From: Candidatus Komeilibacteria bacterium RIFOXYD1_FULL_37_29
GTDB taxonomy: Bacteria > Patescibacteriota > Patescibacteriia > UBA1558 > GWA2-36-10
Direction of reading: 5' to 3'
NCBI GenBank assembly: GCA_001818495.1
Contig: MHKS01000005.1
Coordinates: forward strand, 466,584 to 530,583
Length of the DNA: 64,000 nucleotides
The notes under the pieces were generated by a model. It saw nothing but the letters and a program-made list of their open reading frames with translations, searched no databases and was not told the origin of the DNA. The position numbers were made by a program, and so were the translations under genes. This document shows positions 1 to 64,000 of this stretch, one piece after another (within the stretch, counting starts at the first letter, position 1; the number at the start of each line of letters is the position of its first letter).

Positions 1-6
1 GGTAAT

Positions 7-741
7 TTGAACGCCGCTTTCCAGGTTATGGACCTTTTGAGAGCCAATGAAAAGCAGACGGCTGACTCTTTGGCAGCTGTCAATAAAGCTGTCGATGATA
101 GTCTGGCTGCAGTGCAGCAAACTATCGATGACAGCTTAGCGACCATCGAAGAGCGGAAGAACTTCTGGCCGAATGTTCAAAGGCTTGTGGCTGAAATCCC
201 CGAGGATTTTGATGCTATGCTCGAGTGGGCGGATACTCCGGTTAAAGTCTCAGCAGTTTTGTTGAGCTATGATGTTCCTAGAAGCTGGATTGAACAGCGT
301 GGTATTGGCATAGATGTCTATTATGGTCAAGATATGATTATACTAGCGGACATTAGTTACGCGCAGACCAGAAATATGCTTCACCGCTACGCGGTGGAAC
401 TTAATGGTCCGGCGCATCGTCGGCTTATGGGGCAGGATTCCGTCCTTATTTCTAGCAAGGCCGATCAGGCCTGCCTTGAAGAAACAAATGCTTCACTAGC
501 GGAGACTAGAGAGGCGGTCGAGTTGACCTTCAAGGTAGCAACAGTCAACACTGAGAATATCCAGACGCTAGCTAGCGCCATGGATGATCTCAAAAGGGAT
601 GTTTGGACCTGTTTGGAAGGTTTGAAGCGGACGAAAATCCGCAAAGACCAAGGCGATGACAATCGCCGAATGATGGACAACCTGAGCATTCAGGGCAAAA
701 CCGCTGTCGTGTCGACAGAGCTCAAGAGCACTGAGCTCTAA
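7..741 (+). CDS. Hypothetical protein of foreign-looking composition (about 47% GC against a 34% background). It is probably 5'-partial at the window edge.
   Basis: The ORF opens on TTG at the window start. Its GC is clearly above that of its neighbours. I recognise no motif. It is convergent with the giant minus-strand gene and the two share a terminator hairpin. Confidence 0.45.
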   Translation: MNAAFQVMDLLRANEKQTADSLAAVNKAVDDSLAAVQQTIDDSLATIEERKNFWPNVQRLVAEIPEDFDAMLEWADTPVKVSAVLLSYDVPRSWIEQRGIGIDVYYGQDMIILADISYAQTRNMLHRYAVELNGPAHRRLMGQDSVLISSKADQACLEETNASLAETREAVELTFKVATVNTENIQTLASAMDDLKRDVWTCLEGLKRTKIRKDQGDDNRRMMDNLSIQGKTAVVSTELKSTEL

Positions 742-778
742 TCGTATAGATCGAGTTTTTCTAAGTTCAACAAAAAAA

Positions 779-802
779 GAGACCCGCTCACCGGTGGGTC
801 TC
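779..802. terminator. Bidirectional rho-independent terminator hairpin between two convergent genes.
   Basis: gagacccgc-TCACCG-gtgggtctc forms a 9-bp stem with one G-T wobble. An A-tract lies 5' and ttaaaatttattt lies 3'. Confidence 0.6.
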
Positions 803-809
803 TTAAAAT

Positions 810-3800
810 TTATTTAGTATTGTCTAACCTTTTGTTTATTTTTTCTAGGATAGCTTCATTTTCTCCAATTACTTTTTTTGCTTTATCCAAATCGGCCACT
901 TCCACATCATCCGGTGGGTTTTGTTTTAATATATAATTAAAAATTTCTAGACGGCCTTTAATTTTTTCTAAATCGTCTACCGACATTTTATCAAGTTGCT
1001 CTTCGGTTGGTAATTTTTCATCAAGGAAATTTTCATATAATTTGCCAGCACTCATGTCTGACTGTTTGCTAATTGTCTCCTTCTGAGACTCTGCCCCTTC
1101 TTTAAGTTGATCTCTTAGTGTCTCGGATCCTTTCTTACCTATTTGTTCTAATTCTTGGACTGATTTTACTTTTTGCTCAGCTACGGCTATATCGTACATC
1201 AATTTTTCTCTAGTTTCTTTGACCATCAAATCTTTCATCGCTCTTTCAACGGTCATACCATCATCTACTTTGATTTCGTCATTTCTGACCGCCTGTTCTA
1301 AGAATTCGCGCATATGCTCACGGGTATGCATTTTAATGGCATCATCTTTATCTTCAATAGTCTCTTCTGTTTTACCGTGCAACAATTCTGATAAAGATTC
1401 TTTTTTAAGATCGTTCCATTCTTTTCGACTCTCGGCATCATCAAAGCCCAGTTTATTAAGAGCGGTGTTTAATTCGGTGGAAATATCATATTCTGGTTTG
1501 GGTAGCAAAGATTCGGGTATTTCAATTTTTTGTAAACTTTGGTTGTCTAATTGCTCATTTAAGCGAGCCATCATAGCCTCTTGATTTTTTTCCACCAAAG
1601 ATAAAAATTCAGTGGCTTTGGTTTCAGATACTTTATCAATTAGCTTTTCGCCAGATTCTTTATCCTGTAAGTATAATGGTTCTTCCAAAATATTATCACC
1701 AATTTTCACTACTTGATTGTTTTCTACAGTAATAGTTTGGTTTTCCAAAGTGAAAGAACCAGATTCCTCATCACTAAAGTTTACTTCGGTAGCCAATTCT
1801 CCCAGGTTAGATTTTTCTAAATTATCTTGGAATACTCTGCCTTCGGCCTTTTGAATTTGTTCTTGATCAAATTTGATATTTTCATCTTTGACTCCCTCGG
1901 CTGATAGCATATCGCCCCAAGTTTCATTTTTGATATTATCTATGTAAGCAACCGCACCAGTATTGGCGACATTTTCTGCCATAATAATTTCAGTGGCATG
2001 GTCAGCCAATTTGGCAATGACATTTTCCTGAAAGCCCTCATAATCAGTAATGGTTATTTTATTCCCCTCAATATTGACATATTTTTGAAATTCTTCTCCA
2101 GTGATACCAGCAATATCATGGCCTTCTGATAAGACTCGTAAATTAGCGCCAATATTAAGTATGCGAGCTGCTTCGACATTGGTTACCTCTCCTTTATCCA
2201 AATCTATATTATCAATACCCAAACGATAAAATACCTGTTCTAGGTGTTTTGGTGCAGCATCTTTACCCAGCTCTAAAGATAGTTTATATTTTACATCTTT
2301 TTCATCACCAGCTTCTTCTTTAAAGCCGGCTTTGACTACAGTCGGGTGCTCAATAGAAAATTTTTGCTGATCAGTAATTAAGCCGTCCTTATGAAGTTGC
2401 TCTAAGAGCGCTTGAGCAGCTTGAGATTTTTCACCGCCATGGATTTGATCACTTATAATTTTTAATTCAGTTTCGTCTAGACCGCCGTCAAAAGCATTAA
2501 TACCCAAATTTTTTTCCAGCTCTACCCGACCGACCGCTTCATTAATAGTTTTTATATCAATACCACTATTTCCAATAGCATTTTTTGCTAATTCCACATT
2601 ACCAAGCTGAAGTTCCTGACCTAAATGTTGTTTGATGGTCTCTTGATATTGCTCTAAACTCAAACTGCCATTTTTTAATAGATGCTGCAGAGCTTGTTTA
2701 GCGGTTTGAGCTTCCGGAGATTTTGGATCGTTATCCAATTCACAAATGATTTTATCCAAATCCTCGGCTTTAAGACCATTCTCAAAAGTGTTGATACCCA
2801 ATTTTTCATTGACAGCCACTAAATTTTTTAGTGAGTCGACGGTAGTTGAGTCTAAAGTAGAATCTTTTATTAAAGTATCGGCCTTGATTGTATCTCCAGA
2901 TTGAAGAGCTTGGGCAATTTCATTTATTTGAGTTTTTTGTTCGACCAAACTAGAATCATTGGCAAGCGTATCCGGAAACAAACTATCCTGTTTTTGTGGA
3001 CCGATAAAGTCTTTGGTGTCTACCGCCATTTCTTCTATATCAAAATCATCTTGTAAACTGTATTTAAATCCTGAGTTAGCAGCTTGCTTTTGTTTAGCTA
3101 AAACTTCTTGCATTTGCTCGAGTATTCCTTTTTGTTCGCTTAAAGTAGAATCAGAGTTTTCGAGCGCTGGGGCTTTTGTGGTATCAACTGGTACCTCAGC
3201 TTTTTCTTCAATATTAGCTGTGTCACCATTCGGTATCTCAGTATTATCTTTTGAGGTTATTGTGTCAGCTGTATTTAAAATCACTCGGTTATAGATATTA
3301 TCCAAACCTTGGTTGATATTATAATCTTCACCTGATAGTGCTGTTGAACTGGCATTTACCAACTCTCCACCAATAGCACCAGCTATAGCTCCTTTGGTAC
3401 CTTCTAATCCAGCTCGGCCTAAAGTTCTGAATTTTTCTTTGTTACTCAACTGGGCAAAAGTTTTCCAAAGACCCCTAAAACTCTTTCTGGCTCTTTCTTT
3501 GGTAGCAATGTCAGCTGCTTGGGCAATTTCTTTTTCTCTTTGAGAAACTATACTTTTGGCCATTTTTTTAGTATCAACAGTTTCATTTTTTTCAGCAGTA
3601 ATATTTTTGGCCTCAGAGATCATTTTATTTTGTAGATTCTGAATCTGCAGTTCAATTTTAGCCCTCTCTGCTTCTTTGATGTCAGGCAATTTTATGCGAG
3701 CTCTGGCTTCGCTGATTAATCCTCTGGCTTGATCAATATTTTCATTAGTTAAGGCAAAATTATTAAAATCACTAAGTATATCTTTGGTGGTTTTTACTTC

Positions 3801-5639
3801 GCTGGCGCTTTGCTTGAGGATTTCATTTCGCAAAGATCCTTGTATTCTTTGCATACCCATATAGACCGCTCCGGCGATGGCGTCAGAATAAGCTGCTCCG
3901 GCAATAGAACCAGAAACAAAGCCCTTACCTAGAGCTTGCATCAGACTGTCGGGAGGATTTTTGCCAAATAATTTGGCAACATAAGATTTTTCATAAGCGC
4001 TTTTTCCCTTATTATCAATTTCGGCAAATTTTTCTTGGGCTACTACATCACCTAAGATAACATTCATTTCTCTAGAAACCATCAACTCGGCCTGAATAGC
4101 CAGTTTATTAATGTCCGCTTCGCTTAAGTCGGATGCTCCTTTTAGTTGTTTTAAGGCTTCTTCTATTTGATAAGCAGCATATTCTTCCAGAGCGTTATTA
4201 GCAGTTAATGATTTGATTAACTCCTGTCTGTCTTTGATATCTTCAGCTTGATATTTCTGGTCACTATTTTTTTTAGTATTTTCGGTAAGTACCAACAAAC
4301 TACAGATATGATCAATTTTAGCTCTTTTTTCATCGCTATTTTCACCGCTAAAAATATTTTCTATTTTTTCGTCATCAAACCTTAATCTATAAGCCAAATT
4401 TTTTTGAGTACCCATGCTTTCCTGTCGCTGTTTTTCAAATTTGAGCAGGGCATCCATATCATTTTTTAGCTGTTCAAAAAGACCGTTGGTATCTAAACCA
4501 TCTTTAGACATTTTTTCAGCCTGAGTAGCCAATTTTTTGAGACTTTGGGCGTTTAGTTTTTCAAAACCACGACTAGTCAGATAATTAAAACCAGATACTG
4601 CTGCACCAGTCAGTCCTCCGCCAGCTAATTTTAGGGCCAAAGCTGGTGCGCTGACAAATTTGAGGCCGGTCATGACAGCTCGATTGGCTAAAGCATAAGA
4701 ACCTCCACCCCAGACGCCTTTTAAGAGCTGACTACCCTCGGCTTTTAATTTATCTGTTTTAGAAGTATTGTTTTCTTTGGAGGCTGAGGCCTGTCGTATC
4801 TGATCTTGCATAACCACTTCGGCTTGCTGACAGAAATTTTCAAAGTATCTGTTTTTAAATTCCTCAGCATAAAGAGTATCCACGCCCATTTCCATGAGCA
4901 TGGTTTCATCAGTAATCATTTGAGCAAATTTTTCTTTTAGTTTTTTAATATCTTTTAAGTCATCAAAACTTAAGTTAGTAAAAAACTCATTAAATTTTTG
5001 GTTAGCGATTTGCTCTTGCTTGGCTTCCAAAATTGGTACTACTTCTTCAGAAATTGTCTCTGCTATAGCTAATGTTGGTTTGGGTGTCTCTACAGAAATT
5101 GGTTCTGGTTTGGGTGCTACCATTTCAGCGGTGTGGAGAGGGTTCGATTCTGCTTGAATAATCGGCTCAGGAGTTTTTGGTTTCTCGGATTTTTCTAGGC
5201 GTTCGGCTCGATTACTTTTGATTTCTGGAATCTCAGAATAGATAACCCTACTCTTTTCTTCAGCTGGCGCTCCAGAAAAAACAATTTCGCTAGTTACTTT
5301 CTTGGCACTTCTACCCCATTGATTTTTGGTGTTCTCTATAGCTGTACTTGCTTCGATAGCAACGTTTTCAGCAGAGCTACTAATATCTCTTAAAACAGCT
5401 GACTCGGCTGGAGTGGCTGCTGTTTTTATCTCTGATGGTGTATCCTTAAAATCAGCCACTTCATCTTCAATCATCGTAGTTGCTTCGTAGGCGCTAGTTT
5501 CTATTGGATCTAGCCTAGTTTCTCTAGCATTAGCTTTTAAAAGCTCTTCCATTCTTTCAGCTGATACTTCACCATATCTAGGATCTACTGACTGGCCTCC
5601 CCTAGAGCTCCTTTTATCTCCTTTGTTTCTTCTGTCCAT
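810..5639 (-). CDS. Giant 1609-aa acidic, K/E-rich coiled-coil protein with internal tandem repeats of about 100 aa. Function unknown; it may be a surface or adhesion protein.
   Basis: One uninterrupted ORF. Repeats include LGINTFENGLKAEDL...SPEAQTAKQALQHL and LGINAFDGGLDETEL...SQAAQALLEQL. Gly-rich amphipathic stretches such as GGGSYALANRAVMTGLKFVSAPALALKLAGGGLTGAAVSGF are present. No enzymatic motif is seen. Confidence 0.6.
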   Translation of the reverse strand: MDRRNKGDKRSSRGGQSVDPRYGEVSAERMEELLKANARETRLDPIETSAYEATTMIEDEVADFKDTPSEIKTAATPAESAVLRDISSSAENVAIEASTAIENTKNQWGRSAKKVTSEIVFSGAPAEEKSRVIYSEIPEIKSNRAERLEKSEKPKTPEPIIQAESNPLHTAEMVAPKPEPISVETPKPTLAIAETISEEVVPILEAKQEQIANQKFNEFFTNLSFDDLKDIKKLKEKFAQMITDETMLMEMGVDTLYAEEFKNRYFENFCQQAEVVMQDQIRQASASKENNTSKTDKLKAEGSQLLKGVWGGGSYALANRAVMTGLKFVSAPALALKLAGGGLTGAAVSGFNYLTSRGFEKLNAQSLKKLATQAEKMSKDGLDTNGLFEQLKNDMDALLKFEKQRQESMGTQKNLAYRLRFDDEKIENIFSGENSDEKRAKIDHICSLLVLTENTKKNSDQKYQAEDIKDRQELIKSLTANNALEEYAAYQIEEALKQLKGASDLSEADINKLAIQAELMVSREMNVILGDVVAQEKFAEIDNKGKSAYEKSYVAKLFGKNPPDSLMQALGKGFVSGSIAGAAYSDAIAGAVYMGMQRIQGSLRNEILKQSASEVKTTKDILSDFNNFALTNENIDQARGLISEARARIKLPDIKEAERAKIELQIQNLQNKMISEAKNITAEKNETVDTKKMAKSIVSQREKEIAQAADIATKERARKSFRGLWKTFAQLSNKEKFRTLGRAGLEGTKGAIAGAIGGELVNASSTALSGEDYNINQGLDNIYNRVILNTADTITSKDNTEIPNGDTANIEEKAEVPVDTTKAPALENSDSTLSEQKGILEQMQEVLAKQKQAANSGFKYSLQDDFDIEEMAVDTKDFIGPQKQDSLFPDTLANDSSLVEQKTQINEIAQALQSGDTIKADTLIKDSTLDSTTVDSLKNLVAVNEKLGINTFENGLKAEDLDKIICELDNDPKSPEAQTAKQALQHLLKNGSLSLEQYQETIKQHLGQELQLGNVELAKNAIGNSGIDIKTINEAVGRVELEKNLGINAFDGGLDETELKIISDQIHGGEKSQAAQALLEQLHKDGLITDQQKFSIEHPTVVKAGFKEEAGDEKDVKYKLSLELGKDAAPKHLEQVFYRLGIDNIDLDKGEVTNVEAARILNIGANLRVLSEGHDIAGITGEEFQKYVNIEGNKITITDYEGFQENVIAKLADHATEIIMAENVANTGAVAYIDNIKNETWGDMLSAEGVKDENIKFDQEQIQKAEGRVFQDNLEKSNLGELATEVNFSDEESGSFTLENQTITVENNQVVKIGDNILEEPLYLQDKESGEKLIDKVSETKATEFLSLVEKNQEAMMARLNEQLDNQSLQKIEIPESLLPKPEYDISTELNTALNKLGFDDAESRKEWNDLKKESLSELLHGKTEETIEDKDDAIKMHTREHMREFLEQAVRNDEIKVDDGMTVERAMKDLMVKETREKLMYDIAVAEQKVKSVQELEQIGKKGSETLRDQLKEGAESQKETISKQSDMSAGKLYENFLDEKLPTEEQLDKMSVDDLEKIKGRLEIFNYILKQNPPDDVEVADLDKAKKVIGENEAILEKINKRLDNTK

Positions 5640-5643
5640 ATAA

Positions 5644-5829
5644 TTAATATCTATCTTTTAATTCTTGAAGTTTTTGGGAAATTTTTTCCTCGTCAACTCT
5701 TTGAATTATCTGGCTAATAATTTTATTTTTATCGTCTTTTAATTTACCCAATTTAAGCAAAGCCAAGTCCCTAATTTGTTGAATTTCAGCTATTTTGTCT
5801 TGAGTGGCTTTGGATTTTATTGGAGGCAT
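5644..5829 (-). CDS. Small 61-aa coiled-coil protein. It lies immediately upstream of the giant protein on the same strand, so they are probably co-transcribed.
   Basis: Short ORF with a 4-nt gap to the giant gene. The protein is charged and helical. Confidence 0.35.
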   Translation of the reverse strand: MPPIKSKATQDKIAEIQQIRDLALLKLGKLKDDKNKIISQIIQRVDEEKISQKLQELKDRY

Positions 5830-5836
5830 ACTTTTA

Positions 5837-6169
5837 TTATTTTAGAGCTTGTTTTATGCGGGCAGTTCGATTGAAAAAATTATAAGCATAGTCATCTAAG
5901 AATTTTTTTTGTTCATTGGAAAAATTTGGTATTTTGTTTTGCAAAAAATCATGCAGGTCTTCCGTTTTAGCATTTTTTTCAACCAACTCATAATATTCGT
6001 TTATATCCTGAGCTGATAATTTGCTTAAAAGAAAAAGACCCATCTTTTTTTCCAGTTGCTCAGCCAACCTCTCTACGTCAGTGGCGTCAATTTTGCCGCT
6101 AGCGTCGGTTAAATTAGCTTTACTCAGAAGGGCCGTAATAAAATCCTTAGAAAATGCTTTGTTTGCCAT
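5837..6169 (-). CDS. Hypothetical 110-aa protein, first gene of the operon that runs into the giant protein.
   Basis: ORF with tight spacing to the next gene. An AT-rich promoter-like region lies upstream at 6170-6282. Confidence 0.45.
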   Translation of the reverse strand: MANKAFSKDFITALLSKANLTDASGKIDATDVERLAEQLEKKMGLFLLSKLSAQDINEYYELVEKNAKTEDLHDFLQNKIPNFSNEQKKFLDDYAYNFFNRTARIKQALK

Positions 6170-6282
6170 ATTTTTATAATTATTTTTGGGCTAAGATACA
6201 CATATATATTATAAATTATTTTTACATTATAGTATAGTACTTTTTCAATATTATGTCTAGATTTATAGTTTAAAGTCTTTTT

Positions 6283-6867
6283 TTAGGTATTAAATTGGTC
6301 TAATAATTTTTTAGTTATTTTGGTTGGTAGACCAATGATACTTTCTTCTTCCCCTTCTATGTTTTTTATATAGGGTTTGACTAGGGGATCCCAAATAGAA
6401 AAACCACCAGCTTGTTGGAAAATATCGCCCTTGGAAATTAGTTTTTCTATTATCTGATTGGGGATTTTTTTAAAATAAATTTTAGCGCTATCACTAGCCT
6501 CTACTTTTCGGCCAGTCTCAGTGTCAGTTACTACGACAGTATTGACAGTTTCAGCGGGAAATTTTTCGTAGCTGTTTAAAAAATCTCTAGCTTCTTGGGG
6601 GCTCTGTGGTTTTTCTCTAATAATTCCGTTCCAATAGACTACTTGATCGGCGGTAACTAGTAGGGCGGGAAATTTTATTTTTTCGAGCAATACCAGTGCC
6701 TTAGCGTTGGCTAATTTGCTGGTCAGTTTTTTAGGATTGGAATCCCTAATGGCTCTTTCGTCAATATCAGAAATCAATACGTCAAATTTATAACCCAAAT
6801 CTTCTAATACTTTTTTACGTCCTAAAGAAGCACTGCCTAATATTATTTTGTAATTTTTATGATTCAT
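6283..6867 (-). CDS. maf: Maf-family nucleoside triphosphate pyrophosphatase.
   Basis: The N-terminus reads IILGSASLGRKKVLEDLGYKFDVLISDIDE, which matches the Maf signature (ILASxSPRR...D.DE). Length is 194 aa. Confidence 0.7.
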   Translation of the reverse strand: MNHKNYKIILGSASLGRKKVLEDLGYKFDVLISDIDERAIRDSNPKKLTSKLANAKALVLLEKIKFPALLVTADQVVYWNGIIREKPQSPQEARDFLNSYEKFPAETVNTVVVTDTETGRKVEASDSAKIYFKKIPNQIIEKLISKGDIFQQAGGFSIWDPLVKPYIKNIEGEEESIIGLPTKITKKLLDQFNT

Positions 6868-6870
6868 AAA

Positions 6871-7407
6871 CTATGCTTGAAACCAAGCTGAGACAGCTTC
6901 AATATCTTCTTTTTGGTGTTCTCCTGTTAGCATACTTTTGTAAGCTATCAGATCGGCGGGTGAAACTATTGGTATAGTAATACCATAAATTTCTTTTAAA
7001 ATTGATGCTGAAAAATCGGTGGGCATTTTTTCCCATTTTCCGGTTCTAGCATCACAGATTTTAATATTATTACCGCCGCTTATATCTATCTCTTGACCAT
7101 TAAAATTTAATGTCAACGACTTACAATCCCATCTTTCATCAATATAATGCTTCGGGCCATAAACGATAAATCCCTTTAGATCTTCTATAATTTTAGAAAA
7201 ATATTTGTCTGGAATATCTATATCAATATCGTTTAGAAGTCTCTTGGATCCGTAAATTTTAGCAGCCAAACCTCCAGTTATTTGAAAGGGTACTTTGTGT
7301 TTTTTTAAAATTTTAACTATCCAGTCTAAAGCCTCTTTGGTATTTTTCCTATTACTACTTTCCATAACACTTTTATATTTTTTTCCAAGCAGAGGGCAAA
7401 AGATCAA
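6871..7407 (-). CDS. Pol-beta superfamily nucleotidyltransferase domain protein, similar to Lnu or aminoglycoside nucleotidyltransferases.
   Basis: GGLAAKIYGSKRLLNDIDIDI fits the GS...D.D nucleotidyltransferase motif. It overlaps the upstream deaminase gene by 35 nt. Confidence 0.45.
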   Translation of the reverse strand: MIFCPLLGKKYKSVMESSNRKNTKEALDWIVKILKKHKVPFQITGGLAAKIYGSKRLLNDIDIDIPDKYFSKIIEDLKGFIVYGPKHYIDERWDCKSLTLNFNGQEIDISGGNNIKICDARTGKWEKMPTDFSASILKEIYGITIPIVSPADLIAYKSMLTGEHQKEDIEAVSAWFQA

Positions 7408-7741
7408 TTGCCTTACTTGTTTTTATTTCTGATAATATAATTTGAGCCTCGGGACAATATGTTACATACAATTCACGACACAAACCGCAAGGCGGATAAA
7501 TTTCAAAAGTTCCATCTTCATGCCTTTTTACAGCAACAATCATTTCAATCTCACGATCACCAGCCAACAAAGCCTGTCCAACAGCTAACCATTCGGAACA
7601 AAGATCTACTTTTTGAGAATTTATGGAAATGCCAGTATAGATTTTTCCTGATTTTGTTCTAATAGCAGCACCAACGGAATGTTTTCCTTTGACATAATGT
7701 TGTTCAATGATGTTCTGCGCTTCTTTTATTAAATTCAGCAT
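7373..7741 (-). CDS. Cytidine/deoxycytidylate deaminase family zinc enzyme.
   Basis: CSEWLAV fits the C/H-A-E zinc motif and PCGLCRE fits PCxxC. Length is 122 aa. Confidence 0.7.
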   Translation of the reverse strand: MLNLIKEAQNIIEQHYVKGKHSVGAAIRTKSGKIYTGISINSQKVDLCSEWLAVGQALLAGDREIEMIVAVKRHEDGTFEIYPPCGLCRELYVTYCPEAQIILSEIKTSKAIDLLPSAWKKI

Positions 7742-7759
7742 GTTAAATATTAAATAATT

Positions 7760-10519
7760 TTAGGCACCATGACAACGCTTATACTTTTTGCCAGATCCGC
7801 AATAACAAGGATCATTGCGGCCAATTTTATCGCCCTCTAAGTTTTTTGGTTTGTTGGATTTAATAGGATTATGGCTTTCGCGGTTGGCTACTTGTTTTTG
7901 AAAAGGCTGATAACCCTGTTTTTGTTCTTCAAAAACTTTTTGGCTTTCACCTGGTCTAGGTGCATTATTACTGGCGGCTACAGTGTTTCTTTTTAGGGTA
8001 ATTTTATAAAGAGAATAAACTATATTTTTACGGATAGAATCAATCAGGTTATTAAATAAACCAAAAGCTTCTCTTTTGTATTCCACCAGTGGATCCCTTT
8101 GACCATAACCTTGCAGACCAATACCAGTACGCAATTTGTCCATAGCGGTCAAATGCTCTACCCACAAAGTATCAATACTTTTTAAAACTACGCTACGCTC
8201 AATGACCTGCATCGGTGTCCAAGCTTGGTCATTTACGACCATATTGGCATTGATTTCGTCTCTTAATTTACCATATTTTTCCTGGGCAATAGCAATAACA
8301 TATTCAATCAATTGATCACGATTTTCGTGTGAATTATTTTTACGGAGATTATCAAAAAAATCTTTAATCTTATTTTCCTCAGCAGTTTCTAGTGGAAAAA
8401 TTGATTTTATGGTTTCTAATATTTCCTTGGGGTTAAAATCTGACCGCGACTTATCACCTAAAGTATGAAAAGAAACCACGTTTTCAATTTCTTGACTGAC
8501 ATATTCCAAGACTATATCTTGAGAAGTTTTTTCGCTTTTATGATCTCTGTCAGAAAATATTTCCAAAAGTTGCTGACGAGAATTGTAGATTACCTGACGG
8601 TGTTTGTTGATAATATCATCATATTCAACCAGGTGTTTTCTAATATCAAAGTTGTGGCCCTCTACTTTTTTCTGCGCTGATTCAATAGAATTTGATATGA
8701 TTTTATTTTCTATTGGTATGTCTTCACCCAAACCGAGCTTGTCCATGATATTTTTCATGCGGTCTGATCCAAAGATGCGCATCAAATCATCTTCCATAGA
8801 AATATAAAATTGGGATGATCCAATATCGCCTTGCCGGCCGCTACGACCACGCAACTGATTGTCAATACGACGGGATTCGTGTCGCTCGGTACCCAAGACA
8901 TGTAAGCCTCCTAGTTTGATAACTTCTTCGTACTTTTCCTGATTAAAAGGCGTGCCACCTAAGACAATGTCAACTCCGCGGCCGGCCATATTGGTGGCTA
9001 CAGTGACAGCCCCTTTTCTACCAGCTTGAGCAATAATTTCCGCTTCTTTTTCATGAAATTTGGCGTTTAAAAGTTGATGTGGTATGCCGGCTTTTTCTAG
9101 TAATTGACTTAATTCTTCATTTTTTTCAATGGAAATAGTACCAACCAAAATCGGCTGGCCTTTTTCGTGTCGCTCTTTTATTTCTTTGACAATGGCTTTT
9201 AGTTTTCCGCGATAGTTTTTATAAATACGATCGCGCATATCCTGACGGATAAATGGCTTATTGGTCGGAATAACCGTAACATCCAAATTGTAAATCTTGG
9301 CCATTTCTTCGGCTTCGGTAGCAGCTGTACCGGTCATACCAGCCAGTTTATTATACATACGAAAATAATTTTGAAAAGTGACGGTAGCTAAGGTCATACT
9401 TTCGCGCTGGACTTCGACACCTTCTTTGGCTTCAATAGCTTGGTGCAAACCTTCACTATAGCGACGGCCAGGCATCATGCGACCGGTAAATTCATCAATA
9501 ATAATAACTTCATTATCTTTGATGACATAATCTTTGTCTTTGGTAAATAAAGCCTTGGCTTTTAATGCTGACTCTAAGTGATGAACAGTCTCCATGCCGT
9601 GGCTTTCATAAATATTATCAACACCCAGCATTTTTTCCATTTTAGAAATACCCTGTTCCGTTAGGGTGCAAGCTCTCATTTTTTCATCAATGTTGTAATC
9701 TTCATTTTCTTTGAGAACCTCGACCATCTGAGCAAATTGACCATAACGCTCGGTCGATTGTTCTGCTTGAGCGGAAATTATTAAAGGTGTGCGAGCCTCA
9801 TCAATCAAAACGCTATCAACCTCGTCAATTAAGGCATAGCGCAGACCTCTTTGTACTTGGCGAGTAGCATCTTGCGTCATGTTGTCGCGCAAGTAATCAA
9901 AGCCAAATTCATTGTTGGTACCATAAGTAATATCAGCTTGATAAGCTTCTTTTCGGGGTACTGGTCGCAAATAGTCCATATCTATTTTGACATGCGTATC
10001 GTTTTTATCTGTGATTTGCTTGGAGTCATATAAAAAAGAGCTTTCATGACAAATTACACCGATGCTTAGTCCTAAAAATGAATATATTTGCGACATCCAG
10101 ACAGCATCACGTTTGGCCAAATAATCATTGACAGTAATGACATGGACACCTTGTCCGGCTAAAGCATTGAGATATATTGGTAAGGTAGAGGTCAAAGTTT
10201 TACCTTCACCAGTTTTCATTTCAGCGATTTGTCTTTGGTGAAGCACCATACCGCCCAAAAGCTGAACATCATAGTGCCTTTGGCCTAAAGTGCGCTGAGC
10301 AGCAATTTTTACTAAGGCAAAAGCCGGTACCAGGACATCATCCAATTTGGTACCGTCTTTGATTTGTTGTTGCAAACCTAGACTTTTGGCCTTAAGTTCT
10401 TCGTCATTGAGTTTTAAGAATTCTTGCTCGGTTTCGTTGATACTATCTACCGATGGTTGGAGACTTTTTAAAAATTTGGCATTGGCATCTCCAAAAAGTT
10501 TGTTGATCAGTTTTTGCAT
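7760..10519 (-). CDS. secA: Preprotein translocase ATPase SecA.
   Basis: The N-terminal segment MQKLINKLFG...LLGGMVLHQRQIAEMKTGEGKT, the Walker motifs and the C-terminal zinc finger CYCGSGKKYKRCHGA are all classical SecA. Length is 919 aa. Confidence 0.97.
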   Translation of the reverse strand: MQKLINKLFGDANAKFLKSLQPSVDSINETEQEFLKLNDEELKAKSLGLQQQIKDGTKLDDVLVPAFALVKIAAQRTLGQRHYDVQLLGGMVLHQRQIAEMKTGEGKTLTSTLPIYLNALAGQGVHVITVNDYLAKRDAVWMSQIYSFLGLSIGVICHESSFLYDSKQITDKNDTHVKIDMDYLRPVPRKEAYQADITYGTNNEFGFDYLRDNMTQDATRQVQRGLRYALIDEVDSVLIDEARTPLIISAQAEQSTERYGQFAQMVEVLKENEDYNIDEKMRACTLTEQGISKMEKMLGVDNIYESHGMETVHHLESALKAKALFTKDKDYVIKDNEVIIIDEFTGRMMPGRRYSEGLHQAIEAKEGVEVQRESMTLATVTFQNYFRMYNKLAGMTGTAATEAEEMAKIYNLDVTVIPTNKPFIRQDMRDRIYKNYRGKLKAIVKEIKERHEKGQPILVGTISIEKNEELSQLLEKAGIPHQLLNAKFHEKEAEIIAQAGRKGAVTVATNMAGRGVDIVLGGTPFNQEKYEEVIKLGGLHVLGTERHESRRIDNQLRGRSGRQGDIGSSQFYISMEDDLMRIFGSDRMKNIMDKLGLGEDIPIENKIISNSIESAQKKVEGHNFDIRKHLVEYDDIINKHRQVIYNSRQQLLEIFSDRDHKSEKTSQDIVLEYVSQEIENVVSFHTLGDKSRSDFNPKEILETIKSIFPLETAEENKIKDFFDNLRKNNSHENRDQLIEYVIAIAQEKYGKLRDEINANMVVNDQAWTPMQVIERSVVLKSIDTLWVEHLTAMDKLRTGIGLQGYGQRDPLVEYKREAFGLFNNLIDSIRKNIVYSLYKITLKRNTVAASNNAPRPGESQKVFEEQKQGYQPFQKQVANRESHNPIKSNKPKNLEGDKIGRNDPCYCGSGKKYKRCHGA

Positions 10520-10520
10520 A

Positions 10521-10883
10521 CTAATAGTCTTTCTTTCCCCAGAATTTCAAGTTCTTGAATCTTTTAATATTTTTTCTTAATTTTCCGATTCTTTGATCTT
10601 TATTTTTGATAATTAACCTGGCTAGTTTTTCTTGTAGGTTATCGACAGCCGCTCTGGCGTCACTAGATTCTTCTTTGGCAAAAACTGGTTCTTTATTGGC
10701 TAAAGATAATTTTGCTTCAATCGTATAGACCTCGCCTTTTTGATGTCTTTGATCACGAATTAGCTTTATTTGACAATCGGCAACCCCCAGTTGATACTTA
10801 TCCAAAGCATCAAAACGAGTTTGTAGGTATTCTTTAAAAGGATCTGTCAGGTCAAAATTTTGATTATAGATTTGAATTTTCAT
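10521..10883 (-). CDS. hpf: Ribosome hibernation-promoting factor (HPF/RaiA family).
   Basis: MKIQIYNQNFDLTDPFKEYLQTRFDALDKY is the RaiA fold signature. Its position directly upstream of secA matches the conserved yvyD-secA synteny. Confidence 0.75.
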   Translation of the reverse strand: MKIQIYNQNFDLTDPFKEYLQTRFDALDKYQLGVADCQIKLIRDQRHQKGEVYTIEAKLSLANKEPVFAKEESSDARAAVDNLQEKLARLIIKNKDQRIGKLRKNIKRFKNLKFWGKKDY

Positions 10884-10885
10884 AG

Positions 10886-11101
10886 TTATTGATTCTCCTG
10901 AATGTTGTTTTCATAAGCCTTCATGGCACGTTTTTCCAATACTTTTTTAATGACTAGCACAATAATCAAAAATACTGCTCCACCAGCTAGCATTAAAAAA
11001 GTTTTATCCTGCCAAAATGGTGGTACTGGAGCGGTGCTAACTTCTTGAGCCTGAGCGGTTGATGCTAATAATAGTAAGCTAAAAATAAGAGCTTGTTTCA
11101 T
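10886..11101 (-). CDS. Small secreted or membrane protein with a signal peptide and one TM helix.
   Basis: The N-terminus MKQALIFSLLLLASTAQA-QEV looks like a Sec signal peptide. A hydrophobic helix LMLAGGAVFLIIVLVI follows. Confidence 0.4.
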   Translation of the reverse strand: MKQALIFSLLLLASTAQAQEVSTAPVPPFWQDKTFLMLAGGAVFLIIVLVIKKVLEKRAMKAYENNIQENQ

Positions 11102-11157
11102 AATTTTATTTTAATAATTTATAATTTAAATGTAGCAAATTTAAGGCCGGCTAGCAA

Positions 11158-12921
11158 TTATTCCAAAACTGCTTTGATCCGTCTGATGCCAGCTGAAGAA
11201 GATTGTTCCTTTTTGATGCTAAAATGACCAAGTTCACTAGTATTTTTAACATGAGGGCCACCACAAATTTCCTGTGAGTAGTTGCCCATTTTATATACTT
11301 TTACTTTTTCACCATACTTTTGTTCAAACAGTCCAATCGCCCCTTGCTTTTTGGCCTCTTCGACAGACATTTCTTGATAGCTAACCGGTAGCTGGGCCAC
11401 AATTTGCTGATTGACAATATCTTCTACTTTTTTTATTTGTTCGTTGGTCATGGGATCAGGATGGACAAAATCAAAACGCAAGCGTTCCTCATTGATATTA
11501 CTACCGCGTTGTTCAACGTGCTGGCCCAAGACATCTCGTAAGGCTTGATGAAGCAGATGCGTAGCGGTGTGATATTTGGTAGCCATGACGCCATCATCAG
11601 CTAGACCACCTTTAAACATACCGGCACTGGCAGTAGTTGATAAATTAGCATGTTGAACTGTGTATTCAAGAAATTCTTGTTTTTCTTTATTACCAAAATT
11701 TAAATTTCTACTTTTAACCTCTTCTTCAATCATTTCTATTGGGAAACCGTAGGTACTATAAAGCATAAAAGCATCTTTACCAGATTTTGGCGGATTTTTG
11801 TCAAATACCTTTAATCCTTTATCTAAAGTTTTAGAAAATTTTTCTTCTTCTTTAGCTAGCTCAGAAAATATAAATTTTTCATTTCTCTCTAACTCTGGAT
11901 AAGCTAGAGCATACCAAGAAGCAATTAGATTGCCTAAACTAGCCATAAAATATTCTTTAATACCCAATAATCTAGCAAATCTAATAGCCCTCCTAATTAA
12001 TCTACGTAAAACATAGCCTTGGTCTTTATTAGACGGAGCAATACCATGACTATCGCCTAGTATAAAGACAGCGCTTCTAATATGATCAGCGATTATTCTA
12101 AAAGATTTTTTATCCTCTTCGTATTTTTTACCAGAGATATTTTCCAGTTGTTTGATGATTGGCTGAAATAATTCTGTTTTATAATTATCATCGTAGCCAT
12201 TTAAAACAGCCAGGGTTCGCTCTAGACCCATGCCAGTATCAATATTTTTTTGTTTTAAAGGTTGGTATTTACCATCAGCAGTTTTATCAAACTCCATAAT
12301 GACATTATTCCAAATTTCTACCCAGTGCTTATCTGTTTCCTCAAATTTTTTAGGGGCTTTGCCTGGGCCAGTCCAGTAAAATATCTCTGTATCAGGACCA
12401 CAAGGACCACTTTGGCCAGCTGGACCCCACCAATTGTCTTTTATTTTTTCTATCCGTTCTTTAGAAACGCCCAAAGATAACCAGATCTTTTCTGACTCCT
12501 CATCATAAGCAGGCACATCCTTGTTTCCGGCAAAAATAGATACCGCCAATTTATCTTTTTCTAATTTTAAAATTTTAGTCAAAAAATCCCAAGAATATTC
12601 AATCGCTTCTTTTTTAAAATAATCACCCAGCGACCAGTTACCGAGCATTTCAAAAAAAGTATGATGGGTAGCATCACCCACTTCATCAATATCACCGGTG
12701 CGCAGACATTTTTGTACGCTAATTAAACACTGACCCTCTGGATGTTTCTCACCTATAAGATAAGGAACCAAAGGGTGCATACCTGCTGTAGTAAAAAGTA
12801 CGGTCGGATCATTTTCCGGAATCAAAGAAGCTGAGCTGATCAAATGATGCTCTTTGCCTTGAAAGTATTGAAAAAATTTGTTTTTTAACTTTTTAGCAGT
12901 CCATTTATTGGAAAATATCAT
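11158..12921 (-). CDS. alaS: Alanyl-tRNA synthetase, a short form that ends right after the editing domain and lacks the C-Ala domain.
   Basis: WTAKKLKNKFFQYFQGKEHHLISSASLIPENDPTVLFTTAGM is the AlaRS N-terminus. The editing motifs HxxxH and CGGPHV sit near the C-terminus. The ORF track extends to 13005, but the likely true start is the Met at 12921 (MIFSNKW...). Confidence 0.88.
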   Translation of the reverse strand: MIFSNKWTAKKLKNKFFQYFQGKEHHLISSASLIPENDPTVLFTTAGMHPLVPYLIGEKHPEGQCLISVQKCLRTGDIDEVGDATHHTFFEMLGNWSLGDYFKKEAIEYSWDFLTKILKLEKDKLAVSIFAGNKDVPAYDEESEKIWLSLGVSKERIEKIKDNWWGPAGQSGPCGPDTEIFYWTGPGKAPKKFEETDKHWVEIWNNVIMEFDKTADGKYQPLKQKNIDTGMGLERTLAVLNGYDDNYKTELFQPIIKQLENISGKKYEEDKKSFRIIADHIRSAVFILGDSHGIAPSNKDQGYVLRRLIRRAIRFARLLGIKEYFMASLGNLIASWYALAYPELERNEKFIFSELAKEEEKFSKTLDKGLKVFDKNPPKSGKDAFMLYSTYGFPIEMIEEEVKSRNLNFGNKEKQEFLEYTVQHANLSTTASAGMFKGGLADDGVMATKYHTATHLLHQALRDVLGQHVEQRGSNINEERLRFDFVHPDPMTNEQIKKVEDIVNQQIVAQLPVSYQEMSVEEAKKQGAIGLFEQKYGEKVKVYKMGNYSQEICGGPHVKNTSELGHFSIKKEQSSSAGIRRIKAVLE

Positions 12922-13363
12922 AAAAATAGAGATAATTTTAGCTAAATTCCTATAAATCTTAGTAAATTTGGCCAAAAAAGTCAATATTTTATAAAAATAT
13001 ACCATAAATTAAAGACCCGATTCCTAAGAACCGGGTCCTATGAAACTGGCTGATAATGCCACACTATGCTTGGTCATTACTGACCACCGACAGGGAATCC
13101 CCTCTACCGAGCGCATTTACTGCGCAAAACGCTAAAAAGCAACTACGAAAAGTAACACAGTGTTACAAAACCAGCCATGACAGCCACCATAAATACTAGG
13201 ATCACCCCAGACGGTTATTTTGTCCAATCCTGGACAGCCGGTTGCGGGAAGGCCCACAAAACCTGGTTTGATAAATCCGTGAGGAAAGTTTTGAGTATCA
13301 CTAGTATTTGTGATGATTTTTATAGAACAAGAGCCAAGGCCCTTATTGATGTAAAGTTATACT

Positions 13364-13389
13364 AAAAAAACATCCTTGTCAATAAGGAT
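13364..13389 (-). terminator. Rho-independent terminator downstream of the 131-aa gene.
   Basis: On the minus strand ATCCTTATTGACAAGGAT forms a 6-bp stem and is followed by GTTTTTTT. Confidence 0.55.
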
Positions 13390-13412
13390 ATTTATAAATT
13401 ATGCACAAGAAT

Positions 13413-13808
13413 TTAAAGACAATTTTTAGCGTTTAAAAAATCTGATAAAGAAGGTGTGGCTCCATTGGCTATCTCAGTGGCTCTGTCCTTGCCTAAGGTA
13501 ACTATAAAACAATTAGTCATTTCTGGTGTTATCTCAGTCGGTAAGCTAGCGACATTGACTCCCATTTCATAAATAGCTTTTTCCTGAGTATCGGGAATTA
13601 AAGGGTGATTGTACTCTACATCTTCGTAAGGAACCATTTCATCTTTGGGAATGGCTTGATAACCATCAATATTTTTAGTCAGGTAAATATTAATAGCCCG
13701 AGATACTAATTTGTCTCTATAACCGCCGGGATTAAAAAATACAATTATAATTATTCCGACAATAAATAAAAGTATAACCAAAGATAACCATTGTAATATT
13801 TTTTTCAT
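13413..13808 (-). CDS. Hypothetical protein anchored in the membrane by an N-terminal helix.
   Basis: MKKILQWLSLVILLFIVGIIIIVFF is an N-terminal TM helix. No catalytic motif is seen. Confidence 0.45.
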   Translation of the reverse strand: MKKILQWLSLVILLFIVGIIIIVFFNPGGYRDKLVSRAINIYLTKNIDGYQAIPKDEMVPYEDVEYNHPLIPDTQEKAIYEMGVNVASLPTEITPEMTNCFIVTLGKDRATEIANGATPSLSDFLNAKNCL

Positions 13809-13812
13809 GACC

Positions 13813-14016
13813 TTATAATAAACCAGAGTAACTCGCTGTCATAGTATCAATCATACTAGGCAAGATAAACATCAAAATAATTAGTGGAATAACAAACAAT
13901 AATAAACTGATAATCATACTCCACTTAAAGATGTTTTTGGCAGTTACTAGAGTCTTGTGAATATCGTTGATTTTAAGCTCCAGCTCCTCTATTTTTTTGG
14001 CTAATTCTTGATCCAT
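13813..14016 (-). CDS. Small 67-aa membrane protein with one TM helix.
   Basis: Charged N-terminus followed by the helix MIISLLLFVIPLIILMFIL. Confidence 0.35.
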   Translation of the reverse strand: MDQELAKKIEELELKINDIHKTLVTAKNIFKWSMIISLLLFVIPLIILMFILPSMIDTMTASYSGLL

Positions 14017-14084
14017 AAGACTATTATAGCAAAAATCAAAATTTTTGAGTAGCTATTAAAAAAAATTTAAAGTATAATAACTTT

Positions 14085-14588
14085 ATGAGAGTACCAATTA
14101 GAAAAGCTGGACAATATACTTATATTAAATCTGATCCTCTGATGACTGAGGCTAAATTGACTGAACTTAAAAACCAGCTAAAAAAATTAAAAGAAATAAT
14201 TCAGCCCGAGCTAGCCAAAGAAGTTAAAAGATTGGCTTTGATGGGTGATTTTTCAGAAAATGCCGCCTACCAAATAGCTAAGGGTCGTTTGCGTGGAGCT
14301 AATGAAAAAATAGATAAAATTACTAAACAAATCGCTGAGGCCAAAATTATTAATCCTAGTAAAACTATTCATGAAATTGAGATTGGTCATCTAGTGACTA
14401 TTATTTCTAGTAAGCAAACAAAAAAGTATCGATTACTAGGATCATCAGAAACAAACCCCGCTCAAGGAGCTATTTCCTACCAGTCTCCCTTGGGTTCGGC
14501 TTTGCTAAATAAAAAAGTAGGCGAAATTGCTCAAGTAAAAATCGACGGACAAGTGACTGAATACAAAATAATAGCGATAGAATATTGA
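14085..14588 (+). CDS. GreA-like transcription elongation factor, a divergent paralog. The true start may be the Met at 14142.
   Basis: GDFSENAAYQIAKGRLRGANEKIDKITKQIAEAKII fits the GreA coiled-coil signature. The C-terminal FKBP-like domain is present. Confidence 0.7.
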   Translation: MRVPIRKAGQYTYIKSDPLMTEAKLTELKNQLKKLKEIIQPELAKEVKRLALMGDFSENAAYQIAKGRLRGANEKIDKITKQIAEAKIINPSKTIHEIEIGHLVTIISSKQTKKYRLLGSSETNPAQGAISYQSPLGSALLNKKVGEIAQVKIDGQVTEYKIIAIEY

Positions 14589-14679
14589 GTTTGACCAATA
14601 ATTATACTTGTGTTTAGATATATTAGTATAAAGAACCTTCCACTAACCATCAACTAAAAACACAACAGGAGAGTGTTTT

Positions 14680-15114
14680 ATGAGTACTATGCGTCGTTCT
14701 TTGGCTGACGTTTCTTCCCTGGGGAGCTCCATACGTCATGATGGCATGATTCTAACACTGGTCATCATTTATGTGGGGATCTGCCTTATTTATCTTAGTG
14801 CCAACTTTGGCACGGAAATGGGCTGGATGATCAGATTACTTCCAGAAATCATGCTCTTGGCCGTTGGTGTGCTGGCTCTAGTCAGTAAAATCACTGATCC
14901 AATTGTTAGGGCACTCTTTCCCTGGCCACAACTTGGTCGCGGAAAGACAAGGATCATGCAGGTTTCGTGGATCTCTGAAGCTATGCTGATCAGGGGATAT
15001 CGGCCACTCTATCTTCTGCTGTCTCTCAATCCGTTCAATTGGTATTTTTGGAAAATCAATGAAAGCCGGTACTTGTACAACAAGCGCCGCGCGGCCAAAA
15101 AACAGGCCAAATAA
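14680..15114 (+). CDS. GC-anomalous (about 47% GC) polytopic membrane protein of 144 aa; hypothetical and probably acquired horizontally.
   Basis: Good RBS aggagag 8 nt upstream of the ATG. The protein has three hydrophobic helices. Its GC is far above that of its neighbours. Confidence 0.5.
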   Translation: MSTMRRSLADVSSLGSSIRHDGMILTLVIIYVGICLIYLSANFGTEMGWMIRLLPEIMLLAVGVLALVSKITDPIVRALFPWPQLGRGKTRIMQVSWISEAMLIRGYRPLYLLLSLNPFNWYFWKINESRYLYNKRRAAKKQAK

Positions 15115-15140
15115 AACTGATTGAAAATCACAATCTATCA

Positions 15141-15180
15141 AAAAATAGACCGAGCACTCTCGGTCTATTAAAATATTTTT
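15141..15180. terminator. Bidirectional terminator between the plus-strand GC-rich ORF and mnmA.
   Basis: atagaccgag-CACT-ctcggtctat forms a 10-bp stem. T-tracts follow on the minus strand and A-tracts flank it on the plus strand. Confidence 0.6.
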
Positions 15181-16232
15181 TATATTATGGTAGCACTAGC
15201 TACTAATTCGTTTTTAATATAAATAGCTAAGGTTTGTCCACTGGCCACACCCTGCTGGGCTTTTTTAAACTCAGCTTTGTCTGGATATAAAGTCAGGTTT
15301 TGGGCTGGCTGCCGATAGCGAATTTGCCCTTGAGCTTTTAAGGGTAACTGATATTTTTTACCCAGCCAATGGAGTTCTGAAATCTGCACACTTTTGTTGT
15401 ACAGTTTTTCATCATCAATGTGTCCGACTATTAATTGGTTATTTTTTATATCCTTGGCTACTACATACCAAGGTCCACTACCACCAATATCCAAGCCCTT
15501 CCTCTGACCAATGGTATAATACCAAACTCCTTCGTGTGTACCGAGCTTATGTCCTTTGGTATCAACTATATCCCCTACCTGTGGTTTTATTTTTTGTGAT
15601 AGAAAAGTTTTAAGATCTATTTTACCAATAAAACAAATGCCCTGACTGTCTTTTCGGTCAGCGTTGGGTAATTTGGCCTGTTTGGCCAAAAGACGGGCTT
15701 GGGTTTTTAACAAATGTCCCACTGGAAAAAGAGCTTTGGATAATTGAGTTTGATTTAAACCAGCTAAAAAATAAGACTGGTCTTTGCTGGGGTCTTTACC
15801 ACGGCAGAGCTGATAAAAATCTTTGGTCTTTTTAATTTGAGCGTAGTGTCCGGTAGCTATTTTATCAAAACCCATTTTAATAGCCTGGTCTAAAAATAAT
15901 TTAAATTTTATTTCGTTGTTACACAAAACATCGGGATTGGGTGTCAGCCCTGCTTGGTAGGCCTCGAAAATATAGCTGACTATTTTTTTATAATATTCAT
16001 TTTCAAAATCAAAGGTTTGGATGGGCACTTTAAGATGCGCTGCTACCCGATAGGCCATCAGCCGATCTTCTTTCCAAGGACACTCGCCTTTGATATTTAT
16101 TTTTTCAGAAAAATTCTTCATAAAAGCCGCTTCCACAGTATAACCAGCTTTTTTGAGTAAAAACAAAGTCACGGCAGAATCAACTCCGCCGGACAAGGCT
16201 ACTAAGACTCTTTCTTTAGCTTTTTTAGGCAT
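15180..16232 (-). CDS. mnmA: tRNA-specific 2-thiouridylase MnmA.
   Basis: The PP-loop VLVALSGGVDSAV is present. Overall the 350-aa protein reads as MnmA. Confidence 0.9.
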   Translation of the reverse strand: MPKKAKERVLVALSGGVDSAVTLFLLKKAGYTVEAAFMKNFSEKINIKGECPWKEDRLMAYRVAAHLKVPIQTFDFENEYYKKIVSYIFEAYQAGLTPNPDVLCNNEIKFKLFLDQAIKMGFDKIATGHYAQIKKTKDFYQLCRGKDPSKDQSYFLAGLNQTQLSKALFPVGHLLKTQARLLAKQAKLPNADRKDSQGICFIGKIDLKTFLSQKIKPQVGDIVDTKGHKLGTHEGVWYYTIGQRKGLDIGGSGPWYVVAKDIKNNQLIVGHIDDEKLYNKSVQISELHWLGKKYQLPLKAQGQIRYRQPAQNLTLYPDKAEFKKAQQGVASGQTLAIYIKNELVASATII

Positions 16233-16244
16233 TAAGTCACTCTA

Positions 16245-17744
16245 TTATTTACCTATTTTAAAAATGCTCATTTTCTCTAGGGCTTTATCCGTTAACTTTA
16301 ACCTCATTTGACTTCGGGCATAAAGAGTAAAGAGTCTTTCGCCTTTTTTAACATGATCATTATATTCTTTATTGAGATAAATACCCGCCAATTTATCCTT
16401 TGGTGCGCCCAAAATTCTAGCAATAGTATTTATAGCTTTATTATCGGTAAAAGTAATACATCCTGACTTACTGGCATTGTAATATTTCTTGTGAGCCCCC
16501 AAAACAATATCATTGGGATCAATATCGAACTTACCACCTTGAGCTTTAATAATCTCCTGCATTTTCTTCCAGGCGGCTCCAGACTCCAAAGCTTTCCAAG
16601 CCATGGTAGCACCATGACCTTTTTTGGCCTTACCGCAAAGTTCTAATAGCTCACCAGCCAAATGAATAGACTTATTAGCTAGATCAGCTGGGTAGTTGTC
16701 TTTTTGTTGGAGTACTCTTAAAACATCTCTGGCTTCCAAGGCCGGACCAACACCCATACCAACAGGGTCTTCGGTCTGAACCATGATGACTTTCATTTTT
16801 ATATTAAATTTTTTGCCAATATACTTAAATTTTCTGGCCAGTTCTTTGGCAATTTTCATGTTAGGTATTTTGGTAGTTTTACCAACGGGCATATCAATAA
16901 TCAAATGAGTCACTCCGGTCGCTACTTTTTTGGCCATAATAGAAACTAACATTTTATCATAGGGCTCTAAAGATAATGGATAAGAGACCTGTAAAATCTT
17001 ATCGTCGGCTGGCGCTAGATTTAATCCACCACCCCAGACTAAACAGCCACCAGCTTTTTTGACTATTTTTTTTATTTCAGGGGCGCTAAAAGATACGGGT
17101 GCCAATACCTCCATGGTGTCAGCTGTTCCGGCTGGTGAAGTAATAGCCCGAGAAGATGTTTTGGGTATAATCAGTCCCAAACTAGCCAAGATGGGAATGA
17201 CCACCATGGTAGTGCGATTACCAGCTAAACCACCAACAGAATGTTTATCTACTACTATCTTATTGGAAAATTTTAACATCTCACCGGTTTCGGCCATAGC
17301 CTTGGTCATAAAATAAAGTTCTTGATCGCTATAATCATGAATAAAACTAGAAGCTACAAAGTAAGTTGTTTCGGTACGAGTCAATATACCATTGGCAATG
17401 TCGGAAAATATTTGATAAAAATCTTTATACTTTAATTTTTTACCGAGCAGACGATTTTTAATAGCTACAATAGATTGGGCTCTTTCTAAAAACTCAATCT
17501 CTACTATAGTATTGGGCAATATACTAGTTGCTTCCCAAATGTCCTTATAAAGCCCAATTTGGCCCCTCTGGACCCTACTTTGACTAGTATTGGCTTCAGC
17601 AATCACTGATTGGTCTTGCCAGCTTATTTTGATCTTATCCCCGGCTTTAATGCCGTACTGAATAGCTTCATCTACATTTAGCAAAGCAATGTTGGATTGC
17701 CCTGTTTTTATATCTAATTTTTTTATTTTCAAATAATATGGCAT
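16245..17744 (-). CDS. AMP/thymidine phosphorylase family enzyme of the archaeal-type AMP phosphorylase kind (about 500 aa, with an N-terminal extension).
   Basis: KHSVGGLAGNRTT fits the KHSTGG phosphate-binding motif. The pyrimidine-nucleoside phosphorylase core is recognisable. Length is 499 aa. Confidence 0.75.
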   Translation of the reverse strand: MPYYLKIKKLDIKTGQSNIALLNVDEAIQYGIKAGDKIKISWQDQSVIAEANTSQSRVQRGQIGLYKDIWEATSILPNTIVEIEFLERAQSIVAIKNRLLGKKLKYKDFYQIFSDIANGILTRTETTYFVASSFIHDYSDQELYFMTKAMAETGEMLKFSNKIVVDKHSVGGLAGNRTTMVVIPILASLGLIIPKTSSRAITSPAGTADTMEVLAPVSFSAPEIKKIVKKAGGCLVWGGGLNLAPADDKILQVSYPLSLEPYDKMLVSIMAKKVATGVTHLIIDMPVGKTTKIPNMKIAKELARKFKYIGKKFNIKMKVIMVQTEDPVGMGVGPALEARDVLRVLQQKDNYPADLANKSIHLAGELLELCGKAKKGHGATMAWKALESGAAWKKMQEIIKAQGGKFDIDPNDIVLGAHKKYYNASKSGCITFTDNKAINTIARILGAPKDKLAGIYLNKEYNDHVKKGERLFTLYARSQMRLKLTDKALEKMSIFKIGK

Positions 17745-17748
17745 AAGT

Positions 17749-19440
17749 TTAAAATTTTACAATTTCTCCTGGGTTTAATTTTTTTCCGTTATTTTTTGGC
17801 TGAACATTTTCAGATGATTGGGATTTTGTTTTCGCCATTGGCGGTTCTTTGGTGATTACTTTACGTCCTTTTAAAGCTTCGGCCAAAGAAGTAAATTCTT
17901 CTTCTCGACCATCATCAGATATTATTTTAATACTGGATGGTGGCGGTACTTTACCAGCTCTAGACAAATCTAAACATTCCCGACAATAGATTGGTTTGGT
18001 GGGATCTGGATCAAAATTTATCTTAGTTTTTTTACCACAAAGATCACAAACAGCGTCATGGCTAATACCTGTTTCTTTTTTCTTCCTATTTTTCTGGTCA
18101 GAATTATTTTTGCCAGTGAGAGTAGCCGTGGCTTTAGTTTTATTGGTCTCTTCCACACCACGATTTTCTGACCAACGAATAATTTTGTCCTCAATCACTT
18201 CTCGTGGCCGGGCGTATCTTTCTCTGGTCACAGAGATTATTTTATCTTTGGTGTCCAAATTTTCTTCAGCTAGTGACACCGGCGGCAGAGTCCGTGCAGA
18301 AAAAGCCTCGGAAGTAACTCCGTCAATCATTAATTTTATATAAATTTCAAATTTAGACAAATTAACCAGATCTTCTTGCGTAAAAGTTGGAAAAAATTCT
18401 TTTTCCAAAAACTCGGCATCAGCCGCCCCAACTCTAAAAACAACCAAGGTGCCGACATTACCAAAGACAGCGGCTTGGACATTTTCCTCTACCTGCTCAA
18501 TATACTGATGGGCAATGATTAGATTTAAACGGTATTTTCTGGCTTCAGATAGAATATTCGCAAAAGATTCTGTGGCAAAATTTTGAAATTCATCGACATA
18601 GAGATAAAAATCTTTTCTTTCTTCTTCTGGTGTATCCACTCTACTCATGGCGGCCAGTTGAATCTTGGTAATCATCATAGCCCCCAAAAGAGCCGAATTG
18701 TCTTCTCCGACGCGTCCTTTAGAAAGATTCAAGAGCAATATTTTCTGGCTATCCATGATGTCACGCATAGAAAAAGATGATCTAACCTGACCTAAGATAT
18801 TTCTAATTAGGGCTGAGGAAAGAAAACGACCGACTTTATTTTGAATCGGAGCAATGGCTTCAGCCTGGAATCTATCTGGATATTTACTATATTCTTCTAA
18901 CCAAAAAGCTTTGACCACTGGATCAGATAATTTTTCTACTACTTTTTTTCTAAAAGCTTTATCGGTCAACATACGCATAATGCCCAGTAAAGTAGAGCCA
19001 GGATACTCTAGTAGCGCTGAAATAGCATGATGGAGCACATATTCTAGTCTTGGTCCCCAAGAATCTGCCCAAATTTTTTGGAAGACTCCAATTAGACCAG
19101 AAACTACCAAATGTCTTTGTCCAGCATCGACTTGTTCCAAAACATTAAAACCAATTGGAAAATCCAAATCAGCCGGATTAAAATATATCACATCATTAAT
19201 GCGATGTTTTGGTACAAAATTTATGACCTTTTCCACTAGGTCACCATGCGGATCAACTACACAAACTCCTTTACCGTCTTGGATATCTTGAATAATCATA
19301 TTTTCCAAGACAGTAGATTTGCCCATACCAGTTTTACCAATAAAATACATGTGGCGACGGCGGTCGTCAGTTTTTATCCCAAACTTAACATTGGAATTTC
19401 TAAAGTTTGTTTCAGCAAAAATTGTAATGCGGTTATCCAT
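17749..19440 (-). CDS. VirB4/VirD4 (FtsK-HerA) superfamily P-loop ATPase. This is the stand-alone ATPase half of a split module and carries a C-terminal Zn-ribbon tail.
   Basis: Walker A is HMYFIGKTGMGKST, followed by VVDPHGDL. Walker B is FYLYVDEFQ. The C-terminus has CDLCGKK...CREC. It is a paralog of the C-terminal half of 32753-35206. Confidence 0.75.
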   Translation of the reverse strand: MDNRITIFAETNFRNSNVKFGIKTDDRRRHMYFIGKTGMGKSTVLENMIIQDIQDGKGVCVVDPHGDLVEKVINFVPKHRINDVIYFNPADLDFPIGFNVLEQVDAGQRHLVVSGLIGVFQKIWADSWGPRLEYVLHHAISALLEYPGSTLLGIMRMLTDKAFRKKVVEKLSDPVVKAFWLEEYSKYPDRFQAEAIAPIQNKVGRFLSSALIRNILGQVRSSFSMRDIMDSQKILLLNLSKGRVGEDNSALLGAMMITKIQLAAMSRVDTPEEERKDFYLYVDEFQNFATESFANILSEARKYRLNLIIAHQYIEQVEENVQAAVFGNVGTLVVFRVGAADAEFLEKEFFPTFTQEDLVNLSKFEIYIKLMIDGVTSEAFSARTLPPVSLAEENLDTKDKIISVTRERYARPREVIEDKIIRWSENRGVEETNKTKATATLTGKNNSDQKNRKKKETGISHDAVCDLCGKKTKINFDPDPTKPIYCRECLDLSRAGKVPPPSSIKIISDDGREEEFTSLAEALKGRKVITKEPPMAKTKSQSSENVQPKNNGKKLNPGEIVKF

Positions 19441-19442
19441 AT

Positions 19443-20933
19443 TTAAGCAGTTGGTAAATTAGGTGGGGCTTGGTTTTTATTTTTTGGCTTGGGCATGGTA
19501 TGAGCACCTTTTTTGGCGAAGCGTTCTTCAAAATGTTTGTTGGCCAAATCTACACTAAAACTAGGAGCCAGTAATTGCTTTCTAAGGTCCTCGGTGATTT
19601 GGCCCTTGTCTAAATCCATGCCTCTGGAAACAGGTAAAGAAAATGGTGGCTCAGATTTTTTACTTTCAGTCCGTTGTAGTAATGGTGCTTTAACAAATTT
19701 ACTTGGGAAGTGCCAAACAGTCGCCAATTCTTCTGTGTTTAAAATATAATACCCATGCCCTCTAGTGCCACTACGAGCCTTATAACCACGCATTAAGTTT
19801 ATTCTGCGCATAGCTACTCTGCTCTTAATGAAGAAATAATCAATCTTAGTCTTAGTTTTTTTATCTGGTTTAAAGGAATTTAAATCCATAGTGTTAAATT
19901 GTTTGATAGAACCAAAAACAGAAGAAATAACTCGAGAAGCGGAATACTTATCATTGGGCGAGATATAAATCAAACGCATTTTACACTCAAAACCGGTTTT
20001 GCCAGTTTTTCTCTCAATGGCCTCAATGGCTCCTTTCTCGCCAGGGGTTAAATGAAGCATCATAGACGGCAAAACATCTTTTTTACCGCTAGAAGTTCCC
20101 CCCTTTAAATCTTGTGGCCAAATCATCGGTTCACCGGTGGATAGAAAAAATAAACTAGTCATTGGGTCAATCAGTCTATTAAGCCATCCCTTTTTATCGG
20201 AAAACTTTTTACCAGCTATTTTATAAACCTCTCTTAAACCCCTTTTAGGCCAGTCAAAACCAGTTGGTCTTACTATAATTTGAATCCACACCTGTTCCCC
20301 AACTTGAATCTTACTCATGGTTTCGAGTAGTGATGATATGGGGTCTTTAAATTCTCCGGAAACATTGTCTTCAAATTCTGTATAAGTCCGAATAGGATAA
20401 ACATCTTTTTTATCCAAGATAACTTCGGTACCCCAAATATTATGAGTATCATTGGGATAATCATCCGGCACAGCCCCCACATAATCCTCTACTTCGGTAA
20501 TTTCAGCATCAGGATATTGTGAATAAATAGAACTTTCTATTAAATCACGATATTGGCTAGGGGTACGAATTAAAAATTGGACATAACCATCAATGCTGAC
20601 AATTTCAAAAGAGAAGCTAAGCTGAAAACGACCCTCTACATATATTTCTCTTAAATTAAGCGGATCATGCGCTCCAGAAATAGTAGAGAAAAGCTGTTCT
20701 ACGGCCTTAGGTGTTTGTTCGGTGTCTTTGGGGACATCAATGGCTAAAATCACGAATTTATTGGTATTAAACCATTTAATACTCTGCTTCATATGCCAAA
20801 TAGCAAAAAAACCCCGGACAATGATATAAAAATATATAATCCAGCCACCGTTTTTAAAAAAATACCAAGCTATGGCTCCGAAGCCTTGATTCATAGCCGC
20901 GTACAATGATGATAAATCTAAAGTTATTTCCAT
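19443..20933 (-). CDS. Membrane-anchored protein homologous to the N-terminal domain of the fused ATPase at 32753-35206. It is the N-terminal half of the split module.
   Basis: One N-terminal TM helix. FSFEIVSIDGYVQFLIRTPSQYRDLIESSIYSQYP aligns with FSAEIVSDGGFINFYIATPTNYRDFLIQQLQAVYP in the fused paralog. The gap to the ATPase gene is 2 nt. Confidence 0.6.
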   Translation of the reverse strand: MEITLDLSSLYAAMNQGFGAIAWYFFKNGGWIIYFYIIVRGFFAIWHMKQSIKWFNTNKFVILAIDVPKDTEQTPKAVEQLFSTISGAHDPLNLREIYVEGRFQLSFSFEIVSIDGYVQFLIRTPSQYRDLIESSIYSQYPDAEITEVEDYVGAVPDDYPNDTHNIWGTEVILDKKDVYPIRTYTEFEDNVSGEFKDPISSLLETMSKIQVGEQVWIQIIVRPTGFDWPKRGLREVYKIAGKKFSDKKGWLNRLIDPMTSLFFLSTGEPMIWPQDLKGGTSSGKKDVLPSMMLHLTPGEKGAIEAIERKTGKTGFECKMRLIYISPNDKYSASRVISSVFGSIKQFNTMDLNSFKPDKKTKTKIDYFFIKSRVAMRRINLMRGYKARSGTRGHGYYILNTEELATVWHFPSKFVKAPLLQRTESKKSEPPFSLPVSRGMDLDKGQITEDLRKQLLAPSFSVDLANKHFEERFAKKGAHTMPKPKNKNQAPPNLPTA

Positions 20934-20944
20934 AATGTAATTAT

Positions 20945-20953
20945 ATTATACCA
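20945..20953 (-). promoter_or_regulatory. Extended -10 promoter TGgTATAAT placed for a near-leaderless transcript of the split VirB4-like operon.
   Basis: The minus strand reads GAGAAAATGGTATAATATAATTACATT-ATG. The -10 element ends 11 nt before the ATG. Confidence 0.4.
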
Positions 20954-20981
20954 TTTTCTCAGTTTTTTTAAAGCTTATCTA

Positions 20982-21035
20982 AAAAGAAAAAAACCTCCCG
21001 ATCTGCATTAAAAACAGATTGTAGCAAAGGAAGGT
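20982..21035 (-). terminator. Terminator after the sigma-r4 domain gene.
   Basis: Minus-strand hairpin CCTTCC...ATCTG-TTTTTAATG-CAGAT...GGGAGG followed by TTTTTTTCTTTTT. Confidence 0.4.
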
Positions 21036-21049
21036 TTTTTTAAAATTAT

Positions 21050-22153
21050 TTATTCAGTTTTTAATGAATATCTGCCTTTTTCGTCCTTAGTAAAACGGTC
21101 TTTATTCATCAAAGCTAGAGTAATGGTAGTTTCTTTAATTAAACGTTTTTCTAATACGGCCTTGATGATTTCTTTCTTGGTTAACGGTTTGTCACTTTCT
21201 TTCAAAATATCAGCAATCACATCAGCCACTACGCCTGGCTTATAACCCCATTCTTTTAGAGCATAAATACCGCGACCAACCAAAACATATTTTTCATCCA
21301 AGATTAATTCGTTGTGAATAGTAGCTGGATAAGCCTGACGATGATCAAAAGCCATTTCATTTATAGTCTTGGCAATTTCCGTAAAATGCATCGGTTTGTC
21401 ATTTTTCTTGAGTACCAAATAGATCTTGTCATTCATACGACGAGGTGTAATATTTGCCCACTCAATCAATCCCCACTCATCATAAGGATTAGATTTTAAT
21501 TTTTTAGTAACTGTAATGAAGTTTACTACTACTTTATCAGTCAAATCATCATTTTGTTTGTAAAAATCAGTTTCTTTGATTTTATTCATTAATTCTTCCA
21601 AAATAAGCGCTTGACCATGGTTATCAATTAATTCACAAATATTACCAACGGTTTCATGAAATAAATCTACTTTAGCTTCCGGCGTTTTCCAAAATCCACT
21701 ATGCTGTTTTGATTCTTTAACAAAGTAAAAACGATGATTTAATAGTTGGTTTAAAATAAATCTAATAGCTGCTTTATTTTCTTCGGAAGTTCCGGGGATA
21801 GATAAAAGCTCATTGGTCAAATTGTCTTCAGACATCAAACCACCATGCTCGGAAAGAGTAGTGTTGGCGATCTCTTCAATCTCTTTTAAGATGGTCTGAT
21901 TGAAATTTTTGTTGATCTTCTTAAGAGAAGTATTTTCAATTTGTCTAATTCTTTCTCTGGTGACATTGTATTTTTTACCAATATCTTCTAGGGTTTTTTT
22001 CTCAGAACCAGACAAACCGTGACGCATTTTTATAATTTCTTGCTCACGTTCTGATAAAGCCGTCAAAATATTAACCAAAGTTTGATGGGGATCAAAATCA
22101 GAAAGTTTTGACAAATGTTTTGATGTAATGACTTGGTCTAAAATTCCAGACAT
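21050..22153 (-). CDS. Protein with an N-terminal sigma-70 region-4 HTH and an uncharacterised C-terminal domain of about 270 aa.
   Basis: LSEREQEIIKMRHGL...KTLEDIGKKYNVTRERIRQIENTSLKKI matches sigma-70 region 4.2. I recognise no sigma region 2 or 3. Confidence 0.55.
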   Translation of the reverse strand: MSGILDQVITSKHLSKLSDFDPHQTLVNILTALSEREQEIIKMRHGLSGSEKKTLEDIGKKYNVTRERIRQIENTSLKKINKNFNQTILKEIEEIANTTLSEHGGLMSEDNLTNELLSIPGTSEENKAAIRFILNQLLNHRFYFVKESKQHSGFWKTPEAKVDLFHETVGNICELIDNHGQALILEELMNKIKETDFYKQNDDLTDKVVVNFITVTKKLKSNPYDEWGLIEWANITPRRMNDKIYLVLKKNDKPMHFTEIAKTINEMAFDHRQAYPATIHNELILDEKYVLVGRGIYALKEWGYKPGVVADVIADILKESDKPLTKKEIIKAVLEKRLIKETTITLALMNKDRFTKDEKGRYSLKTE

Positions 22154-22236
22154 ATTCTTTCTTTACAATTTATCTGATTTTATTTCTAATAATAAAATTC
22201 CCCTATAAAGTAACACATTTTTTATAATTAGTCAAG

Positions 22237-22266
22237 ACCCGTAGCTAAAAAACCGCGGGTCTTAAT
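22237..22266 (-). terminator. Hairpin downstream of secF, a putative terminator.
   Basis: aagacccg-N14-cgggtctt forms an 8-bp GC-rich stem. No clean T-tract follows. Confidence 0.35.
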
Positions 22267-22296
22267 ATAGGAGCTAAAATTAGCTTAAAAATGCTA

Positions 22297-23202
22297 TTAT
22301 TCCTTTTTCTTGTTCCAAATTACCAAAAGTGGTGAAGCTAAAAAAATGGAAGAATAAGTACCGACAATAACGCCCAGTATAAGTGCTAAAGCAAAGTTTT
22401 GGATGCTCTTTCCCCCAAAAAAATAGACTGCCAAGAGGGCTAGCAAGGTCGTAAAAGAGGTATTAATGGATCTAATGATTGTTTGATTGATACTATTATT
22501 GACAATTTCCTTAAAATCTTGGTCTTGATTTCTAAACAGATTTTCCCTGATTCTGTCAAATGTGACAATAGTATCATGAACAGAAAACCCTAATATAGTA
22601 AGCAAAGCCGTCACAAAAAGTATATCTACTTCTACATTCATAAAATGCCCTAAAATAGAAAATACACCAATCACTAATAAAATATCATGAACCAAAGCAA
22701 CAATAGCAGCTAGACCGTACTTCCAAGAAGCCACTGGCTTAGAAACCTTACGAAAAGCATAAGCAATATATAAAATAATAAAAATCAATACTATAACTAT
22801 GGCCTGTAAAGCTTTGGTTTTCAATTCTTGTCCAATAATGGGTCCAACGGCTTCAAAGCGTAATTCTGATAAAGTATTATCATCAACACCGGCTATTTCT
22901 ATGGCTTCCAAGCTGGTTAATATATTTTGATGGGTAGTTTCCTCTATTTCTTCAAAACGTAAAATATAATCTTTTTCTCCACTTGGTTGCAACCTAACAT
23001 TGGCCAAATCTAAGCCGGTTAAAGCTTCTTGAACAGCAATCATAGTTGGTCGCTCTTTGGAATAAGACACTTCTAAAATACTACCACCGGTAAAATCAAT
23101 ACCAAATTTTAGTCCCCATATAAACAATGAAACTATAGCCATCAAAACCAAAAGTCCAGATGAAATAAACCAAATTTTTCTTTGTCCAATAACATTCAAC
23201 AT
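22297..23202 (-). CDS. secF: Protein-export membrane protein SecF.
   Basis: FGIDFTGGSILEV is the SecF signature. The protein has six TM helices and is 301 aa long. Confidence 0.9.
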   Translation of the reverse strand: MLNVIGQRKIWFISSGLLVLMAIVSLFIWGLKFGIDFTGGSILEVSYSKERPTMIAVQEALTGLDLANVRLQPSGEKDYILRFEEIEETTHQNILTSLEAIEIAGVDDNTLSELRFEAVGPIIGQELKTKALQAIVIVLIFIILYIAYAFRKVSKPVASWKYGLAAIVALVHDILLVIGVFSILGHFMNVEVDILFVTALLTILGFSVHDTIVTFDRIRENLFRNQDQDFKEIVNNSINQTIIRSINTSFTTLLALLAVYFFGGKSIQNFALALILGVIVGTYSSIFLASPLLVIWNKKKE

Positions 23203-23206
23203 AATT

Positions 23207-24877
23207 TTATTCTTTTACATTAACTCTTTTTACTCCAAATAAGGCCAATTTGCCTTCTAATTTTTTGTTTACTATTATTCTCAAAAATGTTCTAGTGACA
23301 GTAATAGCAGAAAACATGGATACCAGGATACCAATGCCCAAAGTAATAGCAAAACCTTTGATAATAGAAGTACCAAACCAAGCCAAAATTATACAAGTAA
23401 TAATTGAAGAGATGTTTGAATCTTTAATAGATGGCCAAGCTCTGGTAAAGCCATTTTCTATGGCGGTATTTAGGCTTTTACCTTCGCGCAATTCTTCTTT
23501 GGTACGCTCAAAAATGAGAACATTGGCATCTACCGCCATACCAATAGACAATATAAATCCAGCTACACCAGCCAAAGTCATAGTAACAGGAATAATCTCA
23601 AAAATCGCCAAGGTTAAAGCAGCATAAATAGCCAGAGCAACAACTGCTAAAAGCCCTGGCAACCTATAGAAAATTAACATAAACAAAGCGGCAGCAATAA
23701 AGCCAATTATACCAGCCAAAAGGCTTTGACCAAGAGATTCTTCTCCTAGACTAGCCCCGACTGTACTTTGGCTAATCAGTTCAATTGGCACTGGCAAAGC
23801 ACCTAAATTAAGATTTTTTACCAATTCTTTGGCTTCCAAAATACTAAAATTACCAGTAATTTGTGCTTGTCCATCTTTAATTGGTTCATTTACTACTGGA
23901 CTAGAAATCAATACTCCATCTAAAAATATAGCAATAGGCTTACCGACATTGTCTGTAGTCAACTCTCCAAAAAGATCACGACCCTTATCATTAAAGGATA
24001 ACAATACTAAAGGGGCCTGAGTATTTTGCTCAAAAGAAAGTTGAGCTTTAGCTATATCGCGACCACTTAAACCGGATTCTTCCCAAATAATATTTTCTAA
24101 ATCCGCATCTGTTTTTTGAAAAAGAATATGGGCTGAGTGTACTTCCAATTCTCCCTGATCATTCAATTTTTGATCTATTCTCTTTATAATATGATAGCCA
24201 AATTGTGATTCAATCAGCTCTTTAGAAATCTGTCCATCTTTTAAATCTTCAAAAATAGCTTTATCAAATTCCGGAACAAACAGTCCTTTTGTTACATAAC
24301 CCAAATCTCCGCCATTTATAGCTGATCCTGGGTCTTCACTATATTCTTTAGCTAAAGTAGAAAAATCTTCTCCCAGCAAAGCTCTATCCAAAACTTTCTG
24401 AGCATTAGCTTTTATTTCATTTTGCGCTTCGGTCACATTTTGCTCAGAAAGTTTTGCCTCTCCCTGTGTTTTAAATTCCAAATGAGGAGTCTTATCAATA
24501 ATAGCTATAGCTTCGTTGGCATCTTTAATTCCGGCTAATTCTACAATAATGCGATAATTATCACCACTAAAATTGGTCTGTACTACTGGCTCGGAAACAC
24601 CATAAGCGTTAACTCGTCTTTCAATAACATCTCGCAAAGCTTCCACGCCATCTCTTTTCTCTAATCCTTCTAAAGCTGAGACATCGGCTTGGTAGACCAA
24701 ATGTGTTCCTCCCTGAAGATCCAGACCCAAATGAACTTTAAACTTTCCAAACCAGCCGGGAGCGCTTGGCCAGACAATCAAACCGGCAAAAATAGCCAAC
24801 AAAAAAATCGCTAAAAATACGCTTCTAACTCTGGTGCTTGTCACTTGTTTATGTGATGTTTCGCTGTATTTATTCAT
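23207..24877 (-). CDS. secD: Protein-export membrane protein SecD carrying a parvulin-type PPIase domain inserted in its periplasmic P1 region.
   Basis: LGLDLQGGTHLVYQ is SecD and the C-terminal TM bundle is present. An embedded GEDFSTLAKEYSEDPGSAINGGDLGYVTKGLFVPEFDKAIFEDLKDGQISKELIESQFGYHIIK is a parvulin signature. Confidence 0.88.
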   Translation of the reverse strand: MNKYSETSHKQVTSTRVRSVFLAIFLLAIFAGLIVWPSAPGWFGKFKVHLGLDLQGGTHLVYQADVSALEGLEKRDGVEALRDVIERRVNAYGVSEPVVQTNFSGDNYRIIVELAGIKDANEAIAIIDKTPHLEFKTQGEAKLSEQNVTEAQNEIKANAQKVLDRALLGEDFSTLAKEYSEDPGSAINGGDLGYVTKGLFVPEFDKAIFEDLKDGQISKELIESQFGYHIIKRIDQKLNDQGELEVHSAHILFQKTDADLENIIWEESGLSGRDIAKAQLSFEQNTQAPLVLLSFNDKGRDLFGELTTDNVGKPIAIFLDGVLISSPVVNEPIKDGQAQITGNFSILEAKELVKNLNLGALPVPIELISQSTVGASLGEESLGQSLLAGIIGFIAAALFMLIFYRLPGLLAVVALAIYAALTLAIFEIIPVTMTLAGVAGFILSIGMAVDANVLIFERTKEELREGKSLNTAIENGFTRAWPSIKDSNISSIITCIILAWFGTSIIKGFAITLGIGILVSMFSAITVTRTFLRIIVNKKLEGKLALFGVKRVNVKE

Positions 24878-24935
24878 ATATTATTTATAATAAACAGTGA
24901 CCGTATTTTAGCATATTTAATTATTTTGACAAGTC

Positions 24936-25829
24936 TTATCGCCGAATGATTGACTTAATCCAAATATCCAATAAATTGGCAAAATCCTCTCTCCCTGCTC
25001 TGATAGACTTTGGTAGTAATGAATTGTTAGTCATACCGGGGATAGTATTGATTTCTAAAAAATATATCTGACTACCAGCTACTATAAAATCCGTTCGACT
25101 AATATGCCGAGCACCCAAGGCTTGATGCATTTTCACAGCTTGAAACTGGAGCTTTTTAGCTAGAGAGCTACTAATCTCCGCTGGACATATTTCATCTACC
25201 AATTTATCATCATACTTGCTTTCATAGTCAAAAAATTTATTTTTAGAACGAATTTCTATCACTGGCAAGGCAAAAGTTTTATTATTTTTATCTATTACCG
25301 GTACTGTTAGCTCTTGACCTTTAATATATTTTTCTATGAGTACCTTATCGCTGTATTTAAGAGCTTGTTTTAAAGCCTGATCAAGCTCTTTTTGCGAATG
25401 GGCTATAGCCACGCCGATGGAGCTACCGCCAGCTAATGGTTTTATTACTAGAGGACTTTTAAATGGTATTTTTTCAAATTTATCCAAAACAATATCTGGT
25501 GCTACCAACAAGCCAATTTTTTTAGCCAGTTGCTTACTCAAATATTTATTCATTCCGACTGCTTGCGCTTCCACATCAGAAAAAATAAAAGGTATTTTTA
25601 AGGTATTTAAAAATCCCTGGATTAAGCCATCCTCCCCGCCTGGACCATGGAAAACCGGTACAACGGCCTGATATTTATGATACTGGGCTAAAAATTTATC
25701 CAGGTCGGCTGGAAAATCAAAAATATCAACCGAGTATTTTTTGGGTAGAGACGAAACTACATTTTTACTAGAAGCTAAAGCTACCTCTCGTTCTGAACTT
25801 TCTCCCCCAGTTAAAATAGCGATTTTCAT
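24936..25829 (-). CDS. ddl: D-alanine--D-alanine ligase.
   Basis: MKIAILTGGESSEREVAL...EINTIPGMT is the ATP-grasp Ddl pattern. Length is 297 aa. Confidence 0.88.
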   Translation of the reverse strand: MKIAILTGGESSEREVALASSKNVVSSLPKKYSVDIFDFPADLDKFLAQYHKYQAVVPVFHGPGGEDGLIQGFLNTLKIPFIFSDVEAQAVGMNKYLSKQLAKKIGLLVAPDIVLDKFEKIPFKSPLVIKPLAGGSSIGVAIAHSQKELDQALKQALKYSDKVLIEKYIKGQELTVPVIDKNNKTFALPVIEIRSKNKFFDYESKYDDKLVDEICPAEISSSLAKKLQFQAVKMHQALGARHISRTDFIVAGSQIYFLEINTIPGMTNNSLLPKSIRAGREDFANLLDIWIKSIIRR

Positions 25830-25832
25830 AAA

Positions 25833-26630
25833 TTATTTCTTAATACTCATGGCTTGAATAGCCAATCCTAAATAAGGAAAAATTTTACTAATGATTTTAT
25901 GCTCAAAATTTAAATAGGTCTTATAAAATTTTAATAAAAATTTATTATTGCTTCTGGCAAAATAATCATAGGTATAAAAATCTTGCACTTGAAAATTGGC
26001 TTGCTGAAGCTGTCTTTTCAAAACCCACGGCTTATAGCTCTCAGCTTCTGGCTCTATCAATTCATTGGCCGATCGATTTGTTTTAAAAAAGCCCAAAAAC
26101 TTAGAAACAATCCGGTTGATAACCCAAGTATAAAAAAATGGATTATAAAGACGCAAAAATTGACTACTTGGTTCACCCAATAAAACAAAGACTCCGCCGC
26201 TTTTTAAAACTCGATAGGCTTCTTGAAAGGTCTTATCAACAGCAAAAAAATGATGTAGCGATCCATTGATAATCACTAAATCAAAATAATTATCCGGATA
26301 AGGCAAATGAGTCACTTCTGAACACTGCAATTTAAGATTGGGATATTTTTCTTTGGCTATTTGAAGCACGGCTTCGGACAAATCAACCCCATAGACCTCG
26401 TCAGATATTTGAAATAAAGAATTGGCCAAACGGCCAGTGCCGCAGCCCAATTCTAAACTTTTACCAATATGTTTATCTTTTAAAAATTTCTTCAGGTTGG
26501 CAAAATTCCAAGCATCTACTACTTTGGCGCTCGGTGGATTGATGTGCCAATCATCATATTGTTTGGCGGTTTTATTGTAATATTCCTTTTGGACTTCCGA
26601 TTTTTGAGAGTATAGGTCTGTAGTCATCAA
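25833..26630 (-). CDS. Class I SAM-dependent methyltransferase.
   Basis: Motif I is LELGCGTGRLANSL. Confidence 0.75.
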   Translation of the reverse strand: MMTTDLYSQKSEVQKEYYNKTAKQYDDWHINPPSAKVVDAWNFANLKKFLKDKHIGKSLELGCGTGRLANSLFQISDEVYGVDLSEAVLQIAKEKYPNLKLQCSEVTHLPYPDNYFDLVIINGSLHHFFAVDKTFQEAYRVLKSGGVFVLLGEPSSQFLRLYNPFFYTWVINRIVSKFLGFFKTNRSANELIEPEAESYKPWVLKRQLQQANFQVQDFYTYDYFARSNNKFLLKFYKTYLNFEHKIISKIFPYLGLAIQAMSIKK

Positions 26631-26638
26631 ATAGCAAA

Positions 26639-28717
26639 TTAGAGGTCTAATTCATTAACTTTTTCCCAAGTATTTTCGTCTAAAACAGCCATATAATCAT
26701 TGGCCAATATATACAAATAATCATTTATATAAACGGCTCTTTTTGCATCTGGTAAGCTAACAGCTTTGACCAGCTCGATCTGATCGTTGGCGTAAGAAAA
26801 GATATAACCACCACTGTAAGAAGGCAAGAAAAATACCTGATGTTTTTCATCTTGCAAGAAAGCATGATGATTATAAAGAGCTTCACTACCATATTCACTC
26901 AAAGAATATTTGCTAATTTCTTTAGGATTACTAGCATCAGCCACATCGAAATAAGAAAGTTTTACATTACCATTTTCCATACCAATACCTAATATTTTAT
27001 TTTCCTTAATTGGATGAAGATATGATGAATAGCCGGGTATCTTGAGTTCCCCCACCATTTTTGGATTTTTTGGATCAGCCAAATTAAGCACATAGAAAGG
27101 ATCAGTTTGTCTAAAGGTAACCAAATACCCCAAATCACCAATGAACCTAGCTGAATAAATACGCTCGCCCACCCCTAAATTTAAAACAGAACCAATAGTA
27201 TTTAAATTTTGATCTAAGACATAAACATCATTGGCCTGTGAATCACTGCCACTCGGTGCCCAGCCCCAAATATCACCAATAGTAGTAGCTACTCGGAGAT
27301 TGCCTTGGTACTCATCCATAGAAAATTGATTTAGAAGATAACCGGGCACAGAACCGCTGGCCGATATTTTCAAATCATTAATATTTATTTTGGCAATACC
27401 GGTGCTAAGAAGGGATCTTTTATTTTTTTCATAATAATTTTCGGCCTTGTTTTGCATGTCATTTTCAAATTTGAGCATGGCATCGTCATCCAAAGAACCC
27501 ATCCACTCATTCATTATAGTTTGTAGTTCACTAAATTTGGACTGACTACTGATGTCATAATCATCTAATTTATTTATTCTAGCCAATAAATCACCAGGAA
27601 TTAGAGTTTTTAGTTCACTATTTATAAAACCAAACATAAAATCAAACATGTCCAAATTTTTGGTATAAGCTACATATAAAGCGTTTTGAGACATGTAAAT
27701 GTTGGCTGTGCCCTGATTGCCAACAAAAGAAATCTTATTATCAATATCGCCAGATTGAGGGTCTAAACTAACGACACTAAAGGTAGAATCCACTTGAATG
27801 GGACTGTTGGGGTGATATATTTCACCGCAGGGAATGGCTAAAACCTGACCAGATTTTAACAATGGACTGATCGGACAGGGATTATAGCGATTTAAATAAG
27901 TTTGAGTAATTAAATAAACTTTATCATTGTATAATCTAGAATTGAGTAAATAAGTATCATCATCTAAATCAATAGTCCATTTTTCTGTAGGTTGTTTTGG
28001 ATTAGAGACATCGTAGGCGACAATTTTTCTATCAGAGAAAACCAATAAAACCTTATCCGCCAAAAGCAAATCTCCAGCCAATTTTATTTCTGAGCTCAAA
28101 GCTAAATCCGTTGGTGGCCAAGCGCCAATCACATTAGTTTTGACATCATTAACATAGCGAGGAGCTATGGAATCAGTTGAATCCATCATAATATCTATTG
28201 GCATTGGTTCTTCTAACCAATAACCACCGCTATTATCAGAAAAATAAATTTGTTGACCATCTGTTTTTAATATATCTGGCTCGTCTATACCAACCACCTG
28301 GACATTGGTACCAGAAAATCTATCCGCTGATCCACTACCCATGCCCGACGGTGCTTCTTTGACAGTATCAGACTCGCCTAAAGGTAAAGAACCATCACCC
28401 AAATTATCAATAGCCATTTGTGGAGTGGCTGTATTTCTAGTTAAACCAATAGAATAATAGGCTCCATCCTCCATTTCTTCTATATATTTTTTAAACTCAT
28501 CAAGAGATTTAAATTTAGAAAATTCATTACTTTTATTTACTTGATATTTACCCGGAATAAGATTCAATGGTGGTTTATTAAAATTATTGGGGGTATCAAT
28601 AGTAGATATTATTAAAACTAGTGCTACGGCTGAAAATAATACCAAGGCTATTAAATAAATCGGAGTAAACCCCAATCTATTTTTAGTTATTTTTGTTTTT
28701 AGCTTTGTTTTTTGCAT
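26639..28717 (-). CDS. Secreted or membrane-anchored beta-propeller domain protein.
   Basis: N-terminal TM helix. The C-terminal region is repeat-rich and consistent with a beta-propeller. Length is 692 aa. Confidence 0.45.
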   Translation of the reverse strand: MQKTKLKTKITKNRLGFTPIYLIALVLFSAVALVLIISTIDTPNNFNKPPLNLIPGKYQVNKSNEFSKFKSLDEFKKYIEEMEDGAYYSIGLTRNTATPQMAIDNLGDGSLPLGESDTVKEAPSGMGSGSADRFSGTNVQVVGIDEPDILKTDGQQIYFSDNSGGYWLEEPMPIDIMMDSTDSIAPRYVNDVKTNVIGAWPPTDLALSSEIKLAGDLLLADKVLLVFSDRKIVAYDVSNPKQPTEKWTIDLDDDTYLLNSRLYNDKVYLITQTYLNRYNPCPISPLLKSGQVLAIPCGEIYHPNSPIQVDSTFSVVSLDPQSGDIDNKISFVGNQGTANIYMSQNALYVAYTKNLDMFDFMFGFINSELKTLIPGDLLARINKLDDYDISSQSKFSELQTIMNEWMGSLDDDAMLKFENDMQNKAENYYEKNKRSLLSTGIAKININDLKISASGSVPGYLLNQFSMDEYQGNLRVATTIGDIWGWAPSGSDSQANDVYVLDQNLNTIGSVLNLGVGERIYSARFIGDLGYLVTFRQTDPFYVLNLADPKNPKMVGELKIPGYSSYLHPIKENKILGIGMENGNVKLSYFDVADASNPKEISKYSLSEYGSEALYNHHAFLQDEKHQVFFLPSYSGGYIFSYANDQIELVKAVSLPDAKRAVYINDYLYILANDYMAVLDENTWEKVNELDL

Positions 28718-28759
28718 ATATTTATTTAAAGATTTTAACTTGTCTATTATACCACAAAA

Positions 28760-29461
28760 TCAATTTCCACCAAAACGACGCTGTCTCTTATTGTATTCTA
28801 AAATAGCTTTATCTAAATCTGCTTCCATAAATTCCGGCCAAGTCTTCTCTGGAAAATAGAGCTCGCTGTAAGTAGATTGCCAGGTTAAAAATCCCGACAA
28901 GCGCTCTTCCCCCGATGTACGGATAATCATATCTGGATCTGGTAGTCCAGCTGAGTCCAAATTTTGACTAATCAATTCCTGATCAATTTTATCAACGGTA
29001 ATTTTCTGAGCCACAATCTTTTTAAAAGCTCTCACTAGCTCATCACGACCACCATAACTAAGACAAATATTTAAGATGCCTCGCTGACCATTCTTAGTTT
29101 TCTCGCGGGCTTTTTTAATAGACTTTTGTAAGTCATGCTCAAAATCTTCCAGTCGGCCAAAAAAATTTACTTTGATACCCCGTTTAGACAATTTGTTTAT
29201 TTCTTTATTAACCAAAATTCTAAACAAATCCATCAAATAGGCTACTTCTTTTTTTTCTCTATTCCAATTTTCTGTTGAAAAAGCATAAACAGTTAAAATA
29301 TCTACACCTTTATCAAAAATATATTCAGCCGTTTTTTTAAGATTTTCAAAACCTAAACGATGTCCCTCAAAGGCTGGCAAACCTTTAGCTTTGGCAAAAC
29401 GGCGATTGCCGTCTAATATTATACCAATGTGTCTAGGAGTTTCCATAAAATTATTATACAT
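28760..29461 (-). CDS. uppS: Undecaprenyl diphosphate synthase.
   Basis: HIGIILDGNRRFAK and the RTSGEERLS motif are present. Length is 233 aa. Confidence 0.9.
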   Translation of the reverse strand: MYNNFMETPRHIGIILDGNRRFAKAKGLPAFEGHRLGFENLKKTAEYIFDKGVDILTVYAFSTENWNREKKEVAYLMDLFRILVNKEINKLSKRGIKVNFFGRLEDFEHDLQKSIKKAREKTKNGQRGILNICLSYGGRDELVRAFKKIVAQKITVDKIDQELISQNLDSAGLPDPDMIIRTSGEERLSGFLTWQSTYSELYFPEKTWPEFMEADLDKAILEYNKRQRRFGGN

Positions 29462-29469
29462 TTTTTATA

Positions 29470-29500
29470 ACAAAAAAACCACCCCAAAGAAGTGGCTTTT
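29470..29500 (-). terminator. Terminator after the second pilin-like gene.
   Basis: Minus strand reads AAAAAAGCCACTTCTTTGGGGTGG followed by TTTTTTTG. The stem is weak. Confidence 0.4.
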
Positions 29501-29512
29501 TTGTGTAGAGTA

Positions 29513-29887
29513 TTATCCAACAACAGTTTGTGCGTATAATTCACTCAATACAAATCTAGATACAGCATAAGCTACTAGTATGATAACCAAACCAACTACG
29601 CCAGCACCAATAAGCTTTTTAGCTTCATCAACCTTATCACTACTGCCATAAGAAGTCATCCATTTGAAACCACCAAAAAGAATAATCAAGGTAGTGAGGA
29701 TGCCTAAGAAACCCAAGATGATATTAACTACACCACCAATGGTGTCTCGAAGCGATCTTGATCCTAAGGCAATATCAGTGTTGGAGAAATCATTAAATCC
29801 CCAGTCATCTAAAGTAGTTTGAGCGTTAGCTGCTGCTGGAGCTAACAACAAAAGAAAAGTTAGTATTTTCTTCATAGAATTATGCAT
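29513..29887 (-). CDS. VirB2/TrbC-like pilin candidate with a Sec signal peptide and two hydrophobic helices. It is a paralog of the upstream gene.
   Basis: MKKILTFLLLLAPAAANA-QT is followed by two TM helices separated by a short polar loop. It is roughly 65% identical to the upstream protein. Confidence 0.5.
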   Translation of the reverse strand: MHNSMKKILTFLLLLAPAAANAQTTLDDWGFNDFSNTDIALGSRSLRDTIGGVVNIILGFLGILTTLIILFGGFKWMTSYGSSDKVDEAKKLIGAGVVGLVIILVAYAVSRFVLSELYAQTVVG

Positions 29888-29932
29888 TTACTAGTTAATT
29901 ATTTAATTAATTATTAATATATTAATATAGCA

Positions 29933-30289
29933 CTAAAATGTTTCGCTGTAAAGCTCACTAAGCACAAATCTGGAAATAGCATAAGCCGTTAAAACAATGA
30001 TTAAACCAATTGCTCCAGCTATGACCACGCCTTTACCTTTTTCACTTTTTTCGGCATTACCACCAGATGTCATCATATTAAATCCTCCCCACAAAATAGC
30101 GACTGTTGTTAATATGCCTAAAAAACCCAAAATGATATTAACTACACCACCAATGGTGTCTCGAAGCGATCTTGATCCTAAGGCTACTTCGGCATCTGTA
30201 AAATCATTATACCCCCAATCGTCTAAGGCGGTCTGAGCATTAGCCATTATTGGTGCTAAAAGTAGTGCAAAGGCTAATATCTTTTTCAT
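29933..30289 (-). CDS. VirB2/TrbC-like pilin candidate with a signal peptide and two hydrophobic helices.
   Basis: MKKILAFALLLAPIMANA-QT is followed by DDWGYNDF, then VVNIILGFLGILTTVAILWGGF, a loop, then VVIAGAIGLIIVLTAYAISRFVL. The ORF-track start at 30325 lies upstream of the predicted TSS, so the Met at 30289 is used instead. Confidence 0.5.
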   Translation of the reverse strand: MKKILAFALLLAPIMANAQTALDDWGYNDFTDAEVALGSRSLRDTIGGVVNIILGFLGILTTVAILWGGFNMMTSGGNAEKSEKGKGVVIAGAIGLIIVLTAYAISRFVLSELYSETF

Positions 30290-30316
30290 AAATAACTTAT
30301 TTTTATTAATACCTAT

Positions 30317-30345
30317 ATTATACACTAATTTTGGATATTTGTAAA
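30317..30345 (-). promoter_or_regulatory. Strong sigma70-type promoter for the pilin-like gene pair: TTTACA, a 17-nt spacer, then TATAAT.
   Basis: The minus strand reads TTTACA-AATATCCAAAATTAGTG-TATAAT. Confidence 0.6.
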
Positions 30346-30361
30346 TAAATTTTGGATATTT
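30329..30361 (-). promoter_or_regulatory. Two direct repeats AAATATCCAAAA spaced 21 bp apart. One overlaps the promoter spacer and the other lies just upstream of the -35; they are candidate operator sites.
   Basis: On the plus strand ttttggatattt occurs at 30329-30340 and at 30350-30361. Confidence 0.4.
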
Positions 30362-30379
30362 TAGCTATAAAATAGCCCT

Positions 30380-30399
30380 TTTGTTCGCTTGGTTCGGGG
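30380..30399. repeat. Copy 1 of a 20-bp direct repeat (tttgttcgcttggttcgggg). It duplicates the 3' end of tRNA-Gln plus the 10 bp downstream of it.
   Basis: Identical to 30475-30494. No intact tRNA is associated with this copy. Confidence 0.6.
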
Positions 30400-30474
30400 C
30401 GCTACGCTATTACGTAGCATCTTAGGTCACTCCGCGCCGTTGGCGGAGTATTCTCAGAAAGAACCTGCACTCAC

Positions 30475-30494
30475 TTTGTTCGCTTGGTTCGGGG
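30475..30494. repeat. Copy 2 of the 20-bp direct repeat, spanning the last 10 nt of tRNA-Gln and 10 nt downstream of it.
   Basis: Identical to 30380-30399. Confidence 0.6.
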
Positions 30495-30558
30495 ACAGGG
30501 ACTCGAACCCCGATTGACGGGACCAGAACCCGTTGTCCTACCATTAGACGATCCCCGA
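30485..30558 (-). tRNA. tRNA-Gln (anticodon CTG) with an encoded CCA.
   Basis: A manual fold of TCGGGGA TC GTCT AATGGTA GGAC A ACGGG TTCTGGT CCCGT CAAT CGGGG TTCGAGT CCCTG TCCCCGA A CCA gives a cloverleaf. The acceptor stem has a U1-A72 pair, which is typical of tRNA-Gln. Confidence 0.88.
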
Positions 30559-30563
30559 ATATC

Positions 30564-32063
30564 CTAAAGCATTTCTCCTCCAAACGTTTTCAATATGTCG
30601 CCTACTTCACTCTCGTTTTTTCCCTTGAAATCCTGATGATTGTGTCGATAATTTGGGTCTACTTCAAAGCTTAGGTCTATTTTTTTACCTAAAATATCAG
30701 CAAAAATAGTTAATAGCTTATCTCGCACCGACAAATTATCTAATTGTTCTTTATGAAAACCATATTCCAAGCCAATAATAAGTAAATTCCGTTCAATTGT
30801 CAAAGGATGACTGGTCTGAAGAATCATTGCTACTGAATGATTAAGAGTTTTAGCATTGGTCACCACTTGATGCCAATTATTTTGTAATTTTTTGATTTCT
30901 GGAGATCCGTCTAGCGGTTTTTTACTCTCTTTTTGAAAATTCTTAAAATCGCTAGTTTTTTCACTAGAGCTATCTTGAGCTAGTAAAAATTCTACGCAAG
31001 TTAATTCCAGTGGTAATTGAACAATTATGGTTTCTTTGATTGATAATTTCTCCAATATTATATTGAGCAACTTAGAAATATCCTCTAACAAAAAATCTTG
31101 GGCATGTTTTTTAATAGCTTGGGTCAAATTATCATCAAAATCAATCACAAAGCTTGGTCCGATAATCTTATAAAGCATTATCTGCCTGATATAGTTGACA
31201 AAATCAGCCATAAAAACCGACAAATCACTACCTTCGTCCACTAAATTATTTATCTGATTTAAAGCTGTCGAAAGATTTTTTACCCGTAAAGCTTCCACCA
31301 AAGAATCCACTGCTTGCCAATTACTACTGGGTAAAACCAAAGAGGCTAATTCCTCCGTTACTTTTCCACCGCTAATAGAAATCACTTGCCCCAATAGAGA
31401 CTCAGCATCTCTGAGACATCCCTCACTGCGTCTGGCAATTTCTGATAAGATGTTTTCTGGCACCTGCACTTTTTCCCATTCTATTATTTCTGTCAGGCGT
31501 TTGATAATATCTTTATTGGGAATTTTTCTAAAATCAAATCTCTGACAACGTGAAATTATAGTTTCTGGAACCTTGTTTATTTCTGTAGTAGCCAAAATAA
31601 AAATTACTTTCTTGGGTGGCTCTTCCAGTGTCTTGAGCAAAGCATTGAAAGCTGATTTGGAAAGCATATGTACTTCATCGATAATAAAGACTTTATAGCC
31701 CTGGCTATTAAAAGGTGGAATTTGAGAATTGGCAATAATATTATCCCGCACATTATCTACTCCGGTATTGGAAGCAGCATCAATCTCTATAATATCCATA
31801 GACCGGCCAGCTAAAATCATCTGACAATTAGCACACTGGCCGCATGGCTCAGCTGATTTTTCTTGACGATTGAGGCAATTTAAAGAACGAGCAAAAAGAC
31901 GAGCCAAGGTAGTTTTACCGGTGCCTCGAGTTCCCACAAATAAATAAGCGTGGGCTAGGTTCCCACTCAAAATTTCATTTTCCAAAGTAATTTTTATCGG
32001 CCTTTGACCGACAACTTCCTTGAAAAATTTTGGTCGATATTTTCTATAGATTACTTCTGACAT
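30564..32063 (-). CDS. dnaX: DNA polymerase III subunit gamma/tau.
   Basis: YRPKFFKEVVGQ is present. Walker A is GTRGTGKTT. The zinc module is CGQCANCQ. Length is 499 aa. Confidence 0.9.
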   Translation of the reverse strand: MSEVIYRKYRPKFFKEVVGQRPIKITLENEILSGNLAHAYLFVGTRGTGKTTLARLFARSLNCLNRQEKSAEPCGQCANCQMILAGRSMDIIEIDAASNTGVDNVRDNIIANSQIPPFNSQGYKVFIIDEVHMLSKSAFNALLKTLEEPPKKVIFILATTEINKVPETIISRCQRFDFRKIPNKDIIKRLTEIIEWEKVQVPENILSEIARRSEGCLRDAESLLGQVISISGGKVTEELASLVLPSSNWQAVDSLVEALRVKNLSTALNQINNLVDEGSDLSVFMADFVNYIRQIMLYKIIGPSFVIDFDDNLTQAIKKHAQDFLLEDISKLLNIILEKLSIKETIIVQLPLELTCVEFLLAQDSSSEKTSDFKNFQKESKKPLDGSPEIKKLQNNWHQVVTNAKTLNHSVAMILQTSHPLTIERNLLIIGLEYGFHKEQLDNLSVRDKLLTIFADILGKKIDLSFEVDPNYRHNHQDFKGKNESEVGDILKTFGGEML

Positions 32064-32066
32064 AAA

Positions 32067-32726
32067 TCAAAGACTAAAATCAAGCTCGTCAGTAGAAATC
32101 TTTTTATGATTATTAATTTTTATAATATTTTCCACGGCTGCCCAACCGCTTTCAGAACCCTTTGGTACCAATATCACTACCTCATCCCCTTCTTCACCCT
32201 TAAAATAAGTGACTGAGGCCATGAGAAGTTTGTATATTTTATCTCCAGCTAAAACTACAAATTCATTGGTATTTCTGTCTTTAATCAAGTGTCCGACTAA
32301 GCGAGCTCTTTCTACTGGTGCTATTTGTTTGAAAATAAATGAACCGTCTAAACTGATAGTTAATTTTAAAATATCCCCTTCGACTAATTTTGATTTTGAA
32401 GCATAATTGGCTGGAACACTATACTGTTTGCCATCTGGACCAATCATTATTTGCCCGTTAAAAACACCTTCTACTACCAAGCCCTCATCACCATCTATTT
32501 GCTTGCCCACTTGAGCGGCTTTTAAACTATAGTTAGCGGCGTCTGAAGAAGTTCGGCCGGTCAATTCTCCTAAAACTTGTTTGGTTTTGGTGAGCTCTAA
32601 TTCTAAATTATATAATAAAGCTTCTAAATCTTTTATTTTTTTTGCTTTTGACATTTTGTTTTTGTTTACGAGCCTTGGTAGCTCTTTTTCCCCTAATAAT
32701 TTACCACAAAAATTGGCTCTTGGCAA
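32067..32726 (-). CDS. Hypothetical protein between dnaX and the fused VirB4-like gene. The likely start is Met25 at about 32654.
   Basis: An ORF with no motif that I recognise. Confidence 0.45.
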   Translation of the reverse strand: MPRANFCGKLLGEKELPRLVNKNKMSKAKKIKDLEALLYNLELELTKTKQVLGELTGRTSSDAANYSLKAAQVGKQIDGDEGLVVEGVFNGQIMIGPDGKQYSVPANYASKSKLVEGDILKLTISLDGSFIFKQIAPVERARLVGHLIKDRNTNEFVVLAGDKIYKLLMASVTYFKGEEGDEVVILVPKGSESGWAAVENIIKINNHKKISTDELDFSL

Positions 32727-32752
32727 TCTAAATTTTTTAGAGAAAAAGTAGC

Positions 32753-35206
32753 CTAAACCATAGCAATACGACTATTTATCTCGCTTTCCACTACCCTTTT
32801 ATCGCGACCATATCTTAAGCGAGATAATTCCTTTATACTTCTAGCTAATTCATAATTACCCTTTTCCGGTAATATTGGATTAAAATTAAAAGCTGGCGGA
32901 TTTTGATTATCAATTAATAACCTAATATAGCAGGTGTATTTGGGCATGTTGATAAGATCATATTCAGTCACTACCGGTGCCATTTGTTTGGCTATGACTT
33001 CAGCATCGTCTACTCCGATTCGATAAGATACCAATGTACCAACATTGCCAAAGACAGAATCTTTGACGCTAGTATTATTATTTTTAGTTAATTGAGCCAA
33101 AAATTGATGAGCTAAAATCAAATTTAATTTATACTTTCTAGCCTCTGATAATATCACTGAGATGCTTTCGGTAATATAATTTTGAAACTCATCAATATAC
33201 AAATAAAAGTCTGCCCTTTCTTCTTCTGGTATATCCACCCGACTCAAAGCGGCAAACAATATTTTTCCGATCATAATCATGCCCAAAAGACTACTATTCA
33301 TTTCACCAATGCGACCTTTGGATAAATTGATAATAATAATTTTATTTTCGTCCATAGCTTTTCGAAAATTAAAAGCTGACTTCGCCTGGGAAATAATCGG
33401 CCGAATAGTATCGTTAGATATAAAAGGCGTTAATTTACTAGTAATGTAGGGCACCATATTGGCCAAGGCCGCTTCACCACCGGCTTTTTGAGCTTCTTTT
33501 TCCCAAAAATCTTTCACTAATTGATTTTTGGCTTTGGCTAATTTCTTTTTTCTATATTCAGCATCAGATAAAACTTTGGGAATTTCTAATAGTGTAGCCG
33601 AATTTTCTTTATCATCCATCAAAAGTAACATAGTATTTCTCATGTATTGTTCAAAAATCGGGCCGCCCGTTGCTTTGAGATCATACAACTTATCAAAAAT
33701 AGCAATCATCTCGTTGATTACAAAAGTTTTTTGTTCTTCTGTTTCAAACTCTAGCATATTGATGCCAATAGGACGTTCGGTGTCTGATGGATCAAAAAAT
33801 ATTACATCTTCCGCTCTGGCTTTGGGCACATGAGACAAAATAGTTTCTGCCAAATCTCCATGTGGATCCAAAACGCAAACACCCTTGCCATTAGCTATAT
33901 CTTGAATAGCCAAACTCTCTAAAAAGACCGATTTACCAGTACCGGTTTGCCCGATGGTATACATATGCCGACGACGATCAGCATCTTTTATTCTGACTAG
34001 GGTTTCTTTGCCACGATAAATGCTTTTACCTAACACTACGCCTTCTCTTGGCATATCCGCCGGTGGAGCTGCTTTGGCTGCCTCTAACCAAGCGATATTG
34101 GGTGTTTCACTGGTGGGCAGGGGTAAATGAATAATACTAGTCATTTCTTCTGAATTCAAAATCATACTACGTTTAGGCAAAAAATGACGATAAATAAAAT
34201 GTTCAATGTAAGAATCATTTTTTTTGGGTATCTGGGCTCTAAAACTATTGCCAAACTCATAGATATTGAATTGACTGTAGCTATTTAAAATGTCATTCAA
34301 AATCATACCAGAACGCTCCGAGCTGGGTGTAGAGACAACTACTCTGATATTGACCTCGAGAGCGGATTTGGAAGTTTTTTCTTCCATAGCTTTGGCTCTT
34401 TCCTGCTCCATAGCAGACATAAGCGGTTTTTCCTGAGGTTTGTTTAGTGGTTTTTCTTTTTCTTTGGAAGCAACAAAAGTACCAAAAAATTTTAAAACTT
34501 TACTGAGATTACCCCAAAATCCACCACCGCCAAGTTTTTTAACAGCCTCATTGTAATGAATACCAGTATACATATACTTGGCTATTTTTTTGCCGCGCGC
34601 GTGCCACCGCGCCGGAGCAGAGCGAAAAACATATTGGACAGCCGCCCCCTCTCCGTCTTTTAATTTACTCAAAGAATTGGTAATGGCTTCTAGTGGATCA
34701 TTTTCAAAATGACGATAAGTTTTTATTGGTAAGCTATAATCATTGGTAAAATAAAGAATACCCGCCTTGATATGACCCTGGGGCTGAAAAATATTATAAT
34801 CAACCGCTAGTTCAAAATATATTTTAGGATAAACCGCTTGCAGTTGTTGGATTAAAAAATCTCTATAATTAGTCGGCGTGGCTATATAAAAATTTATAAA
34901 TCCGCCATCCGAAACAATTTCAGCGGAAAAAACATCCGTCCGTCGGCTAAACATTTTTTTCTGAATTCTTAGTCCACTTAGAGCGGCAAACAAATTTTCT
35001 ACTTGCCCCAATTGTGTCTGGACATAATCTTTACCATACTCCTCTTTTTTCTGTTTGGTATATTTTGGTATTTTGACTAAAAGTATCTCCTGTTGAAGAC
35101 TTTTATTGGATTTATTGTTAAAATAATTTAATAAAAAATAAACAAAAATGCCCAAGAAAATAATTCCTATCAATGAAACTATAGCTATAGTGATATATTC
35201 ATTCAT
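32753..35206 (-). CDS. Fused VirB4/VirD4-superfamily ATPase of 817 aa. An N-terminal TM helix and a domain of about 370 aa are followed by a P-loop ATPase.
   Basis: Walker A is HMYTIGQTGTGKSV, followed by VLDPHGDL. Walker B is FYLYIDEFQ. The N-terminal half is homologous to 19443-20933 and the C-terminal half to 17749-19440. Confidence 0.75.
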   Translation of the reverse strand: MNEYITIAIVSLIGIIFLGIFVYFLLNYFNNKSNKSLQQEILLVKIPKYTKQKKEEYGKDYVQTQLGQVENLFAALSGLRIQKKMFSRRTDVFSAEIVSDGGFINFYIATPTNYRDFLIQQLQAVYPKIYFELAVDYNIFQPQGHIKAGILYFTNDYSLPIKTYRHFENDPLEAITNSLSKLKDGEGAAVQYVFRSAPARWHARGKKIAKYMYTGIHYNEAVKKLGGGGFWGNLSKVLKFFGTFVASKEKEKPLNKPQEKPLMSAMEQERAKAMEEKTSKSALEVNIRVVVSTPSSERSGMILNDILNSYSQFNIYEFGNSFRAQIPKKNDSYIEHFIYRHFLPKRSMILNSEEMTSIIHLPLPTSETPNIAWLEAAKAAPPADMPREGVVLGKSIYRGKETLVRIKDADRRRHMYTIGQTGTGKSVFLESLAIQDIANGKGVCVLDPHGDLAETILSHVPKARAEDVIFFDPSDTERPIGINMLEFETEEQKTFVINEMIAIFDKLYDLKATGGPIFEQYMRNTMLLLMDDKENSATLLEIPKVLSDAEYRKKKLAKAKNQLVKDFWEKEAQKAGGEAALANMVPYITSKLTPFISNDTIRPIISQAKSAFNFRKAMDENKIIIINLSKGRIGEMNSSLLGMIMIGKILFAALSRVDIPEEERADFYLYIDEFQNYITESISVILSEARKYKLNLILAHQFLAQLTKNNNTSVKDSVFGNVGTLVSYRIGVDDAEVIAKQMAPVVTEYDLINMPKYTCYIRLLIDNQNPPAFNFNPILPEKGNYELARSIKELSRLRYGRDKRVVESEINSRIAMV

Positions 35207-35209
35207 TTT

Positions 35210-35692
35210 TTATTTTGGTTGATTTATTTTTAATATTTTTTCTGTTTTTATTTTAGCTTCTTGCTCTAAATAATGCTTGTTTACTCTGGGTATAAGGCGC
35301 AACCATTCTAATATCAGTTTAGTAATTTCTTTTACTTTGATCTTGGCCTGCAACAACAAATTTGTAATTTTAACCGACACGTCTTCTCCTTTTGTTTTAA
35401 AAACTTTTTGAGTACCAGCATCTAAAGATAAATAAACATCCTCCATACCTTCTGCTAAGACATTTTCTATTTTTTGATGAATAACAGACGCTATATTAGC
35501 CTGTGCATTTGAAGAAGTCTCACCATCATCCAAATTTACAGTTGGCGAAATATTATCATTTTCCGGTTGTTCTTTACTTTGAGAAAATTTTTCTAATTTA
35601 GCGCCGTCTAAAGACTTTTCCACTGATTGTTCGGCGAATCGGCCTGATTCTTGACTAATCGACGGTTGTTCTATTCTTTTTTCTTTTGACAT
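35210..35692 (-). CDS. Hypothetical acidic 160-aa protein upstream of the fused ATPase.
   Basis: The gap to the ATPase gene is 3 nt. No motif is recognised. Confidence 0.4.
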   Translation of the reverse strand: MSKEKRIEQPSISQESGRFAEQSVEKSLDGAKLEKFSQSKEQPENDNISPTVNLDDGETSSNAQANIASVIHQKIENVLAEGMEDVYLSLDAGTQKVFKTKGEDVSVKITNLLLQAKIKVKEITKLILEWLRLIPRVNKHYLEQEAKIKTEKILKINQPK

Positions 35693-35699
35693 GCCTATA

Positions 35700-36173
35700 T
35701 TATACCAAATTTTGGCTTTTTAGGTAAGAATCTAGACTCTGATACAGTTTATCAGCCAAATTAATGGCCGGTAAAACATATCTGTGCCCGCCAGATAGTA
35801 TATAAATATTTTTATTTCTTTTGCGAACCGCTTTAATATCAGATAATTTTATAAAACCGACCAATCTAAAATCATTTTTATAAATTAATTTAAGATGAAC
35901 TAACCTTTTATTAGTCAGTAAATAAAAATTGTTGCGATCTAGCATGGCTCTAGCCAAGAAAAATATCAAAAATATTACCCAAATAACCCACAAAATAAGC
36001 CCCTGATAGCCCATTTTCCAGACTGGAAAAAGTATAAAAAATGTCATTAAAAAAAGCAGGATAATAAAAATTACCCTGGTCGAACTAGTCTTTGACTCAA
36101 AGACCATTTTTAAGTCTTCACTAACGGTCAAAAATTTGCTAAAATTATTCATGTTATGAATAAAAAAACTCAA
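35700..36173 (-). CDS. Membrane protein with a bacterial PH-like domain, similar to YdbS/YdbT.
   Basis: Two TM helices are followed by the LTNKRLV motif typical of bPH_2 domains. Confidence 0.5.
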   Translation of the reverse strand: MSFFIHNMNNFSKFLTVSEDLKMVFESKTSSTRVIFIILLFLMTFFILFPVWKMGYQGLILWVIWVIFLIFFLARAMLDRNNFYLLTNKRLVHLKLIYKNDFRLVGFIKLSDIKAVRKRNKNIYILSGGHRYVLPAINLADKLYQSLDSYLKSQNLV

Positions 36174-36250
36174 AAAATAATCCTCATACTGATATCCATC
36201 TTCGTAATCCTATCAATGGTTTTATGGACAATGGGCAGTACTTACGGCTA

Positions 36251-38023
36251 CTAAGAATCTTTTCTTAAAACGGCCAAATAAGCCTCTTGTGGTATTTCTA
36301 CTTTTCCACCTTGCGCCATGCGCTTTTTGCCCTTTTTTTGTTTCTCTAAAAGTTTTCTTTTACGAGTCACATCTCCACCGTACAATTTAGCTGTAACATC
36401 TTTACGAAGAGCTGAAAGTTTTTCTCCAGCTATTATTTTACCGCCCACAGCGGCTTGTAATTTCAAAACAAATTGCTGTTTAGGCAAAACCTCCTTCAAT
36501 TTATTAACAATCCGCTTGCCGACTTTATGAGCTTCATCTTTATAAACTAAACTAGTGAGAGCCTCTACTATATTTTCAGCTACCAAAATGTCCATTTTGA
36601 CTATGTCACACTCTCGATAATCGGCAAAATCATAATTTAGTGAAGCATAACCAGAAGATATACTTTTTATATTATCGTAAAAATCTACCAAAATTGAAGC
36701 CAAAGGAATGTCAAAACGAAGTATCATGCGAGTATCATTGATATATTCGGTATCTTTGGGTATGCCCCTTTGTGATATTACATATTCCATTAGCCCACCC
36801 ATATGTTCTTTAGGAGTAATAACTTCAATATGCATATAAGGCTCTTCAATATGATGAATCTTGGTAACATCAGGCATCTCCGCTGGAGTAGTCAAAACTT
36901 CTTTATCGCCGTTATTTAGATAAATATTATAAGCAACAGTCGGCGTAGTCACAATCAATTTTAAATTAAATTCTCGACTGATCCTCTCTTGAAAAATTTC
37001 CAAATGTAATAGCCCCAAAAAACCACAACGAAAACCAAAACCCAAAGCGGGAGAACTGGCCGGCTCAAAAATCAAGCTAGCATCACTTAATTTTAATTTG
37101 AGTATGGCCTCTCTTAATTTCTGATATTCGCTGCCCTCCTGGGGAAATATTCCGGCATAAACCATGGGCTTTATCTGCTTATAGCCAGCCAAGGCCTTGG
37201 TCGTCCGATCAGCAAAAATAATAGTATCGCCGACTTGGGCTTTTTCTAGATTTCTTACGCTGGTAATCAAATAACCAATCTCACCGTTTTTTAATCCACC
37301 AGAGCTGACCCAATGAGGCTTGAAATAGCCAACATCCAATACCTCGGTTGGTTCATTGCTGGCCACAAATCTTATTTTGTCGCCTTTTTTTATTTGTCCA
37401 CCAAAAACTCTGATATAGATTACCACTCCTCTAAACTCATCATAGGTGGAATCAAAAACCAGAGCTTGCAAATCATCTGATATTTTTTGCGGCGCTTTGA
37501 CTCTCTCTACTATAGCATCTAAAACCTGAGCCACACCTTGCCCAGTTTTAGCGGAAACAGACAATATCTCCTCGGCCTGACAACCCAATAAATTTATAAT
37601 TTCCCGACTGACTTTTTCTACATCAGCCGCTGGCAAATCAATTTTATTAATAACTGGTATAATGTCTAGATTCTGTTCTAAAGCCAAATAAAGATTGGCC
37701 AAAGTTTGAGCTTCGATACCCTGAGTCGCATCTACTAAAAGTAGAGCTCCTTCTACAGCAGCCAAAGATCTAGAAACTTCATAACTAAAATCAACGTGGC
37801 CGGGAGTATCAATTAAATTTAAAATTTTACCAGCCCAATCCATTCTGGCCGGCTGTAATTTGATAGTAATTCCCCTTTCCCTTTCCAAATCCATTTGATC
37901 TAGCATCTGATCTTTCATCTTACGTTTTTCCACCGTACCAGTAATTTCCAACATGCGATCAGCTAAAGTAGATTTACCATGATCGATATGAGCAATAATA
38001 CAAAAATTTCTAATTTCTTCCAT
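36251..38023 (-). CDS. lepA: Elongation factor 4 (LepA).
   Basis: EEIRNFCIIAHIDHGKSTLADRMLE and the LepA C-terminal domain are present. The ORF track extends to 38041, but the Met at 38023 fits the canonical LepA N-terminus. Confidence 0.95.
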   Translation of the reverse strand: MEEIRNFCIIAHIDHGKSTLADRMLEITGTVEKRKMKDQMLDQMDLERERGITIKLQPARMDWAGKILNLIDTPGHVDFSYEVSRSLAAVEGALLLVDATQGIEAQTLANLYLALEQNLDIIPVINKIDLPAADVEKVSREIINLLGCQAEEILSVSAKTGQGVAQVLDAIVERVKAPQKISDDLQALVFDSTYDEFRGVVIYIRVFGGQIKKGDKIRFVASNEPTEVLDVGYFKPHWVSSGGLKNGEIGYLITSVRNLEKAQVGDTIIFADRTTKALAGYKQIKPMVYAGIFPQEGSEYQKLREAILKLKLSDASLIFEPASSPALGFGFRCGFLGLLHLEIFQERISREFNLKLIVTTPTVAYNIYLNNGDKEVLTTPAEMPDVTKIHHIEEPYMHIEVITPKEHMGGLMEYVISQRGIPKDTEYINDTRMILRFDIPLASILVDFYDNIKSISSGYASLNYDFADYRECDIVKMDILVAENIVEALTSLVYKDEAHKVGKRIVNKLKEVLPKQQFVLKLQAAVGGKIIAGEKLSALRKDVTAKLYGGDVTRKRKLLEKQKKGKKRMAQGGKVEIPQEAYLAVLRKDS

Positions 38024-39605
38024 TTTTAAATAATAATACAAATTTCTTAAGCATCACCTTAACAATATTAAGCTCGTCAAGTCTAAACACTATACCTAAA
38101 AGCAGATAGCTTAGCAAGCCAACTAGCCCAGCCAGACCACCTTGGATAAATATACCCAAAAATGTCTGCATATCCACTACCTCAGCCAAAATTTGCAAAA
38201 CACCATAAGCGACTGCTCCGGCTAAGATAGAATTAAAAGAAATTTTTAAAATAGAATTGACAATCAAACTATCCCCTATATCCCGAACCTTGAAATGTAA
38301 GAAAATATATAAGAGCAGCATATTAATAATACTAGAAATAGAAAAAGCTAGAGCTAGACCAAAAACTCCCAAAGAATCTGAGAACTGCCAAGATAAAATG
38401 ATATTTATAATAATACTAATGATACTAATAATCATCGGCGTTTTGGTATCCTCATAAGCATAAAAAGAACGCCCCAAAAGTGGTATCAATCCTTGAGCAA
38501 AAATAGAAATGGCAAAAATACCCAAACTCTGAGCAGTTTGATAAGTGTTGTCCCAGTTAAAAGCTCCCGTACCCAAAATTACTCGAACAATCTGTGCTCG
38601 TAGTACTACAATTAAAACCGATATTGGAATCAACATAAACAATATCTTTCTCAAACTACTGGAAAAATTTTGGCTAAATAACTTGGAATTTTTCTCATTG
38701 ACCGCTTGCGTAAAAGTAGGAAATACAGCCACAGCCAAAGAAACTGCAAATAAAGATACGGGCAAACTTTGAATATTATTGGCATAATTAAAAACTGAAA
38801 TACTACCGACAGTCAGTGTCGAAGCAATCATAGTAATAATAACCAAATTAATCTGCCCAGCCGCTAAACCAATAGTGCGTGGTAACATCAACTTTAGTAT
38901 TTTCCTTAAATTATCATCAAACTTCAAGATAAATTTATAATGCCAACCATTTTTATAAACTTCTGGTAACTGCACCAACAAGTGCATAAGGGCTCCTAGT
39001 AATACTCCATAGGCCAAACCAATTAGACCAACTCGCGGATAAAAAAAGATAATGCCGATGATAATACCAATATTATAAAAACTAGCGGCCAAAGAAAAAC
39101 TAAAAAATCTTTTAAAAGAATTGAGTATTCCTCCAATCAAATTTGACGCTACAAAAAATAAAACCGACAAAAGCATTACCCTAGTCAATATAATTACCTG
39201 CTCAATCTGCCAAGCCTCAAAGCCCGGAGTGATCATAGGCATTAGTTGGGGCGTAAAAATAAAAAATATAACAATCAAAATTGTAATAAAAATCAAAAAT
39301 AAATTTAAAACTGAATTAGAAAGTTTTAAACCATCATCTTTATCTTTTAACCAGACTCTCTGAAATACCGGAATAAAAGCTGACGTTAAGGCGCCTAAAA
39401 CTAAAGTGTTAAATATCAAATCCGGCAAACGAAAAGCTGAATAATAAATATCGGACAACTGGCCAGCCGCAAAATTGTGAGCTATCAGTCTTTCCCGAAG
39501 CAAAGCAAATATCTTGGCCAATAAAGAAAAAAAGGTGATAATCAAAGCACCTCCGGCAACACTGTTATTAATTTTATGCCAAATATTTTGCCACATCATC
39601 CTCAA
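38010..39605 (-). CDS. murJ: Lipid II flippase MurJ (MOP superfamily).
   Basis: SLLAKIFALLRERLIAHNFAAGQLSDIYYSAFRLPDLIFNTLVLGALTSAFIPVF is the MurJ N-terminal signature. The protein has about 14 TM helices. Confidence 0.82.
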   Translation of the reverse strand: MRMMWQNIWHKINNSVAGGALIITFFSLLAKIFALLRERLIAHNFAAGQLSDIYYSAFRLPDLIFNTLVLGALTSAFIPVFQRVWLKDKDDGLKLSNSVLNLFLIFITILIVIFFIFTPQLMPMITPGFEAWQIEQVIILTRVMLLSVLFFVASNLIGGILNSFKRFFSFSLAASFYNIGIIIGIIFFYPRVGLIGLAYGVLLGALMHLLVQLPEVYKNGWHYKFILKFDDNLRKILKLMLPRTIGLAAGQINLVIITMIASTLTVGSISVFNYANNIQSLPVSLFAVSLAVAVFPTFTQAVNEKNSKLFSQNFSSSLRKILFMLIPISVLIVVLRAQIVRVILGTGAFNWDNTYQTAQSLGIFAISIFAQGLIPLLGRSFYAYEDTKTPMIISIISIIINIILSWQFSDSLGVFGLALAFSISSIINMLLLYIFLHFKVRDIGDSLIVNSILKISFNSILAGAVAYGVLQILAEVVDMQTFLGIFIQGGLAGLVGLLSYLLLGIVFRLDELNIVKVMLKKFVLLFKNGRN

Positions 39606-39607
39606 AA

Positions 39608-42064
39608 TTATTTATTTGCTAAAATAAAACCAAAATATTGGTCATGAGATAATTCTTTGGTATAGGTAAATAAATTATCAGTCACATTGACACTGTCTTT
39701 ATCAATAGCGTTGTTAAACACCAGTTTTACATTATCCGGAAAAATAACTGATGAATTAAACAAATTATTTTTAAAGCCGGATTGAGCCTGTATTACTAAA
39801 CTATAATTGTTGAGATTGACATCCCGCTTAAATAGTCTTTCCTGCCAGCTATTTACCAGTGGATCTCCAAAATCTAACTTAAACGGCAATTTATATTTTA
39901 TCAAAACAGTTTTTGTCTGACCGGGCGTAAGAGTCATCCAATTGGCAAAAACAGTTCGATCTAAAGAAGTAAAAATTTCTGTAGCCGAAGCATTGTCAAT
40001 CATCTTTATCTCTTCTTGAGCCAAATCTTTATCAATCTGAGCATTGTCATTTCCGGCAAAATAATTATCCGGAATTTTATCAAAACCAATTGCTTCAATA
40101 AATTCACTACCTAAAGGCGCATAGATCCTCAAATAACTAGCATTTCCCCCATAAATACCGGCAAATAGAGCCTCATCATCACTTTTATAGGCCCTAGTAA
40201 TTTTTATAGTATTAATGATTTCTCCGCTCGGAGATATTTGCGCCTGATGATCTATGGTTTGATAAATATTATTATCTGTCTTACCGCCAGCAATATTAGT
40301 AGCCACCACAGCCAAATAATCTTTATTATAATTTAAAGCCTGACCAGCCCAACCAAAATCTACCAAGGCTTTTTGTGTACTCTCATCTTCACTATAAATC
40401 TGTATATCTTTGGCCGCTAAGGTCTGAGCAAAAACCTTGACTATTTCTTTTTGTTTATCACCATTGGCTAACAATTTTTCCAAAACAATCGGCACCAAGT
40501 CAGCGATAATAGCTTTGGGCTGATTTGATTCTTTATCATAATTTAGCTCCACTTCTTCTTGTAAAACAGAAAAAATATTATCAGCCGTGATAGTCACGCC
40601 ATACTCTTCTAGAGTGACTGGACCTAAAACAGCTAAAAGCTCTGACAAAACATTGGCATTGATGGCTATTACTCCGTCTAGAGAAGTAGCTCCCGCTTGT
40701 TGATAAAACCAAATTATTTTTTTGGCTGAAGTAGGAAAATCATACCACCAATTAGCGTCCCAAATATTAAACTCGGAATTAATCAAAGAAAGCGCCTGAG
40801 GAGCCTTGAGAGCAACTTTCTGTCCGGCCTCCAAATCATATAGACCGCCGGTGGGAATTTCTAAATTAACAATTTTACCATGATAAACATCAAATAAAGC
40901 AAAGCTACCAATAAAACCGCCGGTGGCTCTTATTTCATTGTTGTTTTGAAAAAGCACAACATATCTTTTCTCACTGCTGTGACCTAGCAAATCAGCTGAC
41001 AAAGCAAATACGCTGTTTAATTCTTTGAGATTTTCAATGGTGGCTGGTAGATAATTTTTTAAACCATCAAAATATTCTCTAAAATTATCCGGCAATAAAT
41101 TGGTAGAAATATCCTGTAAATCACGATTAGCCGCTTCGAGATAAGGCAGGGTCTCTTCTATTTGCCCATTGATCAAAACTATATACTCTGTCGGATCGCC
41201 ATTATTTTGTAAAGTTTGATTGAGCACAGTGGCTGCTTCAGAAATATTGGTAGCTACCGACAGCATGTTTCTACTCAGAGATATCGGTTTGCCAACAACC
41301 GGCATCAATCCAGCGGCATTGAGCATCCACTTTTGATATTCATCTAAAACACCCTGCGCTTGAGAAAAATTATCTAAAGCATTTTCAAAATCAACTTGAG
41401 CTGCTTGATAGGAATTTTCCGAAGCTGATATTACACCCGATTTTAAACTTAGGAGTCCTTCTTGACCAAAATCAAAGATCTTACCTTTGTCGGCATTAAT
41501 TTGACCAAATAACACCACGGCCCTAATAGGAAATAAAATAACCGCTAATATTAAAGCAAAAATCATGGCTTTACCTAAAGCCAGATTAAAATTCAACTTT
41601 GGTGCTGGGCGAAAATTTTGCTCCTTTTCCGTTACTTCCTCTACTACGCGATCAACCTGTCTATTTTTTAGCTCCCTAGACCAATTTTCAAAAGAATTTT
41701 TATATTTAGTAAATCTACTCTTTTTTGGCGGTTTGGTTTTTTCCTCCAAGGCTTTTTTTAAGTCCAAAACATGAGTCGACCCTCTATAATCGTTTTTAAA
41801 TTCTAAACGATGAATAGTTGGGGACGTTTCTTTGGCTTCAATTTTTTCCTCTACCTTTGTTTTGAGATCATTTTTAATAGTATGAAGAATTTGAGAATAG
41901 GATAAATCCTGTTTAATTAATTTATCTAACTCAGCCAAAGCCTTCTTTTTTTCTTCTTTGACAACTTCTGTACTAAAATCATTGCCCAATAAAAATTGAT
42001 CTAGATCTTCTACTAAATCTTTTTTTAAATCTGTTAAATTTATTTTCTGTTTTTGATCACTCAT
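39608..42064 (-). CDS. Large membrane-anchored extracytoplasmic protein of 818 aa. The DUF4012-like assignment is tentative.
   Basis: A cytoplasmic N-terminus is followed by one TM helix, AMIFALILAVILFPIRAVVLF, and a large outside domain. It sits in the glycan locus next to murJ and the GT4 genes. Confidence 0.45.
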   Translation of the reverse strand: MSDQKQKINLTDLKKDLVEDLDQFLLGNDFSTEVVKEEKKKALAELDKLIKQDLSYSQILHTIKNDLKTKVEEKIEAKETSPTIHRLEFKNDYRGSTHVLDLKKALEEKTKPPKKSRFTKYKNSFENWSRELKNRQVDRVVEEVTEKEQNFRPAPKLNFNLALGKAMIFALILAVILFPIRAVVLFGQINADKGKIFDFGQEGLLSLKSGVISASENSYQAAQVDFENALDNFSQAQGVLDEYQKWMLNAAGLMPVVGKPISLSRNMLSVATNISEAATVLNQTLQNNGDPTEYIVLINGQIEETLPYLEAANRDLQDISTNLLPDNFREYFDGLKNYLPATIENLKELNSVFALSADLLGHSSEKRYVVLFQNNNEIRATGGFIGSFALFDVYHGKIVNLEIPTGGLYDLEAGQKVALKAPQALSLINSEFNIWDANWWYDFPTSAKKIIWFYQQAGATSLDGVIAINANVLSELLAVLGPVTLEEYGVTITADNIFSVLQEEVELNYDKESNQPKAIIADLVPIVLEKLLANGDKQKEIVKVFAQTLAAKDIQIYSEDESTQKALVDFGWAGQALNYNKDYLAVVATNIAGGKTDNNIYQTIDHQAQISPSGEIINTIKITRAYKSDDEALFAGIYGGNASYLRIYAPLGSEFIEAIGFDKIPDNYFAGNDNAQIDKDLAQEEIKMIDNASATEIFTSLDRTVFANWMTLTPGQTKTVLIKYKLPFKLDFGDPLVNSWQERLFKRDVNLNNYSLVIQAQSGFKNNLFNSSVIFPDNVKLVFNNAIDKDSVNVTDNLFTYTKELSHDQYFGFILANK

Positions 42065-42080
42065 AGCTTGTCAGGATATA

Positions 42081-43172
42081 TTATACCAGAATTTTGTAAA
42101 TTTCCCAAGTCTCTTTAGCCATTTTCCTCCAAGAATATTTTTCAATTTGCTGATAGCCAAATTTAATCAATTGATCTCTTAAGTCAACATTAGTGATAAT
42201 TTCTGACATTTTTTTCTTTAAATCCTCTTGATCAATCGGATCAAAATAAAGAACGCTCTGCCCCAGTATTTCTGGTAAAGAAGAAGAATTACTGGACAAA
42301 ACCGGTAATCCATAGCTCATAGCCTCAAGTGGTGGTAAACCAAAACCTTCGTATAAAGAAGGAAAAACATAAGCTGTGGCTTTTTTGTAATAAGCCGGCA
42401 ATAGTTCATCTGGCACATAACCGGCAAAAACTACCTGAGAAAGCTTATTAGATTTTTCTAGTTCTTTATAAAAATAATTTTTATTGCCGACTAAGACCAA
42501 ATAATATTCCGGATACTTTTTTAAAAATTCACCAAATGTAGCTATTAAAAAATCTAAATTTTTATGGGGATAAGCATTACCGACATAAAGAAAATATTTT
42601 TGAGGCAACTGTGGTAATTGTTTGGTGTCTACTACTAGAGAAGAAATGCCCTCATAAACAATGGTAATTTTCTGAGCATCCTCCTGATTTAATTTGAAAT
42701 AATTTTTAATATCCTCGGCTGTAAATTTGGAAACAGCTATTATTTTCTTGGAACGTTTAATAGCATTTCTAATCACTGCCTGGTAAAGTAAATATTTTAC
42801 TTTAAATAAAATTGGGTTTAAGGTAGTCGCTCGACGACTAGGAAATTTGGTCATTATGAGATCATGGATAGTCACGACATACTTTCCATAATAAAAAAAT
42901 GGCACATTAAAATGGGTAAAATGAACCAAGTCCGGCTTGAGACGATAAAGCAACCAGGGCAAAACTATTTGCTCTTTGAGGCCATACCAATGACAACGGC
43001 AAATTTTAATTTGAAAATTTGGTGGCAAGTCAAGGTGAGGATCTTCTTCAAATAATAAAATATACTGATTATCTTGATCTATTTTTTTAAGTTCTGCTAA
43101 AAACTCCTGGTTATATCGGCCAAGACCGCCCGGTTTGGTGCCAAATATTCTAAAATCAATAACTATTTTCAT
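42081..43172 (-). CDS. GT4-family glycosyltransferase.
   Basis: EGFGLPPLEAMSYGLPVLSSNSSSLPEI is the E-x7-E motif of GT-B retaining glycosyltransferases. Confidence 0.8.
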   Translation of the reverse strand: MKIVIDFRIFGTKPGGLGRYNQEFLAELKKIDQDNQYILLFEEDPHLDLPPNFQIKICRCHWYGLKEQIVLPWLLYRLKPDLVHFTHFNVPFFYYGKYVVTIHDLIMTKFPSRRATTLNPILFKVKYLLYQAVIRNAIKRSKKIIAVSKFTAEDIKNYFKLNQEDAQKITIVYEGISSLVVDTKQLPQLPQKYFLYVGNAYPHKNLDFLIATFGEFLKKYPEYYLVLVGNKNYFYKELEKSNKLSQVVFAGYVPDELLPAYYKKATAYVFPSLYEGFGLPPLEAMSYGLPVLSSNSSSLPEILGQSVLYFDPIDQEDLKKKMSEIITNVDLRDQLIKFGYQQIEKYSWRKMAKETWEIYKILV

Positions 43173-44290
43173 TTTTTATATTGATTAAATATAGCCAAAA
43201 TCTTTTGTGTTTGCTCTGACCACTGAGGTAAAGCAAAACTATCGGCCGATTTGGCCAGTTGTTCTTTCAATTTTTTATCCTCAGTCAAAAATTTTAAACT
43301 TTGGTAAATATCAGAAATATTATAAGGATCAACATATAAAGCTTGCTGCTTACCTATTTCTGGTAAAGATGTTTTATAGCTTATAATTACTGGCTTTTTG
43401 TGAGCAATGGCCTCGAGTGGCGGAAAACCAAAGCCCTCATAAAAAGATGGCCAAATCAAGCCCTGACTCAAAAAATAAAGAGCATCTTTGAGCGGACTAG
43501 CCACATAATCCAGATAATGAACAAAGCTACGTTCTTTGATATATTTTAGCACATTATTATAGATCCAACCCCGTGAGCCCACTATCAGTAGATGAACATC
43601 AGGATATTCTCTATGATATTTGTCAAAAGCCTTGATGATGCTGATTATATTTTTACGAGGCTCTAAAGTACCAACGTAGATGAAAAATTTTTCTGGCAAA
43701 GCCAATTTAGAAACCAAGGAAGTAGCCAGCTCTTTATTCATCGGTCTATAATCAATCCCTGGATAAATAATACTAATTTTATCCTCTGGCAAAGAAAAAA
43801 ATCTCATCAAATCTCTTTTGGTATTTTCTGAAACTGTAATAATATGGCTGGCGGCGCTAGTCAATTTTTCTACACCCACCAACTTGTGCCAATATCGTCT
43901 TTTTAAAGAATAAAACTCCCGACTGTGTAAAAATGATAAATCGTGAACCGTCAAAATAGTTGGACACTTTTTGGTGGGGCTAAAAAAATTTATATTTGGC
44001 ATCCAAAAAAGATCAATCTCTTCAAAAAACTTATCAAAAATATTTGACCTAAACCCAGTGATTAATTTTAAATTCAATAATTTATTAGAAATCGGAATAT
44101 GAATACGTTGAACATTTCTTTGATTAAAATCTACCGCTTCATACAAATCCTTATTTAATCCCGTGCTAAATAAATAATATTGATTTTGATTATCCGTTTT
44201 TAAAATATTTAAAATAGAATGAAAAACATACTTACCGATGCCGGTCCAATTTTTATTACCCAAAGCTCTGATATCAATGCCTATGTTCAT
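43169..44290 (-). CDS. GT4-family glycosyltransferase.
   Basis: YEGFGFPPLEAIAHKKPVIISYKTSLPEI is the GT4 signature. Confidence 0.8.
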   Translation of the reverse strand: MNIGIDIRALGNKNWTGIGKYVFHSILNILKTDNQNQYYLFSTGLNKDLYEAVDFNQRNVQRIHIPISNKLLNLKLITGFRSNIFDKFFEEIDLFWMPNINFFSPTKKCPTILTVHDLSFLHSREFYSLKRRYWHKLVGVEKLTSAASHIITVSENTKRDLMRFFSLPEDKISIIYPGIDYRPMNKELATSLVSKLALPEKFFIYVGTLEPRKNIISIIKAFDKYHREYPDVHLLIVGSRGWIYNNVLKYIKERSFVHYLDYVASPLKDALYFLSQGLIWPSFYEGFGFPPLEAIAHKKPVIISYKTSLPEIGKQQALYVDPYNISDIYQSLKFLTEDKKLKEQLAKSADSFALPQWSEQTQKILAIFNQYKK

Positions 44291-45384
44291 ATAGATTCAA
44301 TAAAATCAACCATTTTCTGTTTAAATTTGTCTTCACCAAAATTTTTAGCATGTTCTCTGATCAGTTGAGGATTGAACTTTGTAGGATCAAATCTTAAAAT
44401 CTTATGCGCCAAAGACTCCCAAGTTTGTTCTGAAAAAAATACCCCCGTCTGACCATCAATAATAGCTTCGCGTACACCACCACCAGAATAAGCTATCACT
44501 GGCCGACCAGAAGCCATAGCTTCTAAGGCCGTAATGCCAAAATCTTCAATCTGTGGGTAAATAAAAGCCTTACAACGAGCTAAATAATAATTTCTTTCTT
44601 CATCCGATAATTCGCCTAAAAATTCTATATTGGGATAAGCCATTTTTTTTAATCTTCTCAGCTCAGAACCATCGCCAATAATTTTAAGTGGCAATTTCAG
44701 ATTATTAAAAGCCTTGATAGCTAAATCTACTTTTTTATAAGGTCTAAGACGAGAAACAATCAAATAATAATCGCCTATTTCATCGGCTAAATGAAAATCT
44801 TCTACCTTAACTGGCGGATGAATAACTACTGCCTCTTTTTTGTAATGTTTTTTAATTTTATCAGCTATAAATTTGGAGTTAGCAATGAAATAATTTACCT
44901 CTTGGGCCTTATAGAAATCCCAATTTTGTAACTTATTTAATACCCTCGGTAAAAATACTTTTAGTAACCTGCCTTCCGGTAAATTACCTATATATTCTTC
45001 TTGATCGTCCCACAAATATCTAGTGGGTGCATGACAATAACAAATATGAATATTGTTATGCCCCGTTTTCACACCTTTTACAAAACCAGAAGAAGAAGAA
45101 ATAACCAGCTCATAAGAGCTTAAATCTGTTTTTTCCCAAGCACCAGGCATTAGTATTAAAAAATATTTAAAAAATCTAATGATGCCGGGAATCTTTTGCA
45201 AATATGAAGTAACGATATTTTTCTGATTCAATAAATTTTTGGTAATTTTTGGATTATTTATTAAAGTAAAAATCGGCGCCTGCGGATCTAAGCTAGATAA
45301 AGCTATTAGAACCTTTTCAGCGCCACCTATTTGAAATAAATGATCATGAGCAAAAGCAATTTTTTTCATATTACCACTAATCAC
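44287..45384 (-). CDS. GT4-family glycosyltransferase.
   Basis: EDFGITALEAMASGRPVIAYSGGGVREAI is the GT4 signature. Confidence 0.8.
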   Translation of the reverse strand: MISGNMKKIAFAHDHLFQIGGAEKVLIALSSLDPQAPIFTLINNPKITKNLLNQKNIVTSYLQKIPGIIRFFKYFLILMPGAWEKTDLSSYELVISSSSGFVKGVKTGHNNIHICYCHAPTRYLWDDQEEYIGNLPEGRLLKVFLPRVLNKLQNWDFYKAQEVNYFIANSKFIADKIKKHYKKEAVVIHPPVKVEDFHLADEIGDYYLIVSRLRPYKKVDLAIKAFNNLKLPLKIIGDGSELRRLKKMAYPNIEFLGELSDEERNYYLARCKAFIYPQIEDFGITALEAMASGRPVIAYSGGGVREAIIDGQTGVFFSEQTWESLAHKILRFDPTKFNPQLIREHAKNFGEDKFKQKMVDFIESI

Positions 45385-46759
45385 CTCTAATTACCGCTAT
45401 AGGCGTCTTCAATAAAATGATTAAATCTAATAAAATAGACCAATTTTCAATATAAAACACATCCAGCTTAGCTTCTTCGCTAAAAGCTAAATTGGCTCGT
45501 CCAGACACTTGAGCCATGCCAGTAATCCCCGGTTTAATCGATAATAATTTTTTATAACCTCTTTGATATTTATCCACTTCTTCTGGCTCATGCGGCCTGG
45601 GGCCAACTAAACTCATAGTGCCCAACAAAACATTAACCAGCTGTGGCAACTCATCAATACTACTACGTCTTAAAAATTTACCAACTTTTGTCACTCGTGG
45701 GTCATCTTTCATCTTAAATAATGGCCCATCAGATCTTTCATTATATTTGAGTACCTCCGCTTTCATCTTATGAGCGCCCTTAATCATAGAACGAAATTTA
45801 TACATTTTAAATAATCGTCCCCTGGCACCAACCCGCTCCAATCTGACAAAAATTGGTCCCTTAGAATTAAGTTTGATAACTAGAGATACAATAATAAAAA
45901 TCGGCAGCAACAATAACAACAGCCAGCCAGATATAAAAATATCAAAAATTCTTTTATACACCCGTCGCCAACCGTCTAAAGGTGTCCCCTGTATTTCTAC
46001 AATCGGCACACCGGCTATAGAATTCATATTTAAGTGTAAACTCTGTGTTTGAAAAAGACTGGCTGCATATTTTAAATCCAGATGGTTTTCTTGACAATAA
46101 GTCAAAAGGTTTAAGGCCTGATCTTTGTCAATGTTAGAATCTGTTTGAATAATAGCATCAATTTTTTTAAACTTTATTTTTTCTTTGATCTCATAAGAAT
46201 TTTCCAAATCCGCTAGACTGGCAAATTCAGCGGCTATCTCAAAACCCATCTGTCGATTATTGTTATAAGTATCAACAATTATTTTTCTACTATCTGCCGT
46301 ACCAATAACAATAATTTTAGAAAGGCCATATCCCCTTTTTAAAAAATAATTTCTAATCAAAAATACTATCACGCGGGATATAAATAAATAAATAATAATA
46401 ATAATCCAGGAAAATATTATAATAAAACGAGAAGAAAATAATTCTCTTTGCCAAAAAATAGCCAAAACAACAATAACGCCCATTGTGGAAACCCCAGTAA
46501 CTATTTTGGTAAGTTCTCTAGCCAATTTTTTGTCTTGCATAGCATAAAAACCATTAAAAGCAAAAACTATAACGGCCAAAACTGCCATTTCCAAAGCTAG
46601 ATTAACGAAATCAGAAAAAGGCATTTCATAAAATACCGGTCTAATCTCTTCGATAGACTCGGAAAATCTTAAAAAATAGGCCGACAAAGCACCTAAAAAG
46701 ACCACTATAAAATCAATAGGCACCAAGGCAATATTAACAATAAAATTGGCTTTTTTCAT
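45377..46759 (-). CDS. Priming undecaprenyl-phosphate sugar-phosphate transferase of the WbaP/CpsE bacterial sugar transferase family.
   Basis: TM helices are followed by KRIFDIFISGWLLLLLLPIFIIVSL...FKMYKFRSM...DELPQLVNVLLGTMSLVGPRP. Confidence 0.85.
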   Translation of the reverse strand: MKKANFIVNIALVPIDFIVVFLGALSAYFLRFSESIEEIRPVFYEMPFSDFVNLALEMAVLAVIVFAFNGFYAMQDKKLARELTKIVTGVSTMGVIVVLAIFWQRELFSSRFIIIFSWIIIIIYLFISRVIVFLIRNYFLKRGYGLSKIIVIGTADSRKIIVDTYNNNRQMGFEIAAEFASLADLENSYEIKEKIKFKKIDAIIQTDSNIDKDQALNLLTYCQENHLDLKYAASLFQTQSLHLNMNSIAGVPIVEIQGTPLDGWRRVYKRIFDIFISGWLLLLLLPIFIIVSLVIKLNSKGPIFVRLERVGARGRLFKMYKFRSMIKGAHKMKAEVLKYNERSDGPLFKMKDDPRVTKVGKFLRRSSIDELPQLVNVLLGTMSLVGPRPHEPEEVDKYQRGYKKLLSIKPGITGMAQVSGRANLAFSEEAKLDVFYIENWSILLDLIILLKTPIAVIRGD

Positions 46760-46816
46760 GATATAAATATCATATCATTTGCCCTATATTTAGTAAATAT
46801 ATTAAAATTACTACTA

Positions 46817-46845
46817 TTGACAAAATAAATAAAATCTGTTATATA
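46817..46845 (+). promoter_or_regulatory. Sigma70 promoter for rnpB: TTGACA, a 17-nt spacer, then TATATA.
   Basis: ttgaca lies at 46817-46822 and tatata at 46840-46845. The predicted TSS falls about 7-10 nt downstream, at the start of the P1 helix. Confidence 0.6.
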
Positions 46846-46855
46846 TTAGCTACAA

Positions 46856-47227
46856 GGTCTAAATAGACTGAGATGATTGCTACTTTTAGCGTAAGGCTAA
46901 TCGTAGAGGAAAGTCCGAACACCACAAAAAAAGGTAGTTGGTAACACCAACCGCTCCAAACGCAAGTTTGGCAGTAGGACAAGTGCAACAGAGAATATTC
47001 CTTCCCGCTTTGCGGGATAAGGGTGAAAATGTCGAATAATCAGTCGACACGTTTATATGGTGACATATAGAAAGAGGTAAACTTCTATCTGGTGTAAGGC
47101 CAAATAGAGCGGCGAAGGCCGCTGGGTAGGCTGCTTGAGGTTGTAAGCAATTACAATCCTAGATAGATGATCATCGTTTCAGTTTTACTGAAATTACAGA
47201 ATTCGGCTTATGAGGTCTATTTAGACC
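46856..47227 (+). ncRNA. rnpB: RNase P RNA, bacterial type A.
   Basis: The P1 helix pairs ggtctaaatagac with gtctatttagacc. The P4 motif GAGGAAAGTCCGAAC is present. AAGGGTGAAA, CTGGGTAGGCTGCTTGAGG, CCTAGATAGATGA and ACAGAATTCGGCTTAT closely match the E. coli M1 RNA 3' half. A T-tract follows. Confidence 0.93.
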
Positions 47228-47234
47228 TTTTTTA

Positions 47235-48332
47235 TTACTTTAAAATATATTCCAAAGTTTCCTTGGCTACCTTAGGCCAAGAAAAATCTTTGGCTCTAGC
47301 TAGTCCCTTAGTAATTTTTTTTTCACGAAGTTCTTTATTTTTAAACAGCTCCTCTATTTTATCTTGGATATCATCAGTATTATCTGGATCAAAATAAATT
47401 ACTGCTTCTTGACCAATTTCCTTTAAAGCTGGGATATTCGAACAGGCCACTGGCACACCAGAGGCCATGGCTTCTAAAATTGGTATACCAAAACCTTCAA
47501 ACTTGGAAGGAAAAACAAAACCCGAGGCACAAGCCATGAGCTTGGGATAATTTTCTTGATTTACATAGCCCAAAAAAATTATATCTTCTTTTAAGTCGGG
47601 ATGTTTAACCAACTCTTCTATTTCTTTATAGCCATAGTTACCGGGACGGCCAGCTAAAACCAAGGGCCACTTACGACTACTCTTTTGATAAGCTTTTAGT
47701 AAATTCAAAACATTTTTTTTACTTTCCAGACGACCAATATATAACAAAAAATTATCTGGATAATCATGAATGTCCATAAATTTCAGCCTATCTTCTGGGC
47801 TAATCGGTTTGAAAGAGTCTTGGTTATAAGACAAGTGAATCACTTTTATTTTATCTTTGGCCTTAGGGAAATAACTTATAATATCTGCTTTGCTAGCCTC
47901 TGAGATAGTAATAATTTTATCAGCCCTAAAAACAGCCAAACGATGGGACATTTTCTGATAAATCCTTTCCAAAGGATGATAAAGCTCGGGGTGTTTATAA
48001 AATCCCAAATCATGAATAGTCACTATCATCTCTCCTCGACCAAACAGCGGTAAGGCATTGGTCGCAAAAAATTTATCCACCGGATGAATGAGTAGCTCCC
48101 AAGCCAATCTAATATGCGTCCAAAATTTTTCAAACGGCCACGGTAAGGACTTAAAATAAAAATTTTCCGGCGCTTTTTTTAAGTCGCCGGCTAAATACCT
48201 ATTATAATAAACTACGAATTTATTTTCTTTATCAATTTTTTTAAATTCCTGAAGCATATACCAGGCATACCATTCGGTGCCTGTTTTATAAGTTTTATTA
48301 GCTCTAGTAGCTTCTAAACCCAGTGTTTTCAT
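47235..48332 (-). CDS. GT4-family glycosyltransferase.
   Basis: EGFGIPILEAMASGVPVACSNIPALKEI is the GT4 signature. The start is the Met at 48332 (MKTLGLEA). The longer ORF in the track would overlap mreB. Confidence 0.78.
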   Translation of the reverse strand: MKTLGLEATRANKTYKTGTEWYAWYMLQEFKKIDKENKFVVYYNRYLAGDLKKAPENFYFKSLPWPFEKFWTHIRLAWELLIHPVDKFFATNALPLFGRGEMIVTIHDLGFYKHPELYHPLERIYQKMSHRLAVFRADKIITISEASKADIISYFPKAKDKIKVIHLSYNQDSFKPISPEDRLKFMDIHDYPDNFLLYIGRLESKKNVLNLLKAYQKSSRKWPLVLAGRPGNYGYKEIEELVKHPDLKEDIIFLGYVNQENYPKLMACASGFVFPSKFEGFGIPILEAMASGVPVACSNIPALKEIGQEAVIYFDPDNTDDIQDKIEELFKNKELREKKITKGLARAKDFSWPKVAKETLEYILK

Positions 48333-48339
48333 AGGAAAT

Positions 48340-49353
48340 TTATTTGGCCGATAAAATACTCCTCTTATAAGACTCCAAATTTTCCAAGGCGATGCCCGTT
48401 CCACGGGCCACACAAAGAAGTGCGTCATCAGCGACATAGGCTGGCACGCCAGTGGCTTGGCTAAGTAATCTATCTATATTTCTTAAAAGTGCTGTACCAC
48501 CAGATAAGACCATCCCCTTATCCATAATATCAGCCGATAATTCCGGTGGAGTTTGGTAAAGCACCGACTTAACAGCTGTGATTAAACTTTGTAATTCATT
48601 TTGTAAAGCTTCAGTCACATCATCGGAATTGACCTTAACAGTGCGTGGTAAACCAGTGATCATATCTCGCCCCTTAATATCCATAGTTAATTTTTCTTCT
48701 TTTGGTAAAAATTGAGCACTACCAATTCTTATTTTTACTTCTTCAGCGCTACGTTCACCAATCGCTAGATTATACTTTCTCTTTATATACTCCCCAATAG
48801 CGGCATCATATTTATTACCACCAATTCTGACTGATGTATTGGCTACTATCCCTCCCAAAGAAATAACCGCTATTTCACTGGTACCACCGCCCATATCTAC
48901 TATCATATGCCCCGATGCTGACCCAATAGGAATATCAGCTCCAATAGCGGCAGCAATGGGCTCTTTGATAATATAAGCAGCTTTAGCGCCAGCATTTAAA
49001 GTAGCATCGATGACTGCCCGACGCTCCGTAGAAGTAATACCAGCTGGTACGGCGATCATAACTTCTGGACGAAATATTTTCATCCCACCAACTGCTTTAT
49101 TAATAAAATATTTAAGCATACTTTCCGTAATCCGATAATCGGCAATTACTCCATCTTTAAGTGGCCTGGCGGCAATAATAGAATCTGGTGTTCGTCCAAT
49201 CATCTCTTTGGCCTCATCACCAACCGCTAAAACTTTTTTATCCAAAACAGAAATAGCCACAACCGATGGTTCGTTTATGACTATACCTCTTTTGGGAATA
49301 TATACCAAGGTATAGGTAGTCCCCAAATCTATGCCAATTTTCTTTATAAACAT
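48340..49353 (-). CDS. MreB/Mbl-family actin homolog, paralog 2.
   Basis: GIDLGTTYTLVYIPKRGIVINEPSVVA and the downstream actin-fold motifs are present. Length is 337 aa. Confidence 0.85.
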   Translation of the reverse strand: MFIKKIGIDLGTTYTLVYIPKRGIVINEPSVVAISVLDKKVLAVGDEAKEMIGRTPDSIIAARPLKDGVIADYRITESMLKYFINKAVGGMKIFRPEVMIAVPAGITSTERRAVIDATLNAGAKAAYIIKEPIAAAIGADIPIGSASGHMIVDMGGGTSEIAVISLGGIVANTSVRIGGNKYDAAIGEYIKRKYNLAIGERSAEEVKIRIGSAQFLPKEEKLTMDIKGRDMITGLPRTVKVNSDDVTEALQNELQSLITAVKSVLYQTPPELSADIMDKGMVLSGGTALLRNIDRLLSQATGVPAYVADDALLCVARGTGIALENLESYKRSILSAK

Positions 49354-49360
49354 GGATTAT

Positions 49361-49819
49361 CTATTGAATTTCTAATATCTTACAGGTTGTTTTTCTTCCT
49401 GGCAAATTAATTTCTGCTTCATCACCAACAGACTTACCCATCAAGGCCTCCCCAAAAGGAGATTCTAAAGAAATCTTACCACGAACTGGATCTGCTTCGG
49501 TACTACCAACAATAGTAAAATTCATAATTTGTCCTTCTTTATCTATCTTGACCTGAGAACCAACATGCACCCGACCATCACTACTGGCTTTTTCAGCTAC
49601 TGAAGATGTCTTGATTAATCGCTCCAACTCTAAAATACGACCTTCCACAAAAGATTGTTCTTCTTTGGCTTCCTGATATTCAGCATTTTCTGATAAATCC
49701 CCCAGCTCTTTGGCTTGTTTGATTCGATCAGAGACCTGTGGGCGCTTATTGTTTTTCAAATGCTCTAGTTCTTCTTTGAGCTTATTTAAACCCTCTTTGG
49801 TTAAAATTTTATTATCCAT
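49361..49819 (-). CDS. greA: Transcription elongation factor GreA.
   Basis: LTKEGLNKLKEELEHLKNNKRPQVSDRIKQAKELGDLSENAEYQEAKEEQSFVEGRILELE is canonical GreA. The start is the Met at 49819. Confidence 0.9.
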   Translation of the reverse strand: MDNKILTKEGLNKLKEELEHLKNNKRPQVSDRIKQAKELGDLSENAEYQEAKEEQSFVEGRILELERLIKTSSVAEKASSDGRVHVGSQVKIDKEGQIMNFTIVGSTEADPVRGKISLESPFGEALMGKSVGDEAEINLPGRKTTCKILEIQ

Positions 49820-49856
49820 AAACAACTTATTATTATTATATTTAAATCTTAGCAAA

Positions 49857-51764
49857 TTATTGGGAAAAATACCACTGCATAAATTCCCTAGTAATAGTGA
49901 CAGCTAAACCAATATCTCCACCCTCTTCTACTATCACCGCTGTAACTATCTTGGCATCATCATAAGGAGCAAAGGCCGCCATCCAAGAATGAGGAGTTTT
50001 ATTTCGATTAAACTGTGCCGTACCAGTTTTACCAGCTACACTGATAGGTACTGCCTGCAAACTTTGAGCTGTCCCATCTGTCACTGTCATACGCAAACCT
50101 TTGCGAATAGTTTCTAAACTATCATCAGAAATAACATGATCTAAAAATATTTTTGGTTGATAAATCTCTGTGCCGCTAGAAGATTTTATCTCCTTGATAA
50201 AATGTGGGTTATAGGCTAAACCCTGATTAGCAAAATAAGACATCACCGTAGCCGCTTGAATGGGCGTCACTGATAAAAATCCTTGGCCGATAGACAAATT
50301 ATAAGTATCACCCAAATACCATCTTTCACCAAAGGTTTTTTCTTTCCATTCTTTACTTGGTAAAAAACCAGTCGCTTCCGCATTTAAGTCAATCTTAGTG
50401 GTATCACCTAAACCAAATTTTTTAGCATATTCCATAATCTTATCGACGCCCAAACCCAAGCTAAGCCACTGATTATTACCACCACCAATAGAATAAAAAA
50501 ATGTATTGACTGAATCGGCTAAAGCCCAATAAATATTAGTAAGTCCATGTCCAGAACTGCGCCAATCAGGAAAAAAATTATTACCCACCTGCACTCCACC
50601 AGTGCTATTTACAGTAAAACTGGGGGTAATTATCTTTTCTTCCAGTGCAGCGGCTGAAACAATCGTTTTAAAAACTGAACCCATGGGATAAGTGCCAGAG
50701 ACAACCCTATTTAACAGCGGTAAATCTTCGTCACTTAAAACCCTTTGATAATCTTCATTATTTAAAACTGTGGTAAAAATATTATTGTCATAGTCCGGCA
50801 AACTAACCATCGCCAAAACACCGCCGTCCTGAGCGTCCAAAACTACTGCGGCCATTTTTCTTTTGTCATAATTTGCGGCCTGGTTTTTCATTATCTCGAA
50901 CAATTTTTCTTGAGCTTTGGCGTCTATAGTCAATGTCAAGTCATCTCCATCTATCGGATCAAGCATTGATAAAATATTTTTTTCTCTAAACAAAGCGTCT
51001 ACCTCAATTTGTCTAATACCATCTTTGCCTTTTAAGAAATCCTCATAAATAAGCTCCAACCCGGTCTTACCAAGACGATCGTGATAATTGTATTGGCGAT
51101 TTTCAATATCCTCTTCGGCCACTACCCCCAAATATCCCAAAGAATGGCTCATCCCTAAATTAGAAAAATACTGACGCCGTGGCTCATAACTAACATCAAT
51201 GCTAGGATAAGTCTCTGACAAGATAATCAGTTTCATCGCCAATTCATAAGGCAAATTTTCATATAACAATATTCGATCAGCTGGTTGGTCTTGGCTGGAA
51301 ATAGTCTCTATTAATTTATCCTGAGGCATTTCTAAGATACTAGCCAGCTTGGTAAACAAATCCTGTTTTACTAGATCATCTTCTGGCAATATATCCTTTT
51401 CTAAATAAAGAAAAAAATAAGAAACATTTTTTACCAACAGATTACCAAAGCGATCATATAAAAGTCCGCGATTAGCCTTGATGATTTCCGATCTAATACG
51501 ATTTCCTTCGGCTACTGTTCTAAAATATTCCCCCCTGACTGCCTGTAAATACAAAGACCGGGAAAACAAAATCATCATAAATAGGGCGAAAACAAAAAAT
51601 AAAGAACGTATTTTTTTATCATCAAAAAACTTACCCAAGGACTGAGTTTTGTCAGCCAAACCAAAATCTAAATAATCCCCAGTTTTTTTCTGTCGAACAT
51701 AAGTTCTGACGCTGGAATCACGAATCTGGCCTTCCTGAATTTTAAAAGGATTGTTTTTTATCAT
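49857..51764 (-). CDS. mrdA: Penicillin-binding protein 2, the elongasome transpeptidase.
   Basis: An N-terminal TM helix, a dimerisation domain and a transpeptidase domain with GSVFKT (SxxK) are present. It lies in the mreBCD context. Confidence 0.85.
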   Translation of the reverse strand: MIKNNPFKIQEGQIRDSSVRTYVRQKKTGDYLDFGLADKTQSLGKFFDDKKIRSLFFVFALFMMILFSRSLYLQAVRGEYFRTVAEGNRIRSEIIKANRGLLYDRFGNLLVKNVSYFFLYLEKDILPEDDLVKQDLFTKLASILEMPQDKLIETISSQDQPADRILLYENLPYELAMKLIILSETYPSIDVSYEPRRQYFSNLGMSHSLGYLGVVAEEDIENRQYNYHDRLGKTGLELIYEDFLKGKDGIRQIEVDALFREKNILSMLDPIDGDDLTLTIDAKAQEKLFEIMKNQAANYDKRKMAAVVLDAQDGGVLAMVSLPDYDNNIFTTVLNNEDYQRVLSDEDLPLLNRVVSGTYPMGSVFKTIVSAAALEEKIITPSFTVNSTGGVQVGNNFFPDWRSSGHGLTNIYWALADSVNTFFYSIGGGNNQWLSLGLGVDKIMEYAKKFGLGDTTKIDLNAEATGFLPSKEWKEKTFGERWYLGDTYNLSIGQGFLSVTPIQAATVMSYFANQGLAYNPHFIKEIKSSSGTEIYQPKIFLDHVISDDSLETIRKGLRMTVTDGTAQSLQAVPISVAGKTGTAQFNRNKTPHSWMAAFAPYDDAKIVTAVIVEEGGDIGLAVTITREFMQWYFSQ

Positions 51765-52245
51765 GATGCCGGAGCCAAAAATTATAATAAATTAAATGTA
51801 AAAATATTACCAAAAATATATTGACACCCATCATTTTTAAAATTGGTCTGATCTGCATTTTATCAAAAACATAGACATCCCAATTAAAAATAAAATCCGC
51901 TGTCCAAAACAATACCCAAAATAATAGAAATGAACATATAGTCAAAAGAATTATGGCTAAAATATTTTTTGAAGTAAGAATGGTCACTTGCAAACCTTGT
52001 AATAAAAAAATAATTAACACAAAAATAATAGCGTGTAAACCAAAAATTCCCGTAAAAGAATCCACAAAAAACCCAGCCAACATTGCAAACAAATAATGCA
52101 ACCAACTTTTACTGGAATTAAAATAAACCAATAAGACAGCGACTAAAAATGGCTGCAAAAATTGCCAACCATTATCGTAAAAATTTAGCAGGAAGAATAA
52201 GAAAACAGAAATTAAATATATTAAGGTTAAATAAACATACTTCAT
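51742..52245 (-). CDS. mreD: Rod shape-determining protein MreD, assigned from synteny and topology.
   Basis: A polytopic 167-aa membrane protein located between mreC and mrdA. Confidence 0.55.
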   Translation of the reverse strand: MKYVYLTLIYLISVFLFFLLNFYDNGWQFLQPFLVAVLLVYFNSSKSWLHYLFAMLAGFFVDSFTGIFGLHAIIFVLIIFLLQGLQVTILTSKNILAIILLTICSFLLFWVLFWTADFIFNWDVYVFDKMQIRPILKMMGVNIFLVIFLHLIYYNFWLRHHDKKQSF

Positions 52246-52982
52246 AGGCTTGTAATCACCGCCAGAGTATTTAAAACTTCGTAATTAACCATCGGCAAAA
52301 CAGAGGCTTTTTTAAATAACTCTTCCTGAGAAAACTCAACCTCTCCTATTTGACCAACAATTAAACCAGACGGAATCTTTGGATCAATATCACCGGTCAC
52401 TACTACATCACCGCTTTTAATATCCTGCTCTTGTGGTATAAAATTTAAATCCATCACCAAGCCCAATGATCCACTTAAAATACCGGAAACTAGCCTATCA
52501 TTGCCTATTTTAACAGCTAGTTTAGAAAAACTATCAGTCAACAGGCGAATTTTAGACGCATCAATGCCGGCTTCAATGACCTTACCGACAATAATACCAT
52601 CGCTTAAAACTACAGCTTGTCCAGCCTCTATATTTTGATTACGCCCGGCATCGACTATCAATATATTACGATTGACCGGATCTCTACTCAATATATTTAC
52701 CACCGCCAGAGTGTATTGATTTTTATCTTTCAAATTCAATAATTTGCGTAAATTATTATTTTCCTTTTCCAATTCTTTTAAACGACTATTTTCTACAGAC
52801 AAATCAGCATAGGCTTTCTCTAGATCTGTCGGCGGATTTAAGAAGACACTACTAAATTGACTGGGTGAAAAACTATTTCTAAAAACCATGGCCAAATCAA
52901 AAATCTGTCCGTTTTTAAACAATACAAACAAGACAATAATAGTAAGAAAGAGTAAAAAAAATTTTAAATTCTGTCTCAACAT
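52242..52982 (-). CDS. mreC: Rod shape-determining protein MreC.
   Basis: An N-terminal TM helix, a coiled coil and a C-terminal beta domain (...GDVVVTGDIDPKIPSGLIVGQIGEV), which is MreC-like. Confidence 0.8.
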   Translation of the reverse strand: MLRQNLKFFLLFLTIIVLFVLFKNGQIFDLAMVFRNSFSPSQFSSVFLNPPTDLEKAYADLSVENSRLKELEKENNNLRKLLNLKDKNQYTLAVVNILSRDPVNRNILIVDAGRNQNIEAGQAVVLSDGIIVGKVIEAGIDASKIRLLTDSFSKLAVKIGNDRLVSGILSGSLGLVMDLNFIPQEQDIKSGDVVVTGDIDPKIPSGLIVGQIGEVEFSQEELFKKASVLPMVNYEVLNTLAVITSL

Positions 52983-52997
52983 GGGCCAAAAGCAATT

Positions 52998-54050
52998 TTA
53001 GTGTAATCCCAAATCTTTAGCCGAAGGAAGAAGTATTTCTTTTAGGTTATCTAGATCATCCAATACCTTGCCCGTACCACGCACCACGGCTGTCAGTGGA
53101 TCATCAGTAATATGGACCGGCATTTTGGTTTCTTGTGCTATCAAAACATCTAGACCCTTAAGTAAGGCACCACCACCAGATAAGACCATCCCTTTTTCAT
53201 ATAAATCTGAAACCAACTCCGGTGGAGTATTTTCTATTGTGCTTTTTATATTCTCTATAATCAATCTAATGGGTTTAATAATCGCTTCTCTGATATTAGC
53301 ATCGGTGACTTGCACTTCCTTGGGCAAACCAGTTAAAAGATCTCGGCCACGAATAATGGATTTGACTGATTTTTCGCCCAAAATAACTGAGCCAATTTGT
53401 ATCTTAATTTTTTCAGCCGTACGCTCGCCTAATAAAAGATTAAATTTATCCCGAGCGTATTGAACAATTGCCTCGTTTAATTTATCACCAGCCATCTTTA
53501 ATGATTTCCATGAAACTACACCACCTAGAGAAATAACCGCTATCTCCGTAGTTCCACCGCCAATATCAACAATCATTGATCCAGAGGCCTCCTGAATAGG
53601 CAATCCAGCACCAATGGCGGCGGCCATAGGCTCTTCAATCAAAAGTACTTCTGATGCTCCGGCTCCCATGACAGAGTCCTCTACCGCTTTTCTCTCTACT
53701 TCCGTCACATCAAGTGGTATACCAACTATTACTCGCGGCCGAGGCATAAAAGTAAATGATTTACGATGCACCTTTTCAATAAAATGTTTAATCATTTTTT
53801 CAGTTACTTCAAAATCCGAAATAATGCCGTCAACCAATGGTCTAGTGACGGTAATATGCTGTGGAGTTTTTCCAAGCATGACTTTGGCATCTTCACCAAC
53901 GGCTACTATTTTTTCCGTACGATTATTAATAGCTACAATCGATGGTTCATTGATGACAATACCCTGATCTTTGACATAAACCAAAATATTGGCCGTGCCT
54001 AAATCAATGCCAATATCTTTGGAAAAATTTTTAAAAATTCTTCTAAACAT
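52998..54050 (-). CDS. mreB: Rod shape-determining protein MreB.
   Basis: IGIDLGTANILVYVKDQGIVINEPSIVA is the MreB N-terminus. The rest aligns to MreB throughout. Confidence 0.9.
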   Translation of the reverse strand: MFRRIFKNFSKDIGIDLGTANILVYVKDQGIVINEPSIVAINNRTEKIVAVGEDAKVMLGKTPQHITVTRPLVDGIISDFEVTEKMIKHFIEKVHRKSFTFMPRPRVIVGIPLDVTEVERKAVEDSVMGAGASEVLLIEEPMAAAIGAGLPIQEASGSMIVDIGGGTTEIAVISLGGVVSWKSLKMAGDKLNEAIVQYARDKFNLLLGERTAEKIKIQIGSVILGEKSVKSIIRGRDLLTGLPKEVQVTDANIREAIIKPIRLIIENIKSTIENTPPELVSDLYEKGMVLSGGGALLKGLDVLIAQETKMPVHITDDPLTAVVRGTGKVLDDLDNLKEILLPSAKDLGLH

Positions 54051-55294
54051 TAATCGTAAAATGCTTTAATCTTTTTTATAGCTGTATCCAAATCTAGTAA
54101 TTCTTTATGATGATCAGCCCGATAAATCAACTCCAATTTTTGCTGTTTATCTGAAACAATCAATTGGAAGCAAATACCCAATAAATCTGCATCTTTTAAT
54201 TTCTTGCCAAAAGAGATGTCTCTATCATCATAGAGTACTTCTAAGCCATTTTTAGCCAATTTTTCATAGATCTGATCAGCTGGTGCATTTGTCTTATCAT
54301 TTTTTGACAAATTTAGCAAATGAACATGGTAAGGGGTAGTGGCCTTGGTCCAAATAATACCATCTTTATCATGACTGGCCTCTACTATAGTGCCCATGGC
54401 CCTGCCCAAACCAATACCATAAGAACCCATTAGGACATCTTTCAACTCGCCGTTTTCAGTAGCATACTGCAGGCCTAAAGCTGTAGAGTATTTTGTACCC
54501 AATCTAAAAATATTGCCGGCTTCGACTGTTTTATTCTCTATTACTTTGGCACCACAATTTGGGCATTTGTCTCCAGCTTTAACTTTAGCAATTTCCTTAT
54601 TTTGCGCCCAAGCACAATGACCACAATAAACTGTAACATCTTCACCAGCTATAGTTCTAATCATGAATTCATGAGAAAAATCTTTACTCATTGCTCCACC
54701 AGAAGCCTCTACAATAAATGCATCAAGGCCTAATCTATTAAAAATTCTTATATAAGTCTGTAATACTTTATCATAATATTTTTTTAAGTCTGCTTCATCG
54801 ATATGAAAACTATAAAGATCTTTCATAGAAAACTCCCGCCCCCTGAGTAAACCAGACTTGGCTCTTTTTTCATTGCGAAACTTATTTTGAATTTGATAAA
54901 TATAAACCGGTAAATCTTTGTAAGACTTTATTTGCTGTTTAGCCAATTCTGTTACTACTTCCTCGTGCGTAGTGGCCAGACCGACCTCACCACCGTGTCC
55001 GTCTTCAAACTGATACATGATATCTTGCATCCCCAACCAACGACCGGTGCGCTCCCACAGTTCTTTTGGCTGCAAAGCGCTCATTAGCATTTCTTGTCCA
55101 CCAATAAGATTCATTTCCTCTCTGATAATATTTTCAATCTTACGAAAAACTTTTAACCCCAAAGGCAGATAATTATAAATTCCAGCCATATGTTTATCTA
55201 TAAATCCGCCACGAATTAAAAGCTGCGCATTGATAGATTTTTCATCTTGACTGACGTCCCGTCTAGTTTTTCCAAATAACTTTGATTGTCTCAT
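54050..55294 (-). CDS. proS: Prolyl-tRNA synthetase, a short bacterial-type form of 414 aa without the editing insertion.
   Basis: LLIRGGFIDKHMAGIYNYLPLGLKVFRKIENIIREEMNLIGGQEMLMSALQPKELWERTGRW matches the ProRS N-terminal region. Confidence 0.82.
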   Translation of the reverse strand: MRQSKLFGKTRRDVSQDEKSINAQLLIRGGFIDKHMAGIYNYLPLGLKVFRKIENIIREEMNLIGGQEMLMSALQPKELWERTGRWLGMQDIMYQFEDGHGGEVGLATTHEEVVTELAKQQIKSYKDLPVYIYQIQNKFRNEKRAKSGLLRGREFSMKDLYSFHIDEADLKKYYDKVLQTYIRIFNRLGLDAFIVEASGGAMSKDFSHEFMIRTIAGEDVTVYCGHCAWAQNKEIAKVKAGDKCPNCGAKVIENKTVEAGNIFRLGTKYSTALGLQYATENGELKDVLMGSYGIGLGRAMGTIVEASHDKDGIIWTKATTPYHVHLLNLSKNDKTNAPADQIYEKLAKNGLEVLYDDRDISFGKKLKDADLLGICFQLIVSDKQQKLELIYRADHHKELLDLDTAIKKIKAFYD

Positions 55295-55296
55295 AA

Positions 55297-55578
55297 CTAA
55301 TTTTTTAATAAACTTATAATTCTGTTTTTCTCATCTTCTAAAATTTGACCATCATAATCACCGCCATGAGCAACCTGCTCTTCGTAGCAAGCGCCTTTTT
55401 GATCAAGATGAAGAGAAAATTCCCAACCCTTTGCCACCTGACTTAAATAAATATGAAAACGCGGAAACTGGCCACTATTTAAACGCCGAGAAAAACTTTG
55501 ATTTTTATGGGGATGATAACCCAAAAACCTAGTCAAAGCTAAAATATTGTATTTATTATTATTAACTAAAAATTTCAT
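55297..55578 (-). CDS. Hypothetical 93-aa protein.
   Basis: An ORF tightly packed between proS and rseP. Confidence 0.4.
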   Translation of the reverse strand: MKFLVNNNKYNILALTRFLGYHPHKNQSFSRRLNSGQFPRFHIYLSQVAKGWEFSLHLDQKGACYEEQVAHGGDYDGQILEDEKNRIISLLKN

Positions 55579-55581
55579 AAC

Positions 55582-56691
55582 TTACATAAACCAAGATTGA
55601 ATAGTCTGCCAAATTCCGGCTCCATAAATCGTAAAATCCCTAAAAGTAATAACGATTAAAAGTATAATCAAAATAATAAAACCACTATTGTGTATCCAAG
55701 CTTCTACTTTTTCATTTAATTTTTTACGAGTGACCGCTTGCGCTAATATAAACAAAGCTCGTCCGCCATCTAAGGCCGGGAATGGGAAAAAATTTATCAC
55801 TCCCAGGTTGATAGAAAGCAAAGCCGCAAAATAAATGATATGAATAAATCCCAATTTAACAATTTGTCCGGTAATTACCGCCACAGCCACTGGCCCGCCA
55901 AAACCTTCAGCCAAATCTCCTTTGGTGATTAAATTGGCTAGCAAATGATAAAGAGCTTTAACAATATTGGCAATCATAAAAACTGTGACCTCAAAACCCT
56001 GAACGATACTGCCCCAAAAGCCATAATCAACAATACCCGTTTCCGTAATACCAATACCCAATCTTGACTCGGTACCCTCTTCCAACACTTCGTGTTTTAA
56101 ATTATAAATTGCTTCCTGATCATTATTTTTTAAAACCACCAACGTTATCTCTTCTCCGCGCAAAAATTCCAACTGAGCATAGATGTCTTCATCACTTTCA
56201 AAAGTCTGTCCATTAATCTTACGGATTTTATCACCAACTTCCAGACCAACTTGCGCCGCTGGACTATTTTCAGTAATTTGTAAAATAACGACATTTTTAT
56301 CACGGACATTGGCTTGACTTATATCAGCTGTCAGTTCTTGGGGAAAACCAGCCATAAAAACAATGGATAATAAAATAAAAGCTAAGAAAAAATTCATCAA
56401 CACTCCGGCTGAGACAATCAAAATTTTCTTCCAAGCAGCCTGATTGACAAAACTTCTAGGATCATCCAATCCTTCTCCCTGCTCTCCTTTTATTTTGACA
56501 AATCCGCCCATCGGTATCCAATTGATAGAATATTTTATACCATTTCGTTTCCAAGAAAATATTTTAGGTGGAAAACCAATAGCAAACTCCTCTACATCCA
56601 CTTTTAATTTTATAGCACTAATAAAGTGTCCTAGCTCATGCACTAGGATAAGTAAACCCAAAATTAAAATAAATATAATAACTGTTTCCAT
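55582..56691 (-). CDS. rseP: Site-2 protease RseP (zinc metalloprotease with a PDZ domain).
   Basis: LVHELGHF is the HExxH motif in TM1. A PDZ domain and a C-terminal LDGG motif are present. Confidence 0.85.
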   Translation of the reverse strand: METVIIFILILGLLILVHELGHFISAIKLKVDVEEFAIGFPPKIFSWKRNGIKYSINWIPMGGFVKIKGEQGEGLDDPRSFVNQAAWKKILIVSAGVLMNFFLAFILLSIVFMAGFPQELTADISQANVRDKNVVILQITENSPAAQVGLEVGDKIRKINGQTFESDEDIYAQLEFLRGEEITLVVLKNNDQEAIYNLKHEVLEEGTESRLGIGITETGIVDYGFWGSIVQGFEVTVFMIANIVKALYHLLANLITKGDLAEGFGGPVAVAVITGQIVKLGFIHIIYFAALLSINLGVINFFPFPALDGGRALFILAQAVTRKKLNEKVEAWIHNSGFIILIILLIVITFRDFTIYGAGIWQTIQSWFM

Positions 56692-56694
56692 AAA

Positions 56695-57249
56695 TTAAAT
56701 TTTCATTATCTCCTGCTCTTTCTTATCACTAATTTGTTTGATCTTTTCATTGTACTCTTTCACCAACTCGTCCAAAGACTCCAGAGCATCAAATTTTTCA
56801 TCTTCAGAAATTTGTTTGGATTTTTCTAGTGAAATAACTTCTTCTTTAACTTTTTCCCGATTACCTCTTAGTTTAATACGGGACTCTTCAACTTTTTTAT
56901 GCAAAACCTTGACTAGCTCCTTGCGTGATTCTTCTGTTAATTGAGGAAAATTTAATCTAACCAAATCACCATCTACTACCGGGTTAACATTTAGATCGGC
57001 TTTATTTAAAGCTTTTTCAATAGCCGCAAGAATACTTTTATCCCAGGGCTTAATAGCTATACTCTGTGGCTCTGGACTAGTAATAGAAGCCAGTTGCAAA
57101 AGCTCGGTAGTGGTGCCATAGCTTTCTACTAAAACTTTCTCCACCAAACTCGGTGATATCCGACCAGTTCTAAGAGAAGAGATATCTTCTTGAAAAAATC
57201 TAATGGTTTTTTCAAATTGTTCTTTATTTTTTTCTATTAAATTATTCAT
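56695..57249 (-). CDS. frr: Ribosome recycling factor.
   Basis: A 184-aa protein with the RRF fold pattern. Confidence 0.88.
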   Translation of the reverse strand: MNNLIEKNKEQFEKTIRFFQEDISSLRTGRISPSLVEKVLVESYGTTTELLQLASITSPEPQSIAIKPWDKSILAAIEKALNKADLNVNPVVDGDLVRLNFPQLTEESRKELVKVLHKKVEESRIKLRGNREKVKEEVISLEKSKQISEDEKFDALESLDELVKEYNEKIKQISDKKEQEIMKI

Positions 57250-57253
57250 ATAA

Positions 57254-58594
57254 TTAAAATGTTGATTTCTTTTGTACTACTTGATAAGCCCCTAAATATA
57301 AAAATTTATTGTCTAAAGAAAAAGATAATGAGCGAGCAGAATGATTGGTCGGCAAATCACTAATCTCCCAATTATTTCCATTATCTATAGAATGATACAG
57401 CGCTTTTGATGTGCCGTAAAATAATTCATCGGTATTTTTAGGGTTTACCAAAACTGAGAAAATAGCTTCACCTTTATTGGGTGGGGTAAGTAGCTTTATT
57501 TGTTTCCAAATTGAGCCATACTTGTCCTCCATCAGACGGTAAATAGATCCGTTATTGGCATAAATTATACCGTCTTTGACACTCCTGTCCAAACTAACAG
57601 TCACTACTGTAGATGCCCCCCTATTCTTACCTAATACTATATATTTATTATTTTTTTCGTATTCAATTTTTTCTTCCTTGGTTAAATACTGACAAGTTTG
57701 ATTAAATTTTTCCTTTTCGGCTTCAGCTAATAGCTCGGCCTGCCTATCTTCGTCTTCAACACCGCTGGTAATAGCTCTTTTCTCTGTGCTAGTTAATTTT
57801 TGACAAGTGGCCGCCAATTTAGCCTCTTCTTTGGCCGTTAAAAATTCGGTAAAGGCCTGATCTTCGTCTATCTCTGCTCTATCTAAACGCCAACTTAAGA
57901 GATTTTCCCAAGTTAAACCGTCATCAATGCTTTTTAAAATTCCATTTTTTTGCGTAACTCCATAAACTATACGGCCAGCTTCACTATCGATCACAAAAAT
58001 ATTTTTTATACTATTGCCAAAGCGTTGGACAGCACTCCAAGTTTTGCCATTGTCTTCACTGCGTAACAATGACCCTTTTGAGTTGCCAGCAAAAACTATA
58101 TTACTATTATAATGACTAGTAGCTAGAGCGGTAACATAATCACCAGTAGTGGGTTCAAAATAAACTTTTTCCCAACTACGTGAACAATCAATGGTTTTAT
58201 AAATAGCATTGTGAACAGCGGCAAAAATAGTACAATTTTTTTCCGGATCAACCGCTATAGCATTGATAGTTCCCAAACCAGCTAAAGTCCTAGTCCAACC
58301 GTTGCCATAGTCATAGCTATAAAATATACCGTCATGCAAAGTACCCAAATAAATAGCACTTTCATCTAGAGGATCATAAGTCATCACTGTCACACTGGCG
58401 GCATCAAAAGTAGCTTTTTTGTCTCCCAAAGTATAAATGGTATTCATCTTGGTCCAGCTATCCCCCAAATTTTCACTTCGGAAAAATCCACCAGTCAGCG
58501 AAGATGGAGAGGCTGATTTTTTAGATAAACTAACACAACCAGACAAAAATAATGGTAAGATAATAATTAAAACAATTAACTTTTGTTTTTTCAT
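57254..58594 (-). CDS. Lipoprotein with BNR/Asp-box repeats, similar to the Ycf48/sortilin-like beta-propeller.
   Basis: The lipobox LFLSGC is present. Repeated S-x-D-x-G-x-T-W motifs occur, for example SEDNGKTWS, SIDDGLTWEN and SIDNGNNWE. Confidence 0.55.
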   Translation of the reverse strand: MKKQKLIVLIIILPLFLSGCVSLSKKSASPSSLTGGFFRSENLGDSWTKMNTIYTLGDKKATFDAASVTVMTYDPLDESAIYLGTLHDGIFYSYDYGNGWTRTLAGLGTINAIAVDPEKNCTIFAAVHNAIYKTIDCSRSWEKVYFEPTTGDYVTALATSHYNSNIVFAGNSKGSLLRSEDNGKTWSAVQRFGNSIKNIFVIDSEAGRIVYGVTQKNGILKSIDDGLTWENLLSWRLDRAEIDEDQAFTEFLTAKEEAKLAATCQKLTSTEKRAITSGVEDEDRQAELLAEAEKEKFNQTCQYLTKEEKIEYEKNNKYIVLGKNRGASTVVTVSLDRSVKDGIIYANNGSIYRLMEDKYGSIWKQIKLLTPPNKGEAIFSVLVNPKNTDELFYGTSKALYHSIDNGNNWEISDLPTNHSARSLSFSLDNKFLYLGAYQVVQKKSTF

Positions 58595-58598
58595 ATTT

Positions 58599-59603
58599 TT
58601 ATTCCATGTTTAAAAATAAATTCTCCCACAAGAGTTGTGGCGATATGTTATAATTTAATTTTTCTTTGGTTTTATTCAAAGATAATAAATTATCTATCAA
58701 ACTCTGCTTATTAAATTTGGTAGCCAAGCTGTTAATTTCTTTATCATACATCTGGTTGATAATCGGTCGCTCTAACTTAGCCCACAAAATATCTCTTAAA
58801 AATACCTCAAATAAATCTAAATATTCTTTGGTCAGGTTACCCAATTCACTTAATTTGTATCCGGGGTATTCTTTTTTTAGTACTTCAAACCATTTATCCA
58901 GGGTTTGCATATAATAAAAAGTTCCCCCGGATAACATTTTTAATATAAAATTTGAGCTTTTTTTAAAATTTTCCATTTTGTCACCCATTAAGCGCAAAGC
59001 TACTCCTGGTCGGCCAAAAGATAAATTGATAATTGTTTCTTTTTCTTGATCAGAAAAATCATAATTTTTTAGCCAAGCCAACATATCACCCCTTTTTAGT
59101 GGCTGAAACTTTATCAGTTGCGCCCGAGAAATGATGGTGGCCGGCAAATTGACAATGGTATCGGCGATTAAAATAATAGTTGTATTGATTGTCGGCTCTT
59201 CCAAGGTCTTGAGTAGTGCATTGGCGCTAAAAAGATTAATGGTTTCTGTACCATAAATAACGGCAATTTTATGGGTACTTCTAAAATTAGACATGGAAAT
59301 TTTGTGTAAAAATTCTCGAATATTATCAACACCTAGGTCTTCTCTGTCACCCACTTTATGAATATCTAAAAAAATGCCTTTACTAATCATCCGACAATTA
59401 TCACATTGACCACAGGGTTTTATTTTGTTGTCCAAACAAAAAATACTCTTAATAAAATAATCTACTATGGTTTTTTTACCTAGGCCAGCCGGACCATAAA
59501 ATAAATAAGTATTAGCCAGCTTATGTTGGCTGACTGTTTCTTGCAAAAACTTTAATTGATTTTTATGACCATAAATAGGCCACTGATACTCTTGTGACAT
59601 TGC
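58599..59603 (-). CDS. holB: DNA polymerase III delta-prime subunit.
   Basis: ANTYLFYGPAGLGKKT is a degenerate Walker A. CGQCDNC is the zinc module. The start is the Met at 59603, while the ORF track extends to 59642. Confidence 0.78.
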   Translation of the reverse strand, partial: AMSQEYQWPIYGHKNQLKFLQETVSQHKLANTYLFYGPAGLGKKTIVDYFIKSIFCLDNKIKPCGQCDNCRMISKGIFLDIHKVGDREDLGVDNIREFLHKISMSNFRSTHKIAVIYGTETINLFSANALLKTLEEPTINTTIILIADTIVNLPATIISRAQLIKFQPLKRGDMLAWLKNYDFSDQEKETIINLSFGRPGVALRLMGDKMENFKKSSNFILKMLSGGTFYYMQTLDKWFEVLKKEYPGYKLSELGNLTKEYLDLFEVFLRDILWAKLERPIINQMYDKEINSLATKFNKQSLIDNLLSLNKTKEKLNYNISPQLLWENLFLNME

Positions 59604-59689
59604 TTTAAAAATACCATTTTTAAGCCCAAAAATCAATCCCATTCAATTTAACAATCTCTTCCAGCTAGACAATTGAAAAAGCCGCTGGT

Positions 59690-60106
59690 TTAGCGGCTAT
59701 CTAAAGCTTTATTTACTAGGGCGTCAGCTTCTTTATTGAGCTCCCGCCGTATATGTTTGAAACTAATCTTTTTAAACTGAATGGCCAGATTCCAAGCTTT
59801 GACAAATGTCTTAGCCAAGCCTACTTCCTTGACTTTATATTCTTTATTTAGCTGTTTAACTACCAATTCACTGTCCAAATAACAAGACAACTCTTTAATA
59901 TTACTAGCTAAAGCCAATTCCAATCCTTTTATCAGGGCTGCATACTCGGCTTGATTGTTGGTAGTCTCACCAATATACTCTGAAAAAGTATCTATTTTTT
60001 CCTTTCCCTGATAAAGCACTCCACCGATAGCGGCTGGACCAGGATTACCCCTAGCTCCGCCATCAGTAAAAAGACGAGCGGCTGATTTTGTAGAAGGACT
60101 AACCAT
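59690..60106 (-). CDS. rnhA: Ribonuclease HI.
   Basis: FTDGGARGNPGPAAIGGVL...TNNQAEYAALIKGLELA is RNase H type 1. Confidence 0.85.
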   Translation of the reverse strand: MVSPSTKSAARLFTDGGARGNPGPAAIGGVLYQGKEKIDTFSEYIGETTNNQAEYAALIKGLELALASNIKELSCYLDSELVVKQLNKEYKVKEVGLAKTFVKAWNLAIQFKKISFKHIRRELNKEADALVNKALDSR

Positions 60107-61817
60107 TATTCTTTATATCTTTAATAATCAATTGTATTTCCCGATTACCATTCCATTGATTAATACTCAAATTATATATTATATCAATTTTGTCACCCAG
60201 CTCTAAAGACATTTTACCCAAACCAAAAGCAATGGCTCCTCGACTTTTATTTCCTTTGGCAATTTCCAATTTCAAATGTTGTCCGTCTCCGCCTACTTGC
60301 CTGATACTAGTAACAGATAAACCCGTAGACATAAAAAGCGGTTCCGGATTACTTTGTCCGTAGGGATGAAATTTTTCCAACAGATCCAAAAGATCCCAGG
60401 ATATATCTTCAAAATTTATAGCCAGTTCTATTTCCAAGCTTGGCTGAAATTGTATATTTTTTAACTTGGTGAGAGCTAAAGACTTCATTGTTTTGATAAA
60501 CTCCTCACGTTTATCGGCGGTGATAGAAAAACCACAAGCCTGTGGATGCCCACCATATTTGATCAACATTTTTTCATTTTGTTGCAAAGCTTCAATAATA
60601 TTAAATTCTGGGATACTGCGACCAGAACCGACTATAACATTATCGACATTGGTCATGACAAAAACTGGCCGAGAATAATCTCTAGACAATCTGCCGGCTA
60701 CCAGCCCAGTCAAACCACTAGACCAGTCGGGACTATAAAAAGACAAAAGTGGCTCACTTTCATCAATCTTTTGTGCTTTAGCTTCTTTAACTATTTTTTC
60801 CGTCAACTTTTGCCTATCCAAATTTGATTGATTCAAATCTGAAGCCAATTTAGTAGCTTTATCGTCATCTTCTTCAATCATTAAATAATAAGCCAAATTG
60901 GCGTGATCCATCCGTCCGGCGGCATTGACTCTGGGAGCCAAAGAAAATCCAATGGTTCTAGCGTCAATTTTATCAATATCCAAATTGGCTACTTGAATCA
61001 ATTTTTTCAAACCCAAACGTTTGGTTTTTTTAAGAACCATCAAACCATACTTTAAAAGTGTCCGATTTTCTCCCAAAAGTGGCACCATATCAGCGACCGT
61101 AGATAAGGCCACCATATCCAAAAGCCATTTTTCATTGACCTCTTTTTCTTTGGCTGAAAAATCATTGTGCTGATGAGAAAGTAAAGCTTGCGCCAATTTA
61201 AAAGCCACGCCACCGCCAGCTAAATATTTGAAAGGATATTCTTCTCCCTTAACTTGTGGATGAATAATAGCCAAAGCCTTGGGTAATATCTCTGGAATAG
61301 TATGATGATCAGTAATTATTACATCTACTCCCAAGCTATTGGCCAAAGCTACTTCTTCAATATTGCTGATTCCGCAATCACAAGTAATAATTACTTGGCT
61401 TTTGGTGGCGATCTGCTGGACGGCTTTTTTATTTAGCCCATAGCCCTCTTTTTCACGATGGGGCAAATAAACATCAACTCGGGCTCCCAAAGATTTTAGA
61501 ATTGACCAAAGTATGACCGAAGCACTGACTCCATCGGCATCATAATCTCCATACACAGTAATCAACTCTTTATTTTTAATGGCCAGATAGATCCTTTGAC
61601 AAGCCTTTTCCATATCTTTGAAAAGATGTGGATCATGGACATCTTGACTATAATCAGGATTCAAAAACTCGTCTATCTGCTGTTGAGTCTTTAACCCCCG
61701 ATTATATAATAACTGAACAGCTACTGGATGCAATTCCGGAAATTTTTCTATAAAATCTTGCGTGGGCTTATGTGGTAATTTCCAAATATATGACATAAAA
61801 AAATAATCACGTATCAA
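60099..61817 (-). CDS. recJ: Single-stranded-DNA-specific exonuclease RecJ.
   Basis: The DHH motif VYGDYDADGVSASVIL and a DHHA1 region are present. Length is 572 aa. Confidence 0.9.
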   Translation of the reverse strand: MIRDYFFMSYIWKLPHKPTQDFIEKFPELHPVAVQLLYNRGLKTQQQIDEFLNPDYSQDVHDPHLFKDMEKACQRIYLAIKNKELITVYGDYDADGVSASVILWSILKSLGARVDVYLPHREKEGYGLNKKAVQQIATKSQVIITCDCGISNIEEVALANSLGVDVIITDHHTIPEILPKALAIIHPQVKGEEYPFKYLAGGGVAFKLAQALLSHQHNDFSAKEKEVNEKWLLDMVALSTVADMVPLLGENRTLLKYGLMVLKKTKRLGLKKLIQVANLDIDKIDARTIGFSLAPRVNAAGRMDHANLAYYLMIEEDDDKATKLASDLNQSNLDRQKLTEKIVKEAKAQKIDESEPLLSFYSPDWSSGLTGLVAGRLSRDYSRPVFVMTNVDNVIVGSGRSIPEFNIIEALQQNEKMLIKYGGHPQACGFSITADKREEFIKTMKSLALTKLKNIQFQPSLEIELAINFEDISWDLLDLLEKFHPYGQSNPEPLFMSTGLSVTSIRQVGGDGQHLKLEIAKGNKSRGAIAFGLGKMSLELGDKIDIIYNLSINQWNGNREIQLIIKDIKNNG

Positions 61818-61862
61818 CGTGTGGTTATTGTATCAATAATTTATAGGTTTTGACAAACTAGC

Positions 61863-62276
61863 CTATTTTAACTTAACAACCTTAATCTTACGAGCAGTGG
61901 AAGCTGTTGAATTTTTTTCTTTGGCTGGAGAAGATTGTTTTTCATTGTAGACTATGCGCGGTGGCAAAGTAACTTCTTTTTCTATTTTTGGCTCTAGACG
62001 CACTTCTCTTTTATTTTGACCACCTTGTTTTAACTCTTTTTTCAAAAATGCCAAAGCTACTGCCAGCATCACTAGCCCCAGTAAAGTTAAAAGGAAAAAA
62101 GAATTATTAAAATTAAAAAATGAAGCCTCGGATGGACTGGTAAAATTTGTTTCTTGATAATCACTAACAATATTTACCACCTCCTGATTGAGATCACCCA
62201 ATTTATTTTCCGTGTCAACCAGATTATTGAGTATTGGATCATCGGCCTGAACTAACTTGTTTATTTGCTCAGACAT
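61863..62276 (-). CDS. Hypothetical membrane-anchored protein.
   Basis: One central TM helix, FFLLTLLGLVMLAVALAFL. Confidence 0.4.
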   Translation of the reverse strand: MSEQINKLVQADDPILNNLVDTENKLGDLNQEVVNIVSDYQETNFTSPSEASFFNFNNSFFLLTLLGLVMLAVALAFLKKELKQGGQNKREVRLEPKIEKEVTLPPRIVYNEKQSSPAKEKNSTASTARKIKVVKLK

Positions 62277-63418
62277 TTTATTGTTTTATTAGCTATATTA
62301 ATTAACTCACCCTCAGGAGCTAAAATAACCTTGGTGCCAGATGGCTTTTGCAAACCGCGTAAAATCATGCCTCTGATAGTATTGTTGGCAGCCGCTGGAC
62401 CAGTAAAGACAATAGCGTCAATTTTTTTACTCATACCAAGATATGAGGCAATATAACGAGAAATATCATAAATGTAAATATCCAAAGCTAGTTTAGCGGC
62501 TTGTCTTTGCTCTTTACTAAATTTAAAATTATTTTTATAACCACTGACCTTATAACCACTAGCTAGCAAAACATCTCTCAAATCAGCCAAACCAGCTAAG
62601 CCCAAAAGCCCAGATTTTTTGTCTATTATTTCGCTAATATCAGCCAAAGATAGCTTAAGCTGCTTGGCTAAATAAAATATAACACTAGGTGGCAAATCAC
62701 CGCATCTGGTAGACATGGTCAATCCTTCATTGGGAGAAAAGCCCATACTGGTATCTTTGACCTGACCGTCCATAAACCAACTGATACTAGCCCCCGAACC
62801 TATATGACAGGTAATTAATTTTAACTTATCTATATTTCTATTTAAAACTTTGGCCGCATAATCAGCAGCTGCTTCATGACTTAAACCATGAAAACCATAT
62901 TTTCTAATATTATATTTCTGATAATAAGAAATGGGCAAAGAATACAAATAGGCTACGGCCGGTAACTTGTGATACCAAGCTGTATCAAAACTAACAGCCA
63001 TTTTTACTTTTGGCCAGCTGTCTTTGACCAAGTCCATCAACTCCAAAGTAACTGGATTGTGTAGTGGTGCCAAATGATTATATTTTTTTATATTTTTCAA
63101 AAAAGCTGAACTGACAAGTGTAGTCTCAAAAAATTCTCCACCACCATGCACCAATCTAAAACCGACAAACTTAATATCAAAATCTTTTAATAACTCATAC
63201 AGATAACTCCACCAATCTTTAATATTGTAGCCAGTCTGATAATTTATCTTTTTGTTTCTATAAACCAACACGCTTTTATTGCCCACCAAAGAGATGGCTC
63301 CGTCCAAAACTTTCTGTCCAGGCCTGGTTTGACCTTTTATCAAAAATTTTGGTAATTCAAAAACGGCAAACTTTATACTGCCACTACCGGGATTTAAGAT
63401 AAGCAAATATTTTTTCAT
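62261..63418 (-). CDS. ackA: Acetate kinase.
   Basis: ILNPGSGSIKFAVF, RLVHGG, FDTAWYHKLP, YGFHGLSH, HIGSGASIS, DTSMGFSPNEGLTMSTRCGD and VFTGPAA together make up the full set of AckA motifs. Confidence 0.88.
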   Translation of the reverse strand: MKKYLLILNPGSGSIKFAVFELPKFLIKGQTRPGQKVLDGAISLVGNKSVLVYRNKKINYQTGYNIKDWWSYLYELLKDFDIKFVGFRLVHGGGEFFETTLVSSAFLKNIKKYNHLAPLHNPVTLELMDLVKDSWPKVKMAVSFDTAWYHKLPAVAYLYSLPISYYQKYNIRKYGFHGLSHEAAADYAAKVLNRNIDKLKLITCHIGSGASISWFMDGQVKDTSMGFSPNEGLTMSTRCGDLPPSVIFYLAKQLKLSLADISEIIDKKSGLLGLAGLADLRDVLLASGYKVSGYKNNFKFSKEQRQAAKLALDIYIYDISRYIASYLGMSKKIDAIVFTGPAAANNTIRGMILRGLQKPSGTKVILAPEGELINIANKTIKCLSK

Positions 63419-63981
63419 ATATCCAAATCAATGATACTACAAGTTAGTAAACCAGCAGCATTACCTTCATCGGTATCTAGATGTATAGCGGTGCTATAGT
63501 TTCCTACTCGCGCCACAATCTCCCTTAATTCCAAACTTCTTGGTCCTTTGATCAAAGCTTTTAACTTTTGACCGTTTTTTATATGCCATTTTTTGGCATC
63601 AGCTAAAGAAATATGTAAATGCCTTTGTGGCACTATAATTCCTTCGTTTAGTTTAACGCTACCCCGCGGTCCTTTCAAAGTCAGACCACCCGGACTACCA
63701 GCTAAATCACCAGACACACGAATGGCTGGCTTGACTCCCAAAATACGAGCATCAGTTAAAGCCAGCTCCACTTGAGTTTGTGGTCTGACTGGACCAACGA
63801 TACGCATAGACAATTTGCCTTTGGGGCCAGTTACTTCTACTTTTTCTTCAGAGGCAAACTCTCCGGGTTGAGATAGATCTTTAATTGGTTTGAGCTGATA
63901 AGCACTGCCAAAAAGTTTGTCCAAATGCTTCCGGGAAATATGTAGATGCCGAGCGGAAATTTCCGCTTTGATTCTTTTCAT
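63415..63981 (-). CDS. PduL-type phosphate acyltransferase (phosphotransacetylase).
   Basis: Two PduL repeats are present, ISARHLHISRKHLDKLFG and VPQRHLHISLADAKKWHI. Length is 188 aa. Confidence 0.75.
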   Translation of the reverse strand: MKRIKAEISARHLHISRKHLDKLFGSAYQLKPIKDLSQPGEFASEEKVEVTGPKGKLSMRIVGPVRPQTQVELALTDARILGVKPAIRVSGDLAGSPGGLTLKGPRGSVKLNEGIIVPQRHLHISLADAKKWHIKNGQKLKALIKGPRSLELREIVARVGNYSTAIHLDTDEGNAAGLLTCSIIDLDI

Positions 63982-64000
63982 ATAATTATAAATTATATTT

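Follow-up and report, generated by a model that had tools for sequence, protein, structure and literature searches.

We consider it fairly likely that the 64-kb window, the whole stretch of DNA analysed here, encodes two ancient paralogs of a monoderm-type T4CP (VirD4/TraG/TrwB family) that work with a T4SS. The two share a layout in which an N-terminal membrane helix, only a probable one in the split copy, is followed by a DUF8128 domain and then by a P-loop motor that is TrwB-like and has an all-alpha insertion. In one paralog these parts are joined in a single protein and in the other they are divided between two genes.

The fused paralog, a protein of 817 aa encoded at 32753-35206, runs from a TM helix through DUF8128 to the T4CP ATPase. 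The split paralog consists of a stand-alone DUF8128 (PF26449) protein of 496 aa at 19443-20933, its N-module, and an ATPase of 563 aa at 17749-19440, its C-module, with 2 nt between the genes (TAA-AT-ATG). All coordinates are positions within the window, and the genes, domains and motifs given here lie on its minus strand. In BLASTP comparisons, residues 6-420 of the 563-aa protein align with residues 390-810 of the fused protein (45% identity, E=4e-120), and residues 37-447 of the 496-aa protein align with residues 15-402 (25% identity, E=1e-25). Both half-to-half matches are far beyond chance and bear out the paralogy proposed in an earlier note on this DNA. The three ORFs, the 2-nt gap and the motifs quoted there (GKTGMGKST, VVDPHGDL, LYVDEFQ and the FSFEIVS.../FSAEIVS... 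blocks) are all present as described.

The ATPase domains and the zinc-ribbon tail

Both motors are P-loop NTPase domains of the FtsK/HerA superfamily with intact Walker A and Walker B motifs. These are GKTGMGKST (19312..19338) and LYVDEFQ (18583..18603) in the split copy, and GQTGTGKSV (33926-33952) and LYIDEFQ (33182-33202) in the fused copy, whose ATPase domain spans residues 390-817 (32756..34039). The T4CP-family models of Pfam, including the all-alpha domain region, match both copies: TrwB_AAD_bind scores 50.8 bits in the split and 36.0 in the fused copy (cut-off 20.5), T4SS-DNA_transf 29.7 and 34.2 (cut-off 20.1), and TraG-D_C 26.6 and 24.0 (cut-off 22). DUF87, a generic domain common to the whole superfamily, is also above cut-off in the split ATPase, and the AF2 model of the fused protein has an all-helical insertion at residues 490-605. 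Scores for the NCBIfam equivalog models TraD and CD1115 are far below their cut-offs, and the proteins therefore belong to no named ortholog group. By these sequence models the ATPase is VirD4-type (a VirD4/TrwB-like T4CP) and not VirB4-type, so that only the VirD4 half of the earlier label "VirB4/VirD4-superfamily ATPase" stands.

Several other identities were considered and rejected. For VirB4, the Pfam models CagE_TrbE_VirB and AAA_10 gave no match at E<0.01, and NCBIfam VirB4_plasma scored 22.7 bits against a cut-off of 590. The best match was neither the FtsK_SpoIIIE motor HMM nor an FtsK-like fold. For HerA, helicase_HerA reached 15.8 bits against a cut-off of 970, HerA_C was below cut-off, and no NurA-like neighbor was found in the window. 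The CedD model matched the P-loop region only, and its 29.5 and 22.5 bits fall far short of the cut-off of 600.

Lacking any hydrophobic segment, the split ATPase appears to be soluble. Beyond the motor it carries a C-terminal tail of 137 aa (residues 427-563; 17752..18162). Such a tail, of 97-263 aa, is found in all 59 full-length split-type ATPases surveyed, whereas fused paralogs have essentially none (0-14 aa). Residues 465-489 of the tail (CDLCGKKTKINFDPDPTKPIYCREC; 17974-18048) correspond to a treble-clef zinc ribbon, CxxC-x17-CxxC, that matches Pfam zf_Tbcl_2 (E=2.6e-11) and TIGR04272 (E=4e-11) and recurs in 43 of the 59 split-type orthologs. The fused protein of the window has neither tail nor zinc ribbon, in agreement with the earlier observation.

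The DUF8128 module and its membrane helix

The N-terminal domain had been called uncharacterised, which is not strictly so: it is already catalogued as Pfam family DUF8128. Both copies belong to this family as read from near-identical annotated proteins, PF26449 being precomputed on P0121 (100% identical to the fused protein) and on P0001 (91% identical to the 496-aa protein). The alpha/beta core occupies residues 58-412 of the 496-aa protein (19698..20762) and has residues 38-385 (34052..35095) as its aligned counterpart in the fused protein. In a Foldseek comparison of a predicted model (pLDDT 77), the structurally nearest region is the N-terminal region of TrwK, the VirB4 of R388, at low TM-scores of about 0.3; sequence similarity between DUF8128 and a VirB4-type protein was not found. 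Judged from the model, DUF8128 looks like the membrane-docking domain of VirB4, in line with the earlier guess of a VirB4-N-like module, and the VirB4 order, with an N-terminal domain fold ahead of a RecA-like C-terminal domain, is present.

A single strong TM helix lies at the N-terminus of the fused protein (residues 5-26; 35129..35194), with a Kyte-Doolittle maximum, taken over 19-residue windows, of 2.85 here and at least 2.6 in 41 of 41 aligned orthologs. The AF2 model of the 496-aa protein has one long helix (residues 18-57) that includes an aromatic-rich hydrophobic segment (residues 30-48; 20790..20846), probably a weak membrane anchor. The maximum for this copy is a borderline 1.36; the ortholog median is 1.87, and 38 of 51 orthologs reach at least 1.6. 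The description "TM-anchored" is thus firm for the fused protein and no better than borderline for this 496-aa copy. The C-terminal tail of the 496-aa protein (19446..19697), modelled with low confidence (pLDDT below 60), has one conserved PPxxLP motif at residues 428-434 (EPPFSLP) and another at residues 489-494 (APPNLP); in these, P430, L433, P434, P490, N492, L493 and P494 are invariant or nearly so across 51 orthologs. One equivalent motif, APPADMP, occurs in the fused protein directly before the ATPase domain.

Conservation of the split and fused forms

A survey of relatives shows that the suspected gene fission or fusion event is real. Split-type DUF8128 is fused to an ATPase in none of 80 species-representative genomes, and of 73 informative loci, 58 have a separate ATPase gene directly after it, mostly only a few nt away. 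Junctions range from -98 to +587 nt in longest-ORF calls. In 15 of the 73 loci the 10 kb around the split DUF8128 gene contain no ATPase, so linkage of the two halves is not obligatory. Split orthologs (50 aligned) show 82-41% identity and many invariant residues; for fused orthologs, identity stays at or above 52% over the 120 best matches, and Komeili-, Falkow-, Nomura- and Parcubacteria appear among the source names of these. Synteny of the split locus is kept in relatives L001 and L003, both of which have a fused copy nearby. In a single NJ tree without bootstrap support, split-type and fused-type proteins form reciprocally monophyletic sister clades inside one Patescibacteria clade, and plasmid T4CPs fall outside it.

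The same survey rules out a frameshift artefact. The only point that would suggest a frameshift introduced in sequencing or assembly, or a pseudogene decaying from a formerly fused gene, is the 2-nt spacing of the ORFs, but at least 58 independent species-representative genomes have the same two-gene order, with variable junctions and never fused. Neither half is truncated, conservation is strong in both, the catalytic motifs are intact, and the split clade, which stands apart from the fused clade in the NJ tree, has its own derived tail and zinc ribbon. The chance that the split is either an artefact or a relic is, in our estimation, vanishingly small.

Genomic surroundings

Both loci are chromosomal and embedded among housekeeping genes. 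The conserved neighbors are dnaX beside the fused copy, and secDF together with a sigma-r4/HARE-HTH gene beside the split copy. The latter gene (21050..22153) encodes a sigma-70 region 4 plus HARE-HTH (RNAP-delta-like) protein, according to Pfam and NCBIfam matches, and is the most conserved neighbor of the split locus, lying directly upstream in 60 of 71 informative loci. The best sigma-70-like promoter match, TTTAAA-16-TATAAT with TG (minus strand, 20945..20972; a consensus match only), ends 12 nt upstream of the DUF8128 start codon, and a hairpin with a T-run lies just upstream of this candidate. On the other side, the split ATPase gene is followed after 4 nt by a gene for AMP/thymidine phosphorylase (16245-17744; TIGR03327, 552.9 bits against a cut-off of 535) and, after a further 12 nt, by mnmA (15180-16232); a terminator-like hairpin is found at 15144-15169. 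In this genome the phosphorylase gene and mnmA probably belong to one transcription unit with the split ATPase, an adjacency of ATPase and phosphorylase that is kept in only 17 of 54 relatives.

The fused gene is flanked by genes for two conserved proteins that have no family match in Pfam or NCBIfam. Directly upstream, across a 3-nt gap, is a 160-aa protein (35210..35692) that is 41% identical to the L006 neighbor (E=1e-28), and this position is occupied in L005 too. Between the fused gene and dnaX is a 219-aa protein (32067..32726), 57% identical to its L006 counterpart (E=2e-66), with the position also occupied in L003 and L005.

Profile searches found no relaxase, VirB4, VirB6 or VirB8 anywhere in the 64-kb window, and accordingly no genetic association with a relaxase or a VirB4-based T4SS within it. 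The absence of relaxase, VirB6 and VirB8, reported earlier for the vicinity, thus holds across the window and extends to VirB4, and we agree that the locus does not form a canonical conjugation island. Between the two loci lie a pair of tandem VirB2-like T4SS pilin genes (29513..30325; 124 and 130 aa), which the earlier note had overlooked. They match T4SS_pilin (Pfam PF18895; 33.2 and 39.4 bits, cut-off 26.6), weakly match the mycoplasma-ICE pilin-like family NF045849, and are present as the same pair in L001.

Models for the function of the two paralogs

Plasmid relatives put the fused architecture in context. The 812-aa T4CP of Embleya plasmid NZ_CP108778 aligns with the fused protein over its full length (665 columns, E=7.5e-49), and its gene sits between those of a VirB4-type ATPase and a Replic_Relax relaxase, near a PrgI/VirB3-like gene and an NlpC/P60 hydrolase. 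In an 885-aa protein of B. subtilis plasmid NZ_CP154917, the N-domain matches the DUF8128 profile (hhalign 96.7%, E=4e-10), and the gene adjoins a Replic_Relax relaxase and an AAA_10 VirB4 (387 bits). The fused architecture is that of the coupling protein of ordinary monoderm conjugative elements (Actinomycetota, Bacillus plasmids). Since T4CPs of real conjugative clusters have this fused form, it is probably ancestral, and the split copy probably arose by duplication and fission. We suggest that the duplication took place in the ancestor of a large Patescibacteria clade and was followed by fission in the inter-domain linker; the split copy would then comprise two tightly abutting genes, probably translationally coupled, and would have gained its C-terminal tail, usually with the zinc ribbon.

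The NTDs of VirB4 are membrane-embedded; they link the protomers and make contacts with VirB3 and VirB8 (PMC12857230). By analogy with the VirB4 NTD in the R388 T4SS, DUF8128 would lie at the cytoplasmic membrane face and serve to dock or oligomerise the motor on partners in the inner membrane, acting in trans on an otherwise soluble ATPase in the case of the split copy. Because Walker A and Walker B are intact in both motors, we presume that they form ATP-driven hexameric rings, which may pass a macromolecule (DNA or protein) to or from a chromosomal, relaxase-less T4SS-like apparatus of Patescibacteria. C-terminal extensions serve as substrate or adaptor receptors in other T4CPs, and the zinc-ribbon tail of the split copy could play such a role. 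The absence of VirB4, VirB6, VirB8 and relaxase genes from the window and the housekeeping surroundings of both loci speak against coupling to a T4SS. For the function we infer either T4SS coupling or an exapted translocase.

As exapted, T4SS-independent translocases, both paralogs would act alone at the membrane as DNA or nucleoprotein pumps, possibly in DNA uptake feeding nucleotide salvage or in FtsK-like chromosome handling. The conserved synteny with dnaX, secDF and the sigma-r4/HARE-HTH gene, the DNA-binding-type product of the latter, and a degree of conservation that is very high for CPR proteins are consistent with such roles. So is the AMP phosphorylase, an enzyme of nucleotide salvage, but its adjacency is kept in a minority of relatives. 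Of 5,713 VirD4-type T4CP homologues in 2,918 Patescibacteria genomes, most are far from virB4 and 148 are near it (PMC12102498). A T4CP homologue of Southlakia epibionticum, comparable to the present proteins as a T4CP homologue only, is non-essential while the T4SS genes are essential, which leads the authors of that paper to raise exaptation (PMC12102498); a coupling protein was not recognised among the genes of the Se T4SS cluster (PMC10633639). However, separation of T4CP genes from virB4 is common in ordinary systems as well (PMC12102498). The nearest non-CPR relatives, moreover, are coupling proteins in conjugative T4SS clusters, and a VirB4-NTD-like docking domain with VirB2-like pilins nearby better suits a T4SS-associated role. 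On balance, we regard independent pumps as rather unlikely.

Each copy has the VirB4 layout of NTD plus ATPase, and the fused and split paralogs could on that ground join through DUF8128 into a heteromeric double ring, as in the VirB4 hexamer of dimers and as proposed for archaeal CedB/CedD in relaxase-less DNA import. VirB4 protomers pair via their NTDs (PMC12857230), and CedB and CedD are paralogous, co-occurring, chromosomal and required for DNA import (bioRxiv 10.1101/2024.09.27.615246), a parallel joined by the weak NCBIfam CedD matches. The present paralogs are likewise kept together, and they lie close to one another both in the window and in L003, L016, L068 and L083. Yet the sequence models class the ATPase as VirD4-type, with the VirB4 and CedD scores given above far below cut-off, and the architecture coexists with a genuine, separate VirB4 in the plasmid relatives. 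A separate VirB4 is encoded by most Patescibacteria as well. We therefore judge a two-paralog motor of this kind improbable. A wider proposal, and to us an equally long shot, is that DUF8128 T4CPs are a surviving VirB4-VirD4 intermediate, with the fused and split paralogs of Patescibacteria joined through DUF8128 into a VirB4-like double ring for relaxase-independent, Ced-like exchange and the zinc-ribbon tail as its substrate receptor. If true, a VirD4-type motor would still bear the VirB4 N-terminal docking domain, and the ring would drive exchange of chromosomal DNA (or protein) with the host cell.

Comparison with known systems

The preferred reading, two T4CP paralogs that work with a T4SS, places these proteins beside the T4CPs of monoderm Replic_Relax elements. 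Both have a P-loop motor with an all-alpha insertion, a TrwB-like fold and T4CP signatures, and the N-domain is common to the Embleya T4CP, the B. subtilis protein and the fused protein. Here, in contrast, the genes are chromosomal among housekeeping genes with no relaxase or VirB4 within 64 kb, and there are two paralogs, one split in two genes and bearing a zinc-ribbon tail. In canonical T4CPs, TrwB for example, the membrane domain is a short one of two helices and not a DUF8128 module of roughly 350 aa. VirB4 (TrwK of R388) resembles the present proteins in having an N-terminal domain of roughly 400 aa ahead of a RecA-like ATPase that also has about 400 aa, and in structural comparison the ATPase fold is equally close to the VirB4 C-terminal domain (Thermoanaerobacter pseudethanolicus) and to TrwB. 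No VirB4-specific sequence model matches, however, and the plasmid relatives encode a distinct VirB4 alongside.

TrsD and TrsE of the pGO1-type MPF-FATA systems, likened here by description (PMC12102498), also have a VirB4-NTD-related module as a stand-alone gene beside its ATPase, but TrsD accompanies VirB4, whereas the ATPase here is VirD4-type. TrsD homologues are abundant in Patescibacteria (PMC12102498). Like the present pair, CedB and CedD are chromosomal paralogs that combine an ATPase with a VirB4-NTD-like domain and a TM segment (borderline in our split copy), and there is no relaxase. They differ in belonging to the HerA/VirB4 clade, the CedD match is weak and local, and no CedA/VirB6-like gene lies near our loci. 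On the haloarchaeal plasmid pNATPE02 of Natrinema, a 395-aa DUF8128-like protein (hhalign 91.8%, E=7.5e-7) is encoded with an 11-nt overlap onto the start of a 1003-aa T4CP-type ATPase annotated with a "TraM recognition domain". This pair is an independent example of the split form, although it is plasmid-borne and archaeal and its ATPase is much longer. The DUF8128 family was already catalogued, and about two T4CP homologues per Patescibacteria genome were already published in 2025 (PMC12102498).

Paralogy of the split and fused genes

The three open reading frames pointed out in the earlier note are present on the minus strand at 17749-19440 (563 aa), 19443-20933 (496 aa) and 32753-35206 (817 aa), and every motif quoted there was found in them. 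In pairwise alignments, the 563-aa ATPase matches residues 390-810 of the 817-aa protein with 45% identity (E=4e-120) and the 496-aa protein matches residues 15-402 with 25% identity (E=1e-25), establishing the proposed paralogy of both halves. The two split genes are spaced as TAA-AT-ATG. The zinc ribbon attributed to the split copy takes the form CxxC-x17-CxxC within a 137-aa C-terminal tail, is of the treble-clef type (Pfam zf_Tbcl_2, E=2.6e-11; TIGR04272, E=4e-11) and does not occur in the fused protein. The observation is confirmed, and its reading as a split and a fused form within a T4SS-like membrane ATPase family was essentially right. The genes belong to a catalogued family that combines Pfam DUF8128 with type IV coupling protein (T4CP) domains and that NCBI annotates as 'type IV secretion system DNA-binding domain-containing protein'.

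The fused protein has a single strong N-terminal transmembrane helix followed by basic residues; given the positive-inside rule and a cytoplasmic ATPase, the remainder of the protein should be cytoplasmic. Hydrophobic segments are absent from the split ATPase, and the aromatic-rich helix of the split N-protein is a borderline case in this genome and stands out better in most of its orthologs.

Stability and age of the split form

In a scan that took one genome from each GTDB species, at least 580 genomes encode the split-type protein. We surveyed the best 80 of these at least 580 loci, classing their open reading frames with HMMs built from our own alignments, and found no case among the 80 in which the split-type DUF8128 is fused to an ATPase. 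This 80-genome survey rules out a frameshift or pseudogene as the cause of the split. A separate ATPase gene (526-689 aa) directly follows, usually only a few nucleotides away, in 58 of the 73 informative loci, and the other 15 have no ATPase within 10 kb of the split DUF8128 gene.

Two relatives examined by exact-protein look-up, a JGI 847-kb contig and a Nomurabacteria MAG, share the order sigma-r4/HARE-HTH gene, DUF8128 (495-503 aa), zinc-finger ATPase (581-582 aa) and thymidine/AMP phosphorylase. The Nomurabacteria MAG also has a fused 813-aa copy 8 kb upstream, beside a 209-aa gene and dnaX. On the split HMM, N-domains of the split type reach 420-590 bits, versus only about 100-150 on the fused HMM, and fused N-domains show the opposite preference. 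In a neighbor-joining tree of the ATPase domains, built without bootstrap, the split and fused types are reciprocally monophyletic sisters within one Patescibacteria clade. All 59 full-length split-type ATPases carry a C-terminal tail of 97-263 aa, with the zinc ribbon in 43, and neither tail nor ribbon was found in any fused copy surveyed. The split is real and old.

In 12 of the 15 loci that lack the ATPase (L039, L041, L047, L056, L062, L065-L067, L069, L075, L078 and L085), its place is taken by genes for a GT4 glycosyltransferase, a DUF4012 protein and a DUF11-type surface protein; the window's own DUF4012/GT4 cluster, at 39608-48437, is unlinked to the split locus. Many of the locus records (L013-L086, species-representative MAGs) are titled 'uncultured Gammaproteobacteria bacterium' despite a Patescibacteria-type syntenic locus. 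They come from binchicken/SRP co-assemblies, one other record is titled Acutalibacteraceae, and the titles are probably wrong.

The ATPase motor and the N-terminal module

Both copies exceed the curated cut-offs of TrwB_AAD_bind, T4SS-DNA_transf, TraG-D_C and DUF87, and both fall below those of FtsK_SpoIIIE and HerA_C. NCBIfam returned only sub-threshold local matches, to TraD, CD1115-type VirD4, CedD and others, and a profile of 41 fused orthologs retrieved only TrwB (E=2e-5) and DotL (E=2e-3) from the PDB sequences. When the motor was compared structurally with known ATPases, the values were 29.6 for the VirB4 C-terminal domain (4ag5), 28.0 for DptH-C, 27.3 for TrwB (363 residues aligned, 18% identity), 25.2 for HerA, 24.3 for DotL, 21.7 for Cag-beta and 16.4 for FtsK. 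By these values the motor belongs to the VirB4/VirD4 branch, within which the sequence models place it on the VirD4, or coupling protein, side.

The 496-aa protein has no match in Pfam or NCBIfam model sets searched without PF26449 (DUF8128), and precomputed PF26449 assignments exist for homologs 91% identical to it and 100% identical to the fused copy. An exhaustive profile search collected 5,021 cluster representatives (at 50% identity) at E<=1e-3, of which 1,528 reach E<=1e-30. The AF2 model of the 496-aa protein, computed from 51 orthologs (pLDDT 77), consists of a long N-terminal helix and an alpha/beta core at residues 58-412, with disorder at residues 260-287 and beyond 413. Because DUF8128 has no P-loop and sits before the ATPase, we take the part of VirB4 that this model appears to match to be its N-terminal domain. 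The DUF8128 profile shows no sequence-level similarity to one plasmid VirB4 (probability 1.4%), so the predicted link to the VirB4 N-terminal domain is structural only; against PDB sequences the same profile gave only non-significant matches to bS6 and picornaviral polymerase (E>=0.2). In the R388 system, the VirB4 N-terminal domains are membrane-embedded, join both protomers of each dimer and touch VirB3 and VirB8 (PMC12857230).

Relatives outside Patescibacteria and the direction of the event

The best taxon-named database matches of the three proteins are almost all MAGs of Patescibacteria, or CPR (Komeili-, Parcu-, Nomura-, Falkow-, Kerfeld- and Uhrbacteria). A tblastn search of PLSDB with the ATPase core matched 369 plasmids, from Streptomyces (115), Bacillus (67) and Staphylococcus (33) and also from haloarchaea and Sulfolobus. 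An Embleya linear plasmid encodes an 812-aa protein, annotated as 'type IV secretory system conjugative DNA transfer family protein', whose hhalign alignment to the fused profile spans 665 columns and takes in the N-domain (E=7.5e-49). Its gene is bordered by those for a VirB4-type ATPase (P-loop_TraG, AAA_10) on one side and a Replic_Relax relaxase on the other, with a PrgI/VirB3-like gene and an NlpC/P60 hydrolase nearby. The N-domain of an 885-aa protein from a 27-kb B. subtilis plasmid resembles DUF8128 (probability 96.7%, E=4e-10), and after the gene for this protein come a Replic_Relax relaxase, genes for conjugal transfer and an AAA_10 VirB4 (387 bits). Natrinema pNATPE02 (L090, 4521-8709) has an independent split: a DUF8128-like protein of 395 aa (probability 91.8%, E=7.5e-7) is encoded by a gene that runs 11 nt into the start of the gene for a T4CP-type ATPase of 1003 aa. 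We conclude from these three cases that a class of conjugative elements in monoderms and archaea uses DUF8128 with a VirD4-type motor as its coupling protein. The pLS20 coupling protein was set aside as a relative on its published description, which gives it two N-terminal transmembrane helices and notes no DUF8128-like domain.

Two further plasmid genes were encountered. Just upstream of the pNATPE02 pair lies a gene for a 1102-aa protein with weak, sub-threshold similarity to TraG-D_C. The alphaproteobacterial Sulfitobacter mediterraneus plasmid NZ_CP081110 (L087) encodes, at 5980-7167, a 395-aa ATPase-only protein that is 41% identical to the split CPR ATPase (E=1e-97), a closer match than any T4CP from a plasmid. 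With genes for a transposase and a recombinase on its flanks, it may be a piece moved by horizontal transfer.

The closest outgroups to the CPR clade have the fused form, and the parsimonious history is that the gene duplicated in Patescibacteria and one copy then underwent fission. The fission point is a linker: the fused protein has a PPxxxP motif just before the first strand of the ATPase domain, and the split N-protein retains this motif, continues for about 60 residues and ends in a second, nearly invariant PPxNLP.

Genomic setting and neighbors

The window has a GC content of about 36%, carries nearly all its genes on the minus strand and is ordinary chromosome, encoding secA, alaS, greA, mnmA, secDF, ddl, uppS, dnaX, lepA, murJ and mreBC, together with a PBP, proS-like, frr, holB, recJ, ackA and a glycosyltransferase/DUF4012 cluster. 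This one stretch of a reduced genome holds two GreA paralogs (14085-14588, plus strand; 49361-49855, minus strand) and two MreB paralogs (48340-49353 and 52998-54050, minus strand), as well as a 1609-aa open reading frame (810-5639, minus strand) with zero Pfam or NCBIfam matches.

The split DUF8128 gene is preceded by the best promoter-like site (TTTAAA-16-TATAAT with TG, a consensus match), whose 3' end is 12 nt upstream of the start codon. This site, the gaps of 2, 4 and 12 nt down the locus and a terminator-like hairpin after mnmA suggest, for this genome, a single operon of DUF8128, ATPase, AMP phosphorylase and mnmA. The AMP phosphorylase, an archaeal-type nucleotide-salvage enzyme, is encoded 4 nt downstream of the split ATPase (16245-17744, minus strand; TIGR03327, 552.9 bits versus a cut-off of 535). 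DNA uptake for nucleotide salvage, an idea drawn from this adjacency, is weakened by its occurrence in only 17 of 54 relatives. The neighbor most tightly linked to the split DUF8128 gene, immediately upstream of it in 60 of 71 loci, encodes a 367-aa protein with sigma-70 region 4 and RNAP-delta-like HARE-HTH domains (21050-22153, minus strand), which could serve the system as a regulator or as a partner that binds DNA.

Around the fused gene, also on the minus strand, lie genes for a 160-aa protein 3 nt upstream (35210-35692), a 219-aa protein downstream (32067-32726) and a 157-aa protein with two hydrophobic segments (35700-36173). The 160- and 219-aa proteins are conserved beside the fused gene in distant relatives; in one of these they keep 41% and 57% identity, respectively, against just 53% for the fused protein itself. 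None of the three has a Pfam or NCBIfam match, and no VirB3-like signature was found in them.

The domain and family scans found no relaxase, VirB4, VirB6 or VirB8 in the 64-kb window. They did reveal a tandem pair of VirB2-like T4SS pilin genes (29513-29887 and 29933-30325, minus strand; Pfam T4SS_pilin above cut-off) between the two loci, flanked by dnaX and uppS, with no other T4SS gene near. The second pilin shows weak similarity to NF045849, a mycoplasma-ICE pilin-like family, and the pair occupies the same position in the relative L001.

Possible functions and comparison with known systems

Patescibacteria are host-dependent, and theirs was the first T4SS found to be indispensable to the organism that carries it (PMC12857230, PMC10633639). 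The essential cluster of Southlakia epibionticum has no recognizable coupling protein or relaxase (Wang et al., 2023, PMC10633639). Quinonero-Coronel et al. (2025, PMC12102498) reported 5,713 VirD4-type T4CP homologues in 2,918 Patescibacteria genomes, only 148 of them near virB4, or about two orphan homologues per genome. With working conjugative relatives on plasmids and pilin genes in the same chromosomal stretch, we think it most likely that the proteins are membrane-docked hexameric coupling or translocation motors serving a chromosomal T4SS-like apparatus. The main rival, a translocase exapted to work independently of any T4SS, would fit a window devoid of VirB4, VirB6 and VirB8; the S. 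epibionticum T4CP homologue is non-essential, and the authors of that finding leave exaptation possible (PMC12102498). Set beside the VirB2-like pilins, we regard such a translocase as rather unlikely. A more speculative proposal, a heteromeric VirB4/Ced-like motor, draws on the VirB4-like N-module; the motor itself sits on the VirD4 side in sequence models, and we consider this arrangement improbable.

The family was already catalogued and the abundance of T4CPs in Patescibacteria published. Three points are new, as far as we found: DUF8128 is predicted to fold like the VirB4 NTD, the fused and split paralogs form a stable pair in which a zinc-ribbon tail is confined to the split clade, and the family is linked to working coupling proteins in conjugative elements from actinobacteria, Bacillus and haloarchaea. 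We found no mention of DUF8128 in open-access papers, nor, in the passages of PMC12102498 on T4CPs and TrsD, of a T4CP N-terminal domain or a fused/split pair. Our analysis gives this Pfam domain of unknown function a structural hypothesis, yields concrete testable hypotheses for what energizes or feeds the Patescibacteria T4SS, and bears on the divergence of VirB4 and VirD4. T4CPs have been described as having gained an integral-membrane N-terminal domain (Guglielmini et al., 2013, PMC3548315), and TrsD is a stand-alone VirB4-NTD-like protein beside VirB4 (PMC12102498). A functional analogy for the fused and split paralogs is provided by the archaeal CedB and CedD, paralogous proteins with a transmembrane segment, a VirB4-NTD-like domain and an ATPase, which are needed for relaxase-free DNA import (bioRxiv 10.1101/2024.09.27.615246).

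What the first reader, a model, noticed from the sequence alone, without database searches (positions are those of the whole stretch)
24119..24415. SecD carries an embedded parvulin-type peptidyl-prolyl isomerase domain in its periplasmic P1 region
Within SecD, residues about 155-235 read GEDFSTLAKEYSEDPGSAINGGDLGYVTKGLFVPEFDKAIFEDLKDGQISKELIESQFGYHIIK. This is the near-canonical PpiC/PrsA/SurA parvulin signature (S.D.GS...GGDLG.......F..A.F.L..G.IS..V.S.FGYHIIK). A SAHILF motif follows at residues 248-253 instead of preceding, which suggests a permuted or partially duplicated domain. A foldase domain built into the translocon-associated SecDF head would couple substrate release to prolyl isomerisation. 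I am not aware of this being a described SecD architecture.
Basis: partly seen in the sequence, partly recalled or inferred. Interest (0 to 1): 0.6.

Follow-up and report, generated by a model that had tools for sequence, protein, structure and literature searches.

The report
SecD carrying a permuted parvulin domain
In this candidate-phyla-radiation bacterium, the membrane protein SecD, which helps pull secreted proteins out of the export channel, has a complete prolyl-isomerase (parvulin) folding domain built into its outer moving part with its first strand moved to the end; the design is common in this bacterial group but appears not to have been described.

Summary
secD (23207-24877, minus strand, 556 aa; secF follows 4 nt downstream) encodes a normal SecD with a parvulin domain between the P1 base and P1 head (Rotamase_3 E=5e-24, Rotamase E=9e-23). 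The finding's coordinates are residues 155-253.

The domain is circularly permuted. The profiles lack β1 at the N-terminal side, and the β1 motif (SAHILF) follows β4 as a hairpin. Moving that strand to the front in silico restores a full-length profile match. AlphaFold2 folds the insert as one compact domain (pLDDT 85, pTM 0.74) whose core superposes on PrsA at 1.4 Å.

The active-site residues are invariant or nearly so in 69 homologs: D182, H229, H250 and S/T224, plus the proline pocket L192/F200/F204.

The standard P1 head is retained, so the parvulin decorates it and replaces only a roughly 30-36-residue variable linker.

The architecture is widespread in Patescibacteria. All 120 best homologs have it, as do at least 49 clusters at 50% identity. 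Some lineages carry two parvulins, probably nested. No paper describing it was found.

The most likely role is a built-in PrsA-like foldase or chaperone acting on chains leaving SecYEG. That role is inferred, not shown.

The parts
23207..24877 (-). secD gene, 556 aa, with the embedded parvulin
   Evidence: ORF. TIGR01129 secD scores 395.9 bits (cut-off 244.4). Pfam finds SecD_1st, SecDF_P1_head, SecD_SecF_C and Sec_GG. It is 100% identical to the SecD of Candidatus Komeilibacteria bacterium RIFOXYC1_FULL. The model matches SecDF crystal structures 5xan/3aqp at E about 1e-25.
22297..23202 (-). secF gene, 301 aa, starting 4 nt after the secD stop codon (same operon)
   Evidence: PF02355 E=4.9e-60 and Sec_GG. 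The junction and the DRIRE motif were checked.
24773..24838 (-). SecD TM1 (residues 14-35), which places everything up to about residue 372 outside the cytoplasmic membrane
   Evidence: Helix 14-35 in the AF2 model. The alignment to T. thermophilus SecDF starts at TM1.
24467..24643 (-). N-terminal part of the P1 base (residues 79-137); its last strand HLEFKTQ (132-138) leads into the insert
   Evidence: PF21760 SecD_1st E=2e-17. Strand 132-138.
24071..24448 (-). Inserted segment relative to SecDF without a parvulin (residues 144-269, 126 aa). It stands in place of 36 residues in T. thermophilus SecDF and about 30 in D. radiodurans SecDF.
   Evidence: The HMMER alignments to 3aqp and 5xam break at query 143/270 and 138/271.
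24437..24463 (-). Flexible linker 1 (residues 139-147) between the base strand and parvulin helix alpha1
   Evidence: pLDDT below 50 for residues 142-148. These columns are variable and gap-rich in the family.
24164..24436 (-). Parvulin core, alpha1 to beta4 (residues 148-238). It contains S180-E181-D182, GGDLG 189-193, the pocket residues L192/F200/F204, S224 and H229.
   Evidence: Pfam Rotamase and Rotamase_3. Secondary structure. Foldseek finds 6xd8 PrsA at rmsd 1.4 A over 80 columns with TM 0.77.
24116..24148 (-). Permuted beta1 strand (residues 244-254, LEVHSAHILFQ) carrying the invariant H250. It pairs as a hairpin with beta4.
   Evidence: Strand 244-254 with pLDDT about 90 in both models. 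H250 is present in 69/69 sequences and E245 in 69/69. The strand aligns to beta1 of SurA's second parvulin.
24086..24115 (-). Linker 2 (residues 255-264) from the permuted strand to the P1 head; W265 follows and is nearly invariant
   Evidence: pLDDT below 50 for residues 259-262. W265 is present in 68/69 sequences.
23789..24082 (-). Standard P1 head subdomain (residues 266-363), retained
   Evidence: PF22599 SecDF_P1_head E=4.3e-29, profile positions 17-114 of 114. It aligns to T. thermophilus SecDF from residue 160 onward.
23273..23755 (-). SecD TM2-TM6 (residues 375-535), including the invariant D450 in the motif AVDANV
   Evidence: PF02355. Helices. D450 is invariant and aligns with AVDGNV of T. 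thermophilus SecDF.

Best explanation
secD here encodes a working SecD, the proton-driven partner of the SecYEG export channel, whose outer P1 domain carries an extra, separately folded parvulin-type prolyl isomerase. The domain sits between the last strand of the P1 base and the start of the P1 head and is joined by two short flexible linkers. It is circularly permuted: the chain enters at helix alpha1, runs through to beta4, then turns back as a hairpin to supply the strand that is normally beta1, and leaves into the head. The new chain ends lie at the beta1/alpha1 loop beside the active-site cleft. The active site is intact. The most likely function is a built-in PrsA-like foldase/chaperone that acts on unfolded chains as they leave SecYEG and are handled by the swinging P1 head. 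This would give 1:1 stoichiometry and obligatory co-localisation of translocation and folding in small-genome, probably single-membrane bacteria.

Shown here: the architecture, the fold, the permutation (at sequence and predicted-structure level), residue conservation and distribution.

Inferred: enzymatic activity, the substrates, and coupling to head movement.
For: Architecture: Pfam and NCBIfam. The insertion point comes from alignments to solved SecDF structures.

Fold: the insert-only AF2 model has pLDDT 85 and pTM 0.74. It matches PrsA 6xd8 at rmsd 1.4 A (TM 0.77, 49% identity) and the archaeal parvulin 2rqs at 1.7 A.

Permutation: the profile matches start at position 26/116 and 6/97. 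The trailing EVHSAHILF aligns to a parvulin beta1 (SurA EVHARHILL). Moving it to the front raises PF13616 from 88.6-89.2 to 96.4 bits with coverage 15-116, and PF00639 to 1-97/97. Strand 244-254 is a confident hairpin partner of beta4.

Active site: the Pin1 equivalents are H59=H250 and H157=H229 (both 69/69), T152=S224 (58 S, 11 T), the S111-x-C113 motif = S180-E-D182 (S and D invariant), and the pocket L122/M130/F134 = L192/F200/F204 (at least 64/69 each). 27 of 30 single-parvulin SecD loci from species-representative genomes keep both histidines.

Selection: all 120 best homologs down to 57% identity carry the combination. At least 49 of the 150 best 50%-identity representatives are SecD-parvulin fusions. 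About 37 of the 80 loci returned from species-representative genomes are as well.

Plausibility: separate parvulin chaperones are known to dock on the Sec machinery. Examples are PpiD/YfgM (PMC9643414), SurA with the holotranslocon (PMC9987972), and the PrsA-like Mdp proteins on the M. pneumoniae Sec translocon, which includes SecDF (10.1101/2025.04.25.650208 and 10.1101/2024.09.05.611430).

SecD itself looks functional: secF is adjacent and D450 is invariant.
Against: No activity or substrate data exist. Conserved parvulin residues do not guarantee catalysis, and in some parvulin chaperones (SurA, PpiD) the chaperone role does not need isomerase activity (established knowledge).

Some lineages keep a parvulin in the same place with both histidines lost: L036 and the first domain of the tandem forms. 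So at least part of the selected function is non-catalytic.

The orientation of the parvulin relative to the head is not defined: the full-length pTM is 0.49 and the linkers have low confidence.

I could not inspect model coordinates. Placing the trailing strand in the canonical beta1 slot therefore rests on DSSP, pLDDT, hairpin geometry and my recollection of the parvulin sheet order (beta2-beta1-beta4-beta3).
Confidence: 0.65

Rival explanations
1. The parvulin is mainly a non-catalytic substrate-binding (holdase) module that enlarges the preprotein-binding surface of the P1 head. Prolyl isomerisation would be dispensable, as for the parvulin domains of SurA and PpiD.
For: Variants with both histidines lost are retained at the same site: L036 and domain 1 of about 25 tandem-type SecDs. 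The closest structural and sequence relatives that align through the trailing strand are SurA-like chaperones (8hm3/8hm4, SurA).
Against: In the window's own clade every catalytic and pocket residue is invariant or nearly so over 69 sequences down to 56% identity. That degree of conservation is not expected for a purely structural binding module. In the tandem forms one of the two domains always keeps the full residue set.
Confidence: 0.22
2. The parvulin acts in cis on SecDF itself or on another translocon subunit, for example by isomerising a proline that gates the F-form/I-form swing of the P1 head. It would then be a regulator of the motor rather than a foldase for clients.
For: It is inserted exactly at the base/head junction, the region that moves (PMC8669966). 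Both tethers leave the domain next to the active-site cleft (inference from the permutation point).
Against: No conserved candidate proline switch was identified. SecDF proteins without any parvulin perform the same swing (crystal structures 3aqp, 5xan, 5yhf). Known parvulins at the Sec machinery act on clients.
Confidence: 0.05
3. The fusion is an artefact: an assembly chimera, a frameshift, or a gene-calling error joining a prsA-like gene to secD.
For: None was found. I considered it only because the source is a metagenome-assembled genome.
Against: The parvulin is in frame inside the P1 domain, with SecD sequence on both sides in one uninterrupted ORF. The same architecture occurs in hundreds of independent assemblies from NCBI, JGI, ENA and Logan. 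The exact protein is seen on 11 contigs.
Confidence: 0.01

Closest known systems
Canonical SecDF (T. thermophilus 3AQP/5YHF, D. radiodurans 5XAN, E. coli SecD/SecF)
   Same: TM1-P1-TM2-6 topology, P1 base and P1 head, the Sec_GG motif, the conserved membrane Asp (D450 here), an adjacent SecF, and RND-superfamily fold.
   Different: Those proteins have a 30-36-residue variable segment where this SecD has a 126-residue segment containing a whole parvulin domain. None of the solved SecDF structures has an enzymatic domain in P1.
PrsA of Gram-positive bacteria (B. subtilis, B. anthracis 6XD8/6VJ4, L. monocytogenes 5HTF)
   Same: A parvulin domain of the non-phospho-specific type on the outer face of the cytoplasmic membrane of a (probably) single-membrane cell. 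It is the best single-domain structural match (rmsd 1.4 A, 49% identity). The proposed role in folding secreted proteins is the same.
   Different: PrsA is a separate lipoprotein dimer whose parvulin is inserted in canonical strand order into an N/C chaperone domain. Here there is no N/C chaperone domain, the anchor is SecD itself, and the strand order is permuted. The NCBIfam PrsA models score far below their cut-offs (62.9 against 361).
E. coli SurA and SurA-like Bacteroides PPIase (1M5Y; 8HM3/8HM4)
   Same: Highest sequence scores (E=2e-21). The insert is collinear with 'parvulin-1 core + linker + beta1 of parvulin-2', with similar spacing. SurA has been reported to contact the Sec holotranslocon (PMC9987972).
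   Different: SurA is a soluble periplasmic chaperone with canonical-order parvulins. In the SecD insert the strand after beta4 is predicted to fold back onto the same domain rather than start a second one. The SurA NCBIfam model scores below its cut-off (54.4 against 394).
PpiD/YfgM at SecYEG (E. coli) and the Mdp444/436/489 'dome' on the M. pneumoniae Sec translocon
   Same: Membrane-held parvulin-containing chaperones positioned at the exit of the Sec channel. In Mycoplasma the PrsA-like proteins cross-link to and sit over SecDF (PMC9643414).
   Different: Those are non-covalent partners encoded by separate genes, and PpiD's parvulin is catalytically inactive (established knowledge). Here the partnership is hard-wired into one polypeptide.

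Membership tests
SecD (protein translocase subunit SecD, TIGR01129) | Whole-protein match to the SecD equivalog-domain model above its curated cut-off | tested here: met
   TIGR01129 scores 395.9 bits against a cut-off of 244.4, covering residues 50-532 and the full model 1-397.
SecD (protein translocase subunit SecD, TIGR01129) | TM1, then a large outer P1 domain (base + head), then TM2-6 | tested here: met
   Pfam finds SecD_1st, SecDF_P1_head and SecD_SecF_C. The AF2 model has helices 14-35 and 375-535. Foldseek top hits are SecDF 5xan/3aqp/5yhf.
SecD (protein translocase subunit SecD, TIGR01129) | Partner SecF encoded next to it (or fused) | tested here: met
   secF (22297-23202) starts 4 nt after the secD stop codon; PF02355 E=4.9e-60.
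SecD (protein translocase subunit SecD, TIGR01129) | Conserved membrane-embedded Asp of the proton path (T. thermophilus D340 / E. coli SecD D519) | tested here: met
   D450 in AVDANV aligns with AVDGNV of 3aqp and is invariant in 69 homologs. The residue numbers in the reference proteins come from PMC8669966 and from memory.
SecD (protein translocase subunit SecD, TIGR01129) | PMF-dependent stimulation of protein export | not testable with these tools
   Needs genetics or biochemistry.
Parvulin-type PPIase (PpiC/Rotamase; PF00639, PF13616) | Profile match above the gathering threshold | tested here: met
   PF13616 scores 85.4 bits (cut-off 22.5) and PF00639 81.5 bits (cut-off 21.7).
Parvulin-type PPIase (PpiC/Rotamase; PF00639, PF13616) | Parvulin fold (four-stranded antiparallel sheet packed by four helices) | tested here: met
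   The insert-only AF2 model (pLDDT 85, pTM 0.74) superposes on PrsA 6xd8 at rmsd 1.4 A over 80 columns (TM 0.77) and on CsPin 2rqs at 1.7 A.
Parvulin-type PPIase (PpiC/Rotamase; PF00639, PF13616) | Catalytic network (Pin1 H59, C113/Asp, T152, H157) and hydrophobic proline pocket (L122, M130, F134) | tested here: met
   H250, D182, S224 and H229 correspond to the network, and L192, F200 and F204 to the pocket. All are invariant or at least 64/69 conserved. The Pin1 sequence was taken from memory and checked for self-consistency against known residue numbers.
Parvulin-type PPIase (PpiC/Rotamase; PF00639, PF13616) | Canonical order of elements: beta1 first, then alpha1-3, beta2, alpha4, beta3, beta4 | tested here: not met
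   beta1 follows beta4. The profile matches lack the N-terminal positions, the strand is at 244-254, and de-permutation restores the full-length match. The fold is the same, but the connectivity is a circular permutation.
Parvulin-type PPIase (PpiC/Rotamase; PF00639, PF13616) | Measured cis/trans isomerase activity | not testable with these tools
   Needs an enzyme assay.
PrsA foldase lipoprotein | Match to PrsA equivalog models; N- and C-terminal chaperone (SurA-N-like) domain flanking the parvulin; lipoprotein signal | tested here: not met
   NF002846 scores 62.9 bits against a cut-off of 361, and NF002827 scores 54.3 against 343. Both cover only the parvulin part. The flanks are SecD P1 base and head. 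It may work like PrsA but is not a member.
SurA | Match to the SurA equivalog model; N-terminal chaperone domain plus two parvulins, soluble periplasmic | tested here: not met
   NF008038 scores 54.4 bits against a cut-off of 394 and covers the parvulin only.

The most novel reading that the evidence does not exclude
This may be a naturally hard-wired translocation-folding machine. The proton-driven swing of the SecD P1 head would physically carry a catalytically active, circularly permuted parvulin between the SecY exit and the outside. Pulling a chain out of the channel and isomerising its prolines would then be steps of one PMF-powered cycle. The fusion would act as a 'Rosetta stone', implying that the non-covalent PpiD/SurA/PrsA-Sec contacts in model bacteria reflect a direct SecD-head-to-parvulin hand-over. 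The permuted parvulin, and the nested double-parvulin variants, would be the first natural circular permutation described for this fold.
Probability: 0.3. Interest if true: 0.75.

Novelty: new variant of a known kind. Interest (0 to 1): 0.6.

Why it matters
How proteins are handed from the Sec channel to folding factors on the far side of the membrane is an open question. Contacts between SecYEG/SecDF and PpiD, SurA or PrsA-like proteins have only recently been mapped, and their meaning is debated.

A conserved, widespread covalent fusion of a catalytically intact parvulin to the moving head of SecD is independent evolutionary evidence that these two activities belong together. It also offers a compact one-polypeptide system, plus SecF, for structural and biochemical study.

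It adds to the picture of how genome-reduced Patescibacteria economise on envelope biogenesis. It also provides a natural example of circular permutation, and apparently of domain nesting, in the parvulin fold. Finally, database annotation ('SecD') currently hides the feature.

Tried and rejected
- **Full-length fold search:** this returned only SecDF and RND hits in the top 50, so a separate insert-only model was needed.
- **Representative search counts:** the figures from the junction profile (617 at E<=1e-30) are inflated by proteins with several parvulins. I used a local classification of the top 150 instead, which gives only a lower bound.
- **Cluster names:** The listing of cluster members gave almost no names for divergent representatives.
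- **Regex motif scan:** my first scan of the loci missed many motifs and was replaced by an HMM alignment.
- **Active-site shorthand:** I first equated D191 of GGDLG with Pin1 C113, which was wrong. The equivalent is D182 of the S-E-D motif. A plain pairwise alignment puts the one-residue loop gap arbitrarily, so this assignment follows the S-x-[C/D] convention also used in 10.1101/2024.09.05.611430.
- **MAG titles:** several records suggested Gammaproteobacteria, Bdellovibrionales, Lysobacteraceae or Bathyarchaeia. I rejected these as evidence for occurrence outside Patescibacteria, because their SecD membrane domains are 63-93% identical to CPR-labelled ones and, for example, the 'Lysobacteraceae' locus has 30% GC.
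- **Primary SecDF papers:** Tsukazaki 2011 and the MD paper are not in the library, so head and hinge residue ranges come from alignments and a review.
- **NJ tree of parvulin cores:** the tree is too weakly supported to decide the order of evolutionary events.
- **Second parvulin:** none was found in the 64 kb window, but that says nothing about the rest of the genome.
Full report
**What is there**

The finding lies inside a 556-aa ORF on the minus strand (23207-24877). This ORF is followed 4 nt downstream by a 301-aa ORF (22297-23202). The first is SecD: TIGR01129 scores 395.9 bits against a cut-off of 244.4, and Pfam finds Sec_GG, SecD_1st at 79-137, SecDF_P1_head at 266-363 and SecD_SecF_C at 365-535. 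The second is SecF (PF02355, E=4.9e-60).

The protein is 100% identical to the SecD of Candidatus Komeilibacteria bacterium RIFOXYC1_FULL, a member of the candidate phyla radiation (Patescibacteria). The window has 36% GC. The finding's coordinates 24119-24415 are exactly residues 155-253. The quoted motifs are present as described.

**Is it a parvulin?**

Yes. Rotamase_3 (PF13616) hits residues 145-237 at E=5.4e-24, and Rotamase (PF00639) hits 143-234 at E=8.8e-23. Both are far above their cut-offs and lie between the P1-base and P1-head matches. PDB sequence searches return SurA, PrsA, Par10, Par14 and Pin1 parvulin domains, with a best E of 2e-21.

An AlphaFold2 model of the insert alone (31-sequence alignment) has pLDDT 85 and pTM 0.74. 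Its core superposes on B. anthracis PrsA (6xd8) at rmsd 1.4 Å over 80 columns (TM 0.77, 49% identity) and on an archaeal parvulin (2rqs) at 1.7 Å.

**Where exactly, and does it replace or decorate the head?**

Alignments to solved SecDF proteins break at query 143/270 (T. thermophilus residues 123/160) and at 138/271 (D. radiodurans 129/160). So 126 residues stand where those proteins have 30-36.

The P1-head profile is matched from position 17 to 114 of 114. In the full-length model (pLDDT 79) the head and membrane domain are as in SecDF crystal structures (Foldseek E about 1e-25). The parvulin is therefore an added module at the base/head junction and replaces only a short variable connector. 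It is joined by two low-confidence, variable linkers (142-148 and 259-262). TM1 (residues 14-35) puts it on the outer side of the membrane.

**Circular permutation**

Both Rotamase matches begin inside the profile, at positions 26/116 and 6/97, so the N-terminal β1 strand is missing there. After β4 (FGYHIIK) comes a 5-residue turn and then LEVHSAHILFQ. This aligns residue for residue with the β1 strand of SurA's second parvulin (EVHARHILLK).

I ran a de-permutation test, placing residues 241-258 in front of the core in silico:

| Construct | PF13616 bits | PF13616 profile | PF00639 bits | PF00639 profile |
|---|---|---|---|---|
| Native order | 89.2 | 26-116/116 | 85.3 | 6-97/97 |
| Strand removed | 88.6 | 28-116/116 | 84.8 | 11-97/97 |
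| Strand moved to the front | 96.4 | 15-116/116 | 88.9 | 1-97/97 |

The gain is modest but goes in the predicted direction.

In both AF2 models the element order is α(148-167), α(172-179), α(183-186), β(191-196), α(202-211), β(222-224), β(227-238), β(244-254). The last strand has pLDDT around 90. It is connected to β4 by a tight turn, and β4's other neighbour is β3. So it must lie on the side of β4 where β1 lies in canonical parvulins. The canonical sheet order β2-β1-β4-β3, with the two conserved histidines on adjacent strands β1 and β4, is from my knowledge of the family. I could not inspect coordinates.

The new chain ends fall in the β1/α1 loop. In Pin1 that loop carries the phosphate-binding K63/R68/R69, which have no counterpart here. 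The domain is therefore of the non-phospho-specific PrsA/Par10/SurA kind.

**Active site**

I mapped the insert onto human Pin1. The Pin1 sequence was taken from memory and verified against eleven well-known residue numbers. Family counts come from 69 full-length homologs at 56-88% identity.

| Pin1 | SecD residue | Family (69 sequences) |
|---|---|---|
| H59 | H250 | 69 H |
| H157 | H229 | 69 H |
| T152 | S224 | 58 S, 11 T |
| S111-x-C113 | S180-E181-D182 | S and D invariant |
| L122 | L192 | 67 L |
| M130 | F200 | 64 F |
| F134 | F204 | 66 F |

Among 30 single-parvulin SecD loci from species-representative genomes, 27 keep both histidines. This degree of conservation argues for a selected, probably catalytic, function.

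**Distribution**

All 120 best database homologs carry the SecD plus Rotamase combination. Those that a source names at all are called only "SecD".

A scan of one genome per species with a junction-spanning profile returned 80 loci. About 30 encode SecD with one parvulin and 7 encode SecD with two. The rest are ordinary PrsA-, SurA- or PpiD-like proteins.

Named lineages with the fusion are Komeili-, Kerfeld-, Buchanan-, Magasanik-, Moran- and Nomurabacteria and the 'Parcubacteria/Patescibacteria group'. Several MAG records titled Gammaproteobacteria, Bdellovibrionales, Lysobacteraceae or Bathyarchaeia carry SecD membrane domains 63-93% identical to CPR-labelled ones. I treat those titles as unreliable.

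In an exhaustive search of 1.84 billion 50%-identity representatives, at least 49 of the best 150 are SecD-parvulin fusions. I saw no instance outside Patescibacteria, but absence was not systematically tested.

**Variants seen elsewhere**

In about 25 sequences the P1 region reads, in order:

- core 1, whose β4 histidine is lost (GYNILK and similar);
- a β1 strand with histidine (xSHILIC);
- core 2, with an intact GGDLG and GYHLIYK;
- a trailing strand that usually lacks histidine (YQVSRILAR and similar);
- the P1 head.

One Magasanikbacteria SecD (L036) has only core 1 plus the His-less trailing strand.

The two histidines thus co-occur on the middle strand and core 2, and are jointly absent from core 1 and the trailing strand. 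This suggests that a complete canonical parvulin is nested in the β4-β1' hairpin loop of a degenerate permuted one.

The collinearity of the single insert with 'SurA parvulin-1 core + β1 of parvulin-2' is compatible with origin of the permutation by truncation of a tandem pair. The order of events is unresolved, because the tree is too weak.

**How it most likely works**

SecDF is thought to bind the emerging chain with its P1 head and to move it away from SecYEG by a PMF-coupled swing of about 100° (PMC8669966, PMC6028853). Separate parvulin chaperones are known at the same place:

- PpiD/YfgM on SecYEG (PMC9643414).
- SurA with the holotranslocon (PMC9987972).
- In wall-less, genome-reduced M. 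pneumoniae, PrsA-like Mdp proteins that form a dome over a Sec translocon including SecDF. Substrate density there contacts the catalytically intact parvulin of Mdp444 (10.1101/2025.04.25.650208, 10.1101/2024.09.05.611430).

The simplest reading is that Patescibacteria have fused this partner into SecD. A PrsA-like foldase/chaperone would then ride on, or next to, the moving head and meet every chain that SecD handles. I put this at about 0.65.

The main rival, at about 0.2, is a non-catalytic binding module. It is supported by the His-less variants and weakened by the strict conservation of the catalytic set in this clade. A cis-regulatory role is possible but has no support. An assembly artefact is excluded by recurrence in independent assemblies.

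**Known or new?**

Seven literature queries combined SecD or SecDF with parvulin, PpiC, rotamase, PPIase-domain fusion or peptidyl-prolyl plus Patescibacteria, or combined parvulin with circular permutation. None found a description of the architecture or of a permuted parvulin. A freshwater-CPR genomics paper lists SecD and PrsA as present in CPR without noting a fusion (PMC9166423).

The library covers open-access papers and bioRxiv only, and automatic domain annotation in public databases necessarily already shows both domains. I therefore rate it as a new variant of known kinds (SecD and parvulin foldases), not as categorically new.

**Verdict**

- Observation: confirmed.
- Structural interpretation: supported, and sharpened to a circular permutation that decorates rather than replaces the head.
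- Function: plausible but inferred.
- Interest: 0.6.

Noticed in passing
L030, L031, L033, L041, L042, L064, L078 (P1 regions, about residues 135-445 of the SecD ORFs); also P0121, P0127, P0136, P0137, P0142, P0149, P0158, P0182, P0233: SecD variants with two parvulin units in P1. The order is core 1 without the beta4 histidine, a His-bearing beta1 strand, an intact core 2, then a usually His-less trailing strand. This is probably a canonical parvulin nested inside a degenerate permuted one. L033 and P0233 are in addition SecD-SecF fusions (1030 and 1075 aa).
   Followed up: partly
L036 (Magasanikbacteria SecD, residues about 186-300): A single embedded parvulin that has lost both conserved histidines (GLNVLK and VARILVK) but keeps the permuted layout. 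This points to a retained non-catalytic role at this site.
   Followed up: partly
L001, L005, L009, L010, L012, L018, L020, L022, L024, L029, L030, L078: Species-representative MAG records titled Gammaproteobacteria, Bdellovibrionales, Lysobacteraceae or Bathyarchaeia carry CPR-type SecD-parvulin genes. For 10 of the 12, the SecD membrane domain is 63-93% identical to a CPR-labelled one; L012 and L030 gave no usable comparison. The 'Lysobacteraceae' locus has 30% GC. The record titles look unreliable.
   Followed up: partly
window 29513-29887 and 29933-30325 (-); 17749-19440 (-): Two adjacent paralogous small secreted proteins match T4SS_pilin (PF18895). A type IV secretion coupling protein (TrwB/TraG-like) with a C-terminal treble-clef zinc finger lies nearby. 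Together they suggest a type IV secretion or DNA-uptake apparatus in the neighbourhood.
   Followed up: no
window 21050-22153 (-): A 367-aa protein immediately downstream of secF combines an N-terminal Sigma-70 region 4 with a HARE-HTH domain. This is an unusual pairing for a sigma-like protein.
   Followed up: no
window 26639-28717 (-): A 692-aa membrane-anchored protein consists almost entirely of the PF09826 beta-propeller domain (E=4e-116). It lies between cell-wall genes: ddl at 24936-25829 and uppS at 28760-29461.
   Followed up: no
window 810-5639 (-) and 19443-20933 (-): A 1609-aa ORF that was not scanned against any family library, and a 496-aa ORF with no Pfam match, next to the T4SS coupling protein.
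   Followed up: no
L032, L034, L035, L039, L052 (Bacteroidota/Ignavibacteriota, 428-442 aa); PDB 8hm3/8hm4: SurA-like two-parvulin proteins are the closest non-SecD relatives that align through the trailing beta1 strand (about 50% identity; 114 Foldseek columns for 8hm3). They are candidates for the kind of ancestor from which the permuted insert was cut.
   Followed up: partly

Follow-up and report, generated by a model that had tools for sequence, protein, structure and literature searches.

The 64 kb window (the whole stretch of DNA analysed here, from a groundwater Candidate Phyla Radiation member of the Komeilibacteria) carries two small, adjacent minus-strand genes, A and B, whose products belong to the PF18895 (T4SS_pilin) family. 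We consider it likely that they are paralogous Patescibacteria T4SS pilin subunits, membrane hairpins that the VirB4-type T4SS of this genome would build into a surface filament or conduit. The locus is of an already known kind: the PF18895 family has been described, pilin arrays of this sort have been described in Patescibacteria (PMC12102498, PMC10633639, PMC12857230), and the matching assembly, Ca. Komeilibacteria RIFOXYC1_FULL_37_11, was included and scored as VirB4-positive in a 2025 survey of VirB2-like pilin arrays (Quinonero-Coronel et al.), so the feature cannot be called new. It represents no new kind of element, but shows such an array in a clean, minimal form, with two genes and defined expression signals.

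Identification of the pilin genes

Both ORFs lie on the minus strand where the preliminary description had placed them, but the lengths it gave, 119 and 124 residues, are corrected here to 118 and 120 (Table 1). A GTG at 30325, the end coordinate of the preliminary description, would give gene A a product of 130 residues; homologue alignment and promoter position favour the ATG at 30289, and the position of the promoter-like element inside the longer ORF argues for the same start. The same two considerations favour ATG 29875 for gene B, the product of 124 residues being obtained from ATG 29887. The two proteins are 69% identical in an ungapped alignment of 117 residues (E 5e-60), in keeping with the approximately 65% estimated previously, and are identical to the A2406_02155 and A2406_02160 proteins of RIFOXYC1_FULL_37_11. 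Genes A and B are real genes, since homologues are numerous (more than 120 are listed, and 51,869 cluster representatives reach E <= 1e-3) and orthologues keep their amino acids despite abundant synonymous change. No third pilin-like ORF was found in the 64 kb window.

Table 1. Coordinates and properties of the features at and around the pilin locus
Feature	Position	Strand	Size or sequence	Characteristics	Evidence or identity
Pilin gene A	29933..30289	-	118 aa	Subtype A, loop 'GGFNMMTSGGNAEKSEKGKG'	PF18895 39.7 bits; NCBI A2406_02155
Pilin gene B	29513..29875	-	120 aa	Subtype B, loop 'GGFKWMTSYGSSDKVDEAKK', layout like gene A	PF18895 33.3 bits; NCBI A2406_02160
Promoter-like element before gene A	30317..30345	-	TTTACA-17-TATAAT	-10 hexamer ends 27 nt 5' of ATG 30289	11/12 match
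Second promoter-like element	29924..29952	-	TTTACA-17-TATATT	TG at extended -10; overlaps gene A end	10/12 match
Intrinsic terminator hairpin	29470..29504	-	16-bp stem, 3-nt loop	A-tract/U-tract arms and U-run	RNAfold
tRNA-Gln(CUG)	30485..30558	-		Directly upstream of pilins	Context conserved in relatives
DUF8128 and VirD4/TrwB-type ATPase fusion	32753..35206	-	817 aa	N-terminal TM helix, DUF8128 ~1-390, ATPase ~390-817	
Split paralogue	17749..20933	-	496 aa and 563 aa	DUF8128 protein (19443-20933), then VirD4/TrwB-type ATPase (17749-19440)	

Architecture of the predicted proteins

The features described from the sequence, a Sec signal (MKKIL...ANA|QT), a DDWG(Y/F)NDF motif and two hydrophobic helices, were all found in both proteins. 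In the gene A protein a predicted signal peptide (residues 1-18, ANA|Q) is followed by an acidic N-terminal segment with DDWGYNDF, a helix at 42-73, a loop and a second helix at 79-117. The n-, h- and c-regions and the AxA|Q site, as read from the sequence, are conserved in 45 homologues. Hydropathy gives segments at ~45-71 and ~84-114, and AF2 models the gene A protein (mean pLDDT 76.6) as a hairpin of the same two helices, with pLDDT values of 86-93 in the helices. The mature proteins, of ~100 residues, would begin with the acidic segment, 22 residues long and containing a conserved W-G-x-N motif, and continue as two hydrophobic helices separated by a short polar, TS-G-containing loop with invariant G/S positions. 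Specific invariant positions are P13, G26, G38, N51, GFLG, GG, S75, G77, AG, GL and Y103.

A motif scan of A and B found no Cys/lipobox, LPXTG or prepilin G|FxxxE (G|F/M-xxx-E) motif. We therefore rejected a type IV (T4P/T2SS) pilin, as both proteins have an AxA|Q site of the SPase I type in place of the class III G|F/M-xxx-E site, and likewise a sortase-assembled Gram-positive pilin (no LPXTG) and a lipoprotein (no Cys/lipobox). A holin was also rejected, the predicted cleavable signal peptide being atypical for holins.

Family assignment

Both proteins exceed the curated PF18895 gathering threshold of 26.6 bits over the full model (positions 2-71 of 71 for A and 2-70 for B), and PF18895 is on record as a precomputed match for the identical database proteins. 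Against PF04956 (TrbC/VirB2), B scored 17.9 bits (E 0.0037) and A 12.2 bits (E 0.21), both below the 27.9-bit gathering threshold, and HHalign comparison with six bona fide MPF_T VirB2 proteins gave a weak but co-linear alignment (probability 13.5%, E 0.002). On these scores A and B are only weakly similar to canonical TrbC/VirB2. Precomputed PF04956 matches are found in ~40 of 120 listed relatives, among them more distant family members that are 43-50% identical, and NCBI labels some relatives 'pilin' or 'TrbC/VirB2 family protein'. The broader assignment to VirB2-like pilins of the T4SS type, as opposed to type IV pilins or holins, is upheld by the PF18895 match, by PF04956 in relatives and by the published arrays.

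The NCBIfam model NF045849 was matched with 37.3 and 36.1 bits (E 1.6e-9 and 3.9e-9) over positions 7-78 of 80, under its 40-bit equivalog cutoff; by this measure A and B are homologous to the NF045849 proteins but not members of that family. Searching all PDB sequences with the pilin profile returned chance matches only (GPCRs, eIF2B), none significant, a Foldseek search of the PDB with the pilin model returned generic helical hairpins and nothing at E <= 0.001, and a search of 72,556 plasmids by tblastn, with the mature pilin as query, gave a single chance match. As a separate lead, the pilin profile gave a 12-bit full-length match to PrgF among the pCF10 T4SS proteins, with high composition bias; PrgF itself has no PF18895 match.

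Expression signals and duplication of the locus

A near-consensus sigma70 promoter had been claimed upstream of gene A, and an 11/12 match is indeed present, but matches of this quality occur in the AT-rich window at the chance rate (4 observed versus 4.0 expected) and we rejected the match as statistical evidence. For this reason the case for a promoter rests on its position and on the TTxACA-16/17-TATAAT-like elements that precede each pilin gene, both here and in the relative L006. The second promoter-like element aligns with that 5' of the second pilin gene in L006 and could permit independent expression of gene B; folding revealed no stable hairpin between A and B. The terminator expected before uppS was recovered by RNAfold as a strong hairpin (dG -18.9 kcal/mol, z = -5.4, 0/200 shuffles as stable), which begins 9 nt past the stop codon of gene B and leaves a further 9 nt to the uppS ORF, although a consensus terminator scanner reported no terminator at the locus. 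The location just downstream of tRNA-Gln was likewise confirmed, and Rfam detected only the tRNA at the locus.

In the helix-1 region, within-genome paralogues have a nucleotide identity of 0.91-0.92 compared with 0.76-0.78 for cross-genome orthologues, whereas in the loop and helix-2 region the pattern is reversed and orthologues are closer than within-genome paralogues. These values indicate that the A/B duplication is old and has left two conserved subtypes, set apart mostly by the loop and helix 2, and that within each genome gene conversion maintains the similarity of the 5' halves (signal peptide, N-terminal segment and helix 1). The tandem duplication suggested previously is thus ancient and blurred by gene conversion, and not recent. 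By analogy with solved F- and T-pili, the differing parts would lie on the side that faces the lumen or the lipid and not on the exposed surface.

The neighbouring ATPases

The window also encodes two ATPases, which the preliminary description had called VirB4-like. The ATPase domains are 45% identical (E 4e-120) and the DUF8128 parts 25% identical (E 1e-25); PF26449 is precomputed for the 817-aa protein, and the 563-aa ATPase has a C-terminal CxxC-x17-CxxC zinc finger. Both score above the gathering thresholds of PF10412, PF02534 and PF12696 (TrwB_AAD_bind, T4SS-DNA_transf and TraG-D_C), and their homologues are named VirD4/TraG/TraD-type in the sources. The ATPase profile matched only TrwB and DotL among PDB sequences, with no VirB4, and the ATPase domain superimposes on TrwB with a TM score of 0.64-0.68 (rmsd ~4.7 A, 17-18% identity). 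The VirB4 model TIGR00929 (VirB4_CagE) gave 13.1 bits against a 643-bit cutoff and NF045975 reached 22.7 bits, confined to the Walker A region, and neither ATPase has a CagE_TrbE_VirB or AAA_10 Pfam match. Comparison of the ATPase-domain and DUF8128 HMMs with PrgJ (VirB4) and PcfC (T4CP) of pCF10 was uninformative. The family models and the PDB profile search thus point away from VirB4: by sequence the two ATPases are paralogues of the VirD4/TrwB (coupling-protein-like) type, and both come with DUF8128 as their N-terminal module.

Genomic context and possible assembly of the pilins

No VirB4, VirB3, VirB6 or TrsD was recognisable in the 64 kb window, and VirB4 was found within 10 kb at none of 80 related pilin loci, where the large P-loop ORFs encode FtsK, SMC, UvrA, DnaX or a T4CP-like protein; the gene neighbourhood thus provides no link between this subfamily and a T4SS. 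Multiple pilin genes are the rule at these species-level loci, with 2-15 copies at 74 of the 80. In the 2025 survey, VirB2-like pilins were reported from 1,948 assemblies, with 441 arrays of 2-11 genes, and in Southlakia epibionticum the pilin array lies inside a T4SS cluster and is essential.

By analogy with these homologues, and with work on Saccharibacteria, SPase I cleavage would leave A and B as hairpins in the cytoplasmic membrane with their termini outside and the loop in the cytoplasm. A VirB4-type T4SS encoded outside the window would then draw subunits from this membrane pool into a surface filament or conduit, which this monoderm, host-dependent bacterium may use for host-cell contact or exchange.

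A different outcome, which we regard as unlikely, is that A and B are VirB2-like T4SS parts that remain inside the envelope, where they would form a short stalk or line a channel, with no extended pilus. A review notes that VirB2 is needed in many systems that make no pilus, the VirB4 of Patescibacteria falls within the monoderm MPF_FATA class, in which pili are generally lacking, and among curated families outside Patescibacteria the nearest is NF045849 (E ~1e-9), the 'pilin-like' proteins of mycoplasma ICEs, which are perhaps a further precedent. However, arrays of 2-15 sequence-diverse copies fit a surface-exposed fibre more easily, as do the giant proteins in which an N-terminal pilin module is joined to Ig-like TIG/Big_5 domains. 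Hardly credible, in our judgement, is the idea that A and B are unrelated small bitopic membrane proteins, holin-like or generic, matched to pilins through hydrophobic composition. Two-helix hairpins are indeed low in information, which would suit the generic Foldseek hits, the weak HHalign alignment and the composition-biased PrgF match; yet the PF18895 scores lie 7-13 bits over the curated cutoff across the full model, the specific invariant positions exceed mere hydrophobicity, the predicted cleavable signal peptide would be atypical of a holin, relatives reach PF04956, and the homologous Southlakia array sits inside a T4SS cluster.

The preliminary description had joined the pilins and the nearby DUF8128/VirD4-VirB4-superfamily ATPases into a dispersed, self-contained T4SS-like apparatus, a proposal that now seems very improbable. 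The 817-aa ATPase gene does sit three genes upstream of the pilins, in an order conserved in the close relatives L002, L005, L006, L010, L013 and L021; both families are near-universal in the phylum; and Foldseek aligns the two-domain layout of the whole 817-aa model with VirB4/TrwK from one end to the other (E 2.4e-14), but with a TM score of 0.30 and 10% identity. Against this, a DUF8128/T4CP-like ATPase lies within 10 kb of the pilins at just 3 of the 80 species-level loci, so that the adjacency is not general, and a further Komeilibacteria genome has the two separated by 36 locus tags (COV55_04195 versus COV55_04375). Housekeeping genes (dnaX, tRNA-Gln, uppS, lepA, murJ) lie between and around the two, so the closeness looks like lineage-specific inherited synteny. 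As the ATPases are also of the coupling-protein type by sequence, and the Southlakia T4CP homologue is not essential whereas the pilins are, a functional link is not supported. Assembly by a VirB4-type T4SS encoded elsewhere in the genome remains our preferred explanation. The family also includes giant pilin-headed Ig-like proteins and multi-module 'polypilins', and a more speculative extension, which we think improbable, would make A and B ancient, co-retained and non-redundant pilin types that form, with such proteins, a heteropolymeric VirB2-type fibre with built-in adhesins, encoded by stand-alone arrays and possibly working without a dedicated VirB4 nearby.

A large part of bacterial diversity belongs to the Patescibacteria (CPR), whose members live attached to host cells. 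Among T4SS components, only those of Patescibacteria, with their VirB2-like pilins, have been shown to be essential for the growth of a bacterium (Southlakia), and they would also give the first example of a pilus-like T4SS structure from a monoderm. The pilin subfamily of ABY1-/Parcubacteria-type genomes is marked by stand-alone arrays away from virB4, and homogenization of the 5' halves by gene conversion is a complication for the published proposal that the diversity of the arrays provides surface variation.

Comparison with known systems

The ATPases resemble the VirD4/TrwB coupling proteins in matching T4CP family models above threshold and in their TrwB-like nucleotide-binding fold, but a ~390-aa DUF8128 module, fused or encoded by a separate upstream gene, replaces the usual two-TM anchor, and no relaxase or other conjugation genes lie nearby. 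Like canonical VirB2/TrbC/TraA (PF04956, Gram-negative MPF_T/F), A and B have a precursor for export and a mature form that is a hairpin of two hydrophobic helices around a short loop; the two groups align weakly but co-linearly, starting at the AxAQ cleavage site and extending across both helices. VirB2 and TraA have long leaders, whereas the signal peptide of A and B is short (18 aa) and ordinary; the mature proteins of ~100 aa carry an extra acidic N-terminal segment of ~22 aa and do not reach the PF04956 threshold. Flanking virB1/virB3/virB4 genes accompany the six reference VirB2 genes but not A and B, and A and B come from a monoderm. The Mbov_0395/MMCAP2_0565 family (NF045849) of mycoplasma ICEs gives a significant, near-full-length match and is also from wall-less/monoderm bacteria with a T4SS of the MPF_FATA type, but A and B fall below its 40-bit cutoff and lie among chromosomal housekeeping genes, not in an ICE.

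The pilin arrays of Patescibacteria (Southlakia epibionticum ML1; Quinonero-Coronel et al. 2025) share with A and B the PF18895 family, the size, the signal peptide and two-helix hairpin, and a tandem, multi-copy chromosomal arrangement in host-dependent monoderm CPR bacteria. The Southlakia array is inside the T4SS locus, whereas A and B are neither in nor near a virB4 cluster, there being no VirB4 in the 64 kb. The present locus also has just two genes, and their 69% identity compares with a within-array mean of 25% and maximum of 54% in the 2025 survey, a high similarity to which gene conversion is likely to contribute.

Two tandem genes of the PF18895 pilin family

The two tandem minus-strand genes, A and B, encode close paralogues with 69% identity over 117 residues, ungapped (E 5e-60), where about 65% had been estimated previously. 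The span proposed in the preliminary description, 29513-30325, contains both ORFs, but its upper end is an upstream GTG which is disfavoured as the start of gene A because it would put the −10 hexamer within the ORF, and ATG 30289 is favoured instead. An HMM built from 45 homologues and run on all six-frame ORFs of the window matched only A and B.

Positions of the pilin genes, their expression signals, flanking genes and ATPase modules
Feature	Position	Strand	Description
Pilin gene A	ATG 30289 to stop 29933	minus	118 aa; start from homologue alignment and promoter position
Pilin gene B	ATG 29875 to stop 29513	minus	120 aa; start from homologue alignment and promoter position
Promoter-like element, gene A	30345-30317	minus	TTTACA-17-TATAAT; 11/12 positions matched
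Promoter-like element, gene B	29952-29924	minus	TTTACA-17-TATATT; extended −10 TG
Terminator hairpin	29504-29470	minus	16-bp stem and U-run, 9 nt past gene B stop
tRNA-Gln(CUG)	30485-30558		Upstream flank of the pair
uppS	28760-29461		Downstream flank of the pair
ATPase, fused module	32753-35206		817 aa; one TM helix and DUF8128/PF26449 (N-terminal 390), then ATPase
ATPase, split module	17749-19440		563 aa; C-terminal CxxC-x17-CxxC treble-clef zinc finger
DUF8128 ORF, split module	19443-20933		496 aa; directly upstream of the 563-aa ATPase

Each protein begins with a signal peptide, in which MKK and a 12-residue hydrophobic core (one Pro of it invariant) lead up to ANA ahead of Q. Then come some 22 residues that are acidic overall (net charge −4 and −3) and include DDWG(Y/F)NDF, a hydrophobic helix 1, a short polar loop (T-S-x-G-x) and a hydrophobic helix 2, with cleavage site and membrane topology predicted from sequence rules. 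AlphaFold2, run with the homologue alignment, places a signal helix at residues 2-15 and a hairpin of helices at 42-73 and 79-117 (pLDDT 86-93 in the helices, mean 76.6), in agreement with the layout originally described. No Cys/lipobox, LPXTG or prepilin-peptidase motif was found in either protein, and the lack of the last bears out the view that these are not type IV pilins.

Both proteins passed the gathering threshold (26.6) of PF18895 (T4SS_pilin) over the full model, with 39.7 and 33.3 bits. At 37.3 and 36.1 bits (E about 1e-9) they fell just short of the 40-bit cutoff of NF045849, which covers Mbov_0395-family pilin-like conjugal transfer proteins of mycoplasma ICEs, and they scored below threshold (27.9) with PF04956 TrbC/VirB2 (17.9 and 12.2 bits). 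More than 120 relatives were PF18895-positive without exception, approximately 40 of them with precomputed PF04956 matches too, and NCBI labels several of them ‘pilin’ or ‘TrbC/VirB2 family protein’. An exhaustive profile search recovered 51869 cluster representatives at E <= 1e-3 and 13261 at E <= 1e-10. As an independent reference we used six bona fide VirB2 genes, taken from alphaproteobacterial MPF_T plasmids and each flanked by virB1 and virB3; HHalign gave a co-linear alignment that starts at the AxAQ site and covers both helices, with a probability of only 13.5% (E 0.002). Profile and Foldseek searches of the pilins against the PDB were uninformative, since the fold is so simple. On the basis of profile scores and relatives, A and B are assigned to PF18895, so that they had been correctly recognized as T4SS pilins. 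The proposed VirB2/TrbC relationship stands in weaker form: the link to canonical VirB2 comes from a similarity that is weak but consistent, together with the shared topology and published structure-based annotation.

A further comparison concerned PrgF of pCF10 (prgF at 19545-19772 of L097), a 75-aa T4SS protein of a monoderm plasmid that has no signal peptide. It did not match PF18895; the Patescibacteria pilin profile aligned with it over nearly its full length, at 12.3 bits with high composition bias. Taken with the stronger mycoplasma ICE matches, this hints weakly at a VirB2-like hairpin component that monoderm MPF_FATA systems would have of their own.

Expression signals and flanking repeats

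The promoter-like element of gene A lies 27 nt ahead of its ATG, and one related genome carries comparable elements ahead of each pilin gene. The near-consensus σ70 match claimed for it is real, but 11/12 matches occur four times in the window against 4.0 expected by chance and, as equally good matches arise at chance frequency, the match alone is no evidence. With position and the counterparts in the relative also considered, promoters for the pair are plausible. No hairpin was found between A and B. Beyond gene B, the presence of a terminator before uppS was upheld by a strong hairpin (ΔG −18.9 kcal/mol, z −5.4) that none of 200 shuffles equalled in folding; a consensus terminator scanner did not detect it. 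The uppS ORF starts 9 nt beyond this hairpin; as no promoter-like site turned up in that gap, uppS is probably transcribed by read-through.

Two sets of direct repeats were also observed upstream of the pair. A perfect 20-nt repeat on the plus strand, TTTGTTCGCTTGGTTCGGGG, occurs at 30380-30399 and 30475-30494 (95 nt spacing), one copy covering the tRNA-Gln 3′ end and 10 nt further, and between the copies lies a GC-rich stretch of approximately 75 nt with two hairpins and no Rfam match. In the relatives L005 and L006, too, additional copies of the tRNA 3′-end motif (CCCCGAGCCA) follow the tRNA on its downstream side, and the sequence in between differs. The TTTGTTCGCTTGGTTCGGGG repeat resembles an att-type scar such as integration and excision at the tRNA gene would leave. 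On the minus strand, the −35 hexamer ahead of gene A has on either side a copy of a 13-nt direct repeat, AATATCCAAAATT (30327-30339 and 30348-30360, 21 nt apart). Just one more copy, with one mismatch, brings the matches in the 64 kb to three, against 0.92 expected by chance, and the repeat is a candidate binding site for a regulator.

Evolution of the pair

At codons 36-52, the DNA of A and B is identical for 53 nt without interruption. In the helix-1 region, paralogues within a genome have nucleotide identities of 0.91 (window) and 0.92 (L006), with 20/26 and 22/25 same-amino-acid codons identical, against 0.76-0.78 and 10-11/24 for orthologues across genomes. The pattern is reversed in the loop and helix-2 region, where orthologues (0.73 for A-A, 0.80 for B-B) exceed paralogues (0.60 in the window, 0.72 in L006), and the contrast is seen at the protein level too. 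The mosaic is independently present in L006, and two loop types recur among 120 homologues (GGFxMMTS in 27, GGFxW[ML]TS in 90). The reversed identities and recurring loop types argue that the tandem duplication, correctly noted as such, is old and that the 5′ halves have been repeatedly gene-converted, which is likely to contribute to the 69% identity. Purifying selection on both pilins is likewise evident from the sequences, and pilin copy number varies among relatives.

Neighbouring ATPases and genomic context

The ATPase domains of the 817-aa and 563-aa proteins are 45% identical (E 4e-120), and the N-terminal 390 residues of the former are homologous with the 496-aa ORF (25% identity, E 1e-25), so the window carries two paralogous modules of DUF8128 and a VirD4/TrwB-type ATPase, one fused and one split. 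TrwB_AAD_bind, T4SS-DNA_transf and TraG-D_C were above threshold in both; the top NCBIfam matches were to the TraD and VirD4 families, whereas VirB4 models scored far under cutoff, a search of PDB sequences with the family profile found TrwB and DotL and nothing else, and source names for homologues are of VirD4/TraG/TraD type. In the AF2 model of the 817-aa protein (pLDDT 84.7), the C-terminal ATPase domain came closest to TrwB, on which it superposed (TMt 0.64-0.68, 17-18% identity), and it also superposed on Cag-β. Foldseek ranked full-length alignments to TrwK/VirB4 at the top (E 2.4e-14, TM 0.30, 10% identity), and the earlier label ‘VirB4-like’ is therefore defensible for the modelled two-domain layout; by family assignment both are of the coupling-protein type. 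They match in this respect the T4CP homologues of a published survey (PMC12102498), which number approximately two per genome, are rarely near virB4 and are non-essential in Southlakia. Among the 120 best matches listed for the fused protein, identity exceeds 50%, with several named Patescibacteria lineages represented.

The preliminary description had suggested that pilins and ATPases together form a dispersed T4SS-like apparatus. Housekeeping genes make up the rest of the window (SecA, SecDF, DnaX, LepA, MurJ, Ddl, PBP2, MreB/C, tRNA synthetases, glycosyltransferases and RNase P RNA), and no VirB4, VirB3, VirB6, TrsD, relaxase, comF, recG or radA was recognized in the 64 kb. Close relatives conserve the order DUF4012-murJ-lepA-two small ORFs-817-aa ATPase-small ORF-dnaX-tRNA-Gln-pilins-uppS-β-propeller, with two or three pilin copies. 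We surveyed 80 species-representative loci with this pilin subfamily: 74 have arrays of 2-15 pilin genes, the ATPase lies within 10 kb of the pilins at only three and VirB4 at none, and every P-loop ORF of 500 aa or more that was checked was FtsK, SMC, UvrA, DnaX or the T4CP-like protein. These counts do not support a dispersed apparatus in the window. Given the housekeeping surroundings, the conserved order and the rarity of a nearby ATPase, the proximity in the window is best read as inherited synteny, and the T4SS assignment of this subfamily comes from homology, not genomic context.

Several other features of these loci were recorded. SecD (23207-24877) has a parvulin-type PPIase (Rotamase) domain between SecD_1st and P1-head, as in the relatives L001, L005 and L006. 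A 1609-aa ORF (810-5639), rich in Glu, Lys and Ala, lacks Pfam and NCBIfam matches, a TM segment and a Walker A motif. Two MreB paralogues (48340-49353 and 52998-54050) lie on either side of PBP2, MreC and a small ORF, and two GreA/GreB-family genes (14085-14588 and 49361-49855) occur within 64 kb of a genome of approximately 0.9 Mb. The many pilin-carrying records titled ‘uncultured Gammaproteobacteria bacterium’ (TPA assemblies; L015, L017, L025, L033 and many others), and single ones titled ‘Planctomycetota’ or ‘Lysobacteraceae’, are probably mislabelled or contaminated bins and not real occurrences outside CPR.

Unusual family members

Six proteins from outside the window (P0264, P0265, P0289, P0294, P0311 and P0384) are giants of 1755-3521 aa whose first ~120 residues form a complete pilin module (signal peptide and two helices). 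Of these, P0264 and P0289 were scanned, and in both the module precedes IPT/TIG and Big_5 Ig-like domains. The giants resemble adhesins with a pilin anchor, and are not mentioned in the cited Patescibacteria T4SS pilin literature. Others, including P0241 (552 aa) and P0248 (1775 aa), are single polypeptides in which 2-17 pilin modules follow one another in tandem; of the six in P0241, the first alone has a signal peptide. Either these are genuine ‘polypilins’, or gene calling under a different genetic code has fused arrays.

Proposed function and comparison with known systems

We consider it fairly probable that A and B are VirB2-like PF18895 pilins assembled by a T4SS; our confidence is high in pilin identity and moderate in filament assembly. 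SPase I would cleave after Ala18, the pilins would be held as an out-in-out membrane pool, and a VirB4-type T4SS encoded elsewhere would extract and polymerize them into a structure that may act in host contact or exchange. A 2025 review regards these systems as unique among monoderms in their potential for conjugative-type pili (PMC12857230), and in a structure-clustering preprint PF18895 is the dominant domain of freshwater-specific clusters.

The finding, although correct, is of an element of a kind already described, as published arrays attest. Quinonero-Coronel et al. 2025 (PMC12102498) searched 3035 Patescibacteria genomes with PF04956 and PF18895 and reported VirB2-like pilins in 1948 VirB4-containing assemblies, with a pilin gene near virB4 in 1135. 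Their dataset includes the source assembly of the A and B proteins (GCA_001818445.1, class ABY1), scored VirB4-positive in Table S1. The 441 arrays in that study contain 2-11 genes with a mean within-array identity of 25% and a maximum of 54%, whereas the A/B pair, at 69%, lies above that maximum.
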